Program-made: the position numbers and the translations under genes
Assembly (NCBI GenBank): GCA_964510025.1
Contig: CAZDZV010000002.1
Location: forward strand, 62,001 to 126,000
Origin: an uncultured Methanosarcinales archaeon
GTDB taxonomy: Archaea; Nanobdellota; Nanobdellia; Woesearchaeales; DATDXC01
DNA length: 64,000 bases
Reading direction: 5' to 3'
Part shown: positions 1-64,000 of the stretch, one piece after another
Numbering within the stretch: the first letter of the stretch is position 1
How the letters are laid out: each line of letters begins with the position of its first letter
The notes under the pieces: model-generated
Database searches by the model: none
Seen by the model: the letters and a program-made list of their open reading frames with translations, nothing else
Told to the model about the DNA's origin: nothing

Positions 1-909
1 AGGGAAGTGCAGTTTACAACCCTGCCTGACCTGTTCTTCAGCACCCATCCTGTAAAACAGGAGGATGTTGATGTCTACGTTGAAACGTATAGGGGAGAAT
101 TCAACAGGAAGGTAAGGGAGGTCCTCAAGAGAAAATTAAGGACTTTCCTGACATGGAAAGAGCACACTTTTGAAGAGATAAAGAACAGGAGAAAATTTAC
201 CCTGAAATACCTCAGGCAGCACTATGAGATAATAAGGCTGTATATGGCATGGGTAAAGCCCTATCTCCGAAACGTACAAAGGCTTCAGATGGACCAGAAA
301 CAGATGGATACTGTCGATTTGTTGGTTGCGTTTGAGACATCGATAATTGAAGTTGAATATATCGCCCATATGGACACTGATGTAAGTCCTGTAGTGCTGA
401 TGTCTTTCTGGTTCAGGACCAGGCCTGAGATGAGCTATCAGCAGGAAGGATGGCAGAAAGGTCCTCTGCATGTAGGCAGAGTCCATATTAACTTCAGAAG
501 CTATGGGTGGACAAAAGAAGAGATAGAAAAATATAAGGAGATGAAAAAGGAGGAGGAATTCAAGCTTCTTGGGCTTATTGACGGCTCTGTCAAGGCAGCC
601 ATGGAAGCGCTGGGGGATGAGCTTATGAGATACCTGGCAGAGGCTGGAGAAGACAGCGTAAAGCCAAGGCCGGAATCTGACAAGCTGAGCAAGGACGAAA
701 AAGGTAACCCTGCGATGCTTAGGATTCTAAATCCATTCAAGAGCATAAACGACCTGCTCAAGCCTGTAAAGTCGTCGTCAAAGAAGGCAAGCCCTAAAGC
801 GGCAGCTGAGATTGCCGCCAAAAAAGCAAGTTCAGGGAAAAAAGCGATAAGCCTTATGAACTCTGTCTACCAACATTTCAAGAAGCATCATGCAATGCTA
901 AACTGGTAA
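1..909 (+). CDS. Hypothetical protein, 5'-truncated by the window
   Basis: Frame is open from base 1, so the GTG at 7 is probably internal. Stop is 2 nt before the next ATG, suggesting an operon. No family recognised. Confidence 0.75.
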   Translation, partial: REVQFTTLPDLFFSTHPVKQEDVDVYVETYRGEFNRKVREVLKRKLRTFLTWKEHTFEEIKNRRKFTLKYLRQHYEIIRLYMAWVKPYLRNVQRLQMDQKQMDTVDLLVAFETSIIEVEYIAHMDTDVSPVVLMSFWFRTRPEMSYQQEGWQKGPLHVGRVHINFRSYGWTKEEIEKYKEMKKEEEFKLLGLIDGSVKAAMEALGDELMRYLAEAGEDSVKPRPESDKLSKDEKGNPAMLRILNPFKSINDLLKPVKSSSKKASPKAAAEIAAKKASSGKKAISLMNSVYQHFKKHHAMLNW

Positions 910-911
910 AA

Positions 912-3161
912 ATGCAATTTTACACACATCATCCGATGGTCGATTACATGGGGGGTATCTCCGACTACAAGAATTCCATGGACCCAGGGAACTACAGCCC
1001 TTCGACAGGAGAGCAGCTCAATATGAGCATCAAGGATATTGGAATGTCTGTACCTATGGGCATATCAGCAGCAAATGTTTCCGGGATATACAGCAAGATA
1101 AGGATGGGCGCTGGCTCGATCGAGATCGGATTTCCTGGTGTGTTTTCAGGCCAGAGGCAGGCTCAAACCCCTGGCATGTACGGAGAAGACCAGAGGCAGG
1201 CAATAAAGGAGCTGGCCAAGATCAACGAGATCAACCTTACCACTCACAGCGCCTACAACATAATGGGGCTGATGGGCAGGGACCAGAGGGATAATTTCTC
1301 ATTGACAAATGCAAAAGCCAGTGAGCTCGAGATTGAAAGAGCCATTGATTTTGCTGCAGATACCGCCGGAAAGGGATCTGTGGTAGTGCATACCGGAGAA
1401 TGGGAAAGGCCGCTGACAGACATAACAGTAGATGATGCGACCTGGCAGAAAAACTACTCCTACTCTGATGACGGAAGGCTGATGTTCAGAAAAAGGGTGC
1501 CTGAGCTTCACGATGCAAATTTTGTTCTGCTGGATGACAGGACAAGCCAGAAGATGGAGACAGTGCAGAAAGACCGGAAGGTAGCTGTGCCTAAGTGGAG
1601 AAAAGCAGAAGATGATTATGAAGGCATATACCAGGACAATATCCATATTATCGATCCAAATGATAAGTGGATGGAGAATTACAAAGGGCAAAAGGTAAAG
1701 ATCAAAAAAGGAGACTATATAGACTATGAGGGCAAGAAGATAATAAACCCCTATGACCCGAAATACGGAAGGGTCCCTGAATTTGACGAAGGCACAAGCA
1801 GGTTCAAGGTGGAATACAGGGTCTGGGATGATTTTATTGAAGAGGCAAAAGAGCAGACAGAGTGGAAGCGGCAGCACTGGGTGGAGATGACTGGCAAGAG
1901 ACCTGAAAATGATGAGCATTGGTATTATGACGGCGTTATATATCCTGATGAGGCGTTCCTGCATGCCACTCTGGAGACCAATGAAGGGCATTCAAGAGGA
2001 TGGGCATTGCAGTATGCACAAAGCACAGCAACTCATCTTGAAGCTATAGAGAAACTTAAGAAGGTCAAGACATTCTATGAACAGCTTGATGAAAACCTTA
2101 CAGAGGATGAAAAATGGAAGATAATGAAGCAGGACGACAACATATTCAGGTATACAAGAGGGCTCGTGCCTCCGGAGACCAAGCATCCGCTAAAGATGAT
2201 AGACGAGCTTCTGAAGGAGCACCGGATAGGGCTAGAGTTTGCCAGGCAGGCATCTGCCTCCCAGCAGCAGCAGGCTGAGGATACTGCCGAAACAAAGAAG
2301 CATATTGTAACCCCTTTGAAAAGATTCAAGAAGCATGTGGCAAGACTTTATGCTGAAGCTGGAATAAGGGCCATGCAGCGCACAAAAGACCCGAACAATC
2401 CGATATTTCTGGCCATTGAGAACATCTTTCCCGAAAGGTTCGGTGGCCATCCGCAAGAGCTCAGGTTTGTAATCGATGAAGCAAGGAAATGGTTCGTTAA
2501 ATTCCTGACTAAACAAGAGAACATAGACCATGGCCTAATGTCCAAGCAGAATGATAATTTTGAAGCTTCGAAGTTCGGCACAAGCCCATTTTATGTTCCT
2601 GGGATGAGCAGGCAGGAAGCTGAAAAGCTGGCGGAAAAGCACATAAAGGCAACGATCGATACCGGCCACATGAACATGTGGAGAAAATTCTGGCAGCCCA
2701 AGCCTGGGCAGAGCATAGAGGAAGCTGACAAGGAATTCAGAAACTGGTATGTAACTGAATTTGAAAAACTGGCAAAGGGGGGCTATATCGGCAATATCCA
2801 TCTTACTGACAATTACGGATTTCAGGACGACCATATAGCGCCTGGCCAAGGCAATGCCCCTATAAAGGAAATCCTCCACACCCTTAAAAAACATGGCTAT
2901 GACAAAGCTATAACGGTCGAGCCTGGAGCAGATGCCTCAACAGACCTTTCAGATTTCCATGGCCTGATGAAAACATGGCGATATGTGGGCGCACCTATCC
3001 ATGGCATATATGCCAGCGGTGGTGGCGGGGGTGTAAGACCTCAGACATGGGGGGATGTACACTACTCATATTTCGGCCAGAACAAGCCGCCGTATTTCAT
3101 ATTTGGTTCCTACAGCCCGTCTAATGACTGGACCCTGTGGACCCAGGTGCCGATGGAATAA
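912..3161 (+). CDS. Xylose-isomerase/AP endonuclease 2-like TIM-barrel metalloprotein with a large insertion
   Basis: Ordered metal-ligand motifs TTHS, VVHTG, AIEN, DTGH, IHLTDN..DDH, TVEPG; roughly 340 aa lie between HTG and AIEN. Confidence 0.75.
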   Translation: MQFYTHHPMVDYMGGISDYKNSMDPGNYSPSTGEQLNMSIKDIGMSVPMGISAANVSGIYSKIRMGAGSIEIGFPGVFSGQRQAQTPGMYGEDQRQAIKELAKINEINLTTHSAYNIMGLMGRDQRDNFSLTNAKASELEIERAIDFAADTAGKGSVVVHTGEWERPLTDITVDDATWQKNYSYSDDGRLMFRKRVPELHDANFVLLDDRTSQKMETVQKDRKVAVPKWRKAEDDYEGIYQDNIHIIDPNDKWMENYKGQKVKIKKGDYIDYEGKKIINPYDPKYGRVPEFDEGTSRFKVEYRVWDDFIEEAKEQTEWKRQHWVEMTGKRPENDEHWYYDGVIYPDEAFLHATLETNEGHSRGWALQYAQSTATHLEAIEKLKKVKTFYEQLDENLTEDEKWKIMKQDDNIFRYTRGLVPPETKHPLKMIDELLKEHRIGLEFARQASASQQQQAEDTAETKKHIVTPLKRFKKHVARLYAEAGIRAMQRTKDPNNPIFLAIENIFPERFGGHPQELRFVIDEARKWFVKFLTKQENIDHGLMSKQNDNFEASKFGTSPFYVPGMSRQEAEKLAEKHIKATIDTGHMNMWRKFWQPKPGQSIEEADKEFRNWYVTEFEKLAKGGYIGNIHLTDNYGFQDDHIAPGQGNAPIKEILHTLKKHGYDKAITVEPGADASTDLSDFHGLMKTWRYVGAPIHGIYASGGGGGVRPQTWGDVHYSYFGQNKPPYFIFGSYSPSNDWTLWTQVPME

Positions 3162-3162
3162 A

Positions 3163-3654
3163 ATGGCTAAACTTGACAAGGAAGAGCTGGCCAAGCTGTC
3201 ACCCCAGGAAAGAATCCAACGGCTCAAGAAGCTGGAGGAAGAAAGCAAAAAGGAAATAGCAGAAGCTGAAAAGCTCATAAAAAAAAGCGAAGAGGAGCTG
3301 AAGAGGGACGGGATGGAAAGCAAATTAGCCATCCCTGAGAGCAGGCAGATAGATATCTCAGACCTGTTCGAGCCGCCGCAGAGCCAGCTTGAGCAGACAG
3401 CGCAGGAAGCTCATGAGGAGGAACCGAGCCAGGAGCAGCTGCAATATATGGTGAACCAGGCTTATGAAGAGGCTGCGCAGCTTGCCTATGAACAGGGAGG
3501 GGAAGACGTACTAGATAGGGTAGATGCGTTGGGAGAGAGGCTTGAAAAGATAAATTACCACAGCCTGAGCGACCAGGCAGTCAACAAGGTTGTGGCGACC
3601 AGATCATTACTCTATAAAATAAAGAAGTATCACCAGCAAGATCATAAGTGGTAG
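3163..3654 (+). CDS. Hypothetical charged coiled-coil protein (start revised to ATG 3163)
   Basis: ATG is 1 nt after the upstream stop; MAKLDKEELAKLSPQERI..., E/K/Q-rich helical sequence. Confidence 0.75.
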   Translation: MAKLDKEELAKLSPQERIQRLKKLEEESKKEIAEAEKLIKKSEEELKRDGMESKLAIPESRQIDISDLFEPPQSQLEQTAQEAHEEEPSQEQLQYMVNQAYEEAAQLAYEQGGEDVLDRVDALGERLEKINYHSLSDQAVNKVVATRSLLYKIKKYHQQDHKW

Positions 3655-3655
3655 C

Positions 3656-3787
3656 ATGATAGAAGACAAGGTAAAAGACAAAAGAGCCTCATGGCTTTCG
3701 ATAAAATCCAGCTTTCTCGCAGATAGGGACTATCTGGATGAGATAGGGGTAGATGAAGACCTTAAAAGGGAGATCAGGAATGGATGA
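3656..3787 (+). CDS. Small hypothetical protein, 43 aa, not in the ORF track
   Basis: MIEDKVKDKRASWLSIKSSFLADRDYLDEIGVDEDLKREIRNG*; starts 1 nt after the upstream TAG and its stop overlaps the next start (ATGGATGA). Confidence 0.6.
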   Translation: MIEDKVKDKRASWLSIKSSFLADRDYLDEIGVDEDLKREIRNG

Positions 3788-4322
3788 TAGCAAATTCAGG
3801 CGCATAAAAAAGGAGTATGATGATTATTACAGGAACCTGCTCAGGCAGGGAAATCTTCTGGCAAGAGATACCGGCGTTGGCTTCTGGGGGCCATCTGTGA
3901 CCGACGAGGTCTGGGAGATATTCAAAAGGATCGGACTTAACAGGTTCAAGAGATTTCTCGATCTTGGTTCAGGCGATGGAAAGGTCACATTGTTGGCTGC
4001 CCTGTTCTGCGATAGCGCAACCGGGGTGGAGTTCGACCCGCTGCTTACCGGGAAAGCACTAGAGATGAAAGAAAAGACAGGAGTGGGTAATGCCAGATTT
4101 ATCAATGATGATTTCATCGACCACGATCTTTCCCCGTATGACATAATATTCCATGCTCCTGACAAGCCATTGCACCGGGGGATTGAGGAAAAGATAATAA
4201 ATGAGATGAGGGGCAAGCTTATCCTATACGGCCACCATTTTCATCCTCAGAACCTCGAATTGGAGGAAAGCTTCACTGTAGACGGAACATTGGTCAGCAT
4301 ATACTCTAAAAAAAGCACATAA
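3780..4322 (+). CDS. Class I SAM-dependent methyltransferase (start revised to 3780)
   Basis: Motif I FLDLGSGDG, then GVEFD and DDF...YDIIF. Confidence 0.8.
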   Translation: MDDSKFRRIKKEYDDYYRNLLRQGNLLARDTGVGFWGPSVTDEVWEIFKRIGLNRFKRFLDLGSGDGKVTLLAALFCDSATGVEFDPLLTGKALEMKEKTGVGNARFINDDFIDHDLSPYDIIFHAPDKPLHRGIEEKIINEMRGKLILYGHHFHPQNLELEESFTVDGTLVSIYSKKST

Positions 4323-5145
4323 AACCCATATTACCGGTTTTGATCCTCTGGTCTCCCACCCTTATATGGTTTTTGTCTGCTACATGCAGCTGCTTATTGC
4401 CCCGCAATAAAGCAGAGAGCTTGTTGTTCTGGGAGGCCATTATCCCGCTATAGCTGACCTTTTTGCCATTTATATGGGCATCCCGAAGCATAAAAACACC
4501 ATAGTTAGAGGTATATATGATCGGTTCCTTCAGCATCTTTCTGAGGAGTGCCTCATGCTGTATAGAGTACTGCTCGACTATATTCAGGTTATTTTTTGCA
4601 ATCTTCGCTGAGCTTTGGCAGTGGAAGCTGCAGGGAAAATGGCTTAGCAGGCTTAAATCGAAATGCCTCGCTGCAAAATTATTGTAGAAAGGAAACAAAA
4701 AACCTTCAGAATTCCTTAGTGCAGCTAGCGTGAAATCGTTTGCTTTTTCAGATTGTACATGGGCCTGATCCTGAAAAAATCTGCTGCAGCATCTTGGATA
4801 TCCCAGAGCGATGCCCAGCTTATAGTGGTTGTCGTTTGCCTCGTGCTTTTTTGCCCTTCTAATAGCTGCCCTGCTCCTTGACAGATAGACAAAGTAATAA
4901 CCCTTTTTTCGGTCATCTGCACCTATCTTTTCTCCCTTGTTTGAGTAGGGCGTGCTGTCCAGCTTCAGCACCTTAAAGTCTGCCCTGTCTACCAGCAGCT
5001 TATGCCCGTTCAGGAACTCCTTTATGCCATTATACTCCTCCTGCTTCACCATTATCCTGGTTACAGGCTTAGCTCTCTCCAAAGCATAGATGATATCCAG
5101 ACGCTTCAGCAAAGAATCAAATTTTTCGTTTAATATCACCAGCAT
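4306..5145 (-). CDS. Hypothetical Cys/His-motif protein (DUF483-like)
   Basis: LGYPRCC and HFPCSFHC motifs; family assignment from memory. Confidence 0.55.
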   Translation of the reverse strand: MLVILNEKFDSLLKRLDIIYALERAKPVTRIMVKQEEYNGIKEFLNGHKLLVDRADFKVLKLDSTPYSNKGEKIGADDRKKGYYFVYLSRSRAAIRRAKKHEANDNHYKLGIALGYPRCCSRFFQDQAHVQSEKANDFTLAALRNSEGFLFPFYNNFAARHFDLSLLSHFPCSFHCQSSAKIAKNNLNIVEQYSIQHEALLRKMLKEPIIYTSNYGVFMLRDAHINGKKVSYSGIMASQNNKLSALLRGNKQLHVADKNHIRVGDQRIKTGNMGFMCFF

Positions 5146-5221
5146 AAACCAGCAAAGAAGAAGGTTATATTTATTATTTTGTAAAAATTTAGAAAGATTT
5201 TAATAATCAAGCTTAGACAGC

Positions 5222-6205
5222 ATGGGTAAAATGCTGCCTTTTATTTTGCTCATACTGGGGATCGTATTTCTTGTGATGGGCGCGGACAGGGTTGTGGAAG
5301 CTGCAAAGAAGCTTTCACTGAAATTTCATGTCTCCCATGCATTTATTGGGCTTACCATAATATCTATAGGCACTTCTCTGCCAGAGATATTTACAAATGT
5401 CTTTTCCGGGATCAAAACTCTAGAAGGAATCGAAGCCAGCGGCATAGCCGTAGGTACAAACATAGGGAGCTGCCTGTCGCAGATAACGCTTGTATTGGGG
5501 CTGACTGCATTGTTGGGCACTATGCATATAACCAGGAAAGCCTTGTTCAGGGACGGGTTCATGATCCTTTTTTCAATAGCACTTATGTTTATTTTTGGTC
5601 TTGATGGTTCTGTTTCAAGGATAGAGGGCGTTTTCCTCTTGGGGGGTTATATGATCTACCTGTACATCCTGAGCAGGCACCATGATGTTGTAAAGAATGT
5701 ATCCAGCGAAATAAGGTCCAAAAAGCAAAAGCATAAGGAGATAAACATCCTGAAGAACATGGTCTATATAACAATAGGGATCGTATTGCTTGTGGTAGGA
5801 TCAGATCTTGTAGTAAACAACGCACTGAAGATAAGCGAAATGTTTGGATTAGCCCAATCATTTGTGGGTGTGATGATAGTAGGGGTAGGTGGAGCGCTGC
5901 CTGAGCTCTCTACTGCCATAAAAGGTGTCCTGAAGAAAGCCCAAGGAATATCTCTGGGAACGCTGATGGGATCCAATGTTACAGACCCCATGTTTTCCCT
6001 GGGCAGCGGAGCTTTGATCAGCGGATTTTCCTTTGCCAAGAATCTGCTGTTCTTTGACCTGCCTTTCTGGTTCTTCGCTACTATAGCAGCATTGGTTCTG
6101 ATCAGGAAAGATATGGGCATCGGCAAGAAAGACAGATGGAAAGGGATAATTTTGTTGGCCCTCTATGCGGTATTTGTTGTGCTGAAGATCAGCTTCTTCA
6201 TGTAG
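5222..6205 (+). CDS. Ca2+/Na+ antiporter (CaCA, YrbG-like)
   Basis: About 10 TM segments; alpha repeats GTSLPE...GTNIGS and GGALPE...GTLMGSN. Confidence 0.9.
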   Translation: MGKMLPFILLILGIVFLVMGADRVVEAAKKLSLKFHVSHAFIGLTIISIGTSLPEIFTNVFSGIKTLEGIEASGIAVGTNIGSCLSQITLVLGLTALLGTMHITRKALFRDGFMILFSIALMFIFGLDGSVSRIEGVFLLGGYMIYLYILSRHHDVVKNVSSEIRSKKQKHKEINILKNMVYITIGIVLLVVGSDLVVNNALKISEMFGLAQSFVGVMIVGVGGALPELSTAIKGVLKKAQGISLGTLMGSNVTDPMFSLGSGALISGFSFAKNLLFFDLPFWFFATIAALVLIRKDMGIGKKDRWKGIILLALYAVFVVLKISFFM

Positions 6206-7127
6206 GTTTTCTTTTTCTGAGGAAGATAAGCCATCCCAGGCCCGCTAAAGCAACAGCTGCAGGATATACCCAAAGATAACTGGGTTGTTTTGGAGAAGTC
6301 TGCAGCTTAAAGGAATCTTCAGGCTCCATTATTATGACCTCTCTTTTTTCGCAGGGCTTACAGGGGCCCCCGCAATCAATGTCCTCCTCGCCCTGGTTCT
6401 GGATATTATCAAAACAGCTCGGGACATATTCGCATTCCTGATGTGAAGCAGGCGGCCGCCATGTGTCCGGACATGTTCCGATGTTTATGCAGGACCTTGT
6501 CTGTTGATTGTTCGGGTAGCAGGAGGTCCATTCGCTGCATGTCCATCTGTAGATGCAGCCTCCTTGTGCAGATGGCTCTTCCACTATTTCTTCCTTGATA
6601 GGTATCTCTTCGGCAGAATACACCGGACCAAATCCTGTCACATTGAAGGCCATGGTGCCCCTTGTATAGTTTAGCTTCAGGCAGACAGTGGAAGGGCATA
6701 TCCCCCTATCTGCCAGCAAACGCGGATTAGTGAAAGGCAGGCTATAGAGGTAGAGCGTAGCAGGCACATCCAAAGCAGGCAAGGCTGTTACGTTGATCCA
6801 TATTGTGTTGTAGGTGATGTTGATGTGGCTGTCAAGATCTATCATATAGTTTTCAGCCATTGTTGTCAGGTTGATCGTAGAGCCGTTAAAGACGATCATG
6901 CCGTATGGTGCTGCTTCCAGCCTCATATTTGATACAGCTTCCAGCTCTGTGTTATTCAGTGCAGAAAAGTTCGTGCTTGTGCCGTTGAAGGAGCCTGCAA
7001 ATACCCTAATAGGTATGTTGATCTCTATACCTGATCTGGTCTGCTCCACGGCCATGCCTGTAATGGCATTGTCAGAGACAGCAAAAGGTAAGCAAAGAAT
7101 CAAAACAAATAAAAGTTTCATAAACAT
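6198..7127 (-). CDS. Exported membrane-anchored protein with Cys-rich modules
   Basis: Signal peptide followed by ITGMAV; beta domain; CxxxWxCxxWxxC and CFDNIQNQGEEDIDCGGPC modules; C-terminal TM plus RKRK. Confidence 0.8.
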   Translation of the reverse strand: MFMKLLFVLILCLPFAVSDNAITGMAVEQTRSGIEINIPIRVFAGSFNGTSTNFSALNNTELEAVSNMRLEAAPYGMIVFNGSTINLTTMAENYMIDLDSHINITYNTIWINVTALPALDVPATLYLYSLPFTNPRLLADRGICPSTVCLKLNYTRGTMAFNVTGFGPVYSAEEIPIKEEIVEEPSAQGGCIYRWTCSEWTSCYPNNQQTRSCINIGTCPDTWRPPASHQECEYVPSCFDNIQNQGEEDIDCGGPCKPCEKREVIIMEPEDSFKLQTSPKQPSYLWVYPAAVALAGLGWLIFLRKRKPT

Positions 7128-7153
7128 GGAATGTAATATGTAGAACTTATATA

Positions 7154-7786
7154 TTACTTTTTCCGTTTTCTTTTCTTCTTAGCTGGTTTCTTCTTAGCTG
7201 CGGCCGTCTTAGCTGGGGCCTTCCTTTTTCTGAGTATGAGTACGATCAAGATGATCGATATTACAGCAACTGCAATATATACCATTGTCCAGTCTCTTGG
7301 GTATGGGCTGCATCTTACGCGCAATTTCAATGGTACTGAAACACCCAAAGAGGTAGCTGAACCTGATCCTGTGCTTGTGCCGGGCTTTTCCATGGCTACT
7401 ATCTTACCGCTGTATGACACTTCCTCGTCGCTGCATTTCTGCTCACAGATAAAGTTTCCGACAAGACAGTCTTCAGGATAGATATTTGCAATCTGAAAGC
7501 AGAATTCAATCGGAACTGCCTCCTTATGGGTTGTGCCTGCATTGATCAGCTTTGCCTCGCTCTTTTCAGAGACAATGACCTCTTTCAGCTCATCTGATAC
7601 GCTTAGCAGAGCGGTCACATCCTCTTCCCAGGGGTTATAGATGCCATATTGCACGCAATGCACAGAATCCTCATTCACAATCTCAATCTCAGTATCCCAG
7701 ACGACACCTACCCCTTTTCTGGCAACTGACATAGCTGGCAGAAGCAAGACTGCAAGAATCACTATGAACGCGAACCTAAATTTCAT
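7154..7786 (-). CDS. Exported Ig-like protein with C-terminal TM and very basic tail
   Basis: Signal peptide, beta-rich domain with 6 Cys, TM, KKKPAKKKRKRKK tail. Confidence 0.8.
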   Translation of the reverse strand: MKFRFAFIVILAVLLLPAMSVARKGVGVVWDTEIEIVNEDSVHCVQYGIYNPWEEDVTALLSVSDELKEVIVSEKSEAKLINAGTTHKEAVPIEFCFQIANIYPEDCLVGNFICEQKCSDEEVSYSGKIVAMEKPGTSTGSGSATSLGVSVPLKLRVRCSPYPRDWTMVYIAVAVISIILIVLILRKRKAPAKTAAAKKKPAKKKRKRKK

Positions 7787-7802
7787 CTTTCTACCTCTTT
7801 TT

Positions 7803-8429
7803 TTATGAACATTCGTTTCCGGTCTGGACTCCCTCGAAATACAGGTTATTTGTATAGGTGCCTGCAGATACGCCTGCTGTTACGTTCAGCCAGAATCGAT
7901 AATAGTTGCTGTTATTTCTAGCTATATTTTCGCTTCCCTTAACATAATACAATGTAATGTTGCTGCTGTCTGCCCAAGCTGGATTATCCACATCATTTGA
8001 TGTGGAATCAGACCATGTATAATTCTGCAACAATATTTCAGCTCCGCCGAGTGTAGTGAGATTGTCATCTGCCCTTATACACAGGTCTATGGCTACATTG
8101 GAGTCCCATGAATTGGTAATATAGTACTCTGTCTGGTTTCCAACACCTATTGAGCCGCCGCCTTCGCTTGTATTGTAGTTTCCTGTAGCATTTATGTTAT
8201 ATTTTGGAAGTACATCAACTGTCTGAAAATTTATCCCGTTTGACAGGTTATCGGACATGGCAATTGAAAAATATGACTGGATGACCACTTCTGAAGCTGC
8301 TGACTGCTCTGTTGCGTGCCCTGTAATTGATACAGCTTCAGGAAGCCATGTATTGAGGATACCTGCAAGGGAAAATACAAAAACAACAATAAGAACGGTT
8401 AATGCCAAGTTTTCCTGTGACTTTTCCAT
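7803..8429 (-). CDS. Exported single-domain pilin/WxL-like protein
   Basis: N-terminal hydrophobic helix followed by ITGHAT; ends YYRFWLNVTAGVSAGTYTNNLYFEG; homologous to the C-terminus of the upstream giant protein. Confidence 0.7.
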   Translation of the reverse strand: MEKSQENLALTVLIVVFVFSLAGILNTWLPEAVSITGHATEQSAASEVVIQSYFSIAMSDNLSNGINFQTVDVLPKYNINATGNYNTSEGGGSIGVGNQTEYYITNSWDSNVAIDLCIRADDNLTTLGGAEILLQNYTWSDSTSNDVDNPAWADSSNITLYYVKGSENIARNNSNYYRFWLNVTAGVSAGTYTNNLYFEGVQTGNECS

Positions 8430-8529
8430 TTTTAGACAGTATATTGATTCTCTAGACCGTGTTGCTTGTCCAGACTAATCTTATCCATTATGTTCCTTAT
8501 TTATAAATTTTACTGTTTTAAAGTGATTA

Positions 8530-11500
8530 TTAAGGCTGTTCGCCTGATGGAACTCCTTTGATTGAGACTGTATTTGAGTATTCTCCTGCTGCCTGCGAGC
8601 CAGGGACTGTAAGGAAGAACTTAAGATATACGTTGCTGCCGTCCGGCAGATCAGAGCCGATCTGATTGTCTGAAAAATTAGTGGTCAACCTAAACTTATT
8701 GTAGCTCGGAACAGACATATTTGTAAGGTTAAAGCTGAAGGTCTCGTTGCTGAGAAGGATAATCTGGCCCCCAGGTGTAGTGAGATTATCGTCTGCCTTT
8801 ATGTACAGGTCAGCTGTTGTTCCTGTTGCAGACACAGCTACATCATAACCTGTATAGCCTGTCCCATTATTGTTGTTAGCAGACTGGTTCTCTATAGGAA
8901 GGCTGACTATTGTCCAGTTTATGCCCCCTGAAAGGTGGTCTGACATTGAAACTGAGATAGCCTGAGATGGGTTTATCTCAAACTCCCATATTGCTGAAGA
9001 ATTTGTGGAATAGCTGTCATTTGTCAATACTCTCCAATAATAGCTGTCTTCTGGAAGCTCTTCATCTTTGGCTATTGTATAATTCGTGTCTGTGAATCCT
9101 TTTTTCTCAAATTCGGGGGATGAAAAATCCTTGTCATTGTCTATCTGCAGCTTAAACGTAAAATAGTCCATGTCTTCATCTGACGCATTTGTCCAGTTAA
9201 AGAACGTTGTGTTGTCAGCTGTTATGGTAGCATTTGGCGGCTCTATCAAGCTTACGTTTGCAGGCAGCCTGTTCTCTATCTTAAAGGTCTGCAGAGCGCC
9301 TTCCTGAAGATTATTCGCTGTGTCGTTTGCGTAGTAGCGCCAGCCGACTACCTGCTGGTTGGTGTAGTTGGCTGATGAAACATTGAAGTAATAGATGTCG
9401 TCTTCATTTTCAGGAGTAAGGTTTTCCCATGAGCTGCTCCAGTTGCCTGCGATCCATACCTGGTCCAGGTTTGAATCTGTTATAGTGGCATTGAGCTGGG
9501 TATGGTCATCATTGTGCACTGTGGAAGGGGACTTTGCCTCGCTTCCAATTGCAGGGAGATCAGCATCGCATTCTGTTGATATGCCTGTTACATCTGTGTA
9601 ATTATACCTAACAGGATAACCTGTATCACTAGCCCCTGTATGCGTAAAGCCCACATCTGCATCTGATGAAATGCACTGCCAGTCATAGTACCATGCATCT
9701 CCTGCGCCATCTGTCAGCTCGTAGCTAACCCCGCCTATAGTGGCGTTTGCATAGCCTATTGTCTCTGATGCGTCTGTTATGGATACAGAGAACTTTGCAT
9801 AATCGTCAGCTCCCAGAAGCGAATCATTGACTGCATATCCTGAAAATTGGGGATAATCGGAATTAGAGCTTACATTGATATTGATGTCGGTGCTATTTAC
9901 CTGATCCAAGGTGTCATTTACGCTTACATTTATGTAGTAAACGCCCTGGTCCAGCAGTGTTGCATTGCCCAGGATACCTTCTATGCTCATATTGAAGCGT
10001 ACTGTGTCATTTATGAAGTAAGAAGAGACATACAGCATGTCAGACGCATTGAAGTCGACATTCAGGTGATCTACAGTGTATTCAAGCTGTGCGTTGGCAG
10101 GATATTCATCCCATGTTGGGGCAGAATAGTCTACGTAGATGGTCCTTTGTTTTGATTCATTAAGGTTATCTGCGGAGTCATATGCATAGGCTTGATAGGT
10201 ATAGGTGCCTTCAACTAAGCCTATCGTTGAATTCTTGCTCTGGTTTGCAATGATGTACCATTGTGAGCTGTTATGCTTATACAGGTTGCTGAAATAAAGC
10301 TGCTGAATCTCATCTGCTGAAAGAGATATATTCCATATCCTGACCTCATCGATTGTGCCGTTGAAGAAACCATAAGTAAGGTAGTGTCTTGCCCCTATCG
10401 CTACATTATTGCTTACTGCATCTAAATCAGGGGATCCGGCAGCTATGCTATCTTCCTGGTTTCCATTTATGTAGAGGATATGGTCTGTGCCGTCCCATGT
10501 CACAGCAATATGGTACCATGTGTCTTTTTCTATGGTTGTCTTTGAGTTAATGACCTTCTCCTCTCCATCCCAGATATAGCTGTAGAAAGTGTCATCTTCA
10601 TCCTGGTAGAGGATCATCCGGCCTTCAAGATATACAAGCTGAGGGCAGCTATCTGAAACGCATGTCGGAGCCAGGCTGTAGGGCTTGGCCCAGAGAGATA
10701 TGGTGGCCTTTTCAAGCTGCGCAGCTGAGAAAACATCCTGGCCAAGATTGATATAATCCCAGTCGCCATCGAATTCAAAAGAGCCCTGGTATTTTCCAGC
10801 AGACCGGTTGAAACCTGAGGCGCCGATATCTATGCCGGATCCTATGCTCCTGTTGTTCACATAGGTGCCGTTGTTCTGCTGCCTGCTTAGATCAGCTATG
10901 TGGGTTGAATTCTCCCCCAGCGCAGTGAGGTTGTTGAGGTTCATGAACAAAACAAGCGAATCATTATACAGGGTGCAGTTGGTTCCGTTCCAGTTAAATT
11001 TAGCTTCCTTAAGGTCGTTTTCGGCTATGCTGACATTGACTTCCAGCCAGTCCTGCCTCTGCAAGGTAGCGTTGACAGGAGTATCATTTATGAATTCAAG
11101 GCTTGGCGGGCCTGTATCCGGAAGAAGCGTAAGTGTAAATTCATCTTCGATATTATGCTCAAGGCTGAGATTGTAGCTATGGGTAACTGTATCATAACCT
11201 GAAGCAGTAGCGTTCATGGTGTAGTTGCTATAATGGTCTTTTGTGCCATCTGTATTTATATAGTCGGTCAGCTGCGCTGTCTCGGTGAGCCCATCGCCGC
11301 CGGTTGTGAGGTTCACCTGGTTTTTTATCGACACATTATATATATAGATGCCAGCTTGATCGACAGCTATCGAATTTGTGTCTTCAACATAGGCATTGTA
11401 GTACCATTTTCTAGTCAGCTGCATGGCTCCGTCTCCTGCACCTGAAAAAGCATCTGTACCGGAATAAGATACGTTCACAAACGTATTATTTAGAGCTACG

Positions 11501-14500
11501 CCGCCCAGATCAGCATCTTTTTGGAGATGTATATCATCTCCTGACATAGCTGTGACATTTATATCTTCAAAAATATTATGGGATATGGGCGAAGCCAGAC
11601 CGTCTGAATAAAGATGGATGCCGTTGGCTGAATCCTCGCTGTAATTCAAAAACATGGTGCTAAATCTGTTATACTGTGATTTTGAGTATAGGTAGATGCA
11701 CTGGGAGGTGCAGTTCCACTGGCTGATCTCATCGAAAGCATTGTTGGAACCGTAATAGATGTAAAGGCGGTTGCTCGTAAAATTTATGTCATGGAAATCA
11801 TTCTTATTGCTTCGCTCCATATAAAGCCCGCCGCTTCTCCTTACATTCAGGCTTTTCATGCTGTTATTATCAGAATAAGATAGATATATCCCATAGTCAG
11901 AACTGATAGCCGAAAGATTTGTGGCTGTCCTGCTGATGGTATTATTGTCACTATTTGAGAGATAGAGGCCATACGCCATACCTGAAAAGGTGGATTCCAT
12001 CGAGTTAACCTCACATCCGGTTATGTTTGCATAGAAGGAATAATCCAGATGAAGCCCGTATATGGTCGACAGGAAGCCAAAATTACCCACTGATGAGAAG
12101 GATAGGTTTGAGATTGTAGAATTATAGGCTCTGGTCAGGCTCACAGCCCTTCCAAAGCCGTATATTTCGCCATTTTTGATTGTTGAACGGTTATAGCCCT
12201 TAACATATACTCCGTAATCGTCCACTGAATTGCTATCCCCGGTGATATTGAAACCGTTCAGGTCCAAGGTGACATTGTTGGCCTGTATCCTGATGCATGT
12301 TTCAGTTGTGTTGATGGACTGATTCAAGGTATAGACAACATCAGGGTCGGTCAAATTACCGCACTGATAGACAGTATTGTTTGACTCATTATATATGGTG
12401 GGGTCGACAATATAGTCAAATTCCACAGCTGAATCCAGTATCTTAAGGTCGAAAGCATCGTTTGTTGAATTAAGCCCGGCCAGGTAAACCTTGTGCCAAG
12501 CCTCTGATGTGATATTGAGGAAAGAGGCCAGCAGGCTGGCACCATCTTTGGTGTAGACGTGGATCCTAGAGGTTGCATTGCTCCTGGCGTATATGGTGAT
12601 ATCGTTTGCTGATGTCAGGTTCTCTTCGAAAGAGACGCGCACATATTCATCAGGAAGTATCTTCTCAGACCAGCTGTTGTCTTTCTCCCTTACCTCCCTG
12701 TAGATGTCTGAGACAAATACCTTGTCCTGGTCAAGGTGATATGCTGTTGTTATCTCGATTATGAGAAGATAAGACTGGTTGGAGAGATGAGGTACAATCC
12801 ATTCGATATAGTCGACGTGTCCGTCATTGTCTCTGTCATACGGCTCAAAGTCGACCTGTTTTCGTGTCCCGTTCACCTCCCAATAGAGCCAGATGCCTGA
12901 CTCCGGCACAGGAAGGCCTATATCCGTATAAGCAAGGACATTTTCATAGTGGATATCCGAGATTATCTTTATCAGCTTAGACCTATTTGTGACATTTTCT
13001 TCAGCTGAATACGGGCCTTCTGTGTAATACTCTACCTCAACTTCGTCAACCTCATCTCCAATGACTATCTCTGTCACATTGGTCTCATTGACAGCTGGCA
13101 CAGCTTCTGCTCCGAACATCCCGGTTATCAGGGAGAATCCTCTTGCGTTCTTTGACAGCTTTCTTGTTTCCGGCGGCTTACCGAACTCAATCTTTGCGCC
13201 AAAAAGCCATTCAAAGAACCTTATGAACCATCCTTTGCTTTCGGCGGAGATTGCATATCCTGTAAGATGGTTTTTCTGGTTCTTATGCGCAATAAGCTTT
13301 GTATTTATCTCCTTCAGCTGCTTCTTGTTGAGCACATTTTCCCTTTTTTCGGCAAGAAGCTCTGTCACTTCATCATCTATTATCTCAAGCTTCTTGTCAG
13401 TCAGGTATTCATCATATTCTTTCTGGACGCCTTTGTGGATCACAGTGATCTTATCTTCTCCTATCTTCTCTTCCATCCCTTGCTTTATTCGCCTCGCAGT
13501 GAAATTAAGCGCTTCATCAGATATGTTGAGGGTTACATTGCTGGCTGTCGCGTTAAGCCTGACTTTTTTCTGCCATTTTACAGGCCTGCCGATCACTGCG
13601 ATGCCCTGTTTTACTGTCTCTGTCCTGTTGAAGACCTGTTTCTTTGCAACATTTACCTCAAAGGTATTCGAAACAGAGACCAGCTCAGAATCGTTTGCGC
13701 TGAAGAATATGTATTGCTTGCCGGAAAATCCCTCATCAGGCACTATGGCAGCACTGTAATCCGATAGTATAACGCTGAGATTTTCTGCATTATGGCAGCT
13801 GATGATGAGATTATCATTGTCAGGTTCAGAGATGTAGTCAGTGAGATTTAGCACCAGCTGCTGGCCTGGATCGATCTTCTGGTCTGGAATGACGTCCCAT
13901 TTTGGCGGCCGGTTGGGAATCTCTTGAACTGAAGTGTAAGCCACTGAATCAAGCGCCAAAGTGGTATTCCTGATGTCTATCTTCAGCAGATATTTGCTCT
14001 TGTTGAAATTTTTCAGCGTGCATGTTTCAACGCACGCATCCTCAAAGTATATCATCTCGGGATGGAATCCTGCAGAAAGGTGCGCAAATGCAGAATGGAG
14101 CACCTCAAAGTATAGGTTGTCCACTGTAAGGTTGTAGTCAAAATAGATGATCTGGCTGCTGACAATATTCTTGTAGGTGGCTCCGTAAGAGCCATGATTG
14201 AGCAGAAAGGGCTCATCCCAGCTTTCCTTTGAAGGCTGGAGATCTATGAAGTTGCAGCATTCATGGTCCCCATAGCAGAGTTTTGTGATATCTGCAGTGT
14301 CCATGCTCTTCACTATCCAGTGCGTGCATAGCTTATCCTTGTCTACATCCCAGCTGAACTCGCTGTCCTCTACAGTGAAATCGATTATTCCGCTTGTAGA
14401 TTCAAAGCCGTTGTTATCTATGTCATAGCTGCTTCCTGGGTCATATTCCAGCTTCGCGACTATCGATTTGTTAAGGCCGGAAGTCTGTTCAGAGGTGTTG

Positions 14501-15330
14501 TAGCTGATCACCATCTCAGAAAGGTTGACTGATGATCTGGATATAGCATGGTCTATGAGATAGCCTGTGTCCAAGACAATGTATTCTGTGTTGTTTTCAT
14601 GAAGAGTGATCTTCACCTCAGAATCAAGGGGGATGCTGCCGCTAAGGCTGATGGATCTAATCTCTGAAGGGTTCTGAACAAGCCAGATATACTCTGTAGT
14701 CTGGTTGAGGACAAGGTTCAGGGGATCCTGATAGCTGTATTCCTCTGTTACAACGGTGAATCCTGTCATGCCTGGATTGATGACAAAGATAAGGCCCAGG
14801 ATAAATAAGGCTATAACAGGCAGAACCTTCAAGTATATCCCCCAGTTGACCTCCTTCCACAGGTACCTTTGTTTCTGCTCCCAGCTGATATTCTGCGGAG
14901 CTGGTTTTACTTCGCAGTGCTTTGCCACAACAGCGGGCTTTGGCGGCTCTTTTTTCGGGGCCGGCTTTCTTCTAAGCTGGTTTCTTATCCACTGCTTCCT
15001 TATTCTTTCAACATCTTTTTCACTAAAGGGCTTCAATGGGTTTTTCTTTTGGTCTAGGTAATCTTCAAAGGAGCTGTCGATATATCTTATCTGCCTTTTG
15101 CCTGTTCGCTTCCTAGCCTTCTTTTTGGGAGTCCCCTTGAGTTCGATAGGCGATTTCTTGTTTATTTTCTGGTGCAGATCAAGCCATTCTTTCCTCTTTT
15201 TTCCCTGGACCTCATCATCAAGCTTGATCAGGAGCTCCCTTTTAGAGATATATCCATTGTCATAAGCTTCTAGCAGCTGGTATCCATGCTTATGGGAAAG
15301 AACCTTTTGCTTGAATGTTGTCTTATCCAT
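8530..15330 (-). CDS. Giant surface protein, 2266 aa: basic N-terminal domain, TM, Ig/cadherin-like, NosD-type beta-helix, LamG-like, Ig-like and C-terminal pilin-like domain
   Basis: TM near aa 165-185; GIYL-type beta-helix repeats; LamG motifs WYHIAVTWDG and FNGTIDEVRIWN; many N-x-S/T sequons. Confidence 0.85.
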   Translation of the reverse strand: MDKTTFKQKVLSHKHGYQLLEAYDNGYISKRELLIKLDDEVQGKKRKEWLDLHQKINKKSPIELKGTPKKKARKRTGKRQIRYIDSSFEDYLDQKKNPLKPFSEKDVERIRKQWIRNQLRRKPAPKKEPPKPAVVAKHCEVKPAPQNISWEQKQRYLWKEVNWGIYLKVLPVIALFILGLIFVINPGMTGFTVVTEEYSYQDPLNLVLNQTTEYIWLVQNPSEIRSISLSGSIPLDSEVKITLHENNTEYIVLDTGYLIDHAISRSSVNLSEMVISYNTSEQTSGLNKSIVAKLEYDPGSSYDIDNNGFESTSGIIDFTVEDSEFSWDVDKDKLCTHWIVKSMDTADITKLCYGDHECCNFIDLQPSKESWDEPFLLNHGSYGATYKNIVSSQIIYFDYNLTVDNLYFEVLHSAFAHLSAGFHPEMIYFEDACVETCTLKNFNKSKYLLKIDIRNTTLALDSVAYTSVQEIPNRPPKWDVIPDQKIDPGQQLVLNLTDYISEPDNDNLIISCHNAENLSVILSDYSAAIVPDEGFSGKQYIFFSANDSELVSVSNTFEVNVAKKQVFNRTETVKQGIAVIGRPVKWQKKVRLNATASNVTLNISDEALNFTARRIKQGMEEKIGEDKITVIHKGVQKEYDEYLTDKKLEIIDDEVTELLAEKRENVLNKKQLKEINTKLIAHKNQKNHLTGYAISAESKGWFIRFFEWLFGAKIEFGKPPETRKLSKNARGFSLITGMFGAEAVPAVNETNVTEIVIGDEVDEVEVEYYTEGPYSAEENVTNRSKLIKIISDIHYENVLAYTDIGLPVPESGIWLYWEVNGTRKQVDFEPYDRDNDGHVDYIEWIVPHLSNQSYLLIIEITTAYHLDQDKVFVSDIYREVREKDNSWSEKILPDEYVRVSFEENLTSANDITIYARSNATSRIHVYTKDGASLLASFLNITSEAWHKVYLAGLNSTNDAFDLKILDSAVEFDYIVDPTIYNESNNTVYQCGNLTDPDVVYTLNQSINTTETCIRIQANNVTLDLNGFNITGDSNSVDDYGVYVKGYNRSTIKNGEIYGFGRAVSLTRAYNSTISNLSFSSVGNFGFLSTIYGLHLDYSFYANITGCEVNSMESTFSGMAYGLYLSNSDNNTISRTATNLSAISSDYGIYLSYSDNNSMKSLNVRRSGGLYMERSNKNDFHDINFTSNRLYIYYGSNNAFDEISQWNCTSQCIYLYSKSQYNRFSTMFLNYSEDSANGIHLYSDGLASPISHNIFEDINVTAMSGDDIHLQKDADLGGVALNNTFVNVSYSGTDAFSGAGDGAMQLTRKWYYNAYVEDTNSIAVDQAGIYIYNVSIKNQVNLTTGGDGLTETAQLTDYINTDGTKDHYSNYTMNATASGYDTVTHSYNLSLEHNIEDEFTLTLLPDTGPPSLEFINDTPVNATLQRQDWLEVNVSIAENDLKEAKFNWNGTNCTLYNDSLVLFMNLNNLTALGENSTHIADLSRQQNNGTYVNNRSIGSGIDIGASGFNRSAGKYQGSFEFDGDWDYINLGQDVFSAAQLEKATISLWAKPYSLAPTCVSDSCPQLVYLEGRMILYQDEDDTFYSYIWDGEEKVINSKTTIEKDTWYHIAVTWDGTDHILYINGNQEDSIAAGSPDLDAVSNNVAIGARHYLTYGFFNGTIDEVRIWNISLSADEIQQLYFSNLYKHNSSQWYIIANQSKNSTIGLVEGTYTYQAYAYDSADNLNESKQRTIYVDYSAPTWDEYPANAQLEYTVDHLNVDFNASDMLYVSSYFINDTVRFNMSIEGILGNATLLDQGVYYINVSVNDTLDQVNSTDININVSSNSDYPQFSGYAVNDSLLGADDYAKFSVSITDASETIGYANATIGGVSYELTDGAGDAWYYDWQCISSDADVGFTHTGASDTGYPVRYNYTDVTGISTECDADLPAIGSEAKSPSTVHNDDHTQLNATITDSNLDQVWIAGNWSSSWENLTPENEDDIYYFNVSSANYTNQQVVGWRYYANDTANNLQEGALQTFKIENRLPANVSLIEPPNATITADNTTFFNWTNASDEDMDYFTFKLQIDNDKDFSSPEFEKKGFTDTNYTIAKDEELPEDSYYWRVLTNDSYSTNSSAIWEFEINPSQAISVSMSDHLSGGINWTIVSLPIENQSANNNNGTGYTGYDVAVSATGTTADLYIKADDNLTTPGGQIILLSNETFSFNLTNMSVPSYNKFRLTTNFSDNQIGSDLPDGSNVYLKFFLTVPGSQAAGEYSNTVSIKGVPSGEQP

Positions 15331-15583
15331 TTTTTATGTAAACCTGCCTCACCTTGAACGTGCAGCCCCATAGCTCCAGGAACTGCTTCACATCAGATGC
15401 AAACTGGGAAGGCACCAGAAGCACTGTTCTTCCAAGGTGCTCTATATCATATTTAGCTACTATGCCGCTCTTGCCATCCCGGCCTTTAAGTGAATAATAG
15501 AACCTTATCTTATCTTTTTTCTGGAGGTGTTTTGTTGAATATGTAAATAGAAATAACTCATTGAGTTTTGCATATGAAGACAT
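15323..15583 (-). CDS. Small hypothetical protein, 86 aa (possible ferredoxin-like fold)
   Basis: LFTYST...KIRFYYSLKGRDGKSG...VLLVP; stop overlaps the start of the giant gene; upstream BRE/TATA. Confidence 0.75.
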   Translation of the reverse strand: MSSYAKLNELFLFTYSTKHLQKKDKIRFYYSLKGRDGKSGIVAKYDIEHLGRTVLLVPSQFASDVKQFLELWGCTFKVRQVYIKNG

Positions 15584-15640
15584 TGTTAAATAAACTAACA
15601 GAATTAGTATATAAATCTTTCTATGTTAAATAGGTTAACA
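15584..15640 (-). promoter_or_regulatory. BRE/TATA promoter flanked by two TGTTA-N7-TAACA palindromes
   Basis: TGTTAAATAAACTAACA (15584-15600) and TGTTAAATAGGTTAACA (15624-15640) flank the minus-strand AAAGATTTATATA. Confidence 0.65.
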
Positions 15641-15677
15641 AGCTTTTTTATCAAGAAAATGATTTATGCCAAAGAAT

Positions 15678-15773
15678 TCAAAGCTCTCTGATGATGGTGA
15701 TCAGCTGGTGAATCTCCCTTAGCTGGGAATCTGTGCAAGCGCATATTGTGTCTTCAAGTTCAGCAATATCCAT
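15678..15773 (-). CDS. Putative 31-aa small protein
   Basis: MDIAELEDTICACTDSQLREIHQLITIIREL*; minus-strand GAAAAGCTTATATA (BRE/TATA) about 25 nt upstream. Confidence 0.45.
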   Translation of the reverse strand: MDIAELEDTICACTDSQLREIHQLITIIREL

Positions 15774-15819
15774 ATATGATAAGCAGTGAAAGATGTATAT
15801 AAGCTTTTCTAAAAAAAAG

Positions 15820-15974
15820 TGCCGGTGCCGTGACTTTCAACAAAACTGTGCTGGCACAGTCTGATATTTGAACACGGGACATCCACGTATCCTAGCTAGC
15901 GATAATCATCTCCTTCCGGATCATCGCTCAAAACATATGAGCGTGGCGATCTAACCAGGCTGAACTACACCGGC
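15820..15974 (-). tRNA. tRNA-Met(CAT), probably elongator, with introns at 37/38 (15889-15935) and 59/60 (15834-15866)
   Basis: Acceptor GCCGGTG/CACCGGC; anticodon stem CCACG/CGTGG with CT-CAT-A; T stem CCGTG/CACGG; removing the 47-nt and 33-nt introns gives 75 nt; followed by a T-run. Confidence 0.85.
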
Positions 15975-16011
15975 CTGTTTCTGAGAATTGGCTGATTGTT
16001 TAAAAAGATTG

Positions 16012-16419
16012 CTATAGGAATTTCTTTATCCATTCTGCCAGCTTGGTGATCTCGTCATCCTTATATTTCTGGGGCTTCCAGTTAAGCCTGATGCCGTCGT
16101 CTGCAAACCTTGGTATTATGTGGATGTGAATGTGCGGAACAAGCTGGCCTGCTGCTTTTTTGTTGTTAATCAGGATGTTATAGCCATCATTCCCGAGGGC
16201 TGAAGACAAAGCCCTTTCAATTTTCTTTACAGCGGCGAAAAGACCTGCGACCTCTGTCTCCGGAGTATCTGTCAATGTTTCGTAATGCTTCTTCGGAAGC
16301 ACCAATATATGGCCTTTATTGGCGGGCGCTATGTCAAGAAAAGAGATTATGCTATGGTCTTCATACACCTTAGCAGATGGTATCTTGCCAGCTATTATCT
16401 TGCAAAAAATGCATTCCAT
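16012..16419 (-). CDS. HIT family nucleotide hydrolase
   Basis: CIFCKII; AGQLVPHIHIHIIPR histidine triad. Confidence 0.95.
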   Translation of the reverse strand: MECIFCKIIAGKIPSAKVYEDHSIISFLDIAPANKGHILVLPKKHYETLTDTPETEVAGLFAAVKKIERALSSALGNDGYNILINNKKAAGQLVPHIHIHIIPRFADDGIRLNWKPQKYKDDEITKLAEWIKKFL

Positions 16420-17061
16420 CTAATCACCGATCAACCTTGGTATCTCGCTCAGATACCTTGCCTTTTCCTTATACTCCCTTTTCATACGCCTGTCCACCAG
16501 TATGCTCCTTATGCCTGCTTCTTCAGCTGGCTTCATGTCTGACTGCAGGCTATCGCCCACCATAACAACCTCATCTTTTTTAAGCTTCAGTTGCTTTAGG
16601 ATCTCCCCGAAAAATCCCGGATGGGTCTTAAGCTTGCCGACCTCATAGGACAGAAAGATGTGGTCAAAATACTCTTCAAGGCTGTATTTCTCCAGAACCT
16701 CCCTTACTGAGAAGCAGTCTGTATTGGAGACAAGAATCAACTTGTATTTTTCCTTCAGCTTCTCCAATGTATTTTTGGTATCGGGGTATGGCTTGGCAAA
16801 GAACTTGTTCTTGTTCCACATCCCTATGAGCTTCTCTATATCCTCCTTATCTTCCTCCATATCAAATTCCTTATACACATTGAGGAATGCCTCGTTAAGG
16901 TTTTCATATTCCTTAAGCATAAAAACCTCCTCAAACTTCTGGATGTAATCAGAAAAAGGCATATCCAGCCCCATGATAAACCTTACCTGCTTGACCGGGC
17001 TCGGGAATACTCCGTTCTCTACTATTGTTCCCCAAAAATCAAATAATATTGCTTTCACCAT
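16420..17061 (-). CDS. HAD-superfamily hydrolase
   Basis: FDFWGT (DxD variant), VSNT, K, VGDSLQSD motifs. Confidence 0.9.
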   Translation of the reverse strand: MVKAILFDFWGTIVENGVFPSPVKQVRFIMGLDMPFSDYIQKFEEVFMLKEYENLNEAFLNVYKEFDMEEDKEDIEKLIGMWNKNKFFAKPYPDTKNTLEKLKEKYKLILVSNTDCFSVREVLEKYSLEEYFDHIFLSYEVGKLKTHPGFFGEILKQLKLKKDEVVMVGDSLQSDMKPAEEAGIRSILVDRRMKREYKEKARYLSEIPRLIGD

Positions 17062-17843
17062 CTTATGGGCTCTGCCTGTAAATCTTCAAGGCTGACTATG
17101 ACAGCATGAAGCTTATCATTAGTGCTGCCTGGGTTAATGCTAACTGTTTTATTAATCTTTTCCTTATACTGGTTTGAGAGCTGCGGGCTTTCATGGATAT
17201 GGCCATGAAGCGTAAGATAAGGCTGTTCTTTTTCGATAAACCTCCTAATAGACCTGCTGCCCACATGGCCCTTGAAAGACAGATCAAGACCTGTATTGAA
17301 AGGAGGAGCGTGCATTGAATATATTGTATTTTTTGGATCTGACATTTCTCTAATCCTGTCCATATCCTGGAGTATTGTTCCGGATACTGGTTTGCTGCCC
17401 CTGATGTCATGGACAGGGCTTGTAAGAGGCTCTGAGCTATGATCATCCATCTTTTCCCAGTCCTTCAGGCGAAAAGGAAGCTCATTCACAAAAGAATAGC
17501 CGAGGATCTTATAGCCCCCTATATCACTGGCCCTCATGTGCGTGAGGCAAAGGATACCTCTCTTGTCAGCATCCTCCAGAATATCCATATTTATCCTGAA
17601 ATCATCATTCCCCATCTGCAGGAATGTCTGTATAGCCTGGTTGTTTTTGGCGAGCGGCAGTGCAAAATCTTCAAGAAACTCTCTCTGGAGCCTTATATCA
17701 TGATTGACTTCCACCCTCTCATTCGGGCAGATATCCCCCCCTATTACAATATTCCTGATATTTCTCTTTTTAGCCAGCTCATAGAGCTTATGATAGTGCG
17801 CTTTGTTTCCATGCAGGTCTGTAGCAAAAATTATCTGTGTCAT
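17055..17843 (-). CDS. Calcineurin-like metallophosphoesterase
   Basis: TDLHG, GGD, GNDD, HAPP, HGHIHES, NPGS. Confidence 0.9.
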   Translation of the reverse strand: MTQIIFATDLHGNKAHYHKLYELAKKRNIRNIVIGGDICPNERVEVNHDIRLQREFLEDFALPLAKNNQAIQTFLQMGNDDFRINMDILEDADKRGILCLTHMRASDIGGYKILGYSFVNELPFRLKDWEKMDDHSSEPLTSPVHDIRGSKPVSGTILQDMDRIREMSDPKNTIYSMHAPPFNTGLDLSFKGHVGSRSIRRFIEKEQPYLTLHGHIHESPQLSNQYKEKINKTVSINPGSTNDKLHAVIVSLEDLQAEPIRW

Positions 17844-17848
17844 AAGAA

Positions 17849-17954
17849 TGGACCGGCCGAGACTTTCAGGACATTGCCTAGGGCAAAAAATCGCTTTGAA
17901 CTCGGAATCTCTCCCTAGCCAAGGGAGAATTTTACCAGGTTAAACTACCGGCCC
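17849..17954 (-). tRNA. tRNA-Ala(GGC) with a 32-nt intron at 59/60 (17863-17894)
   Basis: Acceptor GGGCCGG/CCGGTCC with G3:U70; anticodon stem CTCCC/GGGAG with loop TT-GGC-TA; T stem CCGAG/CTCGG; 74 nt after splicing. Confidence 0.88.
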
Positions 17955-17988
17955 ATAAACCCAAGAATTAGGCTATATTATATAAATC

Positions 17989-18201
17989 TTATTCAGCAGC
18001 TATCTTGATGTCTCCTGCCAGGATAGTCTTCCTGCCGCTATGCCTGGCTATCTTGACAGCTCTTGCTGCAATTTCCTCTGCCATATGCTCTATGATCTCA
18101 GAGAAAACTGCCATCGACTCTTCAGAAACACGTGGAGCACCCTGGTCAGACAGAATCCTGGCGCACGGTGCCTTGGGTATAATAGAAGTGTTTCTTGCCA
18201 T
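17989..18201 (-). CDS. Archaeal histone, HMf/nucleosomal type (start revised to 18201)
   Basis: IPKAPCARIL..GAPRVS..A.HSGRKTILAGDIKIA, 70 aa. Confidence 0.9.
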   Translation of the reverse strand: MARNTSIIPKAPCARILSDQGAPRVSEESMAVFSEIIEHMAEEIAARAVKIARHSGRKTILAGDIKIAAE

Positions 18202-18357
18202 AAAGAATGCCCCTTTAGTCTTATGTAGCATAATTTAGTGTAAGGGCTCCTTTATATAGTTTTCGGTTTGCCAAAAAATTGTTGTCACTAAAACATGTCA
18301 ATTAATTGTGGAAGAGCCACAATAAAGTTTATATAATCTCCTGATAAAGAAGCGATT

Positions 18358-19962
18358 ATGGATTTCAGGCAACCCAGCAAGATGGCCAGAAGAGAGCAAA
18401 GGCTGCTGCAGGATGAAAGCCCATTCTTCAGTAGATTAGGGGCTGCTATCAAGGAAAGGGATGGGAAAAAAACTGAGAGAATCTTTCGTAGAATAGTCCA
18501 GGCTGAAGACATCCTCAGGCGATACCATGAACGGCTGGTAGCAGCGCTTAAGACAAGCAAACAGGGAGAAGCTGAGGAGATCGAGACCAAAATTGCTGAA
18601 TTTGAGAATCGTCTGGATGAAATATTGTATAAGAAAGGAAGAAATTTCACAGTAGCTGCGCGAAACTGCCGTTGGGAAGAAGTTGAAGGGATGTTTGCAG
18701 ATATGCTGGAAGCTGCAAAAGGGTGGCTGGCGCTCGACAAAGAGCTTGTTGATTTTGAAGATAACCTTTATTCGCATGGAGGAGATGCTGCAAGAGATGT
18801 GTATGAGCTTGTGAGGGCAATCCAGGCAAACCCCCATATAGTAAGGAGCAGAAGGTTCCTCAGGTATTTAGCGGCACTTGTCAAGGACAAGAGAAGAAGA
18901 AGGCTTTTAAGGGAGAGGCTGTCAGTGATGTTCAAGGCAGGAAGCATAACAGCCAAATCAGCATTATGGTATTTTGTCATATGGGCATTATTGTGGCTGT
19001 TGAGGCCAACATACCATCATCAGACACTGCAGCAGTTTGAACGACTGGTGGCTGATTCAAATGCAGTCCAGACTTTCTTTGATGGGTTGCCAAAGGCAAA
19101 ACAGGAGGAGCTGGCAAAGGCTGCTTTAGATGAAAACAAGCAGGTTGTAGAAGAGCAGCTGGATATTGTTCTTGAGAGATATGCAGAATCAATCTTTGAT
19201 GATTTTATTCGGAGGATACGGTCAGACTACAGACAGATGGCCCAGGAAGTCAAGGAAAAAGCAAGGGAAAACCCAAATTTTGATGCTTCCAACGTAAGGG
19301 AAGATATGAGCATGGAAGAGGTTGAGGAGATGGTCCTTAGGCTTCTGGAGAAATCAAAGCAACAGGCTGTAGAAGACATCCATCGGAATCTCCGGGACTA
19401 TTATATGGTGCAGGTCCTTGAGGGGCAACTTCCAGGGGTGTTGGATCTTGCCAAGGCGGTAACAAAGGGAGATGCAAGGTCGATATGGGAGCACCTTAAA
19501 TGGGGGGCTGCTGAGCCGAATTTCAAGATAAAGATAGAGGACCAGATACGGAGAAGGCTAAACACCTTGCTTGAGCCCAGGATAAATGAGCTAAAAGATA
19601 TAATGAAAGGCAAGCGCGTCTGGAGGCAGATGAACAGGACTGTCACCACTATCATCGAAGATCCGAGCAATGCAGAAAAAGCCATCACCAGGCTAATCCA
19701 AGAGGTAGGGAAGTGGAGCGGCACATATGCAGCCATTGTTCTGGCGCTTGTCTGTTTGGGAGCAGGATTTTTAGTCTGGGGGTTTGCCCGGATAATGGTG
19801 ATAAATTATTTCAGGGACATGCTTATAGTGATAAGGTTCCATTCAAGAAGGCTCAGGGAGAGAAGAAGAAAAGCAGCAAGAAAAGCTGCAAGGCTGGCTT
19901 TCAGGGGAGCAAAGCCTATGAGAGGTTTCATGCCGGGAATACCAGGAAGATGGAGGAGATAA
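18358..19962 (+). CDS. Hypothetical helical protein with two hydrophobic segments
   Basis: 534-aa ORF with upstream TATA; Arg-rich; no family recognised. Confidence 0.7.
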   Translation: MDFRQPSKMARREQRLLQDESPFFSRLGAAIKERDGKKTERIFRRIVQAEDILRRYHERLVAALKTSKQGEAEEIETKIAEFENRLDEILYKKGRNFTVAARNCRWEEVEGMFADMLEAAKGWLALDKELVDFEDNLYSHGGDAARDVYELVRAIQANPHIVRSRRFLRYLAALVKDKRRRRLLRERLSVMFKAGSITAKSALWYFVIWALLWLLRPTYHHQTLQQFERLVADSNAVQTFFDGLPKAKQEELAKAALDENKQVVEEQLDIVLERYAESIFDDFIRRIRSDYRQMAQEVKEKARENPNFDASNVREDMSMEEVEEMVLRLLEKSKQQAVEDIHRNLRDYYMVQVLEGQLPGVLDLAKAVTKGDARSIWEHLKWGAAEPNFKIKIEDQIRRRLNTLLEPRINELKDIMKGKRVWRQMNRTVTTIIEDPSNAEKAITRLIQEVGKWSGTYAAIVLALVCLGAGFLVWGFARIMVINYFRDMLIVIRFHSRRLRERRRKAARKAARLAFRGAKPMRGFMPGIPGRWRR

Positions 19963-19963
19963 G

Positions 19964-20353
19964 ATGAAAAAAGCTGGAAAATGCAGTCTAGTAAAGCATT
20001 ATGAGATACAGTATGGAAAGGCTATCCAAGATGCTGCCAGGCTCATAAAGAAGACAGGAGCTAGGCATGTATATGTCACAAAGAAGAAGATACCTATGGG
20101 AGTGATAAGCACTGTCGATATCGTGAATGATGTTGTTGCAGCTGGAAAGTCCGCAAAGAAGACAAAGGTTGAAGAGATAATGAAAAAGCCTATATTCGCA
20201 TGCAGCTACGATGACACAGTAGCTGACTGCTATTTTAAGCTTGCCAAGCACAATATCATTGTGATACCTGTTCTAAGGAAGAATAAGATAGAAGGATTGC
20301 TTACCTCACAGGAAATAATGAAAGAGCTGGTGAAGAAGGGGAGCAAAAAATGA
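19964..20353 (+). CDS. CBS-pair protein
   Basis: GVISTVDI, KVEEIMKKP, IPV..GLLTSQEI. Confidence 0.85.
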   Translation: MKKAGKCSLVKHYEIQYGKAIQDAARLIKKTGARHVYVTKKKIPMGVISTVDIVNDVVAAGKSAKKTKVEEIMKKPIFACSYDDTVADCYFKLAKHNIIVIPVLRKNKIEGLLTSQEIMKELVKKGSKK

Positions 20354-21120
20354 GCCTTGAGGATGTTGTAAGAAAGGCCATAGACAAAAGCCCCAAGATA
20401 CAGCAGGCTATTGCAGAAGAGGGAGAGCTGAGGTATAAGCTATCGGAGATAGTGGACGGGGCGATGGATAGATACAGATATCTTCAGCAAGCTGCAAGGT
20501 TTGTAGATAAGGCGAACAGGATTCTTGGGCCTGCAGAGGCTGTACTGAGATACGCAAGCGCTTTGGGCACAGCTGGATTCGGCATATATTCATTAGGGAA
20601 ATTGCTGCATTACGGGCTATTGAAGCTGCCCTATACTGCATACTATACCCTAAAGACAGGAGACCTCAAGGGAGCTGGACTGATGACACTGGCTGAGATC
20701 GCGAAATATGTGGCACCATTTGGCACAGCTGCTGATATACTGCCGATGAACCAGTGGATGCTTGACAAGCATATTGTAAAGTATGCTGTAAGAGAGATGG
20801 AAAACTATCTTGAGGAAAGAGAAGGCCAAGAGTTTGCCAAGGGAGAGCAACTGTATCTTCGGAAAGGGAGGTTCAAGATCCCCAGAAGGATGGTGGCAGA
20901 CTACAATGCCAGGGTAAGCGGTGATAAGGTGTATGTGGATGTGCCGTCCCAGGGATATGAGCTGAGAAGCAGGGAAGTTGAGGATGGGGTGCATGAGCTC
21001 TATCTGGAAAGGAAAAAAGGGACACATCCTCAGGTGCTGACAACCTTGGAGATGAGCCTTCCGAAAGATGTAAAAAAGCTAAGGATTCCCAAGCAAGGGA
21101 TGATGAGGCAAGCTGCATGA
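20350..21120 (+). CDS. Hypothetical protein
   Basis: ATGA overlaps with both neighbours; no family recognised. Confidence 0.7.
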   Translation: MSLEDVVRKAIDKSPKIQQAIAEEGELRYKLSEIVDGAMDRYRYLQQAARFVDKANRILGPAEAVLRYASALGTAGFGIYSLGKLLHYGLLKLPYTAYYTLKTGDLKGAGLMTLAEIAKYVAPFGTAADILPMNQWMLDKHIVKYAVREMENYLEEREGQEFAKGEQLYLRKGRFKIPRRMVADYNARVSGDKVYVDVPSQGYELRSREVEDGVHELYLERKKGTHPQVLTTLEMSLPKDVKKLRIPKQGMMRQAA

Positions 21121-22772
21121 ATGAACAGAAAATAAGGAGGTATGCACTGGAGAACGCTGTCAAGTACGATGGAAAAGCTAATCCAGGGGCTGTGATAGGC
21201 AAGCTTTTTTCTGAGGAAAAGGAGCTGGACAGGAAACAAGCTAGCATAAAGGTAAATGAGATCGTAAAGGAAGTAAACAGGCTTGGGGTTGAGAAACAGG
21301 AAGAGATCCTCAGGGAGATCGCGCCTGATTTTTTCAAGAAAAAGAAAAAGGAGGAGAAGCAGCTTCCGGAACTGAAGGACGCAAAAAAGGTGGTTATGAG
21401 ATTTGAGCCTTCTCCATCCGGGCCCATGCATATCGGCCATGCTTATGTCCTTGGACTGAACCATGCTTTCTGCAGCAAATACAACGGGAGAATGATTCTC
21501 AGGATTGGAGACACAAATCCTGGAAACATATATGAGCCTGCCTACAGTCTCTTGGAAGAGGATGCGAGGTGGCTTACCAAGGATGGTATCTCTGAGGTCA
21601 TAGTCCAGTCAGAAAGGCTGGAGCTTTACTACAGATACATGGAAAAGCTCATAGATGTTGGAAAAGCATACATATGCGACTGTGATCCTGAAGAATATAA
21701 AAGACTGTCAAGGGAAAGCATAGCGTGCCCTTGCAGGGGTCTGTCTGCAAAAGAGCAGAAACAAAGATGGAAAAGAATGTTCAGCGGATACAAGCAAGGA
21801 GAGGCTGTGGCAAGGATAAAGACAGACCTAAACAATAAGAATCCTGCCATGAGGGATTTTCCTGTGTTTAGGATTAGCGAGATAAGGCACGCCAAGCAGG
21901 GGAACAGATACAGGGTCTGGCCCCTGATGAACATGGCTGTAGCGGCAGATGACATAGAACTGGGATGCACGCACATCATAAGGGCTAAAGACCATCATGA
22001 CAATGCGATGAGGCAGAGATACATATATGACTACCTGGGCAAGAGATTTCCAGAGGCTATATTTGTGGGAAGGATAAACTTCGAGGGAATGCCTGTAAGC
22101 TCAACAAAGACAAGACATGCAATCGAGGAAGGCAAATACAGCGGATGGGATGATATCCGGCTGCCTTTTCTCCAGGCCCTGAAGAGGAGAGGATACCGGC
22201 CAGATGCCTTCCTCAGATATGCTGTTGATGTGGGCGTAAGCCTCACTGATAAGAAGGTTACCAAGGAGGAGTTCTTCAAGATGATAGATGCGTTCAACAG
22301 GGATGCTGTTGATGCTGAAGCCTATAGATATTTCTTCATCTGGAATCCGGTGAAGATAAAGATCAAGGGAGCCCCTAAGCAGGATGTTGAGCTGGACCTC
22401 CATCCAGACAACAAGAAAGGGGGAAGAAAGTTCAAGGTGAGGGGCGAGTTCTTCATCACAAAAGAGGACATGGATTCCATAAAGGAAAATGAGCTATGCA
22501 GGCTTATGGACTGCCTTAATTTCAGGAAAACTGACAGGGGGTTTGTGTTTGATTCGTTGAGCTATGAGGAGTTCAGGAACAAAGGCAGAAAGATAATGCA
22601 CTGGCTTCCTGCAGACAGATTTGCAGAGATTGCGGTGCTGATGCCTGATAAAAAGACCATAGGCGGGTATGCAGAAAAGACATTAGATAATATAGGGGAA
22701 GTTGTGCAGCTGGAAAGGTTTGGTTTCTGCAGAATAGATAAAAAAAATAAATTGTGGTTTTGCCACAAATGA
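21117..22772 (+). CDS. gltX: Glutamate--tRNA ligase, archaeal type
   Basis: RFEPSPSGPMHIGH, DTNP, VSSTK (KMSKS equivalent), WDDIRLP, QLERFGF. Confidence 0.95.
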   Translation: MNEQKIRRYALENAVKYDGKANPGAVIGKLFSEEKELDRKQASIKVNEIVKEVNRLGVEKQEEILREIAPDFFKKKKKEEKQLPELKDAKKVVMRFEPSPSGPMHIGHAYVLGLNHAFCSKYNGRMILRIGDTNPGNIYEPAYSLLEEDARWLTKDGISEVIVQSERLELYYRYMEKLIDVGKAYICDCDPEEYKRLSRESIACPCRGLSAKEQKQRWKRMFSGYKQGEAVARIKTDLNNKNPAMRDFPVFRISEIRHAKQGNRYRVWPLMNMAVAADDIELGCTHIIRAKDHHDNAMRQRYIYDYLGKRFPEAIFVGRINFEGMPVSSTKTRHAIEEGKYSGWDDIRLPFLQALKRRGYRPDAFLRYAVDVGVSLTDKKVTKEEFFKMIDAFNRDAVDAEAYRYFFIWNPVKIKIKGAPKQDVELDLHPDNKKGGRKFKVRGEFFITKEDMDSIKENELCRLMDCLNFRKTDRGFVFDSLSYEEFRNKGRKIMHWLPADRFAEIAVLMPDKKTIGGYAEKTLDNIGEVVQLERFGFCRIDKKNKLWFCHK

Positions 22773-22773
22773 T

Positions 22774-23751
22774 TTATTTCCTTACGTAAGGATTTCTTGC
22801 AGGTCTTGCTCTTGCTGCAGTGACAGCAGCTGTGTTTGTCCTTTCTCTTTCTTCAGCTTTTGATAGACCAGCTGGCCGAACAGGCTCTGCCCTGATCTCT
22901 AAAGCTGGGCCTGCATCACCTTTATCAGCAGGTTTGGCTGTCTCGGGAGCGGCTGTCTGAACAGTCTGTTCACCGGGAAGAACAGGAAGCCATATTTTTT
23001 CACTATCTGGTGCTGCTAAAGCGTGGTATCTTGGCAGATCAACCTGGACCTCTAGGGATGTTGGTGTGGCTGTCCTTTGCCAGTTTCTTGCAGTGTCTCC
23101 TGGGACGCCTATCTTTAGGTCTCTTCCTATCTCCTCTGTCTTAGGGTCCAAGTCATCAGTTGCATAGACTATCTCCAGAACTCTGTGTCCAACATTGACC
23201 TGATAAGCTACAACATCTGAACCGCCCACATTATATTCAACTCTTCGGACATCTTGAGCTGGCACCATATGCAATCCAGAATAGTCTGCTTTTGGCGTTG
23301 AAGCTGCAGGCCTTGGCCCAACTTCTGCAACATCTGTTGTGTCACTATTTACAGCTGTTGCTGTACTTGCCGCTGCTGCTTTTTCCTTATCAGCTTTATG
23401 TTGCTCATCTGATACAAGCCTATAGATTCTTTGAGCAAGAATTTTGGGAACACCGTCCATTACTCCTTCTTGCTCTGGCCTATAACCGCTATCAAGTCCT
23501 GATAGCTCTGCTAAGAATAGATCAATACCATCTGTATAGAAAGCGCATGTGGTTGTTTTACCAGAATTATTAAATTGCACAAATCTTCCGCTTACCCTGT
23601 CACCTGTGCTATGGGTATATAGGCGGCCTGTTTGCACTACTGGCGTTGGTGGTTCTCCTGCAATAGCATCAATAGTTGGTGTTGCAAGAAGCATGAAAGC
23701 GCCGACTGCTCTTGCCACGCCACTTGCATTATATCTTGGTCCATTATTCAT
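22774..23751 (-). CDS. Hypothetical, probably exported protein
   Basis: N-terminal hydrophobic stretch, Ala/Thr/Pro-rich linkers, upstream TATA. Confidence 0.65.
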   Translation of the reverse strand: MNNGPRYNASGVARAVGAFMLLATPTIDAIAGEPPTPVVQTGRLYTHSTGDRVSGRFVQFNNSGKTTTCAFYTDGIDLFLAELSGLDSGYRPEQEGVMDGVPKILAQRIYRLVSDEQHKADKEKAAAASTATAVNSDTTDVAEVGPRPAASTPKADYSGLHMVPAQDVRRVEYNVGGSDVVAYQVNVGHRVLEIVYATDDLDPKTEEIGRDLKIGVPGDTARNWQRTATPTSLEVQVDLPRYHALAAPDSEKIWLPVLPGEQTVQTAAPETAKPADKGDAGPALEIRAEPVRPAGLSKAEERERTNTAAVTAARARPARNPYVRK

Positions 23752-23882
23752 ATTATCACCTTTTCATATTGAGATTGTCAGTAGAAATCATCAACTCCTA
23801 TATAAAGCTTTCGGTTTATAACTACTACCAAGTAGTATATAATTTTCAAAATGTTTAAAAAGCTGCATATTATCGCATCCTT

Positions 23883-24065
23883 ATGGGAACATCATTGGTT
23901 GTGAGAACACAGATAAAAGACCTGGCTAAAGCAGGCGAAAGGCAGCTAAACGTAGCTACAGATTTTTATGAAGAGCTCAACAGCAAGGTTAAGGCAATCA
24001 TAAGGAAAGCATGCGAAAGAGCTGTAGCAAACGGAAGAACAACGATAATGGCAAAGGATATCTAG
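23883..24065 (+). CDS. Short histone-fold protein with truncated alpha3 (DUF1931/Bd0055-like)
   Basis: LVVRTQIKDL...NVATDF.EEL..KV..II.KA.ERA.ANGRTTIMAKDI*; RxTxxxxD clamp at the very C-terminus. Confidence 0.85.
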   Translation: MGTSLVVRTQIKDLAKAGERQLNVATDFYEELNSKVKAIIRKACERAVANGRTTIMAKDI

Positions 24066-24478
24066 AGCTTAGCTGCTTTTGCCTTTAGAGAATCGATCTT
24101 AGCCCTTACATAATCTAATTCATGCTTGTATTTCTTCTTTGAGCTGAGCTTCCTATATGTCTTCTCAAGGGCCTTTATTTTTGCCAATATCTCCTTTTTC
24201 GGCTTTTTTCCCCGAAGCTTTTCGAGCTCTGCTTCCATCTGCTTCATCTTCTGGCTCTGGGAATGCAGTTTTTGCAGCATGGCTTCATATTCCAGGTTTC
24301 TTGCCTGCTCTCTCTCCTCTATCTCCTCTCTCTTTTCATCCAGAAACCTATGCTCGATATTCTCAAAATCCTGCATGATATTTTTCTGAGCTGGCTTGCC
24401 ATGCTTGTATTTAAGGCTTGCAGCTGCGAGATGGCGTATGAAAACCTTCAATCCTTCTGTGTTAATAGAATCCATCAT
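24062..24478 (-). CDS. Hypothetical coiled-coil protein
   Basis: Overlaps the upstream stop (ATGA-type coupling); K/E-rich. Confidence 0.7.
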   Translation of the reverse strand: MMDSINTEGLKVFIRHLAAASLKYKHGKPAQKNIMQDFENIEHRFLDEKREEIEEREQARNLEYEAMLQKLHSQSQKMKQMEAELEKLRGKKPKKEILAKIKALEKTYRKLSSKKKYKHELDYVRAKIDSLKAKAAKL

Positions 24479-25020
24479 CTACCAAAAAGGCCGCGCTTCT
24501 TGTTCTGCGCAGGAGGAGGCGGACCCAATGGTGGGAGGCCTTGGTTGGGCGGAGCGCCAAAAGCCTGTCTATCAGGGGGAGCGTTGAAATCATGATCAGT
24601 GGGTGGATACCCTGGCTCGGATGTGCTGTCATGATCCCGATCAAAGCCCCCTGAAGGCTGCAATGGGGGCAGATGCTTTGGCTTTTCATGGCCTTTTGCC
24701 ATGCCTTTCACAATATCTGCGATAGCCACCATGCCCTCAGCGATTATCTTGTTCTGCTCTATGACCTCATCGATCTTGTTCACCAGAGGCTTGATCTTTG
24801 TCTCAAACTTCTCCTCTGTGGTCTCCTCGGCTTTCATCTCTTCTGCTGCTGTCTGGAAAAGCTGGAGCATGGAGTCCATGCTTTTCGTAAGCTTTGACAT
24901 GGAATTGAGAAGATCCTGAGAAGAAGTGTTGCCTGACTTTTTCTTGAGGCTTTCCAGCTCTTTTTTTAAAGCTACTATTTCCTTATAAGGCATTATTTCA
25001 TAAGAGTCATCCTCTGCCAT
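24475..25020 (-). CDS. Hypothetical coiled-coil protein with Pro-rich C-terminus
   Basis: SD-like GAGGGG upstream; heptads followed by PPLGPPPP...KKRGLFGR. Confidence 0.75.
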   Translation of the reverse strand: MAEDDSYEIMPYKEIVALKKELESLKKKSGNTSSQDLLNSMSKLTKSMDSMLQLFQTAAEEMKAEETTEEKFETKIKPLVNKIDEVIEQNKIIAEGMVAIADIVKGMAKGHEKPKHLPPLQPSGGFDRDHDSTSEPGYPPTDHDFNAPPDRQAFGAPPNQGLPPLGPPPPAQNKKRGLFGR

Positions 25021-25092
25021 ACCTATCCCCTCTTTTTAGACAGAATTAATTTTTGTAGTTTATAAAAGTTTCGAAAAAAAGAAAGAAAAAAA

Positions 25093-26742
25093 TTACATGC
25101 CCATTCCTGGAGGCATTCCTCCGGGAGGCATACCGCCTGGAGGCATTCCTCCGCCGCCTTCTCCTTTGCTGGAGCCTGCAATCACATCATCTATCCTAAG
25201 TATCATGACTGCAACCTCTGCTGCTGAGCTTACTGCCTGGGTTTTTATCTTCAGCGGCTCTATAACTCCTGTTTTCCAGGAATCTTCAAGCTTGCCTGTG
25301 AATACGTCCACCCCTGCCCACTTTTCTCCTTTGTCATGGGCTGCCTTAAGCTCTGTCAGTATGTCAATGGGATCTAGGCCAGCGTTTTCAGCTAACGTCC
25401 TTGGGATAATCTCTACAGAGTCAGCGAATGCTGTCACTGCCAGCTGTTCCCTTCCAGAGAGGCCGTCAGCGTATTTCCTAAGCTCTTTTGCCAGCTCTAT
25501 TTCAGGGGCCCCTGCTCCGCCTACTGCCCTTTCATTCTGCAAAGTAGCAACAACGTCTCCGATCGCATCTTCCATAGCACGCTTCACTTCATCAACAACA
25601 TGCTCTGTTCCGCCCCTAACCAGGATTGTCACTGATTTTGGATTCTTGCATTCCTTGACATAGGTCATCTCTTCATCCCCTACCTTCACTTCCTCGACCA
25701 TACCTGCTTTTCCCAGGTCATCTGAGCTTAGGTCATCAAGGTTTGAGACCACCTTGCCCCCTGTGGCTCTTGCCAGGGCCTCCATGTCAGACTGCTTGGC
25801 CCTTCTTACGGCATATATGCCCTTCTTGGCAAGGAAATGCTGTGCTATGTCATCTATGCCTTTCTGGCAGATAAGCACATTTGCGCCAGAATTTGCAACC
25901 TTATCAACCTTTGCCTTGAGCATCTTCTCTTCCTGGTCAACAAAAGCCTGCATCTGGTTGGGGTCTGTTATCTGGATCTTGGCGTCTATCTCTGTGTTCT
26001 TTATCTCTATTGCGGAATCAACCAAGGCTATCTTTGCGTCTTTAACCTTGTCAGGCATGCCTGAATGGACCTTTTCCTTATCCAGGACAATGCCTGTCAC
26101 CAGTTCAGAATCCTCTACTGAAGCTCCAACTTTCTTCTCCAGCTTTATATTTTCCTTATCTACATATATCTTTCCGCTGCTCTTTTCAAGAACAGACTTC
26201 ACAGCCTTTACAGCGATGTCGCTGAGCTTTTCCTTTGAGGATTCTGCTCCCTTGCCTGTCATGGCTGTCATGGCAATCTTCTTAAGCTCGTCAACATCAT
26301 CTTCTGAAATTTTCTCGGCGATCTTTTTCAGGATCTCCTGGGCCTTGCTTTCCGCAAGCCTGTATCCTCTTGCAATTATGGTCGGATGCACTTCCTGGTC
26401 AAGCAGGTCCTCTGCCCTCTTAAGAAGCTCCCCTGCGAGCACAACCGCTGTTGTGGTACCATCTCCGACCTCGTCTTCCTGGGTCTTGGCAACCTCAACG
26501 ATCATCTTTGCAGATGGATGCTCTATCTGCATCTCCTCTAATATGGTTACACCGTCATTTGTCACTGTAACATCCCCTAAAGAGTCGACAATCATCTTGT
26601 CCATGCCCTTTGGGCCCAGTGTTGTCCTTACTGTCTCAGCAACCATCTTGGCTGCCATTATATTTGTCCTTTGGGCATTCTTCCCTGTGGTCCTTTGCGT
26701 GCCTTCCGGCAGAATAAATATTGGCTGTACATCTCTTGACAT
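25093..26742 (-). CDS. ths: Thermosome subunit (group II chaperonin)
   Basis: [31 protein letters not shown] tail; SD GGAGGTG. Confidence 0.97.
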
Positions 26743-26811
26743 ATTTCCACCTCCGAATTATTAAAAAAAGTGAATAAGCAGTACTATTTAAAGATTTTGT
26801 TTTTAGGGCTG

Positions 26812-28539
26812 TCAAGTCTTAGCTCTATATAATCCCAGCCCCTCGCTGCTTGTGTCTATCAGCTCGAAGCCTGGGCAGTCTATGGGCACAGTATACACAT
26901 AGCTGATGTTCTCTGCCATGGATAGCCTTGTCTCGCAGCCAGAAGCCATAAACTTGTAGAAGAAATCCTTGTTCATGGATATTGTGCCTGGCTTTGTTGT
27001 TATGGGATAATTATCAGTAGCTACACCAATAACAGTGCCTTTCCATGGAAAGCTGAGAAAGACCTCGCCACTAATATTGCTGAAGATCCTCAGATCCTCC
27101 TCTGTCAGGTACCTGTTTGCAGGAGCAGCTGGCTTCAGGCTTCTTCCCTCTGGGTTTATTATTATAAGCTTTTTCCAGCTGTCTCTTCTTGTATAGCTGA
27201 AGGCTGATACAAGAAGTATAATCAAAACAGCTATCTGGAGGTATTGCAGAGCCTTGGTTTTCCTAAGAAAATCTATGGTCTCGAGGCTTCTGACAGTATA
27301 ATGGAGCCCGAAGCCCGCGACGATCACCATAGTGACAGACGTAAAGAATATGACACGCGCATATTCTATGACAAAGCGGAACGTAGCAAAGGAATATGTG
27401 AACCACATAAAAAGCCCAAAGATGGACAGCACAGCCAGCCACCTTGTTTTCCTAAATACAAAGTACAGTCCAGCTGCAAATAGCAGAAGAACAGACAAGG
27501 GTATTATGTTGAACATCGAAAGCTGGGGTATGAATTCTCCTGTGAGGTTATAGAACAGGATCTTGTTCTGCCATATGTCTGACAGCATGCCCCCATATGA
27601 GCCTTTCCAGACAAGATAGGCAAACGATATGAGGATCCCTGCGACCATCAGGATAGCTGGATAGACTGCCATCTTCTTTCTGAATTCATGGTCATTGAGG
27701 GAATAGACAAAAAACATCAGAGCCTGAAATACAACCAGCGGCGGATAAAACAGAAGCGTGATAAAAGAAAGCACAAAAAACATAGTCTCACCTATAAAAA
27801 ACCAGCTCAGGACTATTGTGATAGTGCCAAGCACTATAGGGATAAGCGTCCACATGCCCGGAAGGTTTGCCCCGTTGGTTACATACAGCAGGGAGAGGGC
27901 TGCTATTGCAGATGAAAGGCGGCTGATGCTATTATGGCGGAGAAAAAGATATATCAAAACGCAGAGCAGGACGCTTGAAAAGACAGCTATCTTGGTGTAG
28001 CCTGTCAAGGGATCTATGCCAAGCAGCAGGACTATCTCAGAGAGAAAGGAATGGAAAGGAAACTCAAAATTGATGAATGGCTCATCCTTCATCAGGGGAT
28101 TTGACATGGGGAGTGATTGCGACTCTATTGAAGACTTGATAAAAGACACAGCATACCACTCATCAGCAAAATAAGGGTAAGGATATCTCATATTTGATGC
28201 ATCTTGGTACTCTGGTTGCAGCAGTGTCTGGTAGCTCCCGGAATAGCTATAGTGGACCATGTATATGCTCAGGAAAGCTATCATGATGACAGCCACCAGA
28301 CCCCAGTCCAGCCTGATCTCGAATTTCTTGAATTTGAAGAGGATAAAAATCAGGAGGATCAGATGCACGGACAGGATAACCGGATAAGAAAAAATATGGA
28401 ACAGCTGGGTTATGAGGGCAACCGTCAGATGAAATGCTATTGCAAATGACAAAACATAAGCCAGCCTCTTCTTTCTGAAACTGCCTGACAGAAGAACAGG
28501 TGAGAAAAGAAGCAAAAGCCCCACAACCAACTTTATCAT
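26812..28539 (-). CDS. Polytopic membrane protein, possible GT-C glycosyltransferase
   Basis: About 13 TM segments; ADEWY acidic motif in an early loop; borders the glycan cluster. Confidence 0.55.
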   Translation of the reverse strand: MIKLVVGLLLLFSPVLLSGSFRKKRLAYVLSFAIAFHLTVALITQLFHIFSYPVILSVHLILLIFILFKFKKFEIRLDWGLVAVIMIAFLSIYMVHYSYSGSYQTLLQPEYQDASNMRYPYPYFADEWYAVSFIKSSIESQSLPMSNPLMKDEPFINFEFPFHSFLSEIVLLLGIDPLTGYTKIAVFSSVLLCVLIYLFLRHNSISRLSSAIAALSLLYVTNGANLPGMWTLIPIVLGTITIVLSWFFIGETMFFVLSFITLLFYPPLVVFQALMFFVYSLNDHEFRKKMAVYPAILMVAGILISFAYLVWKGSYGGMLSDIWQNKILFYNLTGEFIPQLSMFNIIPLSVLLLFAAGLYFVFRKTRWLAVLSIFGLFMWFTYSFATFRFVIEYARVIFFTSVTMVIVAGFGLHYTVRSLETIDFLRKTKALQYLQIAVLIILLVSAFSYTRRDSWKKLIIINPEGRSLKPAAPANRYLTEEDLRIFSNISGEVFLSFPWKGTVIGVATDNYPITTKPGTISMNKDFFYKFMASGCETRLSMAENISYVYTVPIDCPGFELIDTSSEGLGLYRAKT

Positions 28540-28593
28540 TTTCTATCATGTAGAATCACAATTTATTTAAATTTAATGTAAATAGATAAAACT

Positions 28594-29349
28594 ATGGAGC
28601 TGGCGAGAGTCCTTAAGCTTAGTTTTCCCCTAGCAGTAGCTCAGTTCAAGCTAAAGAACGAGGGGAGCTATCTGGGCATTATATGGTACCTCCTTAACCC
28701 GCTGCTCCTTTTCATGCTTCTTATCTTGGTTTTCGGGGACAGGCTTGGGACAGGCATCCAGGATTACCCGTTGTACCTGCTTATAGGCATAATAGCCTTC
28801 AATTTTTTCCAAAGAACGACAACAGAAGCGACAAGGATAGTCCATGAAAATGCGCATCTTATCAAATCCATAAACTTTCCAAGGGCTGCTTTGGCTGGCA
28901 GCATTATCCTGAAGACGCTTTTCCAGCACATGTTTGAGGTCATTGTCCTGGGGGCCCTCATGCTGTATTTTGGGGTCCCTGTGTTCAGACTATTGTTCTA
29001 CCTGCCTGTCCTTCTGGTGCTGATTGCCTTCAGCTTCGGGGTATGCCTGTGCTTTTCTGCTATTGCTGTATATTTTCCTGATCTTGAGAACATATGGCTG
29101 TTTGCTTCGAGGCTGCTATGGTTCGCTACCCCCATATTCTATGATATAGGGGGGCAGGGAAGACTGTTTTTTTTGAACCTGTTCAATCCGCTTTACTACA
29201 TGATAAGGGCCTCAAGAGAGCTGATAATCTATGGCACCAGGCCGAGCAGCTGGGTCCTGGCAGGCGCTTTGGTTTACGCCCTGGCAGGAATCGTCATCGG
29301 AACATCCATCTTCAACCTGCTCAAGAGGAAACTGGCTGAACTGATATGA
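28594..29349 (+). CDS. wzm: ABC-2 polysaccharide exporter permease
   Basis: SYLGIIWYLLNPL, FATPIFY, NPLYYMI..R. Confidence 0.88.
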   Translation: MELARVLKLSFPLAVAQFKLKNEGSYLGIIWYLLNPLLLFMLLILVFGDRLGTGIQDYPLYLLIGIIAFNFFQRTTTEATRIVHENAHLIKSINFPRAALAGSIILKTLFQHMFEVIVLGALMLYFGVPVFRLLFYLPVLLVLIAFSFGVCLCFSAIAVYFPDLENIWLFASRLLWFATPIFYDIGGQGRLFFLNLFNPLYYMIRASRELIIYGTRPSSWVLAGALVYALAGIVIGTSIFNLLKRKLAELI

Positions 29350-30053
29350 AAAGGATCATACTAAAGGGAATATCAAAAAGGTTCCGGATAGGCTATAGAA
29401 AAAGGCTCGGGACCCTGGCAAGAATCCTATCAGTGGTTTCAGGCAAAGAACCGAGAAAGAGCTTCTGGGCGTTAAGGGATATATCCGCAACTGTCAGCTC
29501 AGGAGAGATAGTCGGCATAGTTGGGGCGAACGGGTCAGGAAAAAGCACCTTATTGAGGATCATTGCGGGCATCTATAGGCCGGATTCCGGATCAGTCACA
29601 ACTAAAGGCAAGATAATATCGCTCATAAACCTCAGGATAGGCCTGCAGCCCAGGCTCAGCATGAGAGACAATATCTATCTTTGCTGCGCCTTGTTCGGCA
29701 GCAAACCCAGGCTTGACAGCATTGTGCGGTTCTCTGAGCTTCATGATTTCGTAGACACCAAGGTGTATCAGTTCTCTGACGGGATGATGGAAAAGCTGGC
29801 TTTTGCGATAGCGGTCCATTGCGGCCCTGAAATCCTGCTCTTAGATGAGGTTTTTGCAGTGGGGGATAAGAGATTCAGGAAAAAAAGCGTAAGAAAGATA
29901 AAGGATATGGTGAAGGCCGGGGCATCTGTTGTTTTTGTAAGCCATGAGCTGGAAATTGTCAAGGCCTATTGCAATAAGGCAATATGGCTTGAAAAAGGAA
30001 ATATGCGTAAAATCGGGAATACAAAAGAAATCCTCAGAGAATATGTCAGCTGA
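29346..30053 (+). CDS. wzt: Polysaccharide ABC exporter ATPase, no C-terminal CBM
   Basis: FWALRDIS, GANGSGKST, FSDGM, LLLDEVFAVGD, VSH. Confidence 0.9.
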   Translation: MKRIILKGISKRFRIGYRKRLGTLARILSVVSGKEPRKSFWALRDISATVSSGEIVGIVGANGSGKSTLLRIIAGIYRPDSGSVTTKGKIISLINLRIGLQPRLSMRDNIYLCCALFGSKPRLDSIVRFSELHDFVDTKVYQFSDGMMEKLAFAIAVHCGPEILLLDEVFAVGDKRFRKKSVRKIKDMVKAGASVVFVSHELEIVKAYCNKAIWLEKGNMRKIGNTKEILREYVS

Positions 30054-30873
30054 CCGAATATTTCTTTACCATCCTGACAGGGGAATAGCTCTTCTTTGCT
30101 TTTCTTATTCCAGGTATGCCAAGATCCTGCTCCCTGTTCAGGAAACTATAGTCTTCAGGAACTGCCCTGACGAATTCCCTTAGCAGGTACTGATATATGC
30201 CTTTGTACCTTGTATCGCCCTTTTCAAAATGCTCCACGAATGTATTGTCGTTAAGATGCTCTCCAACTGCAAATCCGGCTACATTATCGTCTATTATTAT
30301 GCATACTCCGCACAGGCTGAATTCCTGGAAATGGCTTAAAGCTGTGGTTATCGCCTCATTCTCATGGCTTAGTGCCTTTTTCTGCTCACAGCTCCTCAGG
30401 CTGCACCATTTTTTCTGCAGCTCAAAGAACTTGTGAACATTGTCCTGGTTAAGCCTGCATACCTCCGGGCCGTACTGCATGCACTGCTTTGCAAGGTTTC
30501 TCTTTGCTTCAAACTTGTTTCCCTTAAGCTCCTGTAGTTCCTTTATGGAATAGACATAGTCGAAATTGTCCCGGTCTTCCTCAGCCTTAAACCTATCTGC
30601 TGCCTTATGCACCCTTTCGAACTTTGCACCGGCAACCTTATCCAAAATGATTTCCATTATGGCTGCCGGATCATCGCCTATAGGCTCATAGAAGCTATTT
30701 TTTCCAAACCTTACAACAATATGGTTCTTTATCTCTGCAAAGCTGTGCTGTTTAGGCTTTGCCCACGAAAAAAGATTAGTGAAGGTAAATTCTGATATCT
30801 CTGGCTGGAATTCTTTTAGATACCTATCAAAAATGTCCTTATCTTGCAGCTTTATTTCCCTAAAGTCCATCAT
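30046..30873 (-). CDS. DUF2156 / aminoacyl-phosphatidylglycerol synthase-like GNAT domain protein
   Basis: SEFTFTNLFSW, DYVY, HFEKGD..YKGIYQ, NREQDLGIPGIRKAKKSY.P. Confidence 0.85.
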   Translation of the reverse strand: MMDFREIKLQDKDIFDRYLKEFQPEISEFTFTNLFSWAKPKQHSFAEIKNHIVVRFGKNSFYEPIGDDPAAIMEIILDKVAGAKFERVHKAADRFKAEEDRDNFDYVYSIKELQELKGNKFEAKRNLAKQCMQYGPEVCRLNQDNVHKFFELQKKWCSLRSCEQKKALSHENEAITTALSHFQEFSLCGVCIIIDDNVAGFAVGEHLNDNTFVEHFEKGDTRYKGIYQYLLREFVRAVPEDYSFLNREQDLGIPGIRKAKKSYSPVRMVKKYSVS

Positions 30874-30939
30874 ATCAGGCAGGCCAGCTGCCTTTATATA
30901 GCTTTAGGAAAGCTTATAAGGGAAGCTGCTTCACAAAAA

Positions 30940-32295
30940 ATGATGGACAAGGTCAAGGAGTTTGCAAAGGACCCCAGAAAGGCGCTGTTCACCCTGGCAA
31001 TACCTGTGGTGATAGCCACTGTGGTGCAGACCCTGTATAATATAGTGGATACTGCATTCGTCGGAAGGCTAGGGGCAGATGCATTGGCGGCGATAACATT
31101 TTCATGGCCTCTCTTCTTCATCCTGATAGCCATCAACTCTGGTATCAACACAGGCATGTCTTCTAGGATATCAAGATTTCTGGGAAACAGGCAAAAAAGG
31201 GAAGCAGAAAATGCAGCTATGCACGGTCTTCTGGTTTCAGTAGGCTTTGCACTGATGGTAAGCGTCTTCGGAATCATCTTTCTTGATGAACTATTCATGC
31301 TTTTCGGGGCTGAAGGCGAGGTCAAGGCGCTAGCCATGCAGTACATGTCGATCATCCTGGTGGGGGTTGTCTTCATGTTTACTGCTTATGTCCTTAATGG
31401 AATATTTGCAGCGCAGGGCAATACCAGGACGCCGATGAAGATACAGATTGTCACAGTGGCGCTGAACGGAATCCTTGATCCGATATTTATCTTTGCCTTC
31501 CATATGGGCATAAGGGGAGCAGCCCTCGCCACAGCTATCGCCTTCTTCATAGGTCTGGTGTGGTTTATGGCGGCTATACGCAGGAAATCTTACCTTCAGA
31601 TAAGGCTGAAGAACTTCAATTTTTCTCCTGACATCCTTAGGGATATAATAAAGGTAGGGATGCCCGCCACCCTGATGATGCTCCTGATATCCATATATGT
31701 AATTTTCCTAAACCGGTTCATGGTTTATTTCAGCAATATGCATGTAGCTGCCTTTGGCATGGCTACCCGGCTGGAGAGCGTGGCAATGCTGCCCATAGTC
31801 GGATTTTCAGTCGGACTGTTGACCCTGGTGGGCATGTTCTATGGCGCCAAAAAATATGATCTTCTGAAGGATATAAGCTGGTTTGGTCTTAAGATAGGCC
31901 TGCTGATAACAGCTATAGCGGGCACAGTCTTCTTCATAGTTCCGGAGATGTTGCTGAGGATATTCACGGCAGATGAGCAGCTGCTAATGCTAGCGGTGCC
32001 GTACCTCAGGATAGATGTGTTCACATTTCCGCTCATGGCAGCAAGCATGATGATTAGCAGGATCCTTCAGGCGATGGGCTATGGGCTGCCTGGATTGATC
32101 ATCAATACGGTGAGGATATTTGTAGTTGCTGTACCTCTGGCATATGTCTTTGTGTTTGCCCTAGGGCTCAATTACCTTTCTGTTGCATTGGCAATGGTGC
32201 TGGGGGGCATCCTGGCAACAGCTGTCGGCATGGTATGGCTATTGTACACCTTCAGAAAGGTGCCATCTAAGGTACCATCTCCAAAAAAGAAATAG
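30940..32295 (+). CDS. MATE family efflux transporter (start revised to 30940)
   Basis: LYNIVDTAFVGRLG, GNTRTPM, ILDPIFI, GIRGAALAT; about 12 TM segments. Confidence 0.92.
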   Translation: MMDKVKEFAKDPRKALFTLAIPVVIATVVQTLYNIVDTAFVGRLGADALAAITFSWPLFFILIAINSGINTGMSSRISRFLGNRQKREAENAAMHGLLVSVGFALMVSVFGIIFLDELFMLFGAEGEVKALAMQYMSIILVGVVFMFTAYVLNGIFAAQGNTRTPMKIQIVTVALNGILDPIFIFAFHMGIRGAALATAIAFFIGLVWFMAAIRRKSYLQIRLKNFNFSPDILRDIIKVGMPATLMMLLISIYVIFLNRFMVYFSNMHVAAFGMATRLESVAMLPIVGFSVGLLTLVGMFYGAKKYDLLKDISWFGLKIGLLITAIAGTVFFIVPEMLLRIFTADEQLLMLAVPYLRIDVFTFPLMAASMMISRILQAMGYGLPGLIINTVRIFVVAVPLAYVFVFALGLNYLSVALAMVLGGILATAVGMVWLLYTFRKVPSKVPSPKKK

Positions 32296-33975
32296 GCGCA
32301 TCCTGTAGTTGTCAGAAAGCTTGTCATTGCCCTTAAGGTTGGCATAATAACTATACCATCCATCACTTATAACCTTGTCCTTGTAAAGCCTGTGCAAACC
32401 TTGCTTTAAGTCATATTTCTGTATCTTGTCAGCAAAAGGGGAGGTAAATCCCTTTTTCCTCGTTTTCAGGATTTTTTTCGGAAGAATCTGCCCATATATT
32501 TTCTTCATGTCCGGTTTTGTCACAAAGATGCCTGGAACTTCGGTTTCTGACTCAACCAGCCTGTGATCCAGGAATGGGCATCTGACCTCCAGAGAAAATG
32601 CCATCGATGTCCTGTCAACTTTTGCGAGAAAGTTGTCAGCCAGGGTGCCGTATAGTATGTCATATTTGATCATGGCCTCTGTCAGATTATCAGAGGTCTT
32701 GAGGGCAGACCTAAGTTTTTCATCTGCCCATTTCCTGAATGCAGGAGAGAGATAGGCCAGTCCAGCATCTTTTTCTGCCAAATATCTTGACCTGGGCAGA
32801 AGGCTTAACCTAACTATCTCCCTGAGGTCCCAGAGGAAAGGTATGCGCCTTTTTGGGAGCAGCCTGTAGATCAGTTTTCTTATCAAGGCTGGAAAGCTCT
32901 TTGCAAACTCTACCCTGGCTGCATGCATATAGTGCAGATAGCCGCCAAATACCTCGTCTCCTCCGTCGCCGCTGAGCACAACAGTTGCTTTTTTCCTCGC
33001 CAGTCGGGAAAGCTGGAAAGCTGGGAACGCCCCAGCAGAAGCATATGGCTCATCAAAGTGATATGTATATAGGCCTATATCCGCATCATCCAGCGTGAAG
33101 CATTGCATGGTGTTGCTGCTAGGATATTTTCCTGATATCAGCCTTATATTCGCTGATTCATCATAGTCGCCTTCAAAAGCTATGGAAAAGGTCTTTTCCA
33201 GTCCTGTCACCGCCAGTATAGTAGCGCTGTCCAGTCCGCCTGACAAGAACAAGCCTACAGGAACGTCTGCCACCAGCCTTTTTTTGCAGGAATCCTCAAT
33301 CAGTGAAGCAATGTCTGCTTTTCTTGAAGCTAAAGAATAGTACCTGTGCTTATCCAGTTTCTTGGTTTTCAGGTCAAAGACCAGAGAATGCGCAGGCTCC
33401 AGCTTATGCATATTTTTGTATATGGAGTATGGGCTTGGGATAAAGCCCAGATTGAAATAAAGGTCTACTGCGTCCCTGTTAAATTCCCTGTTTACCTCAT
33501 GCCTCAGGATAGACTTAAGCTCAGATGAGAAGATAAAGCTGCTTCCATCGAAATAATAGAACAGCGGCTTTTGGCCAAACCGATCTCTTGACAGGAATAA
33601 TTTTTCACCATCATAGATGCAGAAAGACCACATTCCGTTGAATCTTCTTACACATTGGGCCCCCCACTGATCATAAGCATGGAGGATAACCTCTGTATCT
33701 GATCTTGAGATGAATTTATGCCCCTTTTTTTCAAGTTCAGACCTTATCTCCCAGAAATTATATATCTCTCCGTTGTAGACTATGCACTTGCCGTTATAAT
33801 GCATTGGCTGGGATGCTCTTCCACTAAGGTCTATGACAGCCAACCTAGTATGGCCAAGGCTGATATTTGCATCAGCATAGCATCCAGAAGAATCTGGCCC
33901 GCGATGCTTAAGGCAATTGTTCATCTCCTTTACCAGAGCCTTATCCTTCCAGTTAAATCCGTTTATCCCGCACAT
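32239..33975 (-). CDS. asnB: Asparagine synthase (glutamine-hydrolysing)-like amidotransferase
   Basis: MCGI, HRGPD, YNGEIYN, LSGGLDS, SGDGGDEVFGGY, EVRCPFLD. Confidence 0.92.
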   Translation of the reverse strand: MCGINGFNWKDKALVKEMNNCLKHRGPDSSGCYADANISLGHTRLAVIDLSGRASQPMHYNGKCIVYNGEIYNFWEIRSELEKKGHKFISRSDTEVILHAYDQWGAQCVRRFNGMWSFCIYDGEKLFLSRDRFGQKPLFYYFDGSSFIFSSELKSILRHEVNREFNRDAVDLYFNLGFIPSPYSIYKNMHKLEPAHSLVFDLKTKKLDKHRYYSLASRKADIASLIEDSCKKRLVADVPVGLFLSGGLDSATILAVTGLEKTFSIAFEGDYDESANIRLISGKYPSSNTMQCFTLDDADIGLYTYHFDEPYASAGAFPAFQLSRLARKKATVVLSGDGGDEVFGGYLHYMHAARVEFAKSFPALIRKLIYRLLPKRRIPFLWDLREIVRLSLLPRSRYLAEKDAGLAYLSPAFRKWADEKLRSALKTSDNLTEAMIKYDILYGTLADNFLAKVDRTSMAFSLEVRCPFLDHRLVESETEVPGIFVTKPDMKKIYGQILPKKILKTRKKGFTSPFADKIQKYDLKQGLHRLYKDKVISDGWYSYYANLKGNDKLSDNYRMRLFLFWRWYLRWHLSEGVQ

Positions 33976-34795
33976 ATCCGCTTACTACCCCTGCCCTCCA
34001 TGAGATCCCTGCCACAAAATCATAATATGCCTGTCCAGGCCCTTTCTTTACAAATGTGCCAATAATGCCTGGAAAGAACCTGAAAAAAGAACCTGCAGTC
34101 TGAGAGGTCTGATCGAAGAAATCTGTTTTTTTTAGGTAGCTACAGTATTTTTTTGATATGAATACTGTCCATCTGGCCCTGCAATACTGCTTTTTCATGA
34201 GTGCAATAGCAGACTCTGGATGAAAATGACTCACCTTGACATCCACATATCCAACCTTTATGTTGTTCCTGGCAAGCCTGACAGAAAGGTCTGTATCATT
34301 TCCGCTAGGCAGGGTCCTGTCTGTAAAGCCTATACTCCTGAGAACTGATTTTCTTATGCCAAAATTTTTCGTGTCGATGCTGCCTACAACCTTTTGTCCT
34401 GGGAATTTTTTCCTGTGTTCGAGATCCCGACAACGGCTCCAGAAACCATCCAGAGCTGGCTGTTCAGAACCCTGCACTGCCCTGTATTTTTTTAGGTGCC
34501 TGGCCATAGAAGCGATCCAGCCCTTAGGCACGATACAGTCTGAGTCTGTCATCAGTATTATGCTTCCTGCTGATTCCATCTCTCCTGCATGTCGTGCTGC
34601 CCCTCTTACAATCTCAGGCTCAAAAAAATATTTTACATCGAATTTCCTGATGATCTCTTTGCTTCTGTCTGTGCTGTTGTTGTCTACTACGATCACCTCA
34701 TAATCCTTGTAGGTCTGGTCAGTGACAGATCTTAGACATCTAGGCAAAGTCTTTTCGCTGTTTCTGACAGGTATTACAACCGAGACCTTTTGCAT
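33953..34795 (-). CDS. Glycosyltransferase family 2
   Basis: SVVIPVRN, VVDNNSTD, TDSD. Confidence 0.9.
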   Translation of the reverse strand: MQKVSVVIPVRNSEKTLPRCLRSVTDQTYKDYEVIVVDNNSTDRSKEIIRKFDVKYFFEPEIVRGAARHAGEMESAGSIILMTDSDCIVPKGWIASMARHLKKYRAVQGSEQPALDGFWSRCRDLEHRKKFPGQKVVGSIDTKNFGIRKSVLRSIGFTDRTLPSGNDTDLSVRLARNNIKVGYVDVKVSHFHPESAIALMKKQYCRARWTVFISKKYCSYLKKTDFFDQTSQTAGSFFRFFPGIIGTFVKKGPGQAYYDFVAGISWRAGVVSGYVRDKRI

Positions 34796-36303
34796 TCTTC
34801 ACACCCAGCTTTCTTTAGGACAAGCTTTCTTGCTGCCTGCATCTTCTTGCTGCTGTAGACAGCCCAGAACCCTTCCTTGAATACGTTGCCGAAGCTGTAG
34901 GATTCATCATGAAGCTCGCAGCATCCAAGCATTTTGCCATTGTAGTTAATCACGGGCATATGCCACAGCTGGCAGCAGTTGTCTTTATTATGATTTCTCC
35001 AATCCTGCTTTACCATAAACTCCATTCCCAGCTCCTGAGCCATCTGCCTTGCTTGCTGAAGCTCGTGCTTGTTGTGCTCGAATACAACAAACTGCCATCT
35101 CAGCTTTGGCCTTTCATATCTCCTGATTTCACGAACAACAGATATCACCTTATTGAAATCTCCGCCGACCCTGTACTTAGAATATGTCTTCTGTGATGCC
35201 CCATCTATGCTTACTGTAAGCTCCTGCATACCTGAAGTGACTAATCTGGCCACCATCTTTTTGCTGAAGCAATTAAGCGTTGAATCAGCGCATACCTTGA
35301 TGCCTTTGCCTGCTGCATAGCTGATTATCCTGAATATTTCTGGATTGAGGAATGGCTCTCCAAAATTAGAAAGCTGTATCTTTTCTATAAATGGGTTCTT
35401 GTCTATGAAATTTCTGAAGTCAGAAAAGCGAAGAAATCCTTTTGATAATCCTTTTTTTTTCTGGCCTGTGGGGCAGGCAGGGCATCTCAGGTTGCAGCGG
35501 GTGCTGGCTTCGATACACACAGAATTGGGCATAGGAAATGCATATGGCAACTTAAACATGTATACTAGCCAGAATAGCTTTTTGTTTATTTGCCTGATCA
35601 AGGTCCTTTTGAAGCCTGAAGTGTTTGCGCAGCACATCTTTTCTTGGAGATACTGATGCAGCCTGCTCGCCGGACTTATCATTTTATGTGCATAGGCATA
35701 TCCGTACTTTTCCATCATGCTGTGGGCAGCTGCCTCAACAAATTTTGTGTTTTGGTTTTTTTTCCATTTTCTGTTCACAGTAAATCCCCTGGCAATCAGG
35801 TCCTGGTTGTGCAAAGGAGACCTGTCATAGTCAAGCATCTTTGCTGAATATTTAAGTCCAAGAAAGCTGGATAAAAGCTTCAGCTCCATTTCAGGCTCTC
35901 TTGTAAGGTCTTCATATCTAAGCTCGTAACAGCTGGGCAATGAGGATATAAGCTGTGCTACATGCTCCCATGACCTCCCTGCATAGAAGGGTGTTTTCGG
36001 CAGATATTGCTGCTGCTGCAGAGAATGGTAAACATCTCTTGGGTCCCTGATGATATGGACCACATAGGCATCTGGAAATTCTGCCCTTATCATCTGGACG
36101 TTCTTTTCTATATCCTGGTTCACCTTTACGGCAGCTATCTGTCTGTCAGTGGAATTTTGCAGCAGCTCTCTCGCATCGGGGAAAAATGGAAGACAGTTGC
36201 ACTCGTCATTGAGGAAGCTGATTGAAGGGTGAGCATCCAGGGCCCTGGCAAGAAGCGTTGTTCCGGATCTTGGATGTCCCATCAAAAATAGTGTCTTTTT
36301 CAT
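34774..36303 (-). CDS. Sulfotransferase fused to a radical SAM/SPASM-like domain
   Basis: GHPRSGTTLL, RDPRDV..S, YEDL...P; then CNLRCPAC, GEPFL, SIDG, and CCQLW...GCC...CEEC. Confidence 0.85.
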   Translation of the reverse strand: MKKTLFLMGHPRSGTTLLARALDAHPSISFLNDECNCLPFFPDARELLQNSTDRQIAAVKVNQDIEKNVQMIRAEFPDAYVVHIIRDPRDVYHSLQQQQYLPKTPFYAGRSWEHVAQLISSLPSCYELRYEDLTREPEMELKLLSSFLGLKYSAKMLDYDRSPLHNQDLIARGFTVNRKWKKNQNTKFVEAAAHSMMEKYGYAYAHKMISPASRLHQYLQEKMCCANTSGFKRTLIRQINKKLFWLVYMFKLPYAFPMPNSVCIEASTRCNLRCPACPTGQKKKGLSKGFLRFSDFRNFIDKNPFIEKIQLSNFGEPFLNPEIFRIISYAAGKGIKVCADSTLNCFSKKMVARLVTSGMQELTVSIDGASQKTYSKYRVGGDFNKVISVVREIRRYERPKLRWQFVVFEHNKHELQQARQMAQELGMEFMVKQDWRNHNKDNCCQLWHMPVINYNGKMLGCCELHDESYSFGNVFKEGFWAVYSSKKMQAARKLVLKKAGCEECKRSRL

Positions 36304-37367
36304 CTGGTAAGTTTTCTAATTTCTTTCAAAAATACGGCTGTATCAAATTTTTTTGCCTGCCTGATGCAATCCTCTTTATAGGATCCTGAATCAGTGATGC
36401 TTTTTACAGCCTTTGCCAGTTTATTGTGGTCGATATTATCAATCAAAACACCTGTCTTGCTGCTTATTGTCTCTTTGTATCCACCCTGATCAGGGGCTAT
36501 GACAGGCTTGCCAGATGCCATGGCCTCAACAGCTGTCATTCCGAAATCCTCATCCAGCGAGGTAGTGACAAAGCCTTTGCAATGTGCATACAGCTCTACC
36601 AATGTTTCCTGGCTTACCCAGCTTACTATCCTGACGTTCTTTGGTTTGATGCTCTTTATGTATTCTGCATATTTGCGGAAATGTGTTGATTGTTCATAGC
36701 TGCCGACTATAACAAGCTTTTCATCTTTAAGCTGATTAAAAGCCCTCATCTGCATATCCACCCTTTTATGGGTTATCAGCCGGTTTACAGACAGCCAGTA
36801 TCCTTTCTCTTTGCTGTGATGAAATCTTGAAGTTTCTACAGGAGGGTATATAACCTTGGCGTCCTTATCCAGATATTTTCTTATCCTTTTTTTTGTGTTT
36901 TCCGAATTGCATGCTATTTGATTGACGTGCTTTGCATATCTCCTGTTAAGATACCTATTATAGCTGACCCATGCATCAAATACCGGCCTTGCCAGCATTG
37001 GCACATTATGCTGCCGCGTATATGAATATAGGTCCCATATCTCCCGTATCGGAGAATGTACATACCAAAGATTGGGCTTGTTGTTTACAGCTGCTGACAT
37101 GGCCCAGTCGCCGCCGACAATATAGAAATCATAATCCAGTTTAAGTTTCCTGAATCTTATGAGGGCTAGCTGCTGCCTTAAAGGCGCGTTCAGGGGTATT
37201 TTTCCGATAGTGCGTATCCTTACATCTGAATAACCCATCTTCTGGATCTTACCGAGCGAGAAATTTGTGGTGTAAAGGTCTGCCTTGAGATTCTCCGCAA
37301 GGACCAGAGCGACTTTCTCAGCTCCGCCGATATTATCCATATAGTTGTGAAGTACAGCTATCTTCAT
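36300..37367 (-). CDS. Glycosyltransferase family 4 (start revised to 37367)
   Basis: GGAEKV, VIYPPV, EDFGMTAVEAMASGKPVI. Confidence 0.92.
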   Translation of the reverse strand: MKIAVLHNYMDNIGGAEKVALVLAENLKADLYTTNFSLGKIQKMGYSDVRIRTIGKIPLNAPLRQQLALIRFRKLKLDYDFYIVGGDWAMSAAVNNKPNLWYVHSPIREIWDLYSYTRQHNVPMLARPVFDAWVSYNRYLNRRYAKHVNQIACNSENTKKRIRKYLDKDAKVIYPPVETSRFHHSKEKGYWLSVNRLITHKRVDMQMRAFNQLKDEKLVIVGSYEQSTHFRKYAEYIKSIKPKNVRIVSWVSQETLVELYAHCKGFVTTSLDEDFGMTAVEAMASGKPVIAPDQGGYKETISSKTGVLIDNIDHNKLAKAVKSITDSGSYKEDCIRQAKKFDTAVFLKEIRKLTR

Positions 37368-37398
37368 GCACACACAAATACTAGAGAGATATAAAAAG

Positions 37399-38502
37399 CT
37401 ATCCCAACTTCTCAACAAGAAGCATGCTAATATAAAATGAGGAGAAAAGTGTCTGGACCGCAATGATGGCAACTGTAAGGGCAAGCATGAACACATTCTC
37501 TTGCAGGCTCGGAAATCCCCTCGAGATCCAGTCCAGAATGACAATCGAAGAGAGTATGAGGCTTATGATAAACAAGATGGCTGACAGCAAGATACCTGTC
37601 TCAAGCTTCATGTACCTGGTAATAAGATCTAGGGTCTTGCTGCCCCTGATGAACCCTGCTGATTTCATGTAGGCCTTTGTGTAGAGCCCAAAAAGGATTA
37701 TCTGGTAGCCTGTTACAGAGAGAAAGCTGCCGACTATCATAGGCCTGTTATAGAGCAGAACGCCAAAAAGCCTGACCGGGCCGGTGACAAAGACAAGCAT
37801 TATCAACAGCCCCAGAACAAATAAACAGAGCCCAGGAACCATAAAAAGCCAGTTGGGCGAATACATCAGCATAAATCTTAGATGTCGCCAGCCGGCTGGT
37901 ATAGGCTTCAGCTTGGAATAGCCTATCCTGGGGTGATAGTCTATGGGTATGTTCTTTATCCTCATATCTTGCGCCTTTATCACCATCTCAGAGGCAAATT
38001 CCCATCCTGCAGCCTTTAGCTCGAGCTTATCCAGGGATTTTCTTTTTATGGCCCTTATGCCGCAGTGCGCATCCCTGACATCTGAATTAAAGAAAAGCCT
38101 GAGCAGCCCTGAAAGCAGGCGGTTTCCGATCCTGTTCTGAAAAGGCATAGAGGCTATACCGCCGCTGAACCTGTCTCCGATAACCATATCATAGCCTTTG
38201 TCCAAAAAAAACACAAACCTTGGTATATCCCGAAAATCATAGGTGCCGTCAGGGTCAGCTATAAGTATATAATCTCCTTTTGCCTTCTTCATTCCTTCGA
38301 GCAAGGCTACACCATATCCTAACTTACCATGCTTGTGCACCTTTGCTCCGAGAGCCGACGCAATTCTTGCTGAGCTGTCTGTTGAGGAATCAGATACAAT
38401 AATCTCAGTATTTTCTTGATCTGTCACCTGTCTTATCTGCTTGATTGCCCTGCCTATGGATCCTTCTTCATTCCTGCAGGGAAGGATCACGCTAAGCTTC
38501 AT
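37399..38502 (-). CDS. GT2, DPM-synthase-like, with C-terminal TM segments
   Basis: ILPCRNEE, GYGVAL, DPDGTY, DAHCGIRA; 4 C-terminal TMs. Confidence 0.88.
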   Translation of the reverse strand: MKLSVILPCRNEEGSIGRAIKQIRQVTDQENTEIIVSDSSTDSSARIASALGAKVHKHGKLGYGVALLEGMKKAKGDYILIADPDGTYDFRDIPRFVFFLDKGYDMVIGDRFSGGIASMPFQNRIGNRLLSGLLRLFFNSDVRDAHCGIRAIKRKSLDKLELKAAGWEFASEMVIKAQDMRIKNIPIDYHPRIGYSKLKPIPAGWRHLRFMLMYSPNWLFMVPGLCLFVLGLLIMLVFVTGPVRLFGVLLYNRPMIVGSFLSVTGYQIILFGLYTKAYMKSAGFIRGSKTLDLITRYMKLETGILLSAILFIISLILSSIVILDWISRGFPSLQENVFMLALTVAIIAVQTLFSSFYISMLLVEKLG

Positions 38503-38503
38503 T

Positions 38504-39367
38504 TTAGAAATCCTTGAGAAACTTCACCAGCTCTCTTGATTTTTCAAAATCCATAAATTCCTTTTTTGTCAATGCTGGGATGTCTTTTGGCCTTTTCTTC
38601 TTGAAGATGACAAGCTTATCAGCATCGACAAGCTTGGAGAGCGAATCAAGCTGCGGCTGGGGCCTGTCGCCTATCCTGGTCAAGATAAGCTCTTTTTCTT
38701 TCTTGGCTATTATGTCAAAGGGGACTTTTTTTGTTTCAAGGGCATCAAATCCAAGGTCGGAATATTTTTTTCCTACATCCGACTTAAGCTCATGCGCCTG
38801 CTTGTCGGGTGTCTGCAGGATGTCAATCTTCTCAAATACCTTGTGGCCGAAGATATCATAAAGCTTCAGCGCCTTGTTTATGGTCACGTCTGCCTCTCCC
38901 TTCTCATACCTCTGAACCATATGCTTGCTTACACCTATCTTCCTGGCTATATCGCCTAGGGACAACCCAAGCTGTTCCCTAAGGTGCCTAATTTTATAGC
39001 CTATGATGTGGGCTGTCAGTCCTGCATGGTCTGACTTTATGAAAGGAAACTTGTTCTCAAGCGAGAACTTAAACGTGGCAAAGTTAAGTGTATATATGCC
39101 AAACCTGGAATACACAACATTGTCTTCGATTGAATGGCCTGCCTTTTCTGATATTATAAGGGGAGATGCCCCTACATATGAGGCAATGTAATTCATCTGC
39201 TGCGCATACTCCTGGGATATGGAATTAGCATCCTCCAATATCTTTACAAGCAGTATCTCTGCTTCTTTTCTTGCCAGGACATCAAAGCATGTCCTGGTCA
39301 ATATCTTTATGGTAAAGCCTTTTCTTAGAAGATAAAGGGAGAGCTTGTCCAGTATGCCGGGTTTCAT
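38504..39367 (-). CDS. Archaeal HTH (Cro/C1-type) regulator with PD-(D/E)xK-like flanking domains (COG1395-like)
   Basis: CFDVLARK..LLVKIL; HTH LREQLGLSLGDIARKIGVSKHMVQRYEKG; PFDIIAK. Confidence 0.8.
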   Translation of the reverse strand: MKPGILDKLSLYLLRKGFTIKILTRTCFDVLARKEAEILLVKILEDANSISQEYAQQMNYIASYVGASPLIISEKAGHSIEDNVVYSRFGIYTLNFATFKFSLENKFPFIKSDHAGLTAHIIGYKIRHLREQLGLSLGDIARKIGVSKHMVQRYEKGEADVTINKALKLYDIFGHKVFEKIDILQTPDKQAHELKSDVGKKYSDLGFDALETKKVPFDIIAKKEKELILTRIGDRPQPQLDSLSKLVDADKLVIFKKKRPKDIPALTKKEFMDFEKSRELVKFLKDF

Positions 39368-39450
39368 AGCAGATGGTTATTGGATTATATATTAAATATT
39401 TTGTCTTTTGAACGAAAAGATATATATAGTCATAGTCAAAAATAATAAGT

Positions 39451-39984
39451 ATGATATTAACGATAAGCGGGGTGGCTGGATCAGGCAAGTCAACTGTTGC
39501 GAGATTGCTGGCTAAGAAGCTTGGATTGAAGCATCATTCTTCTGGAGATTTTATGAGGCAGATGGCACAGGAGAGAGGCCTGACGCTTCTGGAGCTAAGC
39601 AAGCTGGCTGAAAAAGACAAGGCCATAGACAAGGAGCTTGATGACAGGCAGAAAGAGATCGGAAAAAAGGAGGACAACTTCATAATAGACGGAAGGCTAA
39701 GCGCCTTCTTTATACCCCATGCTGATTTCAAGATTTTCCTGGATTGTGAAACAAAAGAAGCTGCTAAGAGGATAATGAAAGACAAGAGGCATGGAGACAG
39801 GGCTGATAATATAGCGGATATGGTTAAGATAATTAAGAAAAGGCAGGCATCAGAAAAGAAGAGATACCGAAATTATTACGGTTGTGATCCATATGACAGA
39901 AGTATATATGATATTGTCATCGATTCCAGTGACAAAAAACCAGAAGATGTGCTGAAGATTATAATGGACAGGATAACTATATAG
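39451..39984 (+). CDS. cmk: Cytidylate kinase, archaeal type
   Basis: ISGVAGSGKST, SGDFMR, IDKELD, DGRLS, RYRNYYG.D. Confidence 0.92.
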   Translation: MILTISGVAGSGKSTVARLLAKKLGLKHHSSGDFMRQMAQERGLTLLELSKLAEKDKAIDKELDDRQKEIGKKEDNFIIDGRLSAFFIPHADFKIFLDCETKEAAKRIMKDKRHGDRADNIADMVKIIKKRQASEKKRYRNYYGCDPYDRSIYDIVIDSSDKKPEDVLKIIMDRITI

Positions 39985-39986
39985 TT

Positions 39987-40289
39987 TTGAGCAAACTATA
40001 TATCTATTTTTTTGGATATGCTGCATGCCAGGATTGGCCAAATGTAGATCCTGAAGTCATGGGATACCTGGGCCATACAGCTCAGCGCTTGGTTGCGGGA
40101 GATCCAATAGAGGATAATGGACTAGGGTATGTCCTTAGACAGCTGGACAGAAGAGAATTACTGGACATAGGGACTGCTGCAACAAACTATTTCAGGGAGC
40201 CAGAAAATGAAAGCTACAGGGGCCAGCTTAGAGCTGTAACAGAAGGCATATTGGATAAGTGGCAAGGGATCGTAAATCAGCCTGCATGA
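39987..40289 (+). CDS. Hypothetical protein
   Basis: 100-aa ORF filling the gap between cmk and slyD; TTG start uncertain. Confidence 0.5.
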   Translation: MSKLYIYFFGYAACQDWPNVDPEVMGYLGHTAQRLVAGDPIEDNGLGYVLRQLDRRELLDIGTAATNYFREPENESYRGQLRAVTEGILDKWQGIVNQPA

Positions 40290-40361
40290 CACCAAAACAT
40301 TTATAAATGCCTGACTATTTCTTAGAAGCATAATTCTACGGAATTTAATTTGAGGTAGAAA

Positions 40362-41024
40362 ATGGTTCAGATAAGGAAAAAAGATTTTGTCGAGATTGAA
40401 TATACAGGCAGGACAAAGGACGACAACAGCGTGTTTGATACTACAGATGAAGCCACAGCGAAGCAGAATGAGCTGCAGGATGCAAACTACGGCCCGGTTG
40501 TAATCTGCATAGGCGAAAACCAGATCCTGCCGGGACTGGATAAGCAGCTTGAGAAAAAGGAAGTAGGCAGGGAATACAAGATAGAGCTGAAGCCAGAAGA
40601 TGCTTTCGGAAAAAAGGATGCGAAGCTGATCCAATTGGTGCAGACCAGCAAGTTCCTCAAGCAGAACGTACAGCCCATGCCTGGACTGCAGGTAAATATA
40701 GACGGAATGATGGCTACAATCAAGACTGTTTCAGGCGGCAGAACACTTGTTGATTTCAACCACCCATTGGCTGGCAAAGAGCTTGTCTACGAAGTCAGGC
40801 TGAATAAGATAGTAAGCGATGACAAGAAAAAGCTTGAATCGTTCGTGAAGATAAGCCTTGGGTTGGAAGTTGAGGCAGAGATCAAAGAAGGAAAGGCTAA
40901 GGTGACCATAAAAAATGAAATCCCCAAGGATGCAAAAGAGAAGCTCATCAAAAAGATCAAGGAAATAATCCCAAAAATCGAGGATATTGAATTTATCATT
41001 AAGCAAGAGAAAAAGAAACAATAA
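40362..41024 (+). CDS. slyD: FKBP-type peptidyl-prolyl isomerase (long archaeal SlyD type)
   Basis: IEYTGR, FDTT, PEDAFG, VDFNHPLAGK. Confidence 0.92.
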   Translation: MVQIRKKDFVEIEYTGRTKDDNSVFDTTDEATAKQNELQDANYGPVVICIGENQILPGLDKQLEKKEVGREYKIELKPEDAFGKKDAKLIQLVQTSKFLKQNVQPMPGLQVNIDGMMATIKTVSGGRTLVDFNHPLAGKELVYEVRLNKIVSDDKKKLESFVKISLGLEVEAEIKEGKAKVTIKNEIPKDAKEKLIKKIKEIIPKIEDIEFIIKQEKKKQ

Positions 41025-41063
41025 AGTTTAAATATAAGTAATTTCACATCGTATGTTAATGAG

Positions 41064-42167
41064 GTGGGGAAAGTGGAGGTAATCCAAAAGCCTGATGATG
41101 AGATAAACGAAGCAATTAAGGCAAACACTGCTGATGCAGAACTTGAAGAATACCTATCAAAACAAAAGGCTTCTATAAAGGTAATAGGGACAGGCGGTGG
41201 AGGAAACAACACCATAAACAGGATCAGCGAGGTAGGAATATTGGGCACAGAAAGCATCGCCATAAACACTGATGCCCAGGACCTGCTGTATACAACTGCG
41301 GATAAGAAAGTCCTGATAGGAAAGGACATCACAAAAGGCCTTGGAGCAGGCAGCAACCCAAAGATGGGAGAAGAGGCTGCAAGGGAGAACGAGGCAGAGA
41401 TAAAGAAGCTTATAGGCAACTCAGATATGGTATTTATCACATGCGGCCTCGGAGGAGGAACAGGCACAGGGTCTGCGCCTGTCATCGCAGAAATCGCGAA
41501 GAAACTCGGCGCACTGACTGTTGCTGTCGTAACGCTTCCGTTCGCGATGGAAGGCCGGACAAGATATGATAATGCAACCCTGGGCCTTGAAAAGCTCGAG
41601 CAGATCGTTGACACGCTCATTGTCATACCTAATGATAAGCTGCTAGAGCTGGCACCTGACCTTCCGCTGCATACAGCATTCAAGGTCGCTGATGAGATAC
41701 TGACAAATGCTGTCAAAGGAATTGCAGAGCTCGTAACAAAGGCAGGATTGGTAAACCTTGATTTCGCTGACATAAGGGCGGTGATGAAAAACGGAGGCGT
41801 AAGCCTGATAGGGGTCGGAGAGTCTGACACAGATAACAGGGCAATAGAAGCTGTAGAGAAAGCCTTAAGCAATCCGCTGCTTGACGTTGACGTGACAAAT
41901 GCCAACGGAGCCCTGATAAATGTTGCCGGGGGCCCTGATATGACGCTTGATGAGGCAAGGAAAGTGGTAGAAACAGTATCAGAAAGGCTGGCTGACAACG
42001 CAAGGATCATATGGGGTGCGCAGATATACGAGGATCTCGCAAAGACAATAAGGACCATGCTCATAATAACAGGGGTGAAGTCTTCACAGATATTCGGGCC
42101 TGGAAGGCTGACAAAAGACAAGAAGAGGAAGGAAATCGAAAGGGAGCTAGGAATTGACTTTTTATAA
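41064..42167 (+). CDS. ftsZ: Cell division protein FtsZ
   Basis: GTGGGGNN, GLGGGTGTG, NLDFAD. Confidence 0.97.
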   Translation: MGKVEVIQKPDDEINEAIKANTADAELEEYLSKQKASIKVIGTGGGGNNTINRISEVGILGTESIAINTDAQDLLYTTADKKVLIGKDITKGLGAGSNPKMGEEAARENEAEIKKLIGNSDMVFITCGLGGGTGTGSAPVIAEIAKKLGALTVAVVTLPFAMEGRTRYDNATLGLEKLEQIVDTLIVIPNDKLLELAPDLPLHTAFKVADEILTNAVKGIAELVTKAGLVNLDFADIRAVMKNGGVSLIGVGESDTDNRAIEAVEKALSNPLLDVDVTNANGALINVAGGPDMTLDEARKVVETVSERLADNARIIWGAQIYEDLAKTIRTMLIITGVKSSQIFGPGRLTKDKKRKEIERELGIDFL

Positions 42168-42168
42168 A

Positions 42169-42354
42169 ATGGCAAATTCTCTAATCGTAAAGTTCAAAAG
42201 CTTCTGCATGGAATGCTGGAGAGTGATCAAGGTAACAAAGAAACCAGATAGCTATGAGTTCAAGACAATTGTGAAGGCGTCAGGATTAGGCATGCTTATA
42301 ATCGGCGGGATTGGATTTATAGTCCATCTGATCAAGGTTATGATAGGAGGATAA
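42169..42354 (+). CDS. secE: Protein translocase SecE/Sec61-gamma (start revised to 42169)
   Basis: RVIKVTKKPDSYEF followed by a TM; ftsZ-secE-spt5 context. Confidence 0.92.
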   Translation: MANSLIVKFKSFCMECWRVIKVTKKPDSYEFKTIVKASGLGMLIIGGIGFIVHLIKVMIGG

Positions 42355-42355
42355 G

Positions 42356-42826
42356 ATGGCTCAAGAAGACGAGGTTATATATTCGGTAAGGGTTACAGCA
42401 AACAGAGAAGACCAGGTTATGGACTTCATAGGCTCCAATGCGAAAAGAAAGAAGCTTGAGGTTTATTCTGTAATCAGGCCGCACGGTATGCGGGGCTATA
42501 TATTTATAGAGGCTGCCACCAGGACAGATGCTGAGCAGGCTGCATTCAATATCCCATACTCAAGGGGAGTGCTGCCGAAGCCTATACAGTACAATGAGAT
42601 AGAGCATATGCTTGAGCAGGTAAAAAGAGAGGTAAACATACAGAAGAACGATATCTGCGAAATAATCTCAGGCCCTTTCAAGAGGGAAAAGGCCAAGATA
42701 ACAAGGATAGACAAGCAGAAAGAAGAGGTTGTGGTTGAGCTTCTTGAAGCTGCCGTCCCTATACCAATAACTGTAAAGATGGACGCAGTCAAGGTAATAA
42801 GAAGGGACACGCCTGAGGAAGAATAA
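42356..42826 (+). CDS. spt5: Transcription elongation factor Spt5/NusG
   Basis: GYIFIEA; KOW motif EIISGPFK; AAVPIPITV. Confidence 0.95.
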   Translation: MAQEDEVIYSVRVTANREDQVMDFIGSNAKRKKLEVYSVIRPHGMRGYIFIEAATRTDAEQAAFNIPYSRGVLPKPIQYNEIEHMLEQVKREVNIQKNDICEIISGPFKREKAKITRIDKQKEEVVVELLEAAVPIPITVKMDAVKVIRRDTPEEE

Positions 42827-42861
42827 TAAGATTTATAAATCATACTCGATTTCTGATGACC

Positions 42862-42915
42862 GGTGGCTTGCAGATTAGACCAGGCATTTCTTCGGGCCTG
42901 GTGAAATGTAGGTAT
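42862..42915 (+). promoter_or_regulatory. Structured 5' leader of rpl11
   Basis: ACCAGGC (42879-85) pairs with GCCTGGT (42896-902); outer stem CTTGCA/TGTAGG; downstream of the TATA near 42832-42839. Confidence 0.5.
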
Positions 42916-42923
42916 CCAGCAAT

Positions 42924-43676
42924 ATGGCAACAGAAACTATTGAAGTGTTGGTAGAAGGAGGGAAAGCTACAGCTGCGCCTCCTTTAGGCCCTGCGCTAGG
43001 ACCGATGGGGGTAAACATCGGCCAGGTTGTAGGCAAGATAAATGAGAAGACAAAGGTCTTTGCAGGCATGAAGGTGCCTGTAAAGGTAAAAATAGATACA
43101 GATACAAAGGATTTCGATATTTCTGTCGGGACTCCGCCTGCTTCACAGCTTCTTAAGAAAGAGGCAGGCATTGAAAAAGGCTCTGGAAATCCCTTGGAAG
43201 ATAAGGTGGCAGATGTCCTAATAGAGCAGATAATAAAGATAGCGAAGATGAAAGAATCCAGCCTGCTGGGTACAACCCTGAAGCAGAAGGTAAAGGAGAT
43301 CATAGGGACATGCAATTCTATGGGCATACTTGTAGAGGGAAAGCCTGCAAAAGGGGCTATACAGGATGTCAATGCCGGAAAGTTTGATGCAGAGATAAAA
43401 GCGGAAAAAACAGAGCTGAGCGCAGATGAGAAGAAGAAGCTTGAAGAGGAGAAGAAGAAACTGGCAGAAACGATGGAGAAGAAAAGAGCTGAGTTTGTGA
43501 AGAATGCCAAAGAGATAATAGCATCTATGGAAGGAAAAGAAAAAGGCGCTATCAAGGCAAAGCTAAGGGATGAAGGAATCCCTGATGCGATAATCAAGGA
43601 ACTGCTTCCAGCTGAAGAAGCTGCTGCACCTGCTGCTAAGCCTGCAGAAGTAGAGAAAAAGGAAGAGAAAAAATAG
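42924..43676 (+). CDS. rpl11: 50S ribosomal protein uL11 with C-terminal extension
   Basis: GGKATAAPPLGPALGPMG, TPPAS.LL, GTCNSMG; 250 aa. Confidence 0.95.
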   Translation: MATETIEVLVEGGKATAAPPLGPALGPMGVNIGQVVGKINEKTKVFAGMKVPVKVKIDTDTKDFDISVGTPPASQLLKKEAGIEKGSGNPLEDKVADVLIEQIIKIAKMKESSLLGTTLKQKVKEIIGTCNSMGILVEGKPAKGAIQDVNAGKFDAEIKAEKTELSADEKKKLEEEKKKLAETMEKKRAEFVKNAKEIIASMEGKEKGAIKAKLRDEGIPDAIIKELLPAEEAAAPAAKPAEVEKKEEKK

Positions 43677-44408
43677 CTATTTTAACCTTATTGTTTCTAG
43701 ATCAAATTCCTCTAGCAATGATCTGATCTTTTGCTTGTACTTTCCCAGGCCTTTCCAATCCAGATAGATGAGCGTGGGCTTTGGGATTGTCCTGTCTATA
43801 GCCTGCTGCAGCATATCCCTGTCAAGGTGCTGCAGATGGTGCTTTGGGCATATGTGGCCTATTGCAATTTCCGTTTTAAGCTGCAGCTTGTTGAAGTTGT
43901 TGCAGTAGTGCGGGCCTCCGATGCCTATAGCTGATCTGCAGGAAGAGTCCGTCCTTAGCTTCATTATGACATCAGCTATAAGCTTTCCAGCCTGCTTATT
44001 TTGCCATTGCTCTGGCACCGATCCTATTTCTATGAAAAAGCATGGCTTTTCCAGATAAGGGCCATGATGGGTGCATTCAAGGCTAACCTGAAATTCTGGA
44101 AGATCATTCATCTCATTCATATATATGAATGCCTGCTTGAGCAGAGAAGCTGGCGAGATGCATACTCTTCTGTCAGCGCCTCCGGCTTCTGCAGCTGACC
44201 AGTTTCCAGGGGTATGGCAGCTTAATGTTGGTATGCCTTTCTTTGAGCTGTGCCGGGTGGCGAATATATAGATATCTGCATCAATATCAAGATCATCTGC
44301 ATAGATGGTGTCTTGCTCTATCATATGTATATCCTCCATCCCATGCAAAAAAGAGACAATATTCACCCCGGCTAAATCCTTGTTAGAGGCTATTATCGCT
44401 GTGCGCAT
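43677..44408 (-). CDS. dtdA: D-aminoacyl-tRNA deacylase (DTD2/GEK1 type)
   Basis: TRHSS, CHTPGN, ECTHHGP, FIEIGS...W, GGPHY, GHICPK. Confidence 0.9.
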   Translation of the reverse strand: MRTAIIASNKDLAGVNIVSFLHGMEDIHMIEQDTIYADDLDIDADIYIFATRHSSKKGIPTLSCHTPGNWSAAEAGGADRRVCISPASLLKQAFIYMNEMNDLPEFQVSLECTHHGPYLEKPCFFIEIGSVPEQWQNKQAGKLIADVIMKLRTDSSCRSAIGIGGPHYCNNFNKLQLKTEIAIGHICPKHHLQHLDRDMLQQAIDRTIPKPTLIYLDWKGLGKYKQKIRSLLEEFDLETIRLK

Positions 44409-44489
44409 ATTCTTCGGTTTGGCTGCGCAGATATAAAAAGCTTTAGAAAATCTTTTATTACTGTAAGGATTTCAGCAAAAGAGCTCTTT

Positions 44490-46034
44490 ATGAAAATGAA
44501 CAGACCATTGCTTGAGGCCGGCAGGATATACAGATGCGGGGCTGCAAGGAACATCACTACCTGGCTCGGCCGCAGGCTGTATAGGTCAACACCCTACAGC
44601 ACTGCTTTGGCAGGCGCTGTGATATACATGCTGAAAAAAGCTGGATTGGAGGGCATAACCAATCTGGCTGCTTACGGGCTTCCGGCGGCGATCGGCGGCG
44701 GTGCGCTCATAGGCGGTTTGGCGCTGAGGTATGTGCCTAACCTTATCACATTCAGGCATAGGTCCAAAGCGAAAGGGCTGGACTTCAGGCATAATGCCCA
44801 GTACAGGCTAGCTCACCTTGACGAACAGATAGATTTTTTTTGGGAAAGGATGTTCAGGCAGGAGGTGGATATCAGGTATGATAATGCTGATGTAGATACA
44901 GAGTCACAGATGCATCAGAGCTGCATCCCCAGGATAAGGCAGGCTATCGCTGGATTGGGTGACAGGGAACTTGCTTATCTGGGAGTGGACAGATCAAGAA
45001 GAGAAGAAGGCATTGATGCATTGATGGAAAGGCTGTTGTCTGCTAACCCGCAGACAGACCAGCTTGAGAAAACATACAGGGCATTCAAGACATCTGTCCA
45101 GGCAGCGTTTGGTCTTCCGCTAAATGTCGAAGAGCAGAAGAAGGTTGTAGGATTTGACATAAGCTGGTGGGAGGAATGGCTTAAGCTGCCATACCTGTTT
45201 TCTGGGGACAATTCATTAGCTGAAAAATGGGCTTCAGACAAGACACTTGCAGATATAAGGTCAGATAGCGGGATGGACAGCGCCCTGAGGCAGCTGCCAG
45301 GCAGCATGTGGCAGGCTGTATGGTTCATGCTGCTTTCTAGGGAGTTTGAGGTAAACCTGGGTGTGCAGCTATCGAAATGGGAAAAAAAGTACAATAGGCA
45401 GATGAGCGTCCAGTATCTGCTGTTTCCGGGCATAGAGAATGCAGAATGGTCAGAAGACCTGCCAGAGCTCAGAGCAGAAATACCCGGAGCGAGGGCGGAT
45501 ATGTTCAGCAGGATATTGTTCAGCAGAAGCTATGAAGCAGCGAGGGAGGTTCTTGACAGGATGTATCTGCATCTTGTAAAGGAAGTCACCAATGTCAGGG
45601 CTGCCTATGATCCGGAATACAGGTCTGGAGCCGTGGGCTATTCAAGTGTTGATGATCATAAGGAGATAGGGATATCATTCAAGAGGCTCAGAAAGGAGGA
45701 AAGAAGGATGGGCGACGCAAGATCCAGAATCCATGGATTTCTAGGGTATCTTAAGGATAATGACCCTGCTTTATGGCAGGATAGGGAAGGCATAAGGGCA
45801 GCAAAGATCGCATTTGAGCTTGACCATAGGGGACTAAGGCAGCTATTTGGCTTAGGCAGACCATATCGAGATATAAGGCAACCATTGTATATGGCCATTG
45901 CAGATAAGGCAGCATACAGCCACAGGCTGTATGCGATAAGGATGATGCACACATTATGCATGCTGCATATGAGGGGATATAGGAATTATCTGAAAGAGCT
46001 TGCATTCAGCCAAGCAGCACCCAGCCAGACTTGA
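44490..46034 (+). CDS. Hypothetical protein with N-terminal hydrophobic segments
   Basis: 514-aa ORF, Arg-rich, no family recognised. Confidence 0.7.
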   Translation: MKMNRPLLEAGRIYRCGAARNITTWLGRRLYRSTPYSTALAGAVIYMLKKAGLEGITNLAAYGLPAAIGGGALIGGLALRYVPNLITFRHRSKAKGLDFRHNAQYRLAHLDEQIDFFWERMFRQEVDIRYDNADVDTESQMHQSCIPRIRQAIAGLGDRELAYLGVDRSRREEGIDALMERLLSANPQTDQLEKTYRAFKTSVQAAFGLPLNVEEQKKVVGFDISWWEEWLKLPYLFSGDNSLAEKWASDKTLADIRSDSGMDSALRQLPGSMWQAVWFMLLSREFEVNLGVQLSKWEKKYNRQMSVQYLLFPGIENAEWSEDLPELRAEIPGARADMFSRILFSRSYEAAREVLDRMYLHLVKEVTNVRAAYDPEYRSGAVGYSSVDDHKEIGISFKRLRKEERRMGDARSRIHGFLGYLKDNDPALWQDREGIRAAKIAFELDHRGLRQLFGLGRPYRDIRQPLYMAIADKAAYSHRLYAIRMMHTLCMLHMRGYRNYLKELAFSQAAPSQT

Positions 46035-46590
46035 CAAAAGTAACTGCTATTGCACATAATATCAAGCCCATAAGCCTGCTGAGCACATCTGCGCCCTGCC
46101 TGCCAAGGAAATTATGGAGCTTATCCGAATATATAAGGGAGATCCATGTAATAAGAAGGTTAAGGGATGCTGCTGCAAGGGTAAGCCAGATCCCCACTGA
46201 ATCTGCGAGCAAGATGATGGTGGTTATCACTCCTGGCCCAGTTATCAGGGGGGTAGCTAAAGGGACTACTGCAAACTCATATTTCTCGAACCTTGTCTCC
46301 CTGAACCTCAGGCCTAAAACCATCTCAAGCCCGATTATCAGGATGATTATCCCTCCTGCCACCTTGAAGCTGTGGATACTCACCCCGAAAAAGGTAAGTA
46401 TGGCATCTCCAAAGAAAAGAAAGCACAGCAAAAGGATCCCGGCGACAATGACAGCCTTGTTTATGCTATGGACCTTCTGGCTTCTGCCAAGCTTATGAGA
46501 CAGTGTCCAGAACAAAGGCACGTTGCCCAGAACATCCATTATCACGAACAAAGAAAGGAATGCCTTGAAAAATTCTACAATCATCTGCAC
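46006..46590 (-). CDS. marC: MarC family membrane protein
   Basis: MDVLGNVPLF, FKVAGGII, VVPLATPLITGPG, SRLMGLIL. Confidence 0.9.
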   Translation of the reverse strand: MQMIVEFFKAFLSLFVIMDVLGNVPLFWTLSHKLGRSQKVHSINKAVIVAGILLLCFLFFGDAILTFFGVSIHSFKVAGGIIILIIGLEMVLGLRFRETRFEKYEFAVVPLATPLITGPGVITTIILLADSVGIWLTLAAASLNLLITWISLIYSDKLHNFLGRQGADVLSRLMGLILCAIAVTFVKSGWVLLG

Positions 46591-46700
46591 CTAGATGAAG
46601 GTGCTAGTATTTATTGATTTGTAATTATCAGAGAATCATAATATTTATATATAAGTATATTTATTTATATTATTTTAAGTAAAAAAATAAGTATATTACA

Positions 46701-46895
46701 ATGGCAGTTGAATTCAGGAGAAAATTGTACAGAAGAGGCAGCAGTTTCGAGACCACAATACCTATGCCGCTGCTGTTTGCAATCGACAAGAGCAAAAAGC
46801 ACAACGTTGTTTTCAGCTATGATCCTTCTTCCAACAAATGGTATATCAAATTTGAGAGAGCAAAAAAAAGTGTGGAGGACAAAATTGAGGAATAA
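46701..46895 (+). CDS. Small AbrB/SpoVT-like protein
   Basis: RKLYRRGSSFETTIP matches the AbrB-type K..G.S..TIP pattern. Confidence 0.6.
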   Translation: MAVEFRRKLYRRGSSFETTIPMPLLFAIDKSKKHNVVFSYDPSSNKWYIKFERAKKSVEDKIEE

Positions 46896-46996
46896 GGTAT
46901 TAGACAGGAAAATGAGAAAATGCCTTGAAATGCAGGCGCATACCGAACAGGAAGAGATAACAGACATAATTGAGCTGAAAGTAGCAGGTTAATGAT

Positions 46997-49096
46997 ATGA
47001 AGACAAAGAAAAAAGAATATTTCGTACATGGATTGCTGGTTTTCCTAGTATTCATCTCTGTAATATATGGGCTTTTCTTCTTCGGGCTCAGGGCAAACAA
47101 GCAGTATTTGGGGCAAGCTGTGGTGCCCCCTGCAATACCGACAGACTGTTCAGAACAGAGCATAAGGGAGCTCTGGGAATCAGTCTTCATAGTGGATTCA
47201 GATGACCTGAACATCACAACGAACACATCCCAGTCCGGAAGATGCAACGCATTTGCTGCTTATAAGGAACACCGGGAGGAGCTTCACATAATCATCGGAA
47301 TGGATATGGGAAACTTCTTTATGATGGACTGGACCATTGTCATGGCTATTCATGCCAACATAACAGGCAGCATAGACGAATTCATCGAAAAGGCATCTGC
47401 ACTTAACGGGACAGTCGCTGTGGATCTTCTGCAAGGCAGGAATCTTGAATTCGACCGTTCTCAGGCACATTATGGCTCTATCTTCGGTGTTGAGCAGGGA
47501 AACTGGAGCGTGAATTCAACTGATGAATATGTCAGCTATGAGTTTGAAGAGCAGGCAGTGTCCGGCAATAAGACAGAAATGAAGATTGGTATTGTAGTTG
47601 CAAACTACACCATGGACGCCTACTACTACATCAAGCTGGCGGTGCCAAAATATCCCCCTCAGATAGAAGAGTTTGCAGTTGAGCTAGAGCCCGGGCAGAG
47701 CAAGGATGTCAACCTGTCCGACTATATCGATGATCAGGACAATGAATTTGCTGAGCTGGAAATTGTCTTCGCCGGCCAAGACAACGTGAACATCAGCGTT
47801 CAGCAGGATATAGCAACAATCACCCCTATTCCCCCAGACTGGGCAGGCACTGACCACGTTACATTGACTGTCAGGGATCCTGACGGAAACCAGGACTCAA
47901 AGACAGTCAGGATATATGTAGATCTGAATGGCGCCCCTGCTATCCTTAAGGTTAGCCCGCAAATAGCCAGCCTCATAATGATGGTAACAGAATCAAGGCT
48001 TTTTGCCCATAATTCCACAGACCCTGAATCTGACAACCTGACAAGCTACTGGCTTCTGGACAATTCAGTTCTGCATACAGGAAATGATTACAACTATACT
48101 GCTCAGGCAGGCCATGTTGGAAACCGGACACTGAAGCTGGTGGTCTCAGATGGCAGCTCAAACACCAGCCATGAATGGGAGATAATAGTCGTAGAACTAG
48201 ACAGGCCCCCTGAACAGATCAGGGTTTTTCCAGACCTGGAATGGGCTGTAGGCACCAACCTTACAGATGCATTCAACCTAAGGGAATATTTTGCTGAGCC
48301 AGACAGCCAGGATATCATATTTGGTGTTGAAGGCAATGAGCATATAGATGTTGTGATCGATGTAGCGAACAACGTAAGCCTGTATCCAGAGCCGGGATGG
48401 TCTGGCACAGAGACCATAAGGTTCATCGCTGATGACGGAAATTTCATGACCAAGAGCCAGGATATAACGCTGCGGGTAGGCTCAGGCTTAAACCAGGGGC
48501 CAGGGGAGCTGTGCACAGAAATATGGAACTGCAGCAGGTGGGCGCCTGAAGAATGCCCTGCAACAAGGGTCCAGGAGAGAAGCTGCGAGGATATAAACAG
48601 CTGCGGCACTGAGCTTAGAAAACCTGCTGAAAGCAGGACATGCAGCTATATGCCTGAAGACACCGGGATCATAGAGGCATCTGCTGATAGTGCAGAGATT
48701 GCCCAGCTAAGCCCTGAGCTGCCTATGAAGGACATCAAACTGGCATCGTTGATAATCTCGATATTTGTCTTAGGGGGGCTAATATCCTTGGTGGTCATAG
48801 AAAAAAATAAGTCAGGCCTCAACCTGGAGAAAGAAAAGAAGAAAAAAGACATCGAGACAGAGTCTTTGGCCAGGCTTCTGGACTATATAAGGCGCGAGAT
48901 GAATGAAGGAGCAGACAAGGATAAGATCAGGAGTAAGCTGCTGTATGAAGGATGGAATCAGTATCTGGTTGACAGGGCATTTTCAGAGGTTGAGGTGCTG
49001 AAGGACGAGATAGAGGAAGGTTCCGGCATAGAGGCCATAGTAAAAGAGAGCGTGTTTGACAAGGTAAGGAAAAAGATGAAATCTTTTGAAACATGA
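46997..49096 (+). CDS. Surface protein with Ig/cadherin-like domains, Cys module, TM and cytoplasmic domain
   Basis: N-terminal TM; LSDYIDDQD and LREYFAEPD cadherin-like repeats; CTEIWNCSRW; C-terminal TM. Confidence 0.8.
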   Translation: MKTKKKEYFVHGLLVFLVFISVIYGLFFFGLRANKQYLGQAVVPPAIPTDCSEQSIRELWESVFIVDSDDLNITTNTSQSGRCNAFAAYKEHREELHIIIGMDMGNFFMMDWTIVMAIHANITGSIDEFIEKASALNGTVAVDLLQGRNLEFDRSQAHYGSIFGVEQGNWSVNSTDEYVSYEFEEQAVSGNKTEMKIGIVVANYTMDAYYYIKLAVPKYPPQIEEFAVELEPGQSKDVNLSDYIDDQDNEFAELEIVFAGQDNVNISVQQDIATITPIPPDWAGTDHVTLTVRDPDGNQDSKTVRIYVDLNGAPAILKVSPQIASLIMMVTESRLFAHNSTDPESDNLTSYWLLDNSVLHTGNDYNYTAQAGHVGNRTLKLVVSDGSSNTSHEWEIIVVELDRPPEQIRVFPDLEWAVGTNLTDAFNLREYFAEPDSQDIIFGVEGNEHIDVVIDVANNVSLYPEPGWSGTETIRFIADDGNFMTKSQDITLRVGSGLNQGPGELCTEIWNCSRWAPEECPATRVQERSCEDINSCGTELRKPAESRTCSYMPEDTGIIEASADSAEIAQLSPELPMKDIKLASLIISIFVLGGLISLVVIEKNKSGLNLEKEKKKKDIETESLARLLDYIRREMNEGADKDKIRSKLLYEGWNQYLVDRAFSEVEVLKDEIEEGSGIEAIVKESVFDKVRKKMKSFET

Positions 49097-50046
49097 TAAT
49101 CGAGCTTATCCAAGGAATTGAACCTGTTGTTTTCCATTCTATTGTGGCGCTCATCAGCCTGATAATACTGTCGAAATCAGCTGACATGCTTGTGTACGGC
49201 ATATCCAACTATGCAAAGAAGCTTGGCCTTGGCGACTACCTGATAGGCTTCATCGTCGTGAGCATCGGGACAGCCTTGCCTGAGCTGGTTGCAGCTCTCA
49301 ACGGTGCCATGATGAACGAAGGGTCCATTGTATTTGGCACGATATTTGGCTCAAACATCTTCAAGATACCGTTGCTGGGCATATTGCTGGTCGCTGCAAG
49401 AAAGATAAAGGTTAAAAGCAATCTTGGGGCTGCCCCTATCCTCACATTGTTCATCGTCATGCTTCCTATGGTGCTTGTGCTGGACGGCTATCTTTCACGC
49501 GGGGATGGCGCAGTGCTGCTGCTGGCCTTTATCATATATATCAGCAGGCTCTGGCGCAACGAAGGCGAACTGGGCAAGATGAAGAAGAATGTTGCATTGA
49601 AGAGCATATACAAGGACAGCATAATCTTCATTGTCAGCCTGACTGTGCTTCTTGTCTCAGGAAGGTTTTTAGTGTATTCATCCATATCACTATCGAGGGT
49701 GTTCGGGATATCGCCGTATCTGCTGGGACTGGTTATAATAGGGATAGGGGCCTCTATGCCGGAACTGACCGTGCAGCTAAGAGGGGTATTCAGCCATCAC
49801 AGCAACCTTGCGTTCGGGAATGTTTTTGGAAGCATGATAGCGAACTCAGCATTGGTGCTTGGGCTTACCGGACTGATAAGGCCCTTCCAGATCAATGCGT
49901 CTATACTCTGGACTGCTGCAATAATGTTACTGACAGGAACCACCTTGGGTCTGTTCTTTATGGAAAAAGAGGAGCTGAGCTGGAAGCATGGTCTTATGCT
50001 GATATTTCTTTATGCTGCATACCTTGTTATTGAGTGGCTATTTTGA
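49093..50046 (+). CDS. Ca2+/Na+ antiporter (CaCA), second paralogue
   Basis: GTALPEL...GTIFGSN and GASMPEL...GNVFGS. Confidence 0.9.
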   Translation: MIIELIQGIEPVVFHSIVALISLIILSKSADMLVYGISNYAKKLGLGDYLIGFIVVSIGTALPELVAALNGAMMNEGSIVFGTIFGSNIFKIPLLGILLVAARKIKVKSNLGAAPILTLFIVMLPMVLVLDGYLSRGDGAVLLLAFIIYISRLWRNEGELGKMKKNVALKSIYKDSIIFIVSLTVLLVSGRFLVYSSISLSRVFGISPYLLGLVIIGIGASMPELTVQLRGVFSHHSNLAFGNVFGSMIANSALVLGLTGLIRPFQINASILWTAAIMLLTGTTLGLFFMEKEELSWKHGLMLIFLYAAYLVIEWLF

Positions 50047-51093
50047 TGTTATGACAGTACCCATGCCCTGGTCTGTATAAAGCTCTGTCAGCAGCGAGAA
50101 CGGAGTCTGGCCGTTGATTATATGCACCCTTTCCACGCCATGCTGCAGCGCATATATGCTTGCAGCTATCTTGGAATTCATGCCTCTTGAGAACAACCCC
50201 CTGTTAAGATGATGCATGGCCTCATACAGGTCCATCCTGTCGATTACCTGCTGTTCCTCATCATATACACCGTCCACATTTGTCATGAAGACAAGCCTTG
50301 TTGCAGCAGGAACATAGCTGACATGCCTTGTTGCAGCAGGAACCTCCCTGTACTGAAATGCTGCAAGAGCTGCGGCAGATATGTCAGCATTTACATTATA
50401 TCTTACAGACCTGTCTGAGCTGCCATAACCTACAGGAGATACTACAGGCGTTATCTCAGGGGCATATAGGGCGCTAATATGCTGGAGGTCTAAGGATACG
50501 ATTTCACCCACATAACCAGCCTCTCTGCTCTTTTTCCTGCACAGAAAAAGCGCATCCAAAGGAGATATGCCTATAGGCTGGACGTAGTTTTCCTTGGCAG
50601 TGTTCAGTATAGCTGAGATCTCCTCTGTAATGCCTGTCAGTACAGTGTGGACAACCTCAACCTCTGTCTGCCCGGTTATGGCGCTTCTTTTGTCTCCGTC
50701 AGTGATCCTGTCTCCGGCTATAGTGTAGCGGGGCTCATAATCAGGGAAAGCCCTCTCCATAGCTGCAGTTATGTGTATCCCCCCTCCATGAACAATATTG
50801 GGGAAAACACCAAGCATCTTCATAAAAAAAATCTCCTGGGCTATCCTGTTCTTCAGCGAATCATCGCCGATTATGGCTCCGTACTTGATGACTATCCTGT
50901 GATCAAGATGGGTCGTGCTCCATCTTGCAAACTGGCCATTATGGTCCTTTACCCATCCAAGAAGTTCCCCATGCTCAGGCATACTAAGCCATCTATGAAG
51001 ATCTGCTGCAAGAACCTGCCTTTCATCAAGCCATCTGGCAGTGTCTTCGCTCAAAGCTCCCCCTAACAACTCTGCAAGATCATCTATAGCCAT
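50038..51093 (-). CDS. argB: Acetylglutamate kinase-like protein (amino acid kinase family), divergent
   Basis: VIKYG, VHGGG, GDRITD, GYVGEI, YNVNAD, TNVDGV, GMNSK, ELYTDQGMGT. Confidence 0.8.
   Translation of the reverse strand: MAIDDLAELLGGALSEDTARWLDERQVLAADLHRWLSMPEHGELLGWVKDHNGQFARWSTTHLDHRIVIKYGAIIGDDSLKNRIAQEIFFMKMLGVFPNIVHGGGIHITAAMERAFPDYEPRYTIAGDRITDGDKRSAITGQTEVEVVHTVLTGITEEISAILNTAKENYVQPIGISPLDALFLCRKKSREAGYVGEIVSLDLQHISALYAPEITPVVSPVGYGSSDRSVRYNVNADISAAALAAFQYREVPAATRHVSYVPAATRLVFMTNVDGVYDEEQQVIDRMDLYEAMHHLNRGLFSRGMNSKIAASIYALQHGVERVHIINGQTPFSLLTELYTDQGMGTVITSK
50295..50343. repeat. 19-bp direct repeat with 30-nt period inside argB
   Basis: GCCTTGTTGCAGCAGGAAC at 50295-50313 and 50325-50343; VPAATR appears twice in the protein. 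Confidence 0.9.
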
Positions 51094-51194
51094 AAGCCTA
51101 GAAAATATGTCTATGCTTTTAAAAGTTTTGCTACTTTATAGTACTAATCCAGCTTGAAGGTATATTTATATACATTGATTTTTTTCTAGCATAT

Positions 51195-52871
51195 ATGCAG
51201 GTCTATATGGATGAGGTACTAGCGCTGATAAAAAAAGAAAAGCCGGCAAAACAGAAGCTTTCCAAGATCAAGGCGAAGCTAGCGAAGAAACATAGGTTAG
51301 GCAGGATACCTACAGACATTGAGATCCTGCTGAATGCTCCTGAAAAGGAGATTCCCAAGATAAAAAAATACCTTCTTACCAAACCGACAAGGACAATCTC
51401 AGGTGTGGCTGTATGCGCAATAATGACAAAGCCCATCAGCTGCCCGCATGTAAAGAAAGAAGGGCCATGCATAATGTGCCCCGGAGGCCCTGGTTCTTAT
51501 TTTGGCGACGTTCCCCAAAGCTATACTGGAAAGGAGCCTGCTGCAAGAAGGGCAATAAGAAACATGTATGATCCATATCTGCAGGTAATGAACAGGATAG
51601 AGCAGCATATAGTCCAGGGGCACATACCTGACAAGCTTGAGCTTATAGTGATGGGCGGAACCTTTCCTTCTTTTTCCAGAAGATACAGGGAAAGGTTTGT
51701 TGGATATGCGCTGAAGGCGATGAACGATTTTTCCAGATTGTTTTTTAGGAAAGGCCAGATAGATTTTGTGGGATTCAAGAAATTCTTTGAGCTGCCCGGA
51801 GACATAGCAGATAAGAAAAGGACAAGAAAGGTACAGAGGAAGCTAAAAAGAACAAAAGGCATGCTTGATCTGAAAAAAGAACAGAAAAAGAACGAAAAAA
51901 GCAGCATAAGGTGTGTTTCCCTGGTTATAGAGACAAGGCCTGATCATGCAAAGCTAAAGCATGCCAATGAGATGCTGAGGCTCGGCTGCACAAAGGTAGA
52001 GCTTGGCGTGCAGACTGTCTTTGATGACGTGCTGAAGAGGATAAAAAGAGGACATGATGTAGGGGATTCCATAGAAGCCACCAGGATATTGAAGGATCTG
52101 GGCTTTAAGATCAACTATCACATGATGCTCGGGCTGCCTGGGGTGAGCAAAGCAAGAGACCTTTTTTCCCTCAACGCCTTATTCGCTTTTGAGGATTTCC
52201 AGCCAGATATGCTCAAATTATACCCCTGCATGGTCCTGAAAGGCACCAAGCTTTACAAAGAATGGAAAAAGAGGAGATTCAGGCCGCTCACAACAAAAAA
52301 AGCTGCTGAGATAATATCTGAATTCAAGAAGAACGTCCCGGAGCATGTCAGGATAATGAGGGTGCAAAGGGACATACCTACATTCATGACAGAAGCAGGG
52401 GTGGATAAGACAAACCTGAGGCAGTATATAAGGGCAAGATGCAGATGTATAAGGTGCAGGGAGCCAAAATCAGGAAAGGTGTCAGATGAGATAGGGATCA
52501 TAGAGAGGCATTATCTTGCTTCTGATGGAAATGAGTTTTTCATCTCTGCAGAAGACATGAAAAATGACACGATATTGGGATTCTGCAGGCTTAGGTTCCC
52601 CTCGCAGAGCCTGAGGAAAGAGATAACTCATGATTCTGCCTTGGTACGCGAGCTCCATGTTTATGGCCAGGCTGTGCAGATAGGTGCAAAGGGAAAGGTG
52701 CAGCATCATGGATTAGGCAAAGCTTTGCTGGAAAAGGCAGAAGATACAGCAAGGATATATTATAAAAAAAAGCTGGTAGTCATCGCTGGGATCGGAGCCA
52801 GAGAATATTTCAGGAAGCTCGGATACAGGAAGCAGGGTCCTTATATGGTAAAAAATACAAAAAATTTATAA
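51195..52871 (+). CDS. elp3: Elp3 tRNA U34 carboxymethyltransferase (radical SAM + KAT)
   Basis: KPTRTISGVA, CPH..CIMCPGG, PQSYTG.EPA, ETRPD, RCRCIRCRE, RELHVYG, QHHGLG. Confidence 0.95.
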   Translation: MQVYMDEVLALIKKEKPAKQKLSKIKAKLAKKHRLGRIPTDIEILLNAPEKEIPKIKKYLLTKPTRTISGVAVCAIMTKPISCPHVKKEGPCIMCPGGPGSYFGDVPQSYTGKEPAARRAIRNMYDPYLQVMNRIEQHIVQGHIPDKLELIVMGGTFPSFSRRYRERFVGYALKAMNDFSRLFFRKGQIDFVGFKKFFELPGDIADKKRTRKVQRKLKRTKGMLDLKKEQKKNEKSSIRCVSLVIETRPDHAKLKHANEMLRLGCTKVELGVQTVFDDVLKRIKRGHDVGDSIEATRILKDLGFKINYHMMLGLPGVSKARDLFSLNALFAFEDFQPDMLKLYPCMVLKGTKLYKEWKKRRFRPLTTKKAAEIISEFKKNVPEHVRIMRVQRDIPTFMTEAGVDKTNLRQYIRARCRCIRCREPKSGKVSDEIGIIERHYLASDGNEFFISAEDMKNDTILGFCRLRFPSQSLRKEITHDSALVRELHVYGQAVQIGAKGKVQHHGLGKALLEKAEDTARIYYKKKLVVIAGIGAREYFRKLGYRKQGPYMVKNTKNL

Positions 52872-52896
52872 CCTATTAGTTAAAATAAAGATAAAT

Positions 52897-53916
52897 ATGG
52901 GGAGACTGCACAATTTCATTCTGATAAGCATGATGTTATGCTCATTGGTCTATGGTGCAACTGTCTATGAATTTTTTGAGGATGTTGAAAATAATTCTAC
53001 AGCCTATACAATAGTGGTGGGCAACAATGCTTCGCCCCAGGAGGTCATATTTGCCTCTGATATCGCTTCAGTGACAGGCATCACTGAGTCTGTGCTTGCA
53101 AGGGAAGCTGATACCAACAAAAGCCTCCTCATATTGGGAACACCTGGCTCCAACGAGCTTATTGCGCAGCTAGCTGAAAACTGGAGCTATAGTGATGAGC
53201 AGACAGTCATGAAAACAGTAGAGAAAAGCCTGATAATCGGATCCTCAAGCGTGGATATGCTGGACATAGCTGTCCCGTATGTCGAGGATTACACCAATTT
53301 TGACGCTGCTATGGGTGACAATGTCTTTATCATCCATCCTGAACCTCCAAGAGAAGAGGACAAGACGCCGGACCCAAGCGACCTGGGCAGCGGAGGCGGG
53401 GGCTATCAATGGTCATGGGAACCGCCGCCTGAAGAAGCGCCATGCATCGTTGACTGGAGATGCGGCTCCTGGTCTGAGTGCTATGACGGGATCCAGGTCA
53501 GAAACTGCACAAACTACGGGAACTGCTATGGCACACAGCCTCCTGTACAGAAGACATGCATCATTGTGCAGGAACCAGAAGAAGAGCCAGAATTCATGGC
53601 GCCTCCTGTATTTGAGGAGAAGATACCCAAGCCAGAGCAGGTCGGAAACAATGTAAACATACCGATTGTAATAGAAAACATGAACGAGGAAGAGCTGCAG
53701 CATATGCATGTTGAGATCAATTTCAACCAGGGAAGATCTACAAAGTATGTTGATTTTATAGATATGATAGAGATAGAAGAAAGAGGCACCAGATATATAA
53801 ACAGGGTGATAAATGCGAAAAGCTTAAAACCTGGAAGCTTTGACATAGTGATTAAGCTTTACCATATGGGAAAGGTTGCAGAAGAAAATAGCTATGATAT
53901 CAATATAAAGGGGTGA
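52897..53916 (+). CDS. Exported protein with S-layer-like N-terminal domain and Cys module
   Basis: Signal peptide; IVVGNNA...LLILGTPGSNEL; CIVDWRCGSWSEC; Ig-like C-terminus. Confidence 0.7.
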   Translation: MGRLHNFILISMMLCSLVYGATVYEFFEDVENNSTAYTIVVGNNASPQEVIFASDIASVTGITESVLAREADTNKSLLILGTPGSNELIAQLAENWSYSDEQTVMKTVEKSLIIGSSSVDMLDIAVPYVEDYTNFDAAMGDNVFIIHPEPPREEDKTPDPSDLGSGGGGYQWSWEPPPEEAPCIVDWRCGSWSECYDGIQVRNCTNYGNCYGTQPPVQKTCIIVQEPEEEPEFMAPPVFEEKIPKPEQVGNNVNIPIVIENMNEEELQHMHVEINFNQGRSTKYVDFIDMIEIEERGTRYINRVINAKSLKPGSFDIVIKLYHMGKVAEENSYDINIKG

Positions 53917-54119
53917 TAGGAATGTATGTGTTCGGATTTGATATACCGCTGATGGAGATATTGTTTGTTTTTTCTCTACTATATATTGTTGCCCTTATCT
54001 TTACGCTTGTTGAGATAAGGAAGCTCAGGGGCATCATAATGCTGGAAAAAGCAGACCTAAGGGAGCTGAGAAATGACCTGTCTGAGCTTAGCAGGATGTT
54101 TCAGCAGGAAAGGCAGTAG
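53913..54119 (+). CDS. Small membrane protein
   Basis: GTGA overlap with upstream stop; one TM followed by a coiled coil. Confidence 0.65.
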   Translation: MIGMYVFGFDIPLMEILFVFSLLYIVALIFTLVEIRKLRGIIMLEKADLRELRNDLSELSRMFQQERQ

Positions 54120-54149
54120 TTTTTTATATATTTAGCTTATTCTTGATTT

Positions 54150-55052
54150 ATGTTTAAAGATAAGTTCAAAGAGAGATATGAGAAGCTGACAGATTGGGAG
54201 GTTTTCAAGGATATCTCTACACAATTCCTCAGAAGATCTATCAGGGTAAATACGCTTAAAACCAGTGTGCAGGAGGTTATTGAAAGGCTAGAGGATAGTT
54301 GGGATCTGACGAAGATCCCGTGGTGCAGGGAGGGTTTTTGGATCGAGGGGGAGAGAAGGGACGTAGGGAACTTAAAGGAGCATGTTTTAGGATATATCTA
54401 TGTGCAGGAAGCTGCTTCCATGATACCCCCTGTGGTCCTGGGAGCTGAACCAGGGGAGATTGTGCTGGATATGTGCGCTGCGCCTGGCAGCAAGGCCTCT
54501 CAGATAGCCCAATACATGGGTAACAAGGGGATAGTGGTTGCGAACGACATAAGCGGGGCAAGGATGGCTCCGCTGGGCATCAATCTGCAGAGATGCGGGA
54601 TAACCAATTCAGTGATCACCAGGATGTATGGGCAATGGTTCAAGGGGCTCAAGTTTGACAAGATACTGGTGGATGCACCCTGCTCTGGCACAGGCACGAT
54701 AAGGAAGAGCCTCAAGACATTAAGGATATGGAATCCCAACATGGTAAAAAGGCTCAGCAAACAGCAGAAAAAGCTCATAGAGACCGCGTTCCTAAGCCTC
54801 AAAGAGGGAGGGGCAATGGTCTATTCGACATGCAGCCTGGAGCCCGAGGAAGACGAGGAGGTGGTTGACTATCTGTTGGGAAGTCATGAGAATGCAAAGA
54901 TCGAAAAGATCGATATTGATATCAAGAAGTCTTGCCCTGTCTTGGACTTTGAGGGAAAAAGCTACAATCCTGAAATCAAGAAATGCCTGAGGATATGGCC
55001 GCAGGACAATGATACAGAGGGATTTTTTGTCGCAAAAATAAGAAAAGGCTAG
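54150..55052 (+). CDS. RsmB/NOL1/NOP2 family RNA m5C methyltransferase
   Basis: QEAASMIP, DMCAAPGSK, DAPCSGTG, YSTCS, GFFVA. Confidence 0.95.
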   Translation: MFKDKFKERYEKLTDWEVFKDISTQFLRRSIRVNTLKTSVQEVIERLEDSWDLTKIPWCREGFWIEGERRDVGNLKEHVLGYIYVQEAASMIPPVVLGAEPGEIVLDMCAAPGSKASQIAQYMGNKGIVVANDISGARMAPLGINLQRCGITNSVITRMYGQWFKGLKFDKILVDAPCSGTGTIRKSLKTLRIWNPNMVKRLSKQQKKLIETAFLSLKEGGAMVYSTCSLEPEEDEEVVDYLLGSHENAKIEKIDIDIKKSCPVLDFEGKSYNPEIKKCLRIWPQDNDTEGFFVAKIRKG

Positions 55053-55219
55053 GTTTCTTCAGAAAACTGGACAGACGGCTCGATATCCAGGACTGATTCT
55101 TCAATCTTCACTTCCGGTTCCTGCACAGCCATGCCTGTTATTGATGGCGATGATATGTAGATGCCTGCTGCTGCAACAAACAAGACAACTATTATCAGTA
55201 TTATGATCAGCTTTTTCAT
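55049..55219 (-). CDS. Small exported peptide, 56 aa, not in the ORF track
   Basis: MKKLIIILIIVVLFVAAAGIYISSPSITGMAVQEPEVKIEESVLDIEPSVQFSEET*; ATG is 1 nt after the upstream stop. Confidence 0.7.
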   Translation of the reverse strand: MKKLIIILIIVVLFVAAAGIYISSPSITGMAVQEPEVKIEESVLDIEPSVQFSEET

Positions 55220-55220
55220 A

Positions 55221-55661
55221 TCAATCCCTTTGCATGAGCTTCTTTATAAATCCTGCTATTCTCTGCCACATTGACGGCTTTTTCCGTTCTACAGCCTCCA
55301 CTGTCAGCTCATGGTTTGTGCAGGCCTTTGTAGAGAGCACCGCATCCTGATGCCTGAGAGCGGTTCCGCATATCTCCAGCTTGGCTGAATGAGTGCCGGG
55401 CTCTTTCAGGAAGATATCGAGCTTCACTGTCTTTCTTGATCTGCTCTCCAGGATAAATGTCTCCTGGTCCACCTCAAGCCAGTCATAATCCTCCTCTATC
55501 GTGATCCTTTCAGGAAACTCTGAGCCCTGTGAAACATCAAAATAGGCTTCAGCATGCTGCCATGTTTCTGTTTTCACAGAATTTGTCGGCAAAGCCCCGA
55601 TGCTTTGGGCGTAGGCAGAGCTAACAAAGAGCAGCATCAAGATTGGGATTGCTTTTTTCAT
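55221..55661 (-). CDS. Exported single Ig-like domain protein
   Basis: Signal peptide ending AYA; beta-rich, two Cys; amphipathic C-terminal helix; ATGA overlap with the giant gene. Confidence 0.75.
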   Translation of the reverse strand: MKKAIPILMLLFVSSAYAQSIGALPTNSVKTETWQHAEAYFDVSQGSEFPERITIEEDYDWLEVDQETFILESRSRKTVKLDIFLKEPGTHSAKLEICGTALRHQDAVLSTKACTNHELTVEAVERKKPSMWQRIAGFIKKLMQRD

Positions 55662-58600
55662 GTGTTCTCAAAGACTATCGTGTTGTTGTATTGTTGAGAC
55701 TTAACCTGGGGTATTGTTATCCTGAAATAAAGGCTGTGATTTGCCTTTACGCTGAGGTTGCTCGTGAATGCAGTGGCTGTCGTGGTTATATTTAAGTATT
55801 CTGAAAATGTGGATTCATTTGCGTAGTCGATGTTCTCAATCGGGATCTCATAGCTGTCATCTGGATAGCCTGTGAGATTGCCTGAGGCGTTGATCGTCAT
55901 GTTCAGCCTCACATTTCCCCTGTTTTCTATCACAGCAGGGAAACCGAAGCCTACTGTCGCATTCTGGTCTTCCAGGAGCGCTGCCAGCTGGCCGAACTGG
56001 ATAGGCACATTGGTGAGCACAAACCCTTCAAGCTCTGTTATGTTGAAGTTTGCGGCAAATGAGGCATTTGCCTTTGAGGTGTCGTTTACATAGACAGTTA
56101 TGTTCCACCTGCCTGGCTCATCATCATAGCTGATGGAGAAGGATCCGTTGTACATGCAGGTGCTGCCTGCGCATACAACCTCTTCCAGCGTATAGTTGGT
56201 GTATGTGGGGATCTCTTTTGATGTGGTCAGGTTCCATACCTTTAGCCATGTGACATCTATATCTTCTGTGTCTCCGATTATGGTTACGTTGAACCATGCA
56301 TGGATCGTCCTCAGAGAATTGACCACAGGTGCCACCTGATACCCTGCTTTTGATGGATCATCATCTGTCATGTTGAACCAGTCTATCTTCAGGCCTGCCT
56401 CCAAGGTGAAGACATGCATAAGATTGTTCTGCTCAGCTGTGACGTTGTATTCCTTATTATCGTCAAAGTAGCTTGGGGATGAGGCATATATCGTATAGTT
56501 GCTGAAATAGGTTGTTGTGCCGCCATCGTTTACATAATCTGTCATCTGCATCTTAGGTGTGTAGCCATCGGCGCCTGTGGTAGCGTTGAAATGATAGGCT
56601 GCAGATATGTTGTAGGCTGTTATATTGATGCTGCTCAATGGGAGGCCATCAGTATCGTTAACATATGCCCTGTAGTGCCATCTTCTTATGAGTGTGGAGT
56701 TCTTATCCACAGACTCGTCATCATAGCTTACGTTGACAAAGGTGTTGTTCAGGTTCAGCGATCCCAAGGAATCATCCATATAGACACCATAGCTGTCAAT
56801 ATCTGTAAGGTTCATGTCCCTAAATGTATTCCCTGAGCAGCTGGTTGAGGCTGAATCTGAGACAATCGATAACCCGTAATTCCCACTCCTGTTGATGAAA
56901 GCATTTATGAAGGTGTTATTGTCCGAGCGATAGCTGCCTATGCAGGCATATGAGCCGCCGGATGAGCAGTTCCATATGCTTATGCCAGCAAAAGAATTAT
57001 TGTGGGAGTACAGAGAAATATAAAATCCATATTGGACATTGGAATTCGCAGTTATATTTGCCAGAACATTATGCTCTGAGCTTGAGTACATATATATACC
57101 ATGCCTTTCGTTTGAATTTGCTGTCACATTTGTCAGCCTGTTATTTCTTGAGCCTAAGTAGATATACAGCCCGTCCTCCTCATTGTGGCTGGCTGTTATA
57201 TCTGACAGGATGTTCTCAGAGGAGACGCTTATATACAATCCCTGGCCATTGTTGTTTGTAGTGATGCTTTTCAGGGTGTTGTTGTGGCTTCCGCTCATGC
57301 GTATGCCGTAGTTCATCCTTGTGCCTTCACAAGAGCTGAAGTCCAGATAGCTTGCGTTAATGTTCTCCAGGTGATTATAGTTGCCCTGCAGATAGATACC
57401 TATGTTGTCGCAGTCATCCCCTCCTGCAGCTACTCTGCCGCTTATGGTGAGGTTGGTGAAGTTACCGTGATCGGCGCTGGAGAGGATCCCATTTCCAAAA
57501 TTATATATGCGGCCGTTGATGACTGTGAGATTGTCGCTGCTGCTGTCCAAGATGCCATAGTCAAACTCTCCGCCATCTCCTGTGATATTGTAGCTGTTCA
57601 TGTCCAGGGTTATGTTTTCTGCTGTCACTGTAAAGCAGGTGCCTGTTATGCCCACTATATCCTGCTGCAGAGTGTATGTGGTGTCAGGCTGGTTCAGCTC
57701 CCTGCAGCTGTATAATGAGCTGTTCTCCACTGCCATGTAGGTTGTGAAGTGTGTTACGTTGAAGACATAGCTTGAGCTGGTGTAGTTAAGGTTGATGCAG
57801 TGGCTGCATTCCGCATATGTGCCGTCATCTTCATAGTCAACTACTGCATTAGGCTCTTCAAGGCTGATGGTTATAGTGATGTTTGCTGTTGTGTTGAAGC
57901 CTTCCTGCTCTGAGGTGTTTACGAAGATATTGTTTGAAGTTATAGAGACTATATCGCTAAGGTTGGAGCCTGATGCATAGAGTGATTTGTTTAAGAAGAG
58001 TATCGAGCCATAGCTTGCATCGTATACTTCCAGAGAGTTGTTCTGCAGGCTGTATTCTGTCACAGTCTGGTCATAGATATGGTAGTTGAGATCCATATTT
58101 TCGAAACTGTTGTTGATTATCTGGGTTTTGGTCCCTGAAGATATGTTGAAGGCCTGGGCATTCTTTATATTGTTGCCGAAGAACCTGTTATTGTCCGAAC
58201 TCTCCAGATATACCGCACTATTCAGCTTTTCTGTTATGTTGTTGGATGTGAAATTGTTGCTGCTTGAATCAGCTATGTAGATACCGTAATGCTCTCCGTC
58301 CAAGATATTGTAGTTGATCTGGTTGTCATTGCTTCCTGTCTCAAGATAGATATCAGCCGAGGCTGCATTTGGAGCAGAGGCGTTTATGATAGAAAAGCTT
58401 ATGTTTGTGAAGTTTGCATTGAGGAGCCGGATGCCATAGGAAGCCAGCGCAGGAGAAGCTACACAGGTTGTTGCGTTTATTGTCTCGTTGTATATCACAG
58501 CTGAACTGAAAGATGCCCCCAGATTATATAATATTATTCCATAGGCACCATTAGACGAATTCAGCTTATACCTGTTGGAGTGCAGGACTGGCGAATCAAG

Positions 58601-61600
58601 CATGGGGCCGTTATTCCTGATATATACACCCATAGCGTTTTGGGTAGCGTTCATGTCGATTGTATTTGAAGTTATGCTTATGCTGTCTGTTGAAATGCCT
58701 GTTGCGCCCTGGACAACATATATAGCAGAACCTGCCCACCTGGACCTTGTGTTTATATTGTTGGATGCAATCACTGAATAATCTGACTGCCCTGAATTTA
58801 CTATTGTAATGCCATATGCAGTTTGCTGCACATCCAATGAGATATTGTTGTTGGAGAAATTGTAGAAACCTGCTGACTGACCTGAATCTATCGCCGCATA
58901 TATGCCATAACCATGCTGGTTGTCTACGGTTGTATTAAGTTCCATCACATTGCCATAGACTGCTGTTGCATTGCTGTTTACAAGATATACCCCATAGGGA
59001 GTCACGCTGTAGTTGGTCTTGATCGTATTGTTATGTATTAGGGAATTATTGCTGTTCTCTAGGCTGACACCATACCTGAACCTGCCAATTTTTGCAAAGT
59101 TCCTTATGGTGGCGTTTTCATAGCCATCTGTGTAGACCCCATAGTCATTTCCTGTGCTGTCACCTTCTATTACATGGCTGTTACCGTCCAATGTGATATT
59201 TTCTGCAGCTATCGTGAAGCATGTGCCCTCTATGCCTGTTATGTCAGACTGCAGTGTATAGTAGGTGTTCGGCTGGTCAAGTATGCCGCAGATTCTTGGA
59301 TTAGGGCCTAAGCTCAGGGTGATGACATGCTCAAGGTTGTTTCCAGATGCGTTGTAGCTTAATGTGGCTTTCACATATGACTCATTCTCCCCATAGATGG
59401 TGTAGTTGCTGTAGTATGTCCTTGTGCCGCCGTCATTTGTATACTCTGTGATACCTGTTCTCTGGGTATAGCCTGTTGCATTTGTGGTCAGGTTAAACTG
59501 GTAGATATCTGTAATGTTGTATGCTGTAACGTTTGCATTTATCACTATATTTCCGCCTGTATCATTTACATATGCCCTGTAGTACCACTTTCTTGTCAGC
59601 CTGGATGCTGCATCCACAGATTCCATTGATGTGTCATAGGATGCATTGAGGAATGTGTTGTTCACAGAGCCTACCAGCTCCACAACATAGTCAGCGCTTG
59701 CGCCCAATATTGGATAGGTATATACATCAGTGAACGTATTATTCTCTGAAGACTGAAGATTGATTATGTAATCATCACTGGCGTACAGGTTTGCGCAGGC
59801 ATACAGGTTGTCGAAGATGTTGTCACTGCCGCCATAGACTTTCAGCGCATTGCTTGTAAGATTCAGGCTGCCTGCCGTGAATGTGTTGTTGACACTGGAA
59901 TAAAGGTAAAGATTGAACTCTGTATTGTTTATGGAATAGCTATCAATGACATTATGATAGCTGTTTATCAAGTAGATACCGTAGCTATCATAACTATCAC
60001 CGTTGGCAGATGTATCTGCGCTTCGGATATCTTCAAAACTGCTATAGTTAGCTGAACCATAGAGGGCATAGCTGGAGCCAGAACTTACCGCATGTGCCCC
60101 GAATTCCGCTGTTGTAGCATCATTCCCTGTAAGCGCCATATCCCTAACTGTGTGGTTTCTGCCGACAAGATACAGCCCATAACCATATGCATTGGCATAG
60201 GATTCAGCGCCTGTGGTGTAGGCGTAGCCGTAAGCATACCCTGAATTGGCAGTGTTGTTTTCAAGAGTGGCGTTCGATCCAGTCACGTAGATACCATAGC
60301 AGTATGCATTACCATATGCATTATCGCCGCTGGAGGTGTAGCCGTAGCCGTATGCTTCTGTATCATCTGCTGAGCTATGCTTTATCAAATTGTCTTCCCC
60401 GGAAGCATATATCCCGTAGCCATAGGCATATACTTGCGGCTGCTGACCGTTGTCTGATGAGCTGCCATAGGCATAGCCATAATTGTTGTCTGCAGTTGAA
60501 TAGGTTATATTATTCTTGTTGCCAATGAGATATATCCCGTAGCCATAGCCATAAACATAATTATGGGTGCCGCCTGTCAGGTAGGCGTAGTTGGAATCAG
60601 CAGAGGTATTATGGATAGAATTGCTGTCCCCTGAGACAAAGATCCCATATGTATAGCTGTAGGTAATGTCATCGTTATTCCCATAGTTTGCAGTGAAGTT
60701 GGAATGCTCTATCTTATTGTTTGAACCTATCAGCCTCAGACCATATGTATACACATGATAATCGCCGGTATCGCCTGAGCCTGAATAGATGCGTGAGTCT
60801 TTAACCACGTTAGAAGTGATATTGTTATAATGGCCTATTACAGAAAGGGCTGACAGATTCACCCTTGCACAGCAGCCGCCGCTTAAGTCAAGGCCTTCCA
60901 TATAATTACTTAAAAGTGTGTTATTCTTTATGTCATTGTAAGAGCCTTCTATGTAAAGCCCATAACCGTAATAGTCTTCTGGGGCAAATTCGTCATCAGT
61001 GAAGTTGAGATGGTAGTTGTAAAATCCATTGTCATAAACCTTATTGTTTGAGCCTGTTATGCGGGCACCGCTGCGGGTGTTGTACTGAAATAGATTCTTT
61101 ACCACCCCTATATTTGAAACATCAGCTGCATACAAACCGTCGTTCTGGAACTGGAGATCATTATCGTATATGACAGAATCATTAGCTCCAGCCAGCTCTA
61201 TGCCATAACCCCATCCCCCGTTGGCCCAGTCATTGCAGCAGTAGTAGCCCATCCTTATGTCGCAGTTCCTTATGGTTGTGTTCGGCTGGTCTGAGAAGAC
61301 GCCTACTGTTGCGTCATCGCTGATAATCGAATAGCCGTTGCAGTCCAGGGTGATGTTCGCTGCTGTTATGTTTATGCATGGCACCTTCACATACTGGTCA
61401 TATAATATCGTATTGTTTATTATGCTGCCAATCAGCGTGTAGACTGTATTCGGGGAAGACAAGACCTGGCATTTTCCTATATCTGTCAGGTTGAATATCT
61501 TATAGTAGGTGAAATGAGATACGCTAAAGTAGTATGTGGAGGCGTCATTGCTGAGGCCGGTGCACTGGGGGGCTTCGCATTCCTGGTATGAATTGCCATC

Positions 61601-64000
61601 CTCATAGTCTACGCCTATCTTTGCAGAGCTGGCTGATATGCCATATAAGGTGATGTTTGCAGATGTGTTGAAGCCCTCATCCAGGGCTGACCTTACACGG
61701 GCTGCATTCGGCTGTATATCTATGACGTCTGAAAGCGCAGAGCCGGATGCATATAGTGAACGGTTGAGGAAGCGTATCTTTCCTGAGGCTGTCTCTATCT
61801 CAAGGCTGTTATTGAGGAGCCCATACTCTTTTACTGTGGAGTTGAATATGGTGTAGTGGTATGGGTTAAAGAGGTAATCGCCGCTGCCGTCCAGGCCGTA
61901 CCCAAGCTCCATGGTGTTGTTGATGAAGGAGTTGTTATCTGCAGATGTGACATTTATGCCTTCCTCTGTCGTGTTGTATATTGACAGGTTCCTGAAGCAG
62001 TTTTCTGTTGATTCACTTATGTAGACGCCATGCTTGGAGGCGTTCACCAGTATCAGGGAAGTGAAGTTGTTCCCAGATGAGGCAGCTACGTATACCAGAT
62101 GTTCGCTTGCATTATGTAATGTGATGCTTTCAAAGGCGTTGTTGTCGCTGCTTTCCAGATATATTATGCTGCTCGAGCTGTCCTCCATAGAGCCGCCTAT
62201 GAAGGAGTTGTTGTCTGCATCATGTACAAAAATGCAGCCAAAAGAGGCGCCACAGGAATACAGGTCATTGTTCTGCAGCTGGTTGTGAGAAGACTGGACT
62301 TCCAGCAGATAGTTTGAGCTGAACATTGTGTTATTGATTACATGATTATAGCTACCATGGAGACCCACAGCTGCGCTAGTCGCATATGAGATTGTATTGT
62401 TTATTATCCAGTTGTCTGTCCCATCAACATATACGCTCGTATGCGATCCCAAACCGTCCTGGACGGTTATATTGCTGTCTCTCAATATATTATTGTCTGA
62501 ACTGTCGAGATATATCTGATACCATTCAGTGAATGCATCGTCTATATCCTTAATATGGATCCGGGTTAAGTTATTATAGTGGCAGTCTTTAAGATAGACG
62601 GCCATTGCACCCCCATAGTCATTATCCCCTCCCCAGTCATTTATTGTTATGTCCTCCAAGATGGATGAGTTTGTGCTGCTCAGCTTGACAGCAGCCCTGT
62701 ATGAACCTACGCCGTTAGTGCTGTCCTCAAATGTGATGTTGTCTATGAGGCTGCTGTTGCAGTTGATCAGATATATTCCAGACTCAAACTGATAAATATC
62801 GCCGTCCTTTACTGTTATGTTTGTGTGGCTGTCGGAATATACACCATAGTCTCCTGTCCCGGTGTTTCCTGTTATCCGGAAGCCGTTCATATCTAAGGTG
62901 ATATTATCAGCAGCTATTGTGAAACATGTATCTGTGGTTTCGATATTATTTTGAAGGGTGTACACCGTATTCGGCTGGTCCAATGCGCCGCACACTGTAA
63001 GGTCTGGCGAAAGCGACAATGTAAAGACATGCTCAAGGTTGTTTCCAGATGCATTGTAGCTTACAGCAGCTGTCATATAGGTCTCATTTTCAGCATATAT
63101 CGTATGGTTGTTGTAGTAGTATTTTGTTCCTCCAAGGTTTATGTAGTCTGTTATCTCTGCCTGCTGGGTATAGCCTGTTGCATTTGTGGTCAGGTTAAAC
63201 TGGTAGATATCTGTAATGTTGTATGCTGTAACGTTTGCATTTATCACTATATTTCCGCCTGTATCATTTACATATGCCCTGTAGTACCACTTTCTGATGT
63301 AGTAGCTGTCTGCTGCAACATAGTCATCTGATGTAGAGAAGCTGCAGTTCAGGAATGTGTTGTTTGTTGTAGAGGTAAGATAGATGTCGTTTGAGGCTGC
63401 ATAGAACCAGCTGTCTATGAAGGTGTTGTTCCCTTTTCCGTCAATATATACTGCATAGTCCGGATCATCATCGTATGTGTTGGTGTTGGTATCCCTTATC
63501 CTGTTTCCGGTGCCTGAGCTTATGTAGATGCCATAGTCATATCCGTTATCCATTCCCTGGATCTCCAATTTTTCAGCATAGTTGCTGTCTCCGCTGATGT
63601 ATACCGCATATGCATCGTTGCTTGCGGACGGCGATCCCAGCAGCTGGCCAGTTGCATTGTTGAAGTTGCCGCTGATATAGATGCTGTAAGCATCATCATT
63701 TGAGGAGGTTATAGAGCCTGCTCCATTGACTCCGCCCTCATCGAAGAGGGTGTTGTTGGAGCCGGAGATGTAATACCCATATGATGCAAGAGTAGCACCT
63801 ACTACGCTCACATCATTGTCATTTGCCAGAACATTAAGATTTCCGCTAACAGAGACACCATAGGCAGTATCGCCCGATATTGTATCAAAGGTGCTTCCTA
63901 CCAGAGTATTATTGTTTCCTGAAAGTTCAATACCATAGGCTGCATCTGTTAAGCAAAAGACATCCAATACATCGCTCCTGTTTATTATGTTGTTATAGCC
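55658..64000 (-). CDS. Giant modular beta-helix surface protein (more than 2770 aa, 5' end outside the window)
   Basis: Frame stays open to the window edge; repeated C..L..P.T.YTL...NITLD.N caps, beta-helices, R[K/R]W[Y/H]YRAYVND domains; C-terminal pilin-like domain. Confidence 0.88.
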   Translation of the reverse strand, partial: GYNNIINRSDVLDVFCLTDAAYGIELSGNNNTLVGSTFDTISGDTAYGVSVSGNLNVLANDNDVSVVGATLASYGYYISGSNNTLFDEGGVNGAGSITSSNDDAYSIYISGNFNNATGQLLGSPSASNDAYAVYISGDSNYAEKLEIQGMDNGYDYGIYISSGTGNRIRDTNTNTYDDDPDYAVYIDGKGNNTFIDSWFYAASNDIYLTSTTNNTFLNCSFSTSDDYVAADSYYIRKWYYRAYVNDTGGNIVINANVTAYNITDIYQFNLTTNATGYTQQAEITDYINLGGTKYYYNNHTIYAENETYMTAAVSYNASGNNLEHVFTLSLSPDLTVCGALDQPNTVYTLQNNIETTDTCFTIAADNITLDMNGFRITGNTGTGDYGVYSDSHTNITVKDGDIYQFESGIYLINCNSSLIDNITFEDSTNGVGSYRAAVKLSSTNSSILEDITINDWGGDNDYGGAMAVYLKDCHYNNLTRIHIKDIDDAFTEWYQIYLDSSDNNILRDSNITVQDGLGSHTSVYVDGTDNWIINNTISYATSAAVGLHGSYNHVINNTMFSSNYLLEVQSSHNQLQNNDLYSCGASFGCIFVHDADNNSFIGGSMEDSSSSIIYLESSDNNAFESITLHNASEHLVYVAASSGNNFTSLILVNASKHGVYISESTENCFRNLSIYNTTEEGINVTSADNNSFINNTMELGYGLDGSGDYLFNPYHYTIFNSTVKEYGLLNNSLEIETASGKIRFLNRSLYASGSALSDVIDIQPNAARVRSALDEGFNTSANITLYGISASSAKIGVDYEDGNSYQECEAPQCTGLSNDASTYYFSVSHFTYYKIFNLTDIGKCQVLSSPNTVYTLIGSIINNTILYDQYVKVPCINITAANITLDCNGYSIISDDATVGVFSDQPNTTIRNCDIRMGYYCCNDWANGGWGYGIELAGANDSVIYDNDLQFQNDGLYAADVSNIGVVKNLFQYNTRSGARITGSNNKVYDNGFYNYHLNFTDDEFAPEDYYGYGLYIEGSYNDIKNNTLLSNYMEGLDLSGGCCARVNLSALSVIGHYNNITSNVVKDSRIYSGSGDTGDYHVYTYGLRLIGSNNKIEHSNFTANYGNNDDITYSYTYGIFVSGDSNSIHNTSADSNYAYLTGGTHNYVYGYGYGIYLIGNKNNITYSTADNNYGYAYGSSSDNGQQPQVYAYGYGIYASGEDNLIKHSSADDTEAYGYGYTSSGDNAYGNAYCYGIYVTGSNATLENNTANSGYAYGYAYTTGAESYANAYGYGLYLVGRNHTVRDMALTGNDATTAEFGAHAVSSGSSYALYGSANYSSFEDIRSADTSANGDSYDSYGIYLINSYHNVIDSYSINNTEFNLYLYSSVNNTFTAGSLNLTSNALKVYGGSDNIFDNLYACANLYASDDYIINLQSSENNTFTDVYTYPILGASADYVVELVGSVNNTFLNASYDTSMESVDAASRLTRKWYYRAYVNDTGGNIVINANVTAYNITDIYQFNLTTNATGYTQRTGITEYTNDGGTRTYYSNYTIYGENESYVKATLSYNASGNNLEHVITLSLGPNPRICGILDQPNTYYTLQSDITGIEGTCFTIAAENITLDGNSHVIEGDSTGNDYGVYTDGYENATIRNFAKIGRFRYGVSLENSNNSLIHNNTIKTNYSVTPYGVYLVNSNATAVYGNVMELNTTVDNQHGYGIYAAIDSGQSAGFYNFSNNNISLDVQQTAYGITIVNSGQSDYSVIASNNINTRSRWAGSAIYVVQGATGISTDSISITSNTIDMNATQNAMGVYIRNNGPMLDSPVLHSNRYKLNSSNGAYGIILYNLGASFSSAVIYNETINATTCVASPALASYGIRLLNANFTNISFSIINASAPNAASADIYLETGSNDNQINYNILDGEHYGIYIADSSSNNFTSNNITEKLNSAVYLESSDNNRFFGNNIKNAQAFNISSGTKTQIINNSFENMDLNYHIYDQTVTEYSLQNNSLEVYDASYGSILFLNKSLYASGSNLSDIVSITSNNIFVNTSEQEGFNTTANITITISLEEPNAVVDYEDDGTYAECSHCINLNYTSSSYVFNVTHFTTYMAVENSSLYSCRELNQPDTTYTLQQDIVGITGTCFTVTAENITLDMNSYNITGDGGEFDYGILDSSSDNLTVINGRIYNFGNGILSSADHGNFTNLTISGRVAAGGDDCDNIGIYLQGNYNHLENINASYLDFSSCEGTRMNYGIRMSGSHNNTLKSITTNNNGQGLYISVSSENILSDITASHNEEDGLYIYLGSRNNRLTNVTANSNERHGIYMYSSSEHNVLANITANSNVQYGFYISLYSHNNSFAGISIWNCSSGGSYACIGSYRSDNNTFINAFINRSGNYGLSIVSDSASTSCSGNTFRDMNLTDIDSYGVYMDDSLGSLNLNNTFVNVSYDDESVDKNSTLIRRWHYRAYVNDTDGLPLSSINITAYNISAAYHFNATTGADGYTPKMQMTDYVNDGGTTTYFSNYTIYASSPSYFDDNKEYNVTAEQNNLMHVFTLEAGLKIDWFNMTDDDPSKAGYQVAPVVNSLRTIHAWFNVTIIGDTEDIDVTWLKVWNLTTSKEIPTYTNYTLEEVVCAGSTCMYNGSFSISYDDEPGRWNITVYVNDTSKANASFAANFNITELEGFVLTNVPIQFGQLAALLEDQNATVGFGFPAVIENRGNVRLNMTINASGNLTGYPDDSYEIPIENIDYANESTFSEYLNITTTATAFTSNLSVKANHSLYFRITIPQVKSQQYNNTIVFENT
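59462..59593. repeat. 132-bp perfect direct repeat, copy 1
   Basis: Identical to 63164-63295 by visual alignment. Confidence 0.9.
63164..63295. repeat. 132-bp perfect direct repeat, copy 2
   Basis: Identical to 59462-59593; offset 3702 bp (in frame). Confidence 0.9.

Follow-up and report, generated by a model that had tools for sequence, protein, structure and literature searches.

Donor-strand pili that the locus most resembles

Among the closest described systems, the Elr/WxL pilus of Enterococcus faecalis and other Bacillota comprises a variable adhesin with a C-terminal acceptor-only domain (ElrA), a small donor-plus-acceptor pilin (ElrD/C), a membrane-anchored PapD-like chaperone (ElrE), and a donor-only base subunit (ElrB); the available part of the preprint describes no usher and places the system in Bacillota only (10.64898/2026.10.17.759780). 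Four roles are also proposed for the Pam pili of CPR bacteria, and the accessible sections name TM-anchored chaperones (PamC/D), an acceptor-only tip (PamT), and a strand-plus-TM anchor (PamR) (PMC13278184). Archaeal strand-donation filaments include the thread Saci_0406, AbpA, the cannulae CanA, and Tafi, for which the available part of its description gives a tip with LamG (TafC) and proposes a membrane terminator (TafF) (PMC12337348). TLP-1a and TLP-1b of pond-water fibrils (PDB 9IKJ and 9IKK) have 237 aa, are modelled on a bacterial protein, and form a hollow 8-nm tube by n+4 strand donation, with no locus known in the portion of the paper available (PMC11494351).

The locus described here lies in a window (the whole stretch of DNA analyzed) of 64,000 nucleotides from an uncultured archaeon. 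All five of its ORFs are on the minus strand, at the positions already read from the sequence alone, with the following features.

15323..15583, minus strand: P0006, 86-aa protein; its 15323 end overlaps the start of the giant gene
8530..15330, minus strand: P0002, 2,266-aa giant, candidate tip adhesin (domain make-up, single TM)
14776..14844, minus strand: sole TM helix in the giant, with a TG-x-T/A motif after it that may be a signal peptidase site (cleavage presumed)
10303..10764, minus strand: LamG/concanavalin-like lectin domain of the giant (PF13385, E 9.7e-25, residues 1523-1676)
8533..8967, minus strand: C-terminal pilin domain of the giant, without donor-strand motif and Cys pair (BLASTP, profiles, motif scoring)
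8500..8507, minus strand: TATA-like box, candidate internal promoter, within the 100-nt spacer that precedes the small gene
7803..8429, minus strand: P0001, 208-aa candidate major pilin (fold model, motif, homologue profiles)
8280..8300, minus strand: donor-strand motif, P0001 residues 44-50; alternating conservation, unpaired in the monomer model
7154..7786, minus strand: P0003, 210-aa candidate membrane-anchored single-domain PapD/WxLIP-like chaperone (fold model, structural matches)
7313..7387, minus strand: flexible loop and last strand of the P0003 domain; G and S invariant, T and L nearly so, loop pLDDT 68-79
6198..7127, minus strand: P0004, 309-aa candidate base anchor/terminator (donor-like strand, C-terminal TM)
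7020..7040, minus strand: donor-like strand of P0004, residues 30-36; in register with homologues, Ile at the V/A position

Pfam and NCBIfam gave no name for the 208-, 210-, 309-, or 86-aa protein, and a cluster lookup of 10 homologues returned only "hypothetical protein" or nameless entries. The locus probably encodes a donor-strand-exchange pilus assembled with a chaperone's help; in operation it would resemble the WxL/Elr and CPR Pam pili, but it belongs to neither group. As far as the preprint text available describes the Elr/WxL pilus, the same four roles, a similar small-small-aliphatic donor pattern, and the lack of an usher recur here, together with a predicted membrane-anchored PapD-like fold beside the pilin and an adhesin whose C-terminal acceptor domain lacks the donor strand. 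In contrast to that pilus, there is no match here to WxL (PF13731) or DUF916 (PF06030), the candidate chaperone has one domain rather than two (DUF916 plus DUF3324), the donor consensus has no terminal Phe, and the base is apparently held by a TM helix, without LPxTG or sortase, in an archaeal carrier. Pam pili, in the accessible sections of their description, are likewise from a small-genome symbiont lineage and combine donor-strand exchange with a TM-anchored chaperone, an acceptor-only tip, and a strand-plus-TM anchor; however, they are reported only from CPR, their pilins are two-domain and donate an internal linker strand, whereas the 208-aa protein is single-domain with an N-terminal strand, their chaperones are two-domain, and their tip consists of one domain alone instead of a giant adhesin (PMC13278184).

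Class 5 (CfaB/CS17), archaic (CsuA/B and CupE), and type 1 (FimA/FimH) chaperone-usher pili have a pilin fold with an N-terminal extension, to which the model of the 208-aa protein may correspond, and they resemble the locus in an adhesin ending in an acceptor-only pilin domain and in a PapD-like chaperone domain. They differ in that no usher and no Pfam match to chaperone-usher families were found here, and the candidate chaperone is tethered, single-domain, and without the conserved Arg/Lys pair. A periplasm is not expected in this archaeon. The genome, which is 97.7% complete, contains no sortase and no match to the outer membrane usher PF00577 (E. coli control positive).

The archaeal strand-donation filaments share with this locus an archaeal carrier, a non-type-IV nature, likely N-glycosylation, and an N-terminal donor strand, but the available parts of their descriptions assign a PapD-like chaperone to none of them and list no DPANN members (PMC9715654, PMC11821415, PMC12337348). 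Tafi further resembles it in a LamG-bearing tip and a candidate membrane terminator, whereas strand donation by the tip and a dedicated peptidase encoded in the cluster set Tafi apart, according to the same partial text (PMC12337348). The family of the 208-aa protein has no sequence match to the solved chains of these filaments. TLP-1 is the best pilin match, aligned over almost all of the model and also over its N-terminal strand, but has 16% identity to the 208-aa protein. A literature search, conducted largely outside subscription journals and supplements, found no archaeal system of the kind described here.

Predicted pilin domains of the small subunit and the giant protein

The sequence-only reading took the 208-aa protein as a free-standing homologue of the last ~145 aa of the giant, and BLASTP agrees (52 of 153 positions identical [34%], E 2e-13; residues 55-206 against 2126-2265); the three pairs of matching blocks that it quoted are present in the two translations. 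A profile of 13 homologues of the small protein, searched against 5,465 genome ORFs, retrieved only these two proteins at E < 0.05 (8.8e-81 for the small protein and 2.7e-22 for the giant), and profile-profile comparison of the small protein with the giant tail gave a probability of 99.9 (E 2.5e-34). Searching this genome with a profile of seven divergent pilin domains revealed no further free-standing pilin.

The small protein comprises a signal/TM segment, an ITGHA motif, the donor strand, an incomplete Ig-like sandwich, a Cys117/Cys207 pair, and nine sequons. Its model (pLDDT 94) is a sandwich of pilin type whose N-terminal strand is left unpaired (model residues 1-18 lack DSSP pairing), and the pilin-like fold suggested earlier is supported by Foldseek, in which ranks 1-24 are all donor-strand pilins. 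Matches include CfaB (E 5e-4), TLP-1, CS17, FimA, Saci_0406, CsuA/B, SafA, CupE, PapA, and AbpA, as well as CanA and TasA; TafE and the WxL and Pam pilin structures are absent from the fold matches listed (structure libraries to April 2026). Structural alignment gave a Z of 7.8 with TLP-1b (rmsd 3.2, 141 residues aligned) and 7.5 with CsuA/B (rmsd 3.0, 117 aligned). These Z-scores are middling (7-8), and no chain reached a Z of 8 in a wide search. Non-pilin domains tie at the top, namely, the CEP192 ASH domain (Z 7.8) and GH123 hexosaminidase's N-terminal domain (Z 7.7-8.1). Matches to chaperone-usher pilins, whose incomplete Ig fold carries an N-terminal extension, recur consistently, but at a Z of 6-7.5 and tied with non-pilin domains.

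By sequence, the small protein falls outside the WxL and Csu families. A search of solved structures with a 135-sequence profile gave a best E of 0.97, and WxL (PF13731) matched neither the small protein nor any other ORF of the genome (Lactococcus control positive) and is not among the 25 families listed for the 135 homologues. The nearest named Atlas cluster is WxL, at only 0.83 and with 20% of members so named, which is a lead. The earlier suggestion that the system is not of type IV held: the class III prepilin motif occurs in 0 of 128 full-length homologues. A reading as type IV pilin or archaellin, whose hallmark is a class III signal peptide carrying Glu at +5, was rejected on the same count.

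The donor-strand motif (family consensus T-x-S-x-[V/A]-x-[I/V]) is present in 126 of 135 small subunits and, in register, in none of 27 giant tails, although adjoining body residues score alike in both. One giant (L024) has a good motif out of register, and in hhalign the strand preceding the giant tail is weakly aligned with the donor strand (confidence 4-6, with a gap of two residues). Because the motif occurs in the small subunits but not in the giant tails, the small protein is best read as a shaft-type subunit and the giant as a tip-type subunit, as had been proposed. A Cys pair is conserved in 124 of the 135 small subunits.

The giant consists of a 162-aa N-terminal head, a TM helix, a conserved ~700-aa module, a beta-helix-like stretch, the LamG domain, Ig/FN3-like repeats (a label read from sequence pattern), and the pilin domain. 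Its single TM is at residue 163, with none at the C terminus, and it has 102 N-x-S/T sequons. In the fetched loci, the length of the giant body ranges between 392 and 3,376 aa, and the tail is constant. Residues 984-1433 align to beta-helix repeats of a 10,021-aa paralogue, whose ORF extends beyond the window; the second giant (55658-63967) covers just the final 2,769 aa of that ORF. The tail of this paralogue shows no similarity to the small protein in BLASTP (best E 0.51) and was missed by the 13-homologue profile; at 27 bits with the 135-sequence profile (E 1e-9 in a seven-sequence file), it is a divergent relative.

Chaperone-like and candidate anchor proteins

The 210-aa protein has the signal peptide, beta-sandwich, TM helix, and basic tail expected of the secreted, anchored Ig-like protein described earlier, and carries no sequons. 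Of the two roles then suggested, chaperone or anchor, the predicted fold points towards the former, and the 309-aa protein is the better candidate for the latter. The model (pLDDT 90.6) is a single ~140-aa domain followed by the TM. Its best VIA match, first of 48,161 chains, is WxLIP 9I1Y (Z 9.7, rmsd 4.0, 112 aligned), with generic Ig/MSP domains less than 1 Z below (complement C4, 9.0; fusexin, 8.9). Foldseek matches include the chaperones FaeE, Caf1M, PapD, and CsuC, these at E < 1e-3, and MSP domains. PF06030 (DUF916) has no match on this protein, and no Arg or Lys is invariant or nearly so among 47 family sequences. By analogy with PapD-like chaperones, the conserved loop and last strand (7313..7387) would correspond to their F1-G1 loop and G1 donor strand.

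The 309-aa protein was correctly described as Cys-rich and anchored. It has a signal, a TG-x-A motif, the donor-like strand, a ~150-aa domain, a Cys-rich region in its C-terminal half, and a C-terminal TM with a basic tail and no LPxTG; it has no acceptor domain. A relaxed donor motif is met by 17 of 19 homologues, including the protein of this locus, whose own donor-motif profile score is <1.8 against a cutoff of 8. The gene following the core encodes a donor motif at 21 of 32 loci and a C-terminal TM at 24, with both at 19, and has a variable body; among the controls, the motif occurs in 6 of the 34 chaperones and in 16 of the 296 secreted-like ORFs. This pattern suggests that the 309-aa protein is likely the base anchor of the fiber, and the 210-aa protein was rejected for that role on the same scan.

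The expectation that the gene set is kept together across DPANN genomes was borne out. A giant ending in a pilin domain is present in 29 of 34 loci (directly upstream of the pilin gene in 23) and a homologue of the 210-aa protein adjoins the pilin gene in 31, counts that are not independent because the loci are related and some were used in profile building. Among 300 other genomes of the phylum, close pilin matches and close chaperone matches are found in the same seven and no others, the two genes being adjacent in each.

It is unlikely that the small subunit self-assembles without a true chaperone, like the TasA, AbpA, thread, and Tafi pilins, with the 210-aa protein as a second membrane anchor or nucleator. 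Such a fiber would fit the presence of AbpA, Saci_0406, CanA, and TasA among the fold matches, the single domain, unspecific fold matches, and missing invariant Arg/Lys of the 210-aa protein, and the fact that archaeal strand-donation filaments have so far no assigned chaperone in the parts of the sources available (PMC9715654; 10.64898/2026.10.17.759780). However, the N terminus of the 210-aa protein lacks the donor motif (cutoff reached by 6 of 34 homologues, median 1.7), the protein is structurally matched best by the WxL chaperone, and the anchor role is already taken by the fourth gene. In addition, the protein is repeated with each of three pilins in G229, and a TIGR02228 scan found no signal peptidase at this locus, unlike SipW or TafD at theirs.

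Proposed assembly and possible role in host attachment

From homology, synteny, motif distribution, and predicted monomer folds, we infer polymerization, subunit contacts, assembly order, chaperoning, cleavage, and adhesive target as follows. All four proteins would be exported by Sec, and subunits would be cut after the TM/signal segment. Judging from its fold, the membrane-tethered 210-aa chaperone would donate one of its strands to the open groove present in every pilin domain. In the giant, the C-terminal pilin domain would offer a groove but bring no donor strand. This protein would be loaded first and end at the tip, displaying its lectin and beta-helix modules; neither usher nor sortase would be necessary. 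The pilus would likely serve attachment to a host cell or surface. A three-chain complex prediction (giant tail, pilin, and 210-aa protein, with the pilin scored) gave 0.78, compared with 0.79 when the giant tail was replaced and 0.00 in partner-replaced controls, a design that leaves the score unassignable.

Since a 162-aa head precedes its TM helix, unlike a plain signal peptide, the giant may stay membrane-bound. One or a few small subunits could then join the tail of a giant fixed by its uncut N-terminal helix to the membrane anchor, on the same cell or a neighbor, giving a looped surface coat or cell-cell bridge. Heads of 45-70 aa before the TM in several relatives, and ~95-aa N-terminal heads in about a dozen pilins of ~290 aa, are in keeping with this arrangement, to which we nevertheless give little credence. 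Several small tip-type relatives (L009, L011, L012, L013, and L015) have plain signal peptides ending V-S-A, and TG-x-A occupies the position of the A-x-A site in other pilins (86 TG-type, 33 AxA-type, and 15 other; n = 134). Two S26-like signal peptidases (TIGR02228 matches) are encoded in the genome, on contigs C6 and C14, the locus being on C2. A candidate separate promoter before the pilin gene also argues against a short linker, as it suggests many pilin copies per giant. The TATA-like box lies 78 nt upstream of the small gene here and ~30 nt upstream in most relatives; the pattern, selected after inspection of this window, precedes 19 of 23 pilin genes located after a giant (shuffled mean, 5.3). 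A sigma-70 promoter scan, a model ill-suited to archaea, was at chance level (21 versus 20.0).

It is very improbable that the domain common to the two proteins is instead a complete Ig-like module locked by a disulfide (as ASH/MSP or N-terminal GH123 domains are complete modules), one that tags unrelated secreted proteins for surface sorting or glycan binding without polymerizing. CEP192 ASH and GH123-type domains in the top VIA rows and the conserved Cys pair accord with this reading, but it leaves unexplained the conserved unpaired strand, the absence of that strand from all 27 giant tails and its reappearance on acceptor-less membrane proteins, and the fixed gene order.

The four-gene set most likely builds a thin surface fiber by strand exchange, as the recently described pili of Bacillota and CPR do, here in archaea and with a one-domain chaperone and a TM base. 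If so, membrane-chaperone-assisted strand exchange would extend to archaea from the two groups covered by the available parts of the 2026 preprints. The cluster offers a concrete route by which DPANN archaea may find and hold hosts; with the fiber these cells may cling to surfaces or to hosts. It would also supply a display route for giant secreted DPANN proteins that have none known, and the short constant tail is a marker for candidate tip adhesins in uncultured genomes. More tentatively, this archaeal chaperone-dependent pilus with its one-domain membrane chaperone could be the host-capture organelle of Woesearchaeota/Pacearchaeota-type symbionts, with divergent kits spread across DPANN. 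The tip repertoire would then determine host range, because the constant tail would plug hypervariable giants (392 to >3,300 aa in fetched loci, possibly also the 10,021-aa protein) onto one shaft.

The 86-aa protein is possibly cotranscribed with the giant gene that it overlaps. It has no Pfam or NCBIfam match, its nearest Atlas clusters are unnamed Woesearchaeota proteins (0.91), and tandem-domain homologues adjoin the pilin gene in two fetched loci (L027 and L029).

Gene set and its conservation

Five open reading frames (ORFs), all on the minus strand, lie where the sequence-only reading had placed them.

6198-7127, minus: 309-aa protein (P0004), candidate base anchor
7154-7786, minus: 210-aa protein (P0003), candidate chaperone
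7803-8429, minus: 208-aa small protein (P0001), candidate pilin
8530-15330, minus: 2,266-aa giant (P0002), candidate tip adhesin
15323-15583, minus: 86-aa protein (P0006), overlapping the start of the giant gene

The gene set is real and conserved, and it probably encodes a chaperone-assisted donor-strand-exchange pilus, in which P0002, freed from its N-terminal transmembrane (TM) helix by cleavage, would form the tip, P0001 the small shaft subunit, P0003 a membrane-tethered chaperone, and P0004 a TM base anchor. Sequence, synteny, and fold evidence converge on a well-supported candidate fiber, predicted to be a new archaeal form of chaperone-assisted donor-strand pili; its subunit contacts, polymerization, and adhesive target are those that we infer.

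The synteny set comprised 34 loci with a small pilin (L001 to L031, L043, L045, and L050), excluding L032 (cut at the contig start) and L046 to L049 (layouts duplicating set members). Conservation of the set elsewhere, on which the earlier proposal depended, was found: a larger protein ending in a pilin domain is present in 29/34 loci, directly upstream of the small pilin on the same strand in 23, and a P0003 homologue in 30/34 (31/34 with the L017 copy detected by tblastn). Among the five loci lacking a giant, three start <200 nt from the pilin and one starts inside a domain fragment. Several loci have two pilins. In L043:3-19639 (genome G229), pilin-chaperone pairs occur three times in tandem after a giant of ≥3,376 aa, together with an anchor-type protein of 1,799 aa. 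A TATA-like pattern, picked after inspection of the window sequence, occurs ≤110 nt before 19/23 pilin genes located after a giant (5.3 in shuffled sequence), 9/17 other pilins (5.6 in shuffled sequence), and 6/33 chaperones (3.9 in shuffled sequence), which would fit a highly expressed major subunit.

Fold and free strand of the small protein

The small protein had been described as a free-standing homologue of the giant C terminus, and this holds: the translations contain all three quoted block pairs, P0001 aligns with P0002 residues 2126 to 2265 (34% identity, E 2e-13), and family profiles agree. No Pfam or NCBIfam family was found for P0001, P0003, P0004, or P0006. The mature part of P0001 (residues 38 to 208; input of 135 sequences) is modeled as a beta-sandwich (pLDDT 94, pTM 0.86), the first 18 residues of which are confident and lack a strand partner. 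The best 24 Foldseek ranks are exclusively donor-strand pilins, as the suggested pilin likeness predicted, and include CfaB (E 5e-4), TLP-1a/b (TLP-1, PMC11494351), CS17, FimA, Saci_0406, CsuA/B, SafA, MyfA, CupE, PapA, and AbpA. With an independent aligner, the model matched TLP-1b (Z 7.8, rmsd 3.2, 141 aligned) and Csu (Z 7.0 to 7.5), the CEP192 ASH domain and GH123-type domains shared the top scores, and none of 48,161 representatives reached Z 8. Because Z was <8 throughout and non-pilin domains were tied at the top, the predicted fold alone is suggestive of a donor-strand pilin, not decisive.

The free strand (residues 44 to 50) is conserved at alternate positions, with family frequencies of 53% for T44, 81% for S46, 97% for V/A48, and 96% for I/V50. 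This donor motif is in register in 126/135 small subunits versus 0/27 giant tails (the C-terminal pilin domains of giants) and out of register in one giant (L024); the neighboring body residues do not differ in score between the two groups. A Cys pair is present in 124/135 small subunits and no giant tail. None of 128 full-length homologues has a class III prepilin motif, ruling out a type IV pilin, in agreement with the original non-type-IV claim. Ahead of the donor strand, 86/134 homologues have a TG-type and 33/134 an AxA-type motif, a putative signal peptidase I site; the genome encodes two S26-like peptidases, both away from the locus. Some pilins of ~290 aa (L027:9683-10582 and L029:9689-10603; P0045, P0051, P0055, and P0056) carry a charged N-terminal head of ~95 aa preceding a TM helix, like the head of the giants; in L027 and L029, a tandem homologue of the 86-aa protein lies directly upstream.

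Candidate chaperone, giants, and downstream genes

The P0003 ectodomain is modeled as one domain (pLDDT 90.6; input of 47 sequences), with a less confident loop ahead of the last strand and no sequons. When 48,161 chains were compared with it, the Enterococcus faecium WxL-interacting protein ranked first (9I1Y; Z 9.7, rmsd 4.0, 112 aligned), with complement C4 and fusexin domains within 1 Z; Foldseek matches include FaeE, Caf1M, PapD, and CsuC, plus MSP domains. There is no invariant Arg/Lys among the 47 family sequences and no WxLIP Pfam match. We read P0003 as a candidate tethered single-domain chaperone; given these matches and its recurrence beside pilins, a chaperone-free fiber seems unlikely, the missing invariant residue notwithstanding.

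P0002 contains a LamG domain (residues 1523 to 1676), consistent with the lectin-like character ascribed to it, 102 sequons, and a single TM helix at residue 163 after a 162-aa head. As a tip, it would have to be freed from the helix by cleavage. The helix would also suit an uncut giant serving as a short looped linker, a doubtful arrangement beside the small tip-type relatives, which have plain signal peptides. Tip-type proteins range in length from 392 to 3,376 aa; some of their ORFs run off the contig start. P0002 residues 689 to 740 (window ~13090-13270, minus) hold two further TG-x-A/F motifs around an amphipathic stretch, possible internal processing sites that recur in a 10,021-aa paralogue. 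This ORF (G000:C2:117658-147723; its last 2,769 aa at window 55658-63967, minus) is 45% identical at its start to P0002 residues 167 to 864 (~700 N-terminal residues), is rich in beta-helix repeats, and ends in a divergent pilin-like domain; no cognate stand-alone pilin was found in the genome. Overlapping its stop is the start of a 146-aa secreted protein (55221-55661, minus), which by eye looks like a PapD-like chaperone with one domain and no TM helix but was not detected by a small chaperone profile. Other very long secreted-looking ORFs on contigs C8, C4, and C1 (7,464, 5,223, 5,182, and 2,786 aa) lack the pilin tail motif.

Among 35 loci with core genes, window included, 32 have an ORF ≤400 nt downstream (L003, L017, and L019 were left out). 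The donor-strand profile scored ≥8 in 21/32 of these genes, 24/32 encode a C-terminal TM helix, and 19/32 have both; controls were 43/47 pilins, 6/34 chaperones, and 16/296 secreted-like ORFs of the genome. The bodies are diverse (337 to 2,927 aa), and none carries a pilin domain. A terminator and anchor would be built in this way, with a predicted donor, no acceptor, and a helix at the C terminus. P0004 falls short of the cutoff of 8, but its donor-like strand is in register with homologues, 17/19 of which fit a motif relaxed to accept Ile as the central residue and a shift of one residue. With donor motifs in both small subunits and products of downstream genes, proteins that form no polymer at all are hard to credit.

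Known systems and distribution

According to one preprint, ElrD of the Elr/WxL pilus polymerizes via strand exchange primed by membrane-anchored ElrE, models place ElrA at the tip and ElrB at the base, and the system was detected in Bacillota alone (10.64898/2026.10.17.759780). The DPANN candidate, known here from genes and predicted folds, would work like it and like the Pam pili of CPR bacteria (PMC13278184). It belongs to neither system: no WxL, DUF916, usher, or sortase matches were found for the system or genome and its chaperone and pilin each have one domain. Strand-donation filaments already described in archaea have, in the portions available, no assigned chaperone (PMC9715654, PMC11821415, and PMC12337348), unlike the candidate with P0003. 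A literature search, mainly outside subscription journals and of main texts rather than supplements (e.g., those of both 2026 preprints), found no such DPANN system.

The P0001 family has 247 representatives (50% clustering) at E 0.001. By record label, 32 loci with relatives are mostly Woesearchaeota, Pacearchaeota, Nanoarchaeota, or unclassified archaea, with one Aenigmatarchaeota and two “Methanosarcinales”; nearby Atlas clusters are archaeal, most commonly Woesearchaeota. These labels and clusters point to a DPANN (Nanobdellota) organism as the source of the window. Among 300 other genomes of the phylum, which are related to one another and some of which supplied profile sequences, 18 have any pilin-domain match at E 1e-5 and 7 have a close chaperone match, with a close pilin match beside it in the same 7, so the close family is patchy. 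Divergent kits (L051:6821-14213 [G204], L027:10792-13602, L029:10826-13084, and L052:149-2065 [G277]) contain other pilin-like proteins, two-domain TM proteins of ~370 to 400 aa, and Cys-rich TM anchors. The P0003 profile weakly matches several ~400-aa proteins in other genomes; the superfamily may therefore extend well beyond the close relatives counted here.

The source genome is 1.70 Mb and 97.7% complete, and the window (G000:C2:62001-126000) holds thermosome-like and histone-like ORFs, presumably archaeal housekeeping genes. A 749-aa protein (912-3161, plus), which we take to be xylose isomerase-like with a TIM-barrel look, has a similar counterpart in L032.
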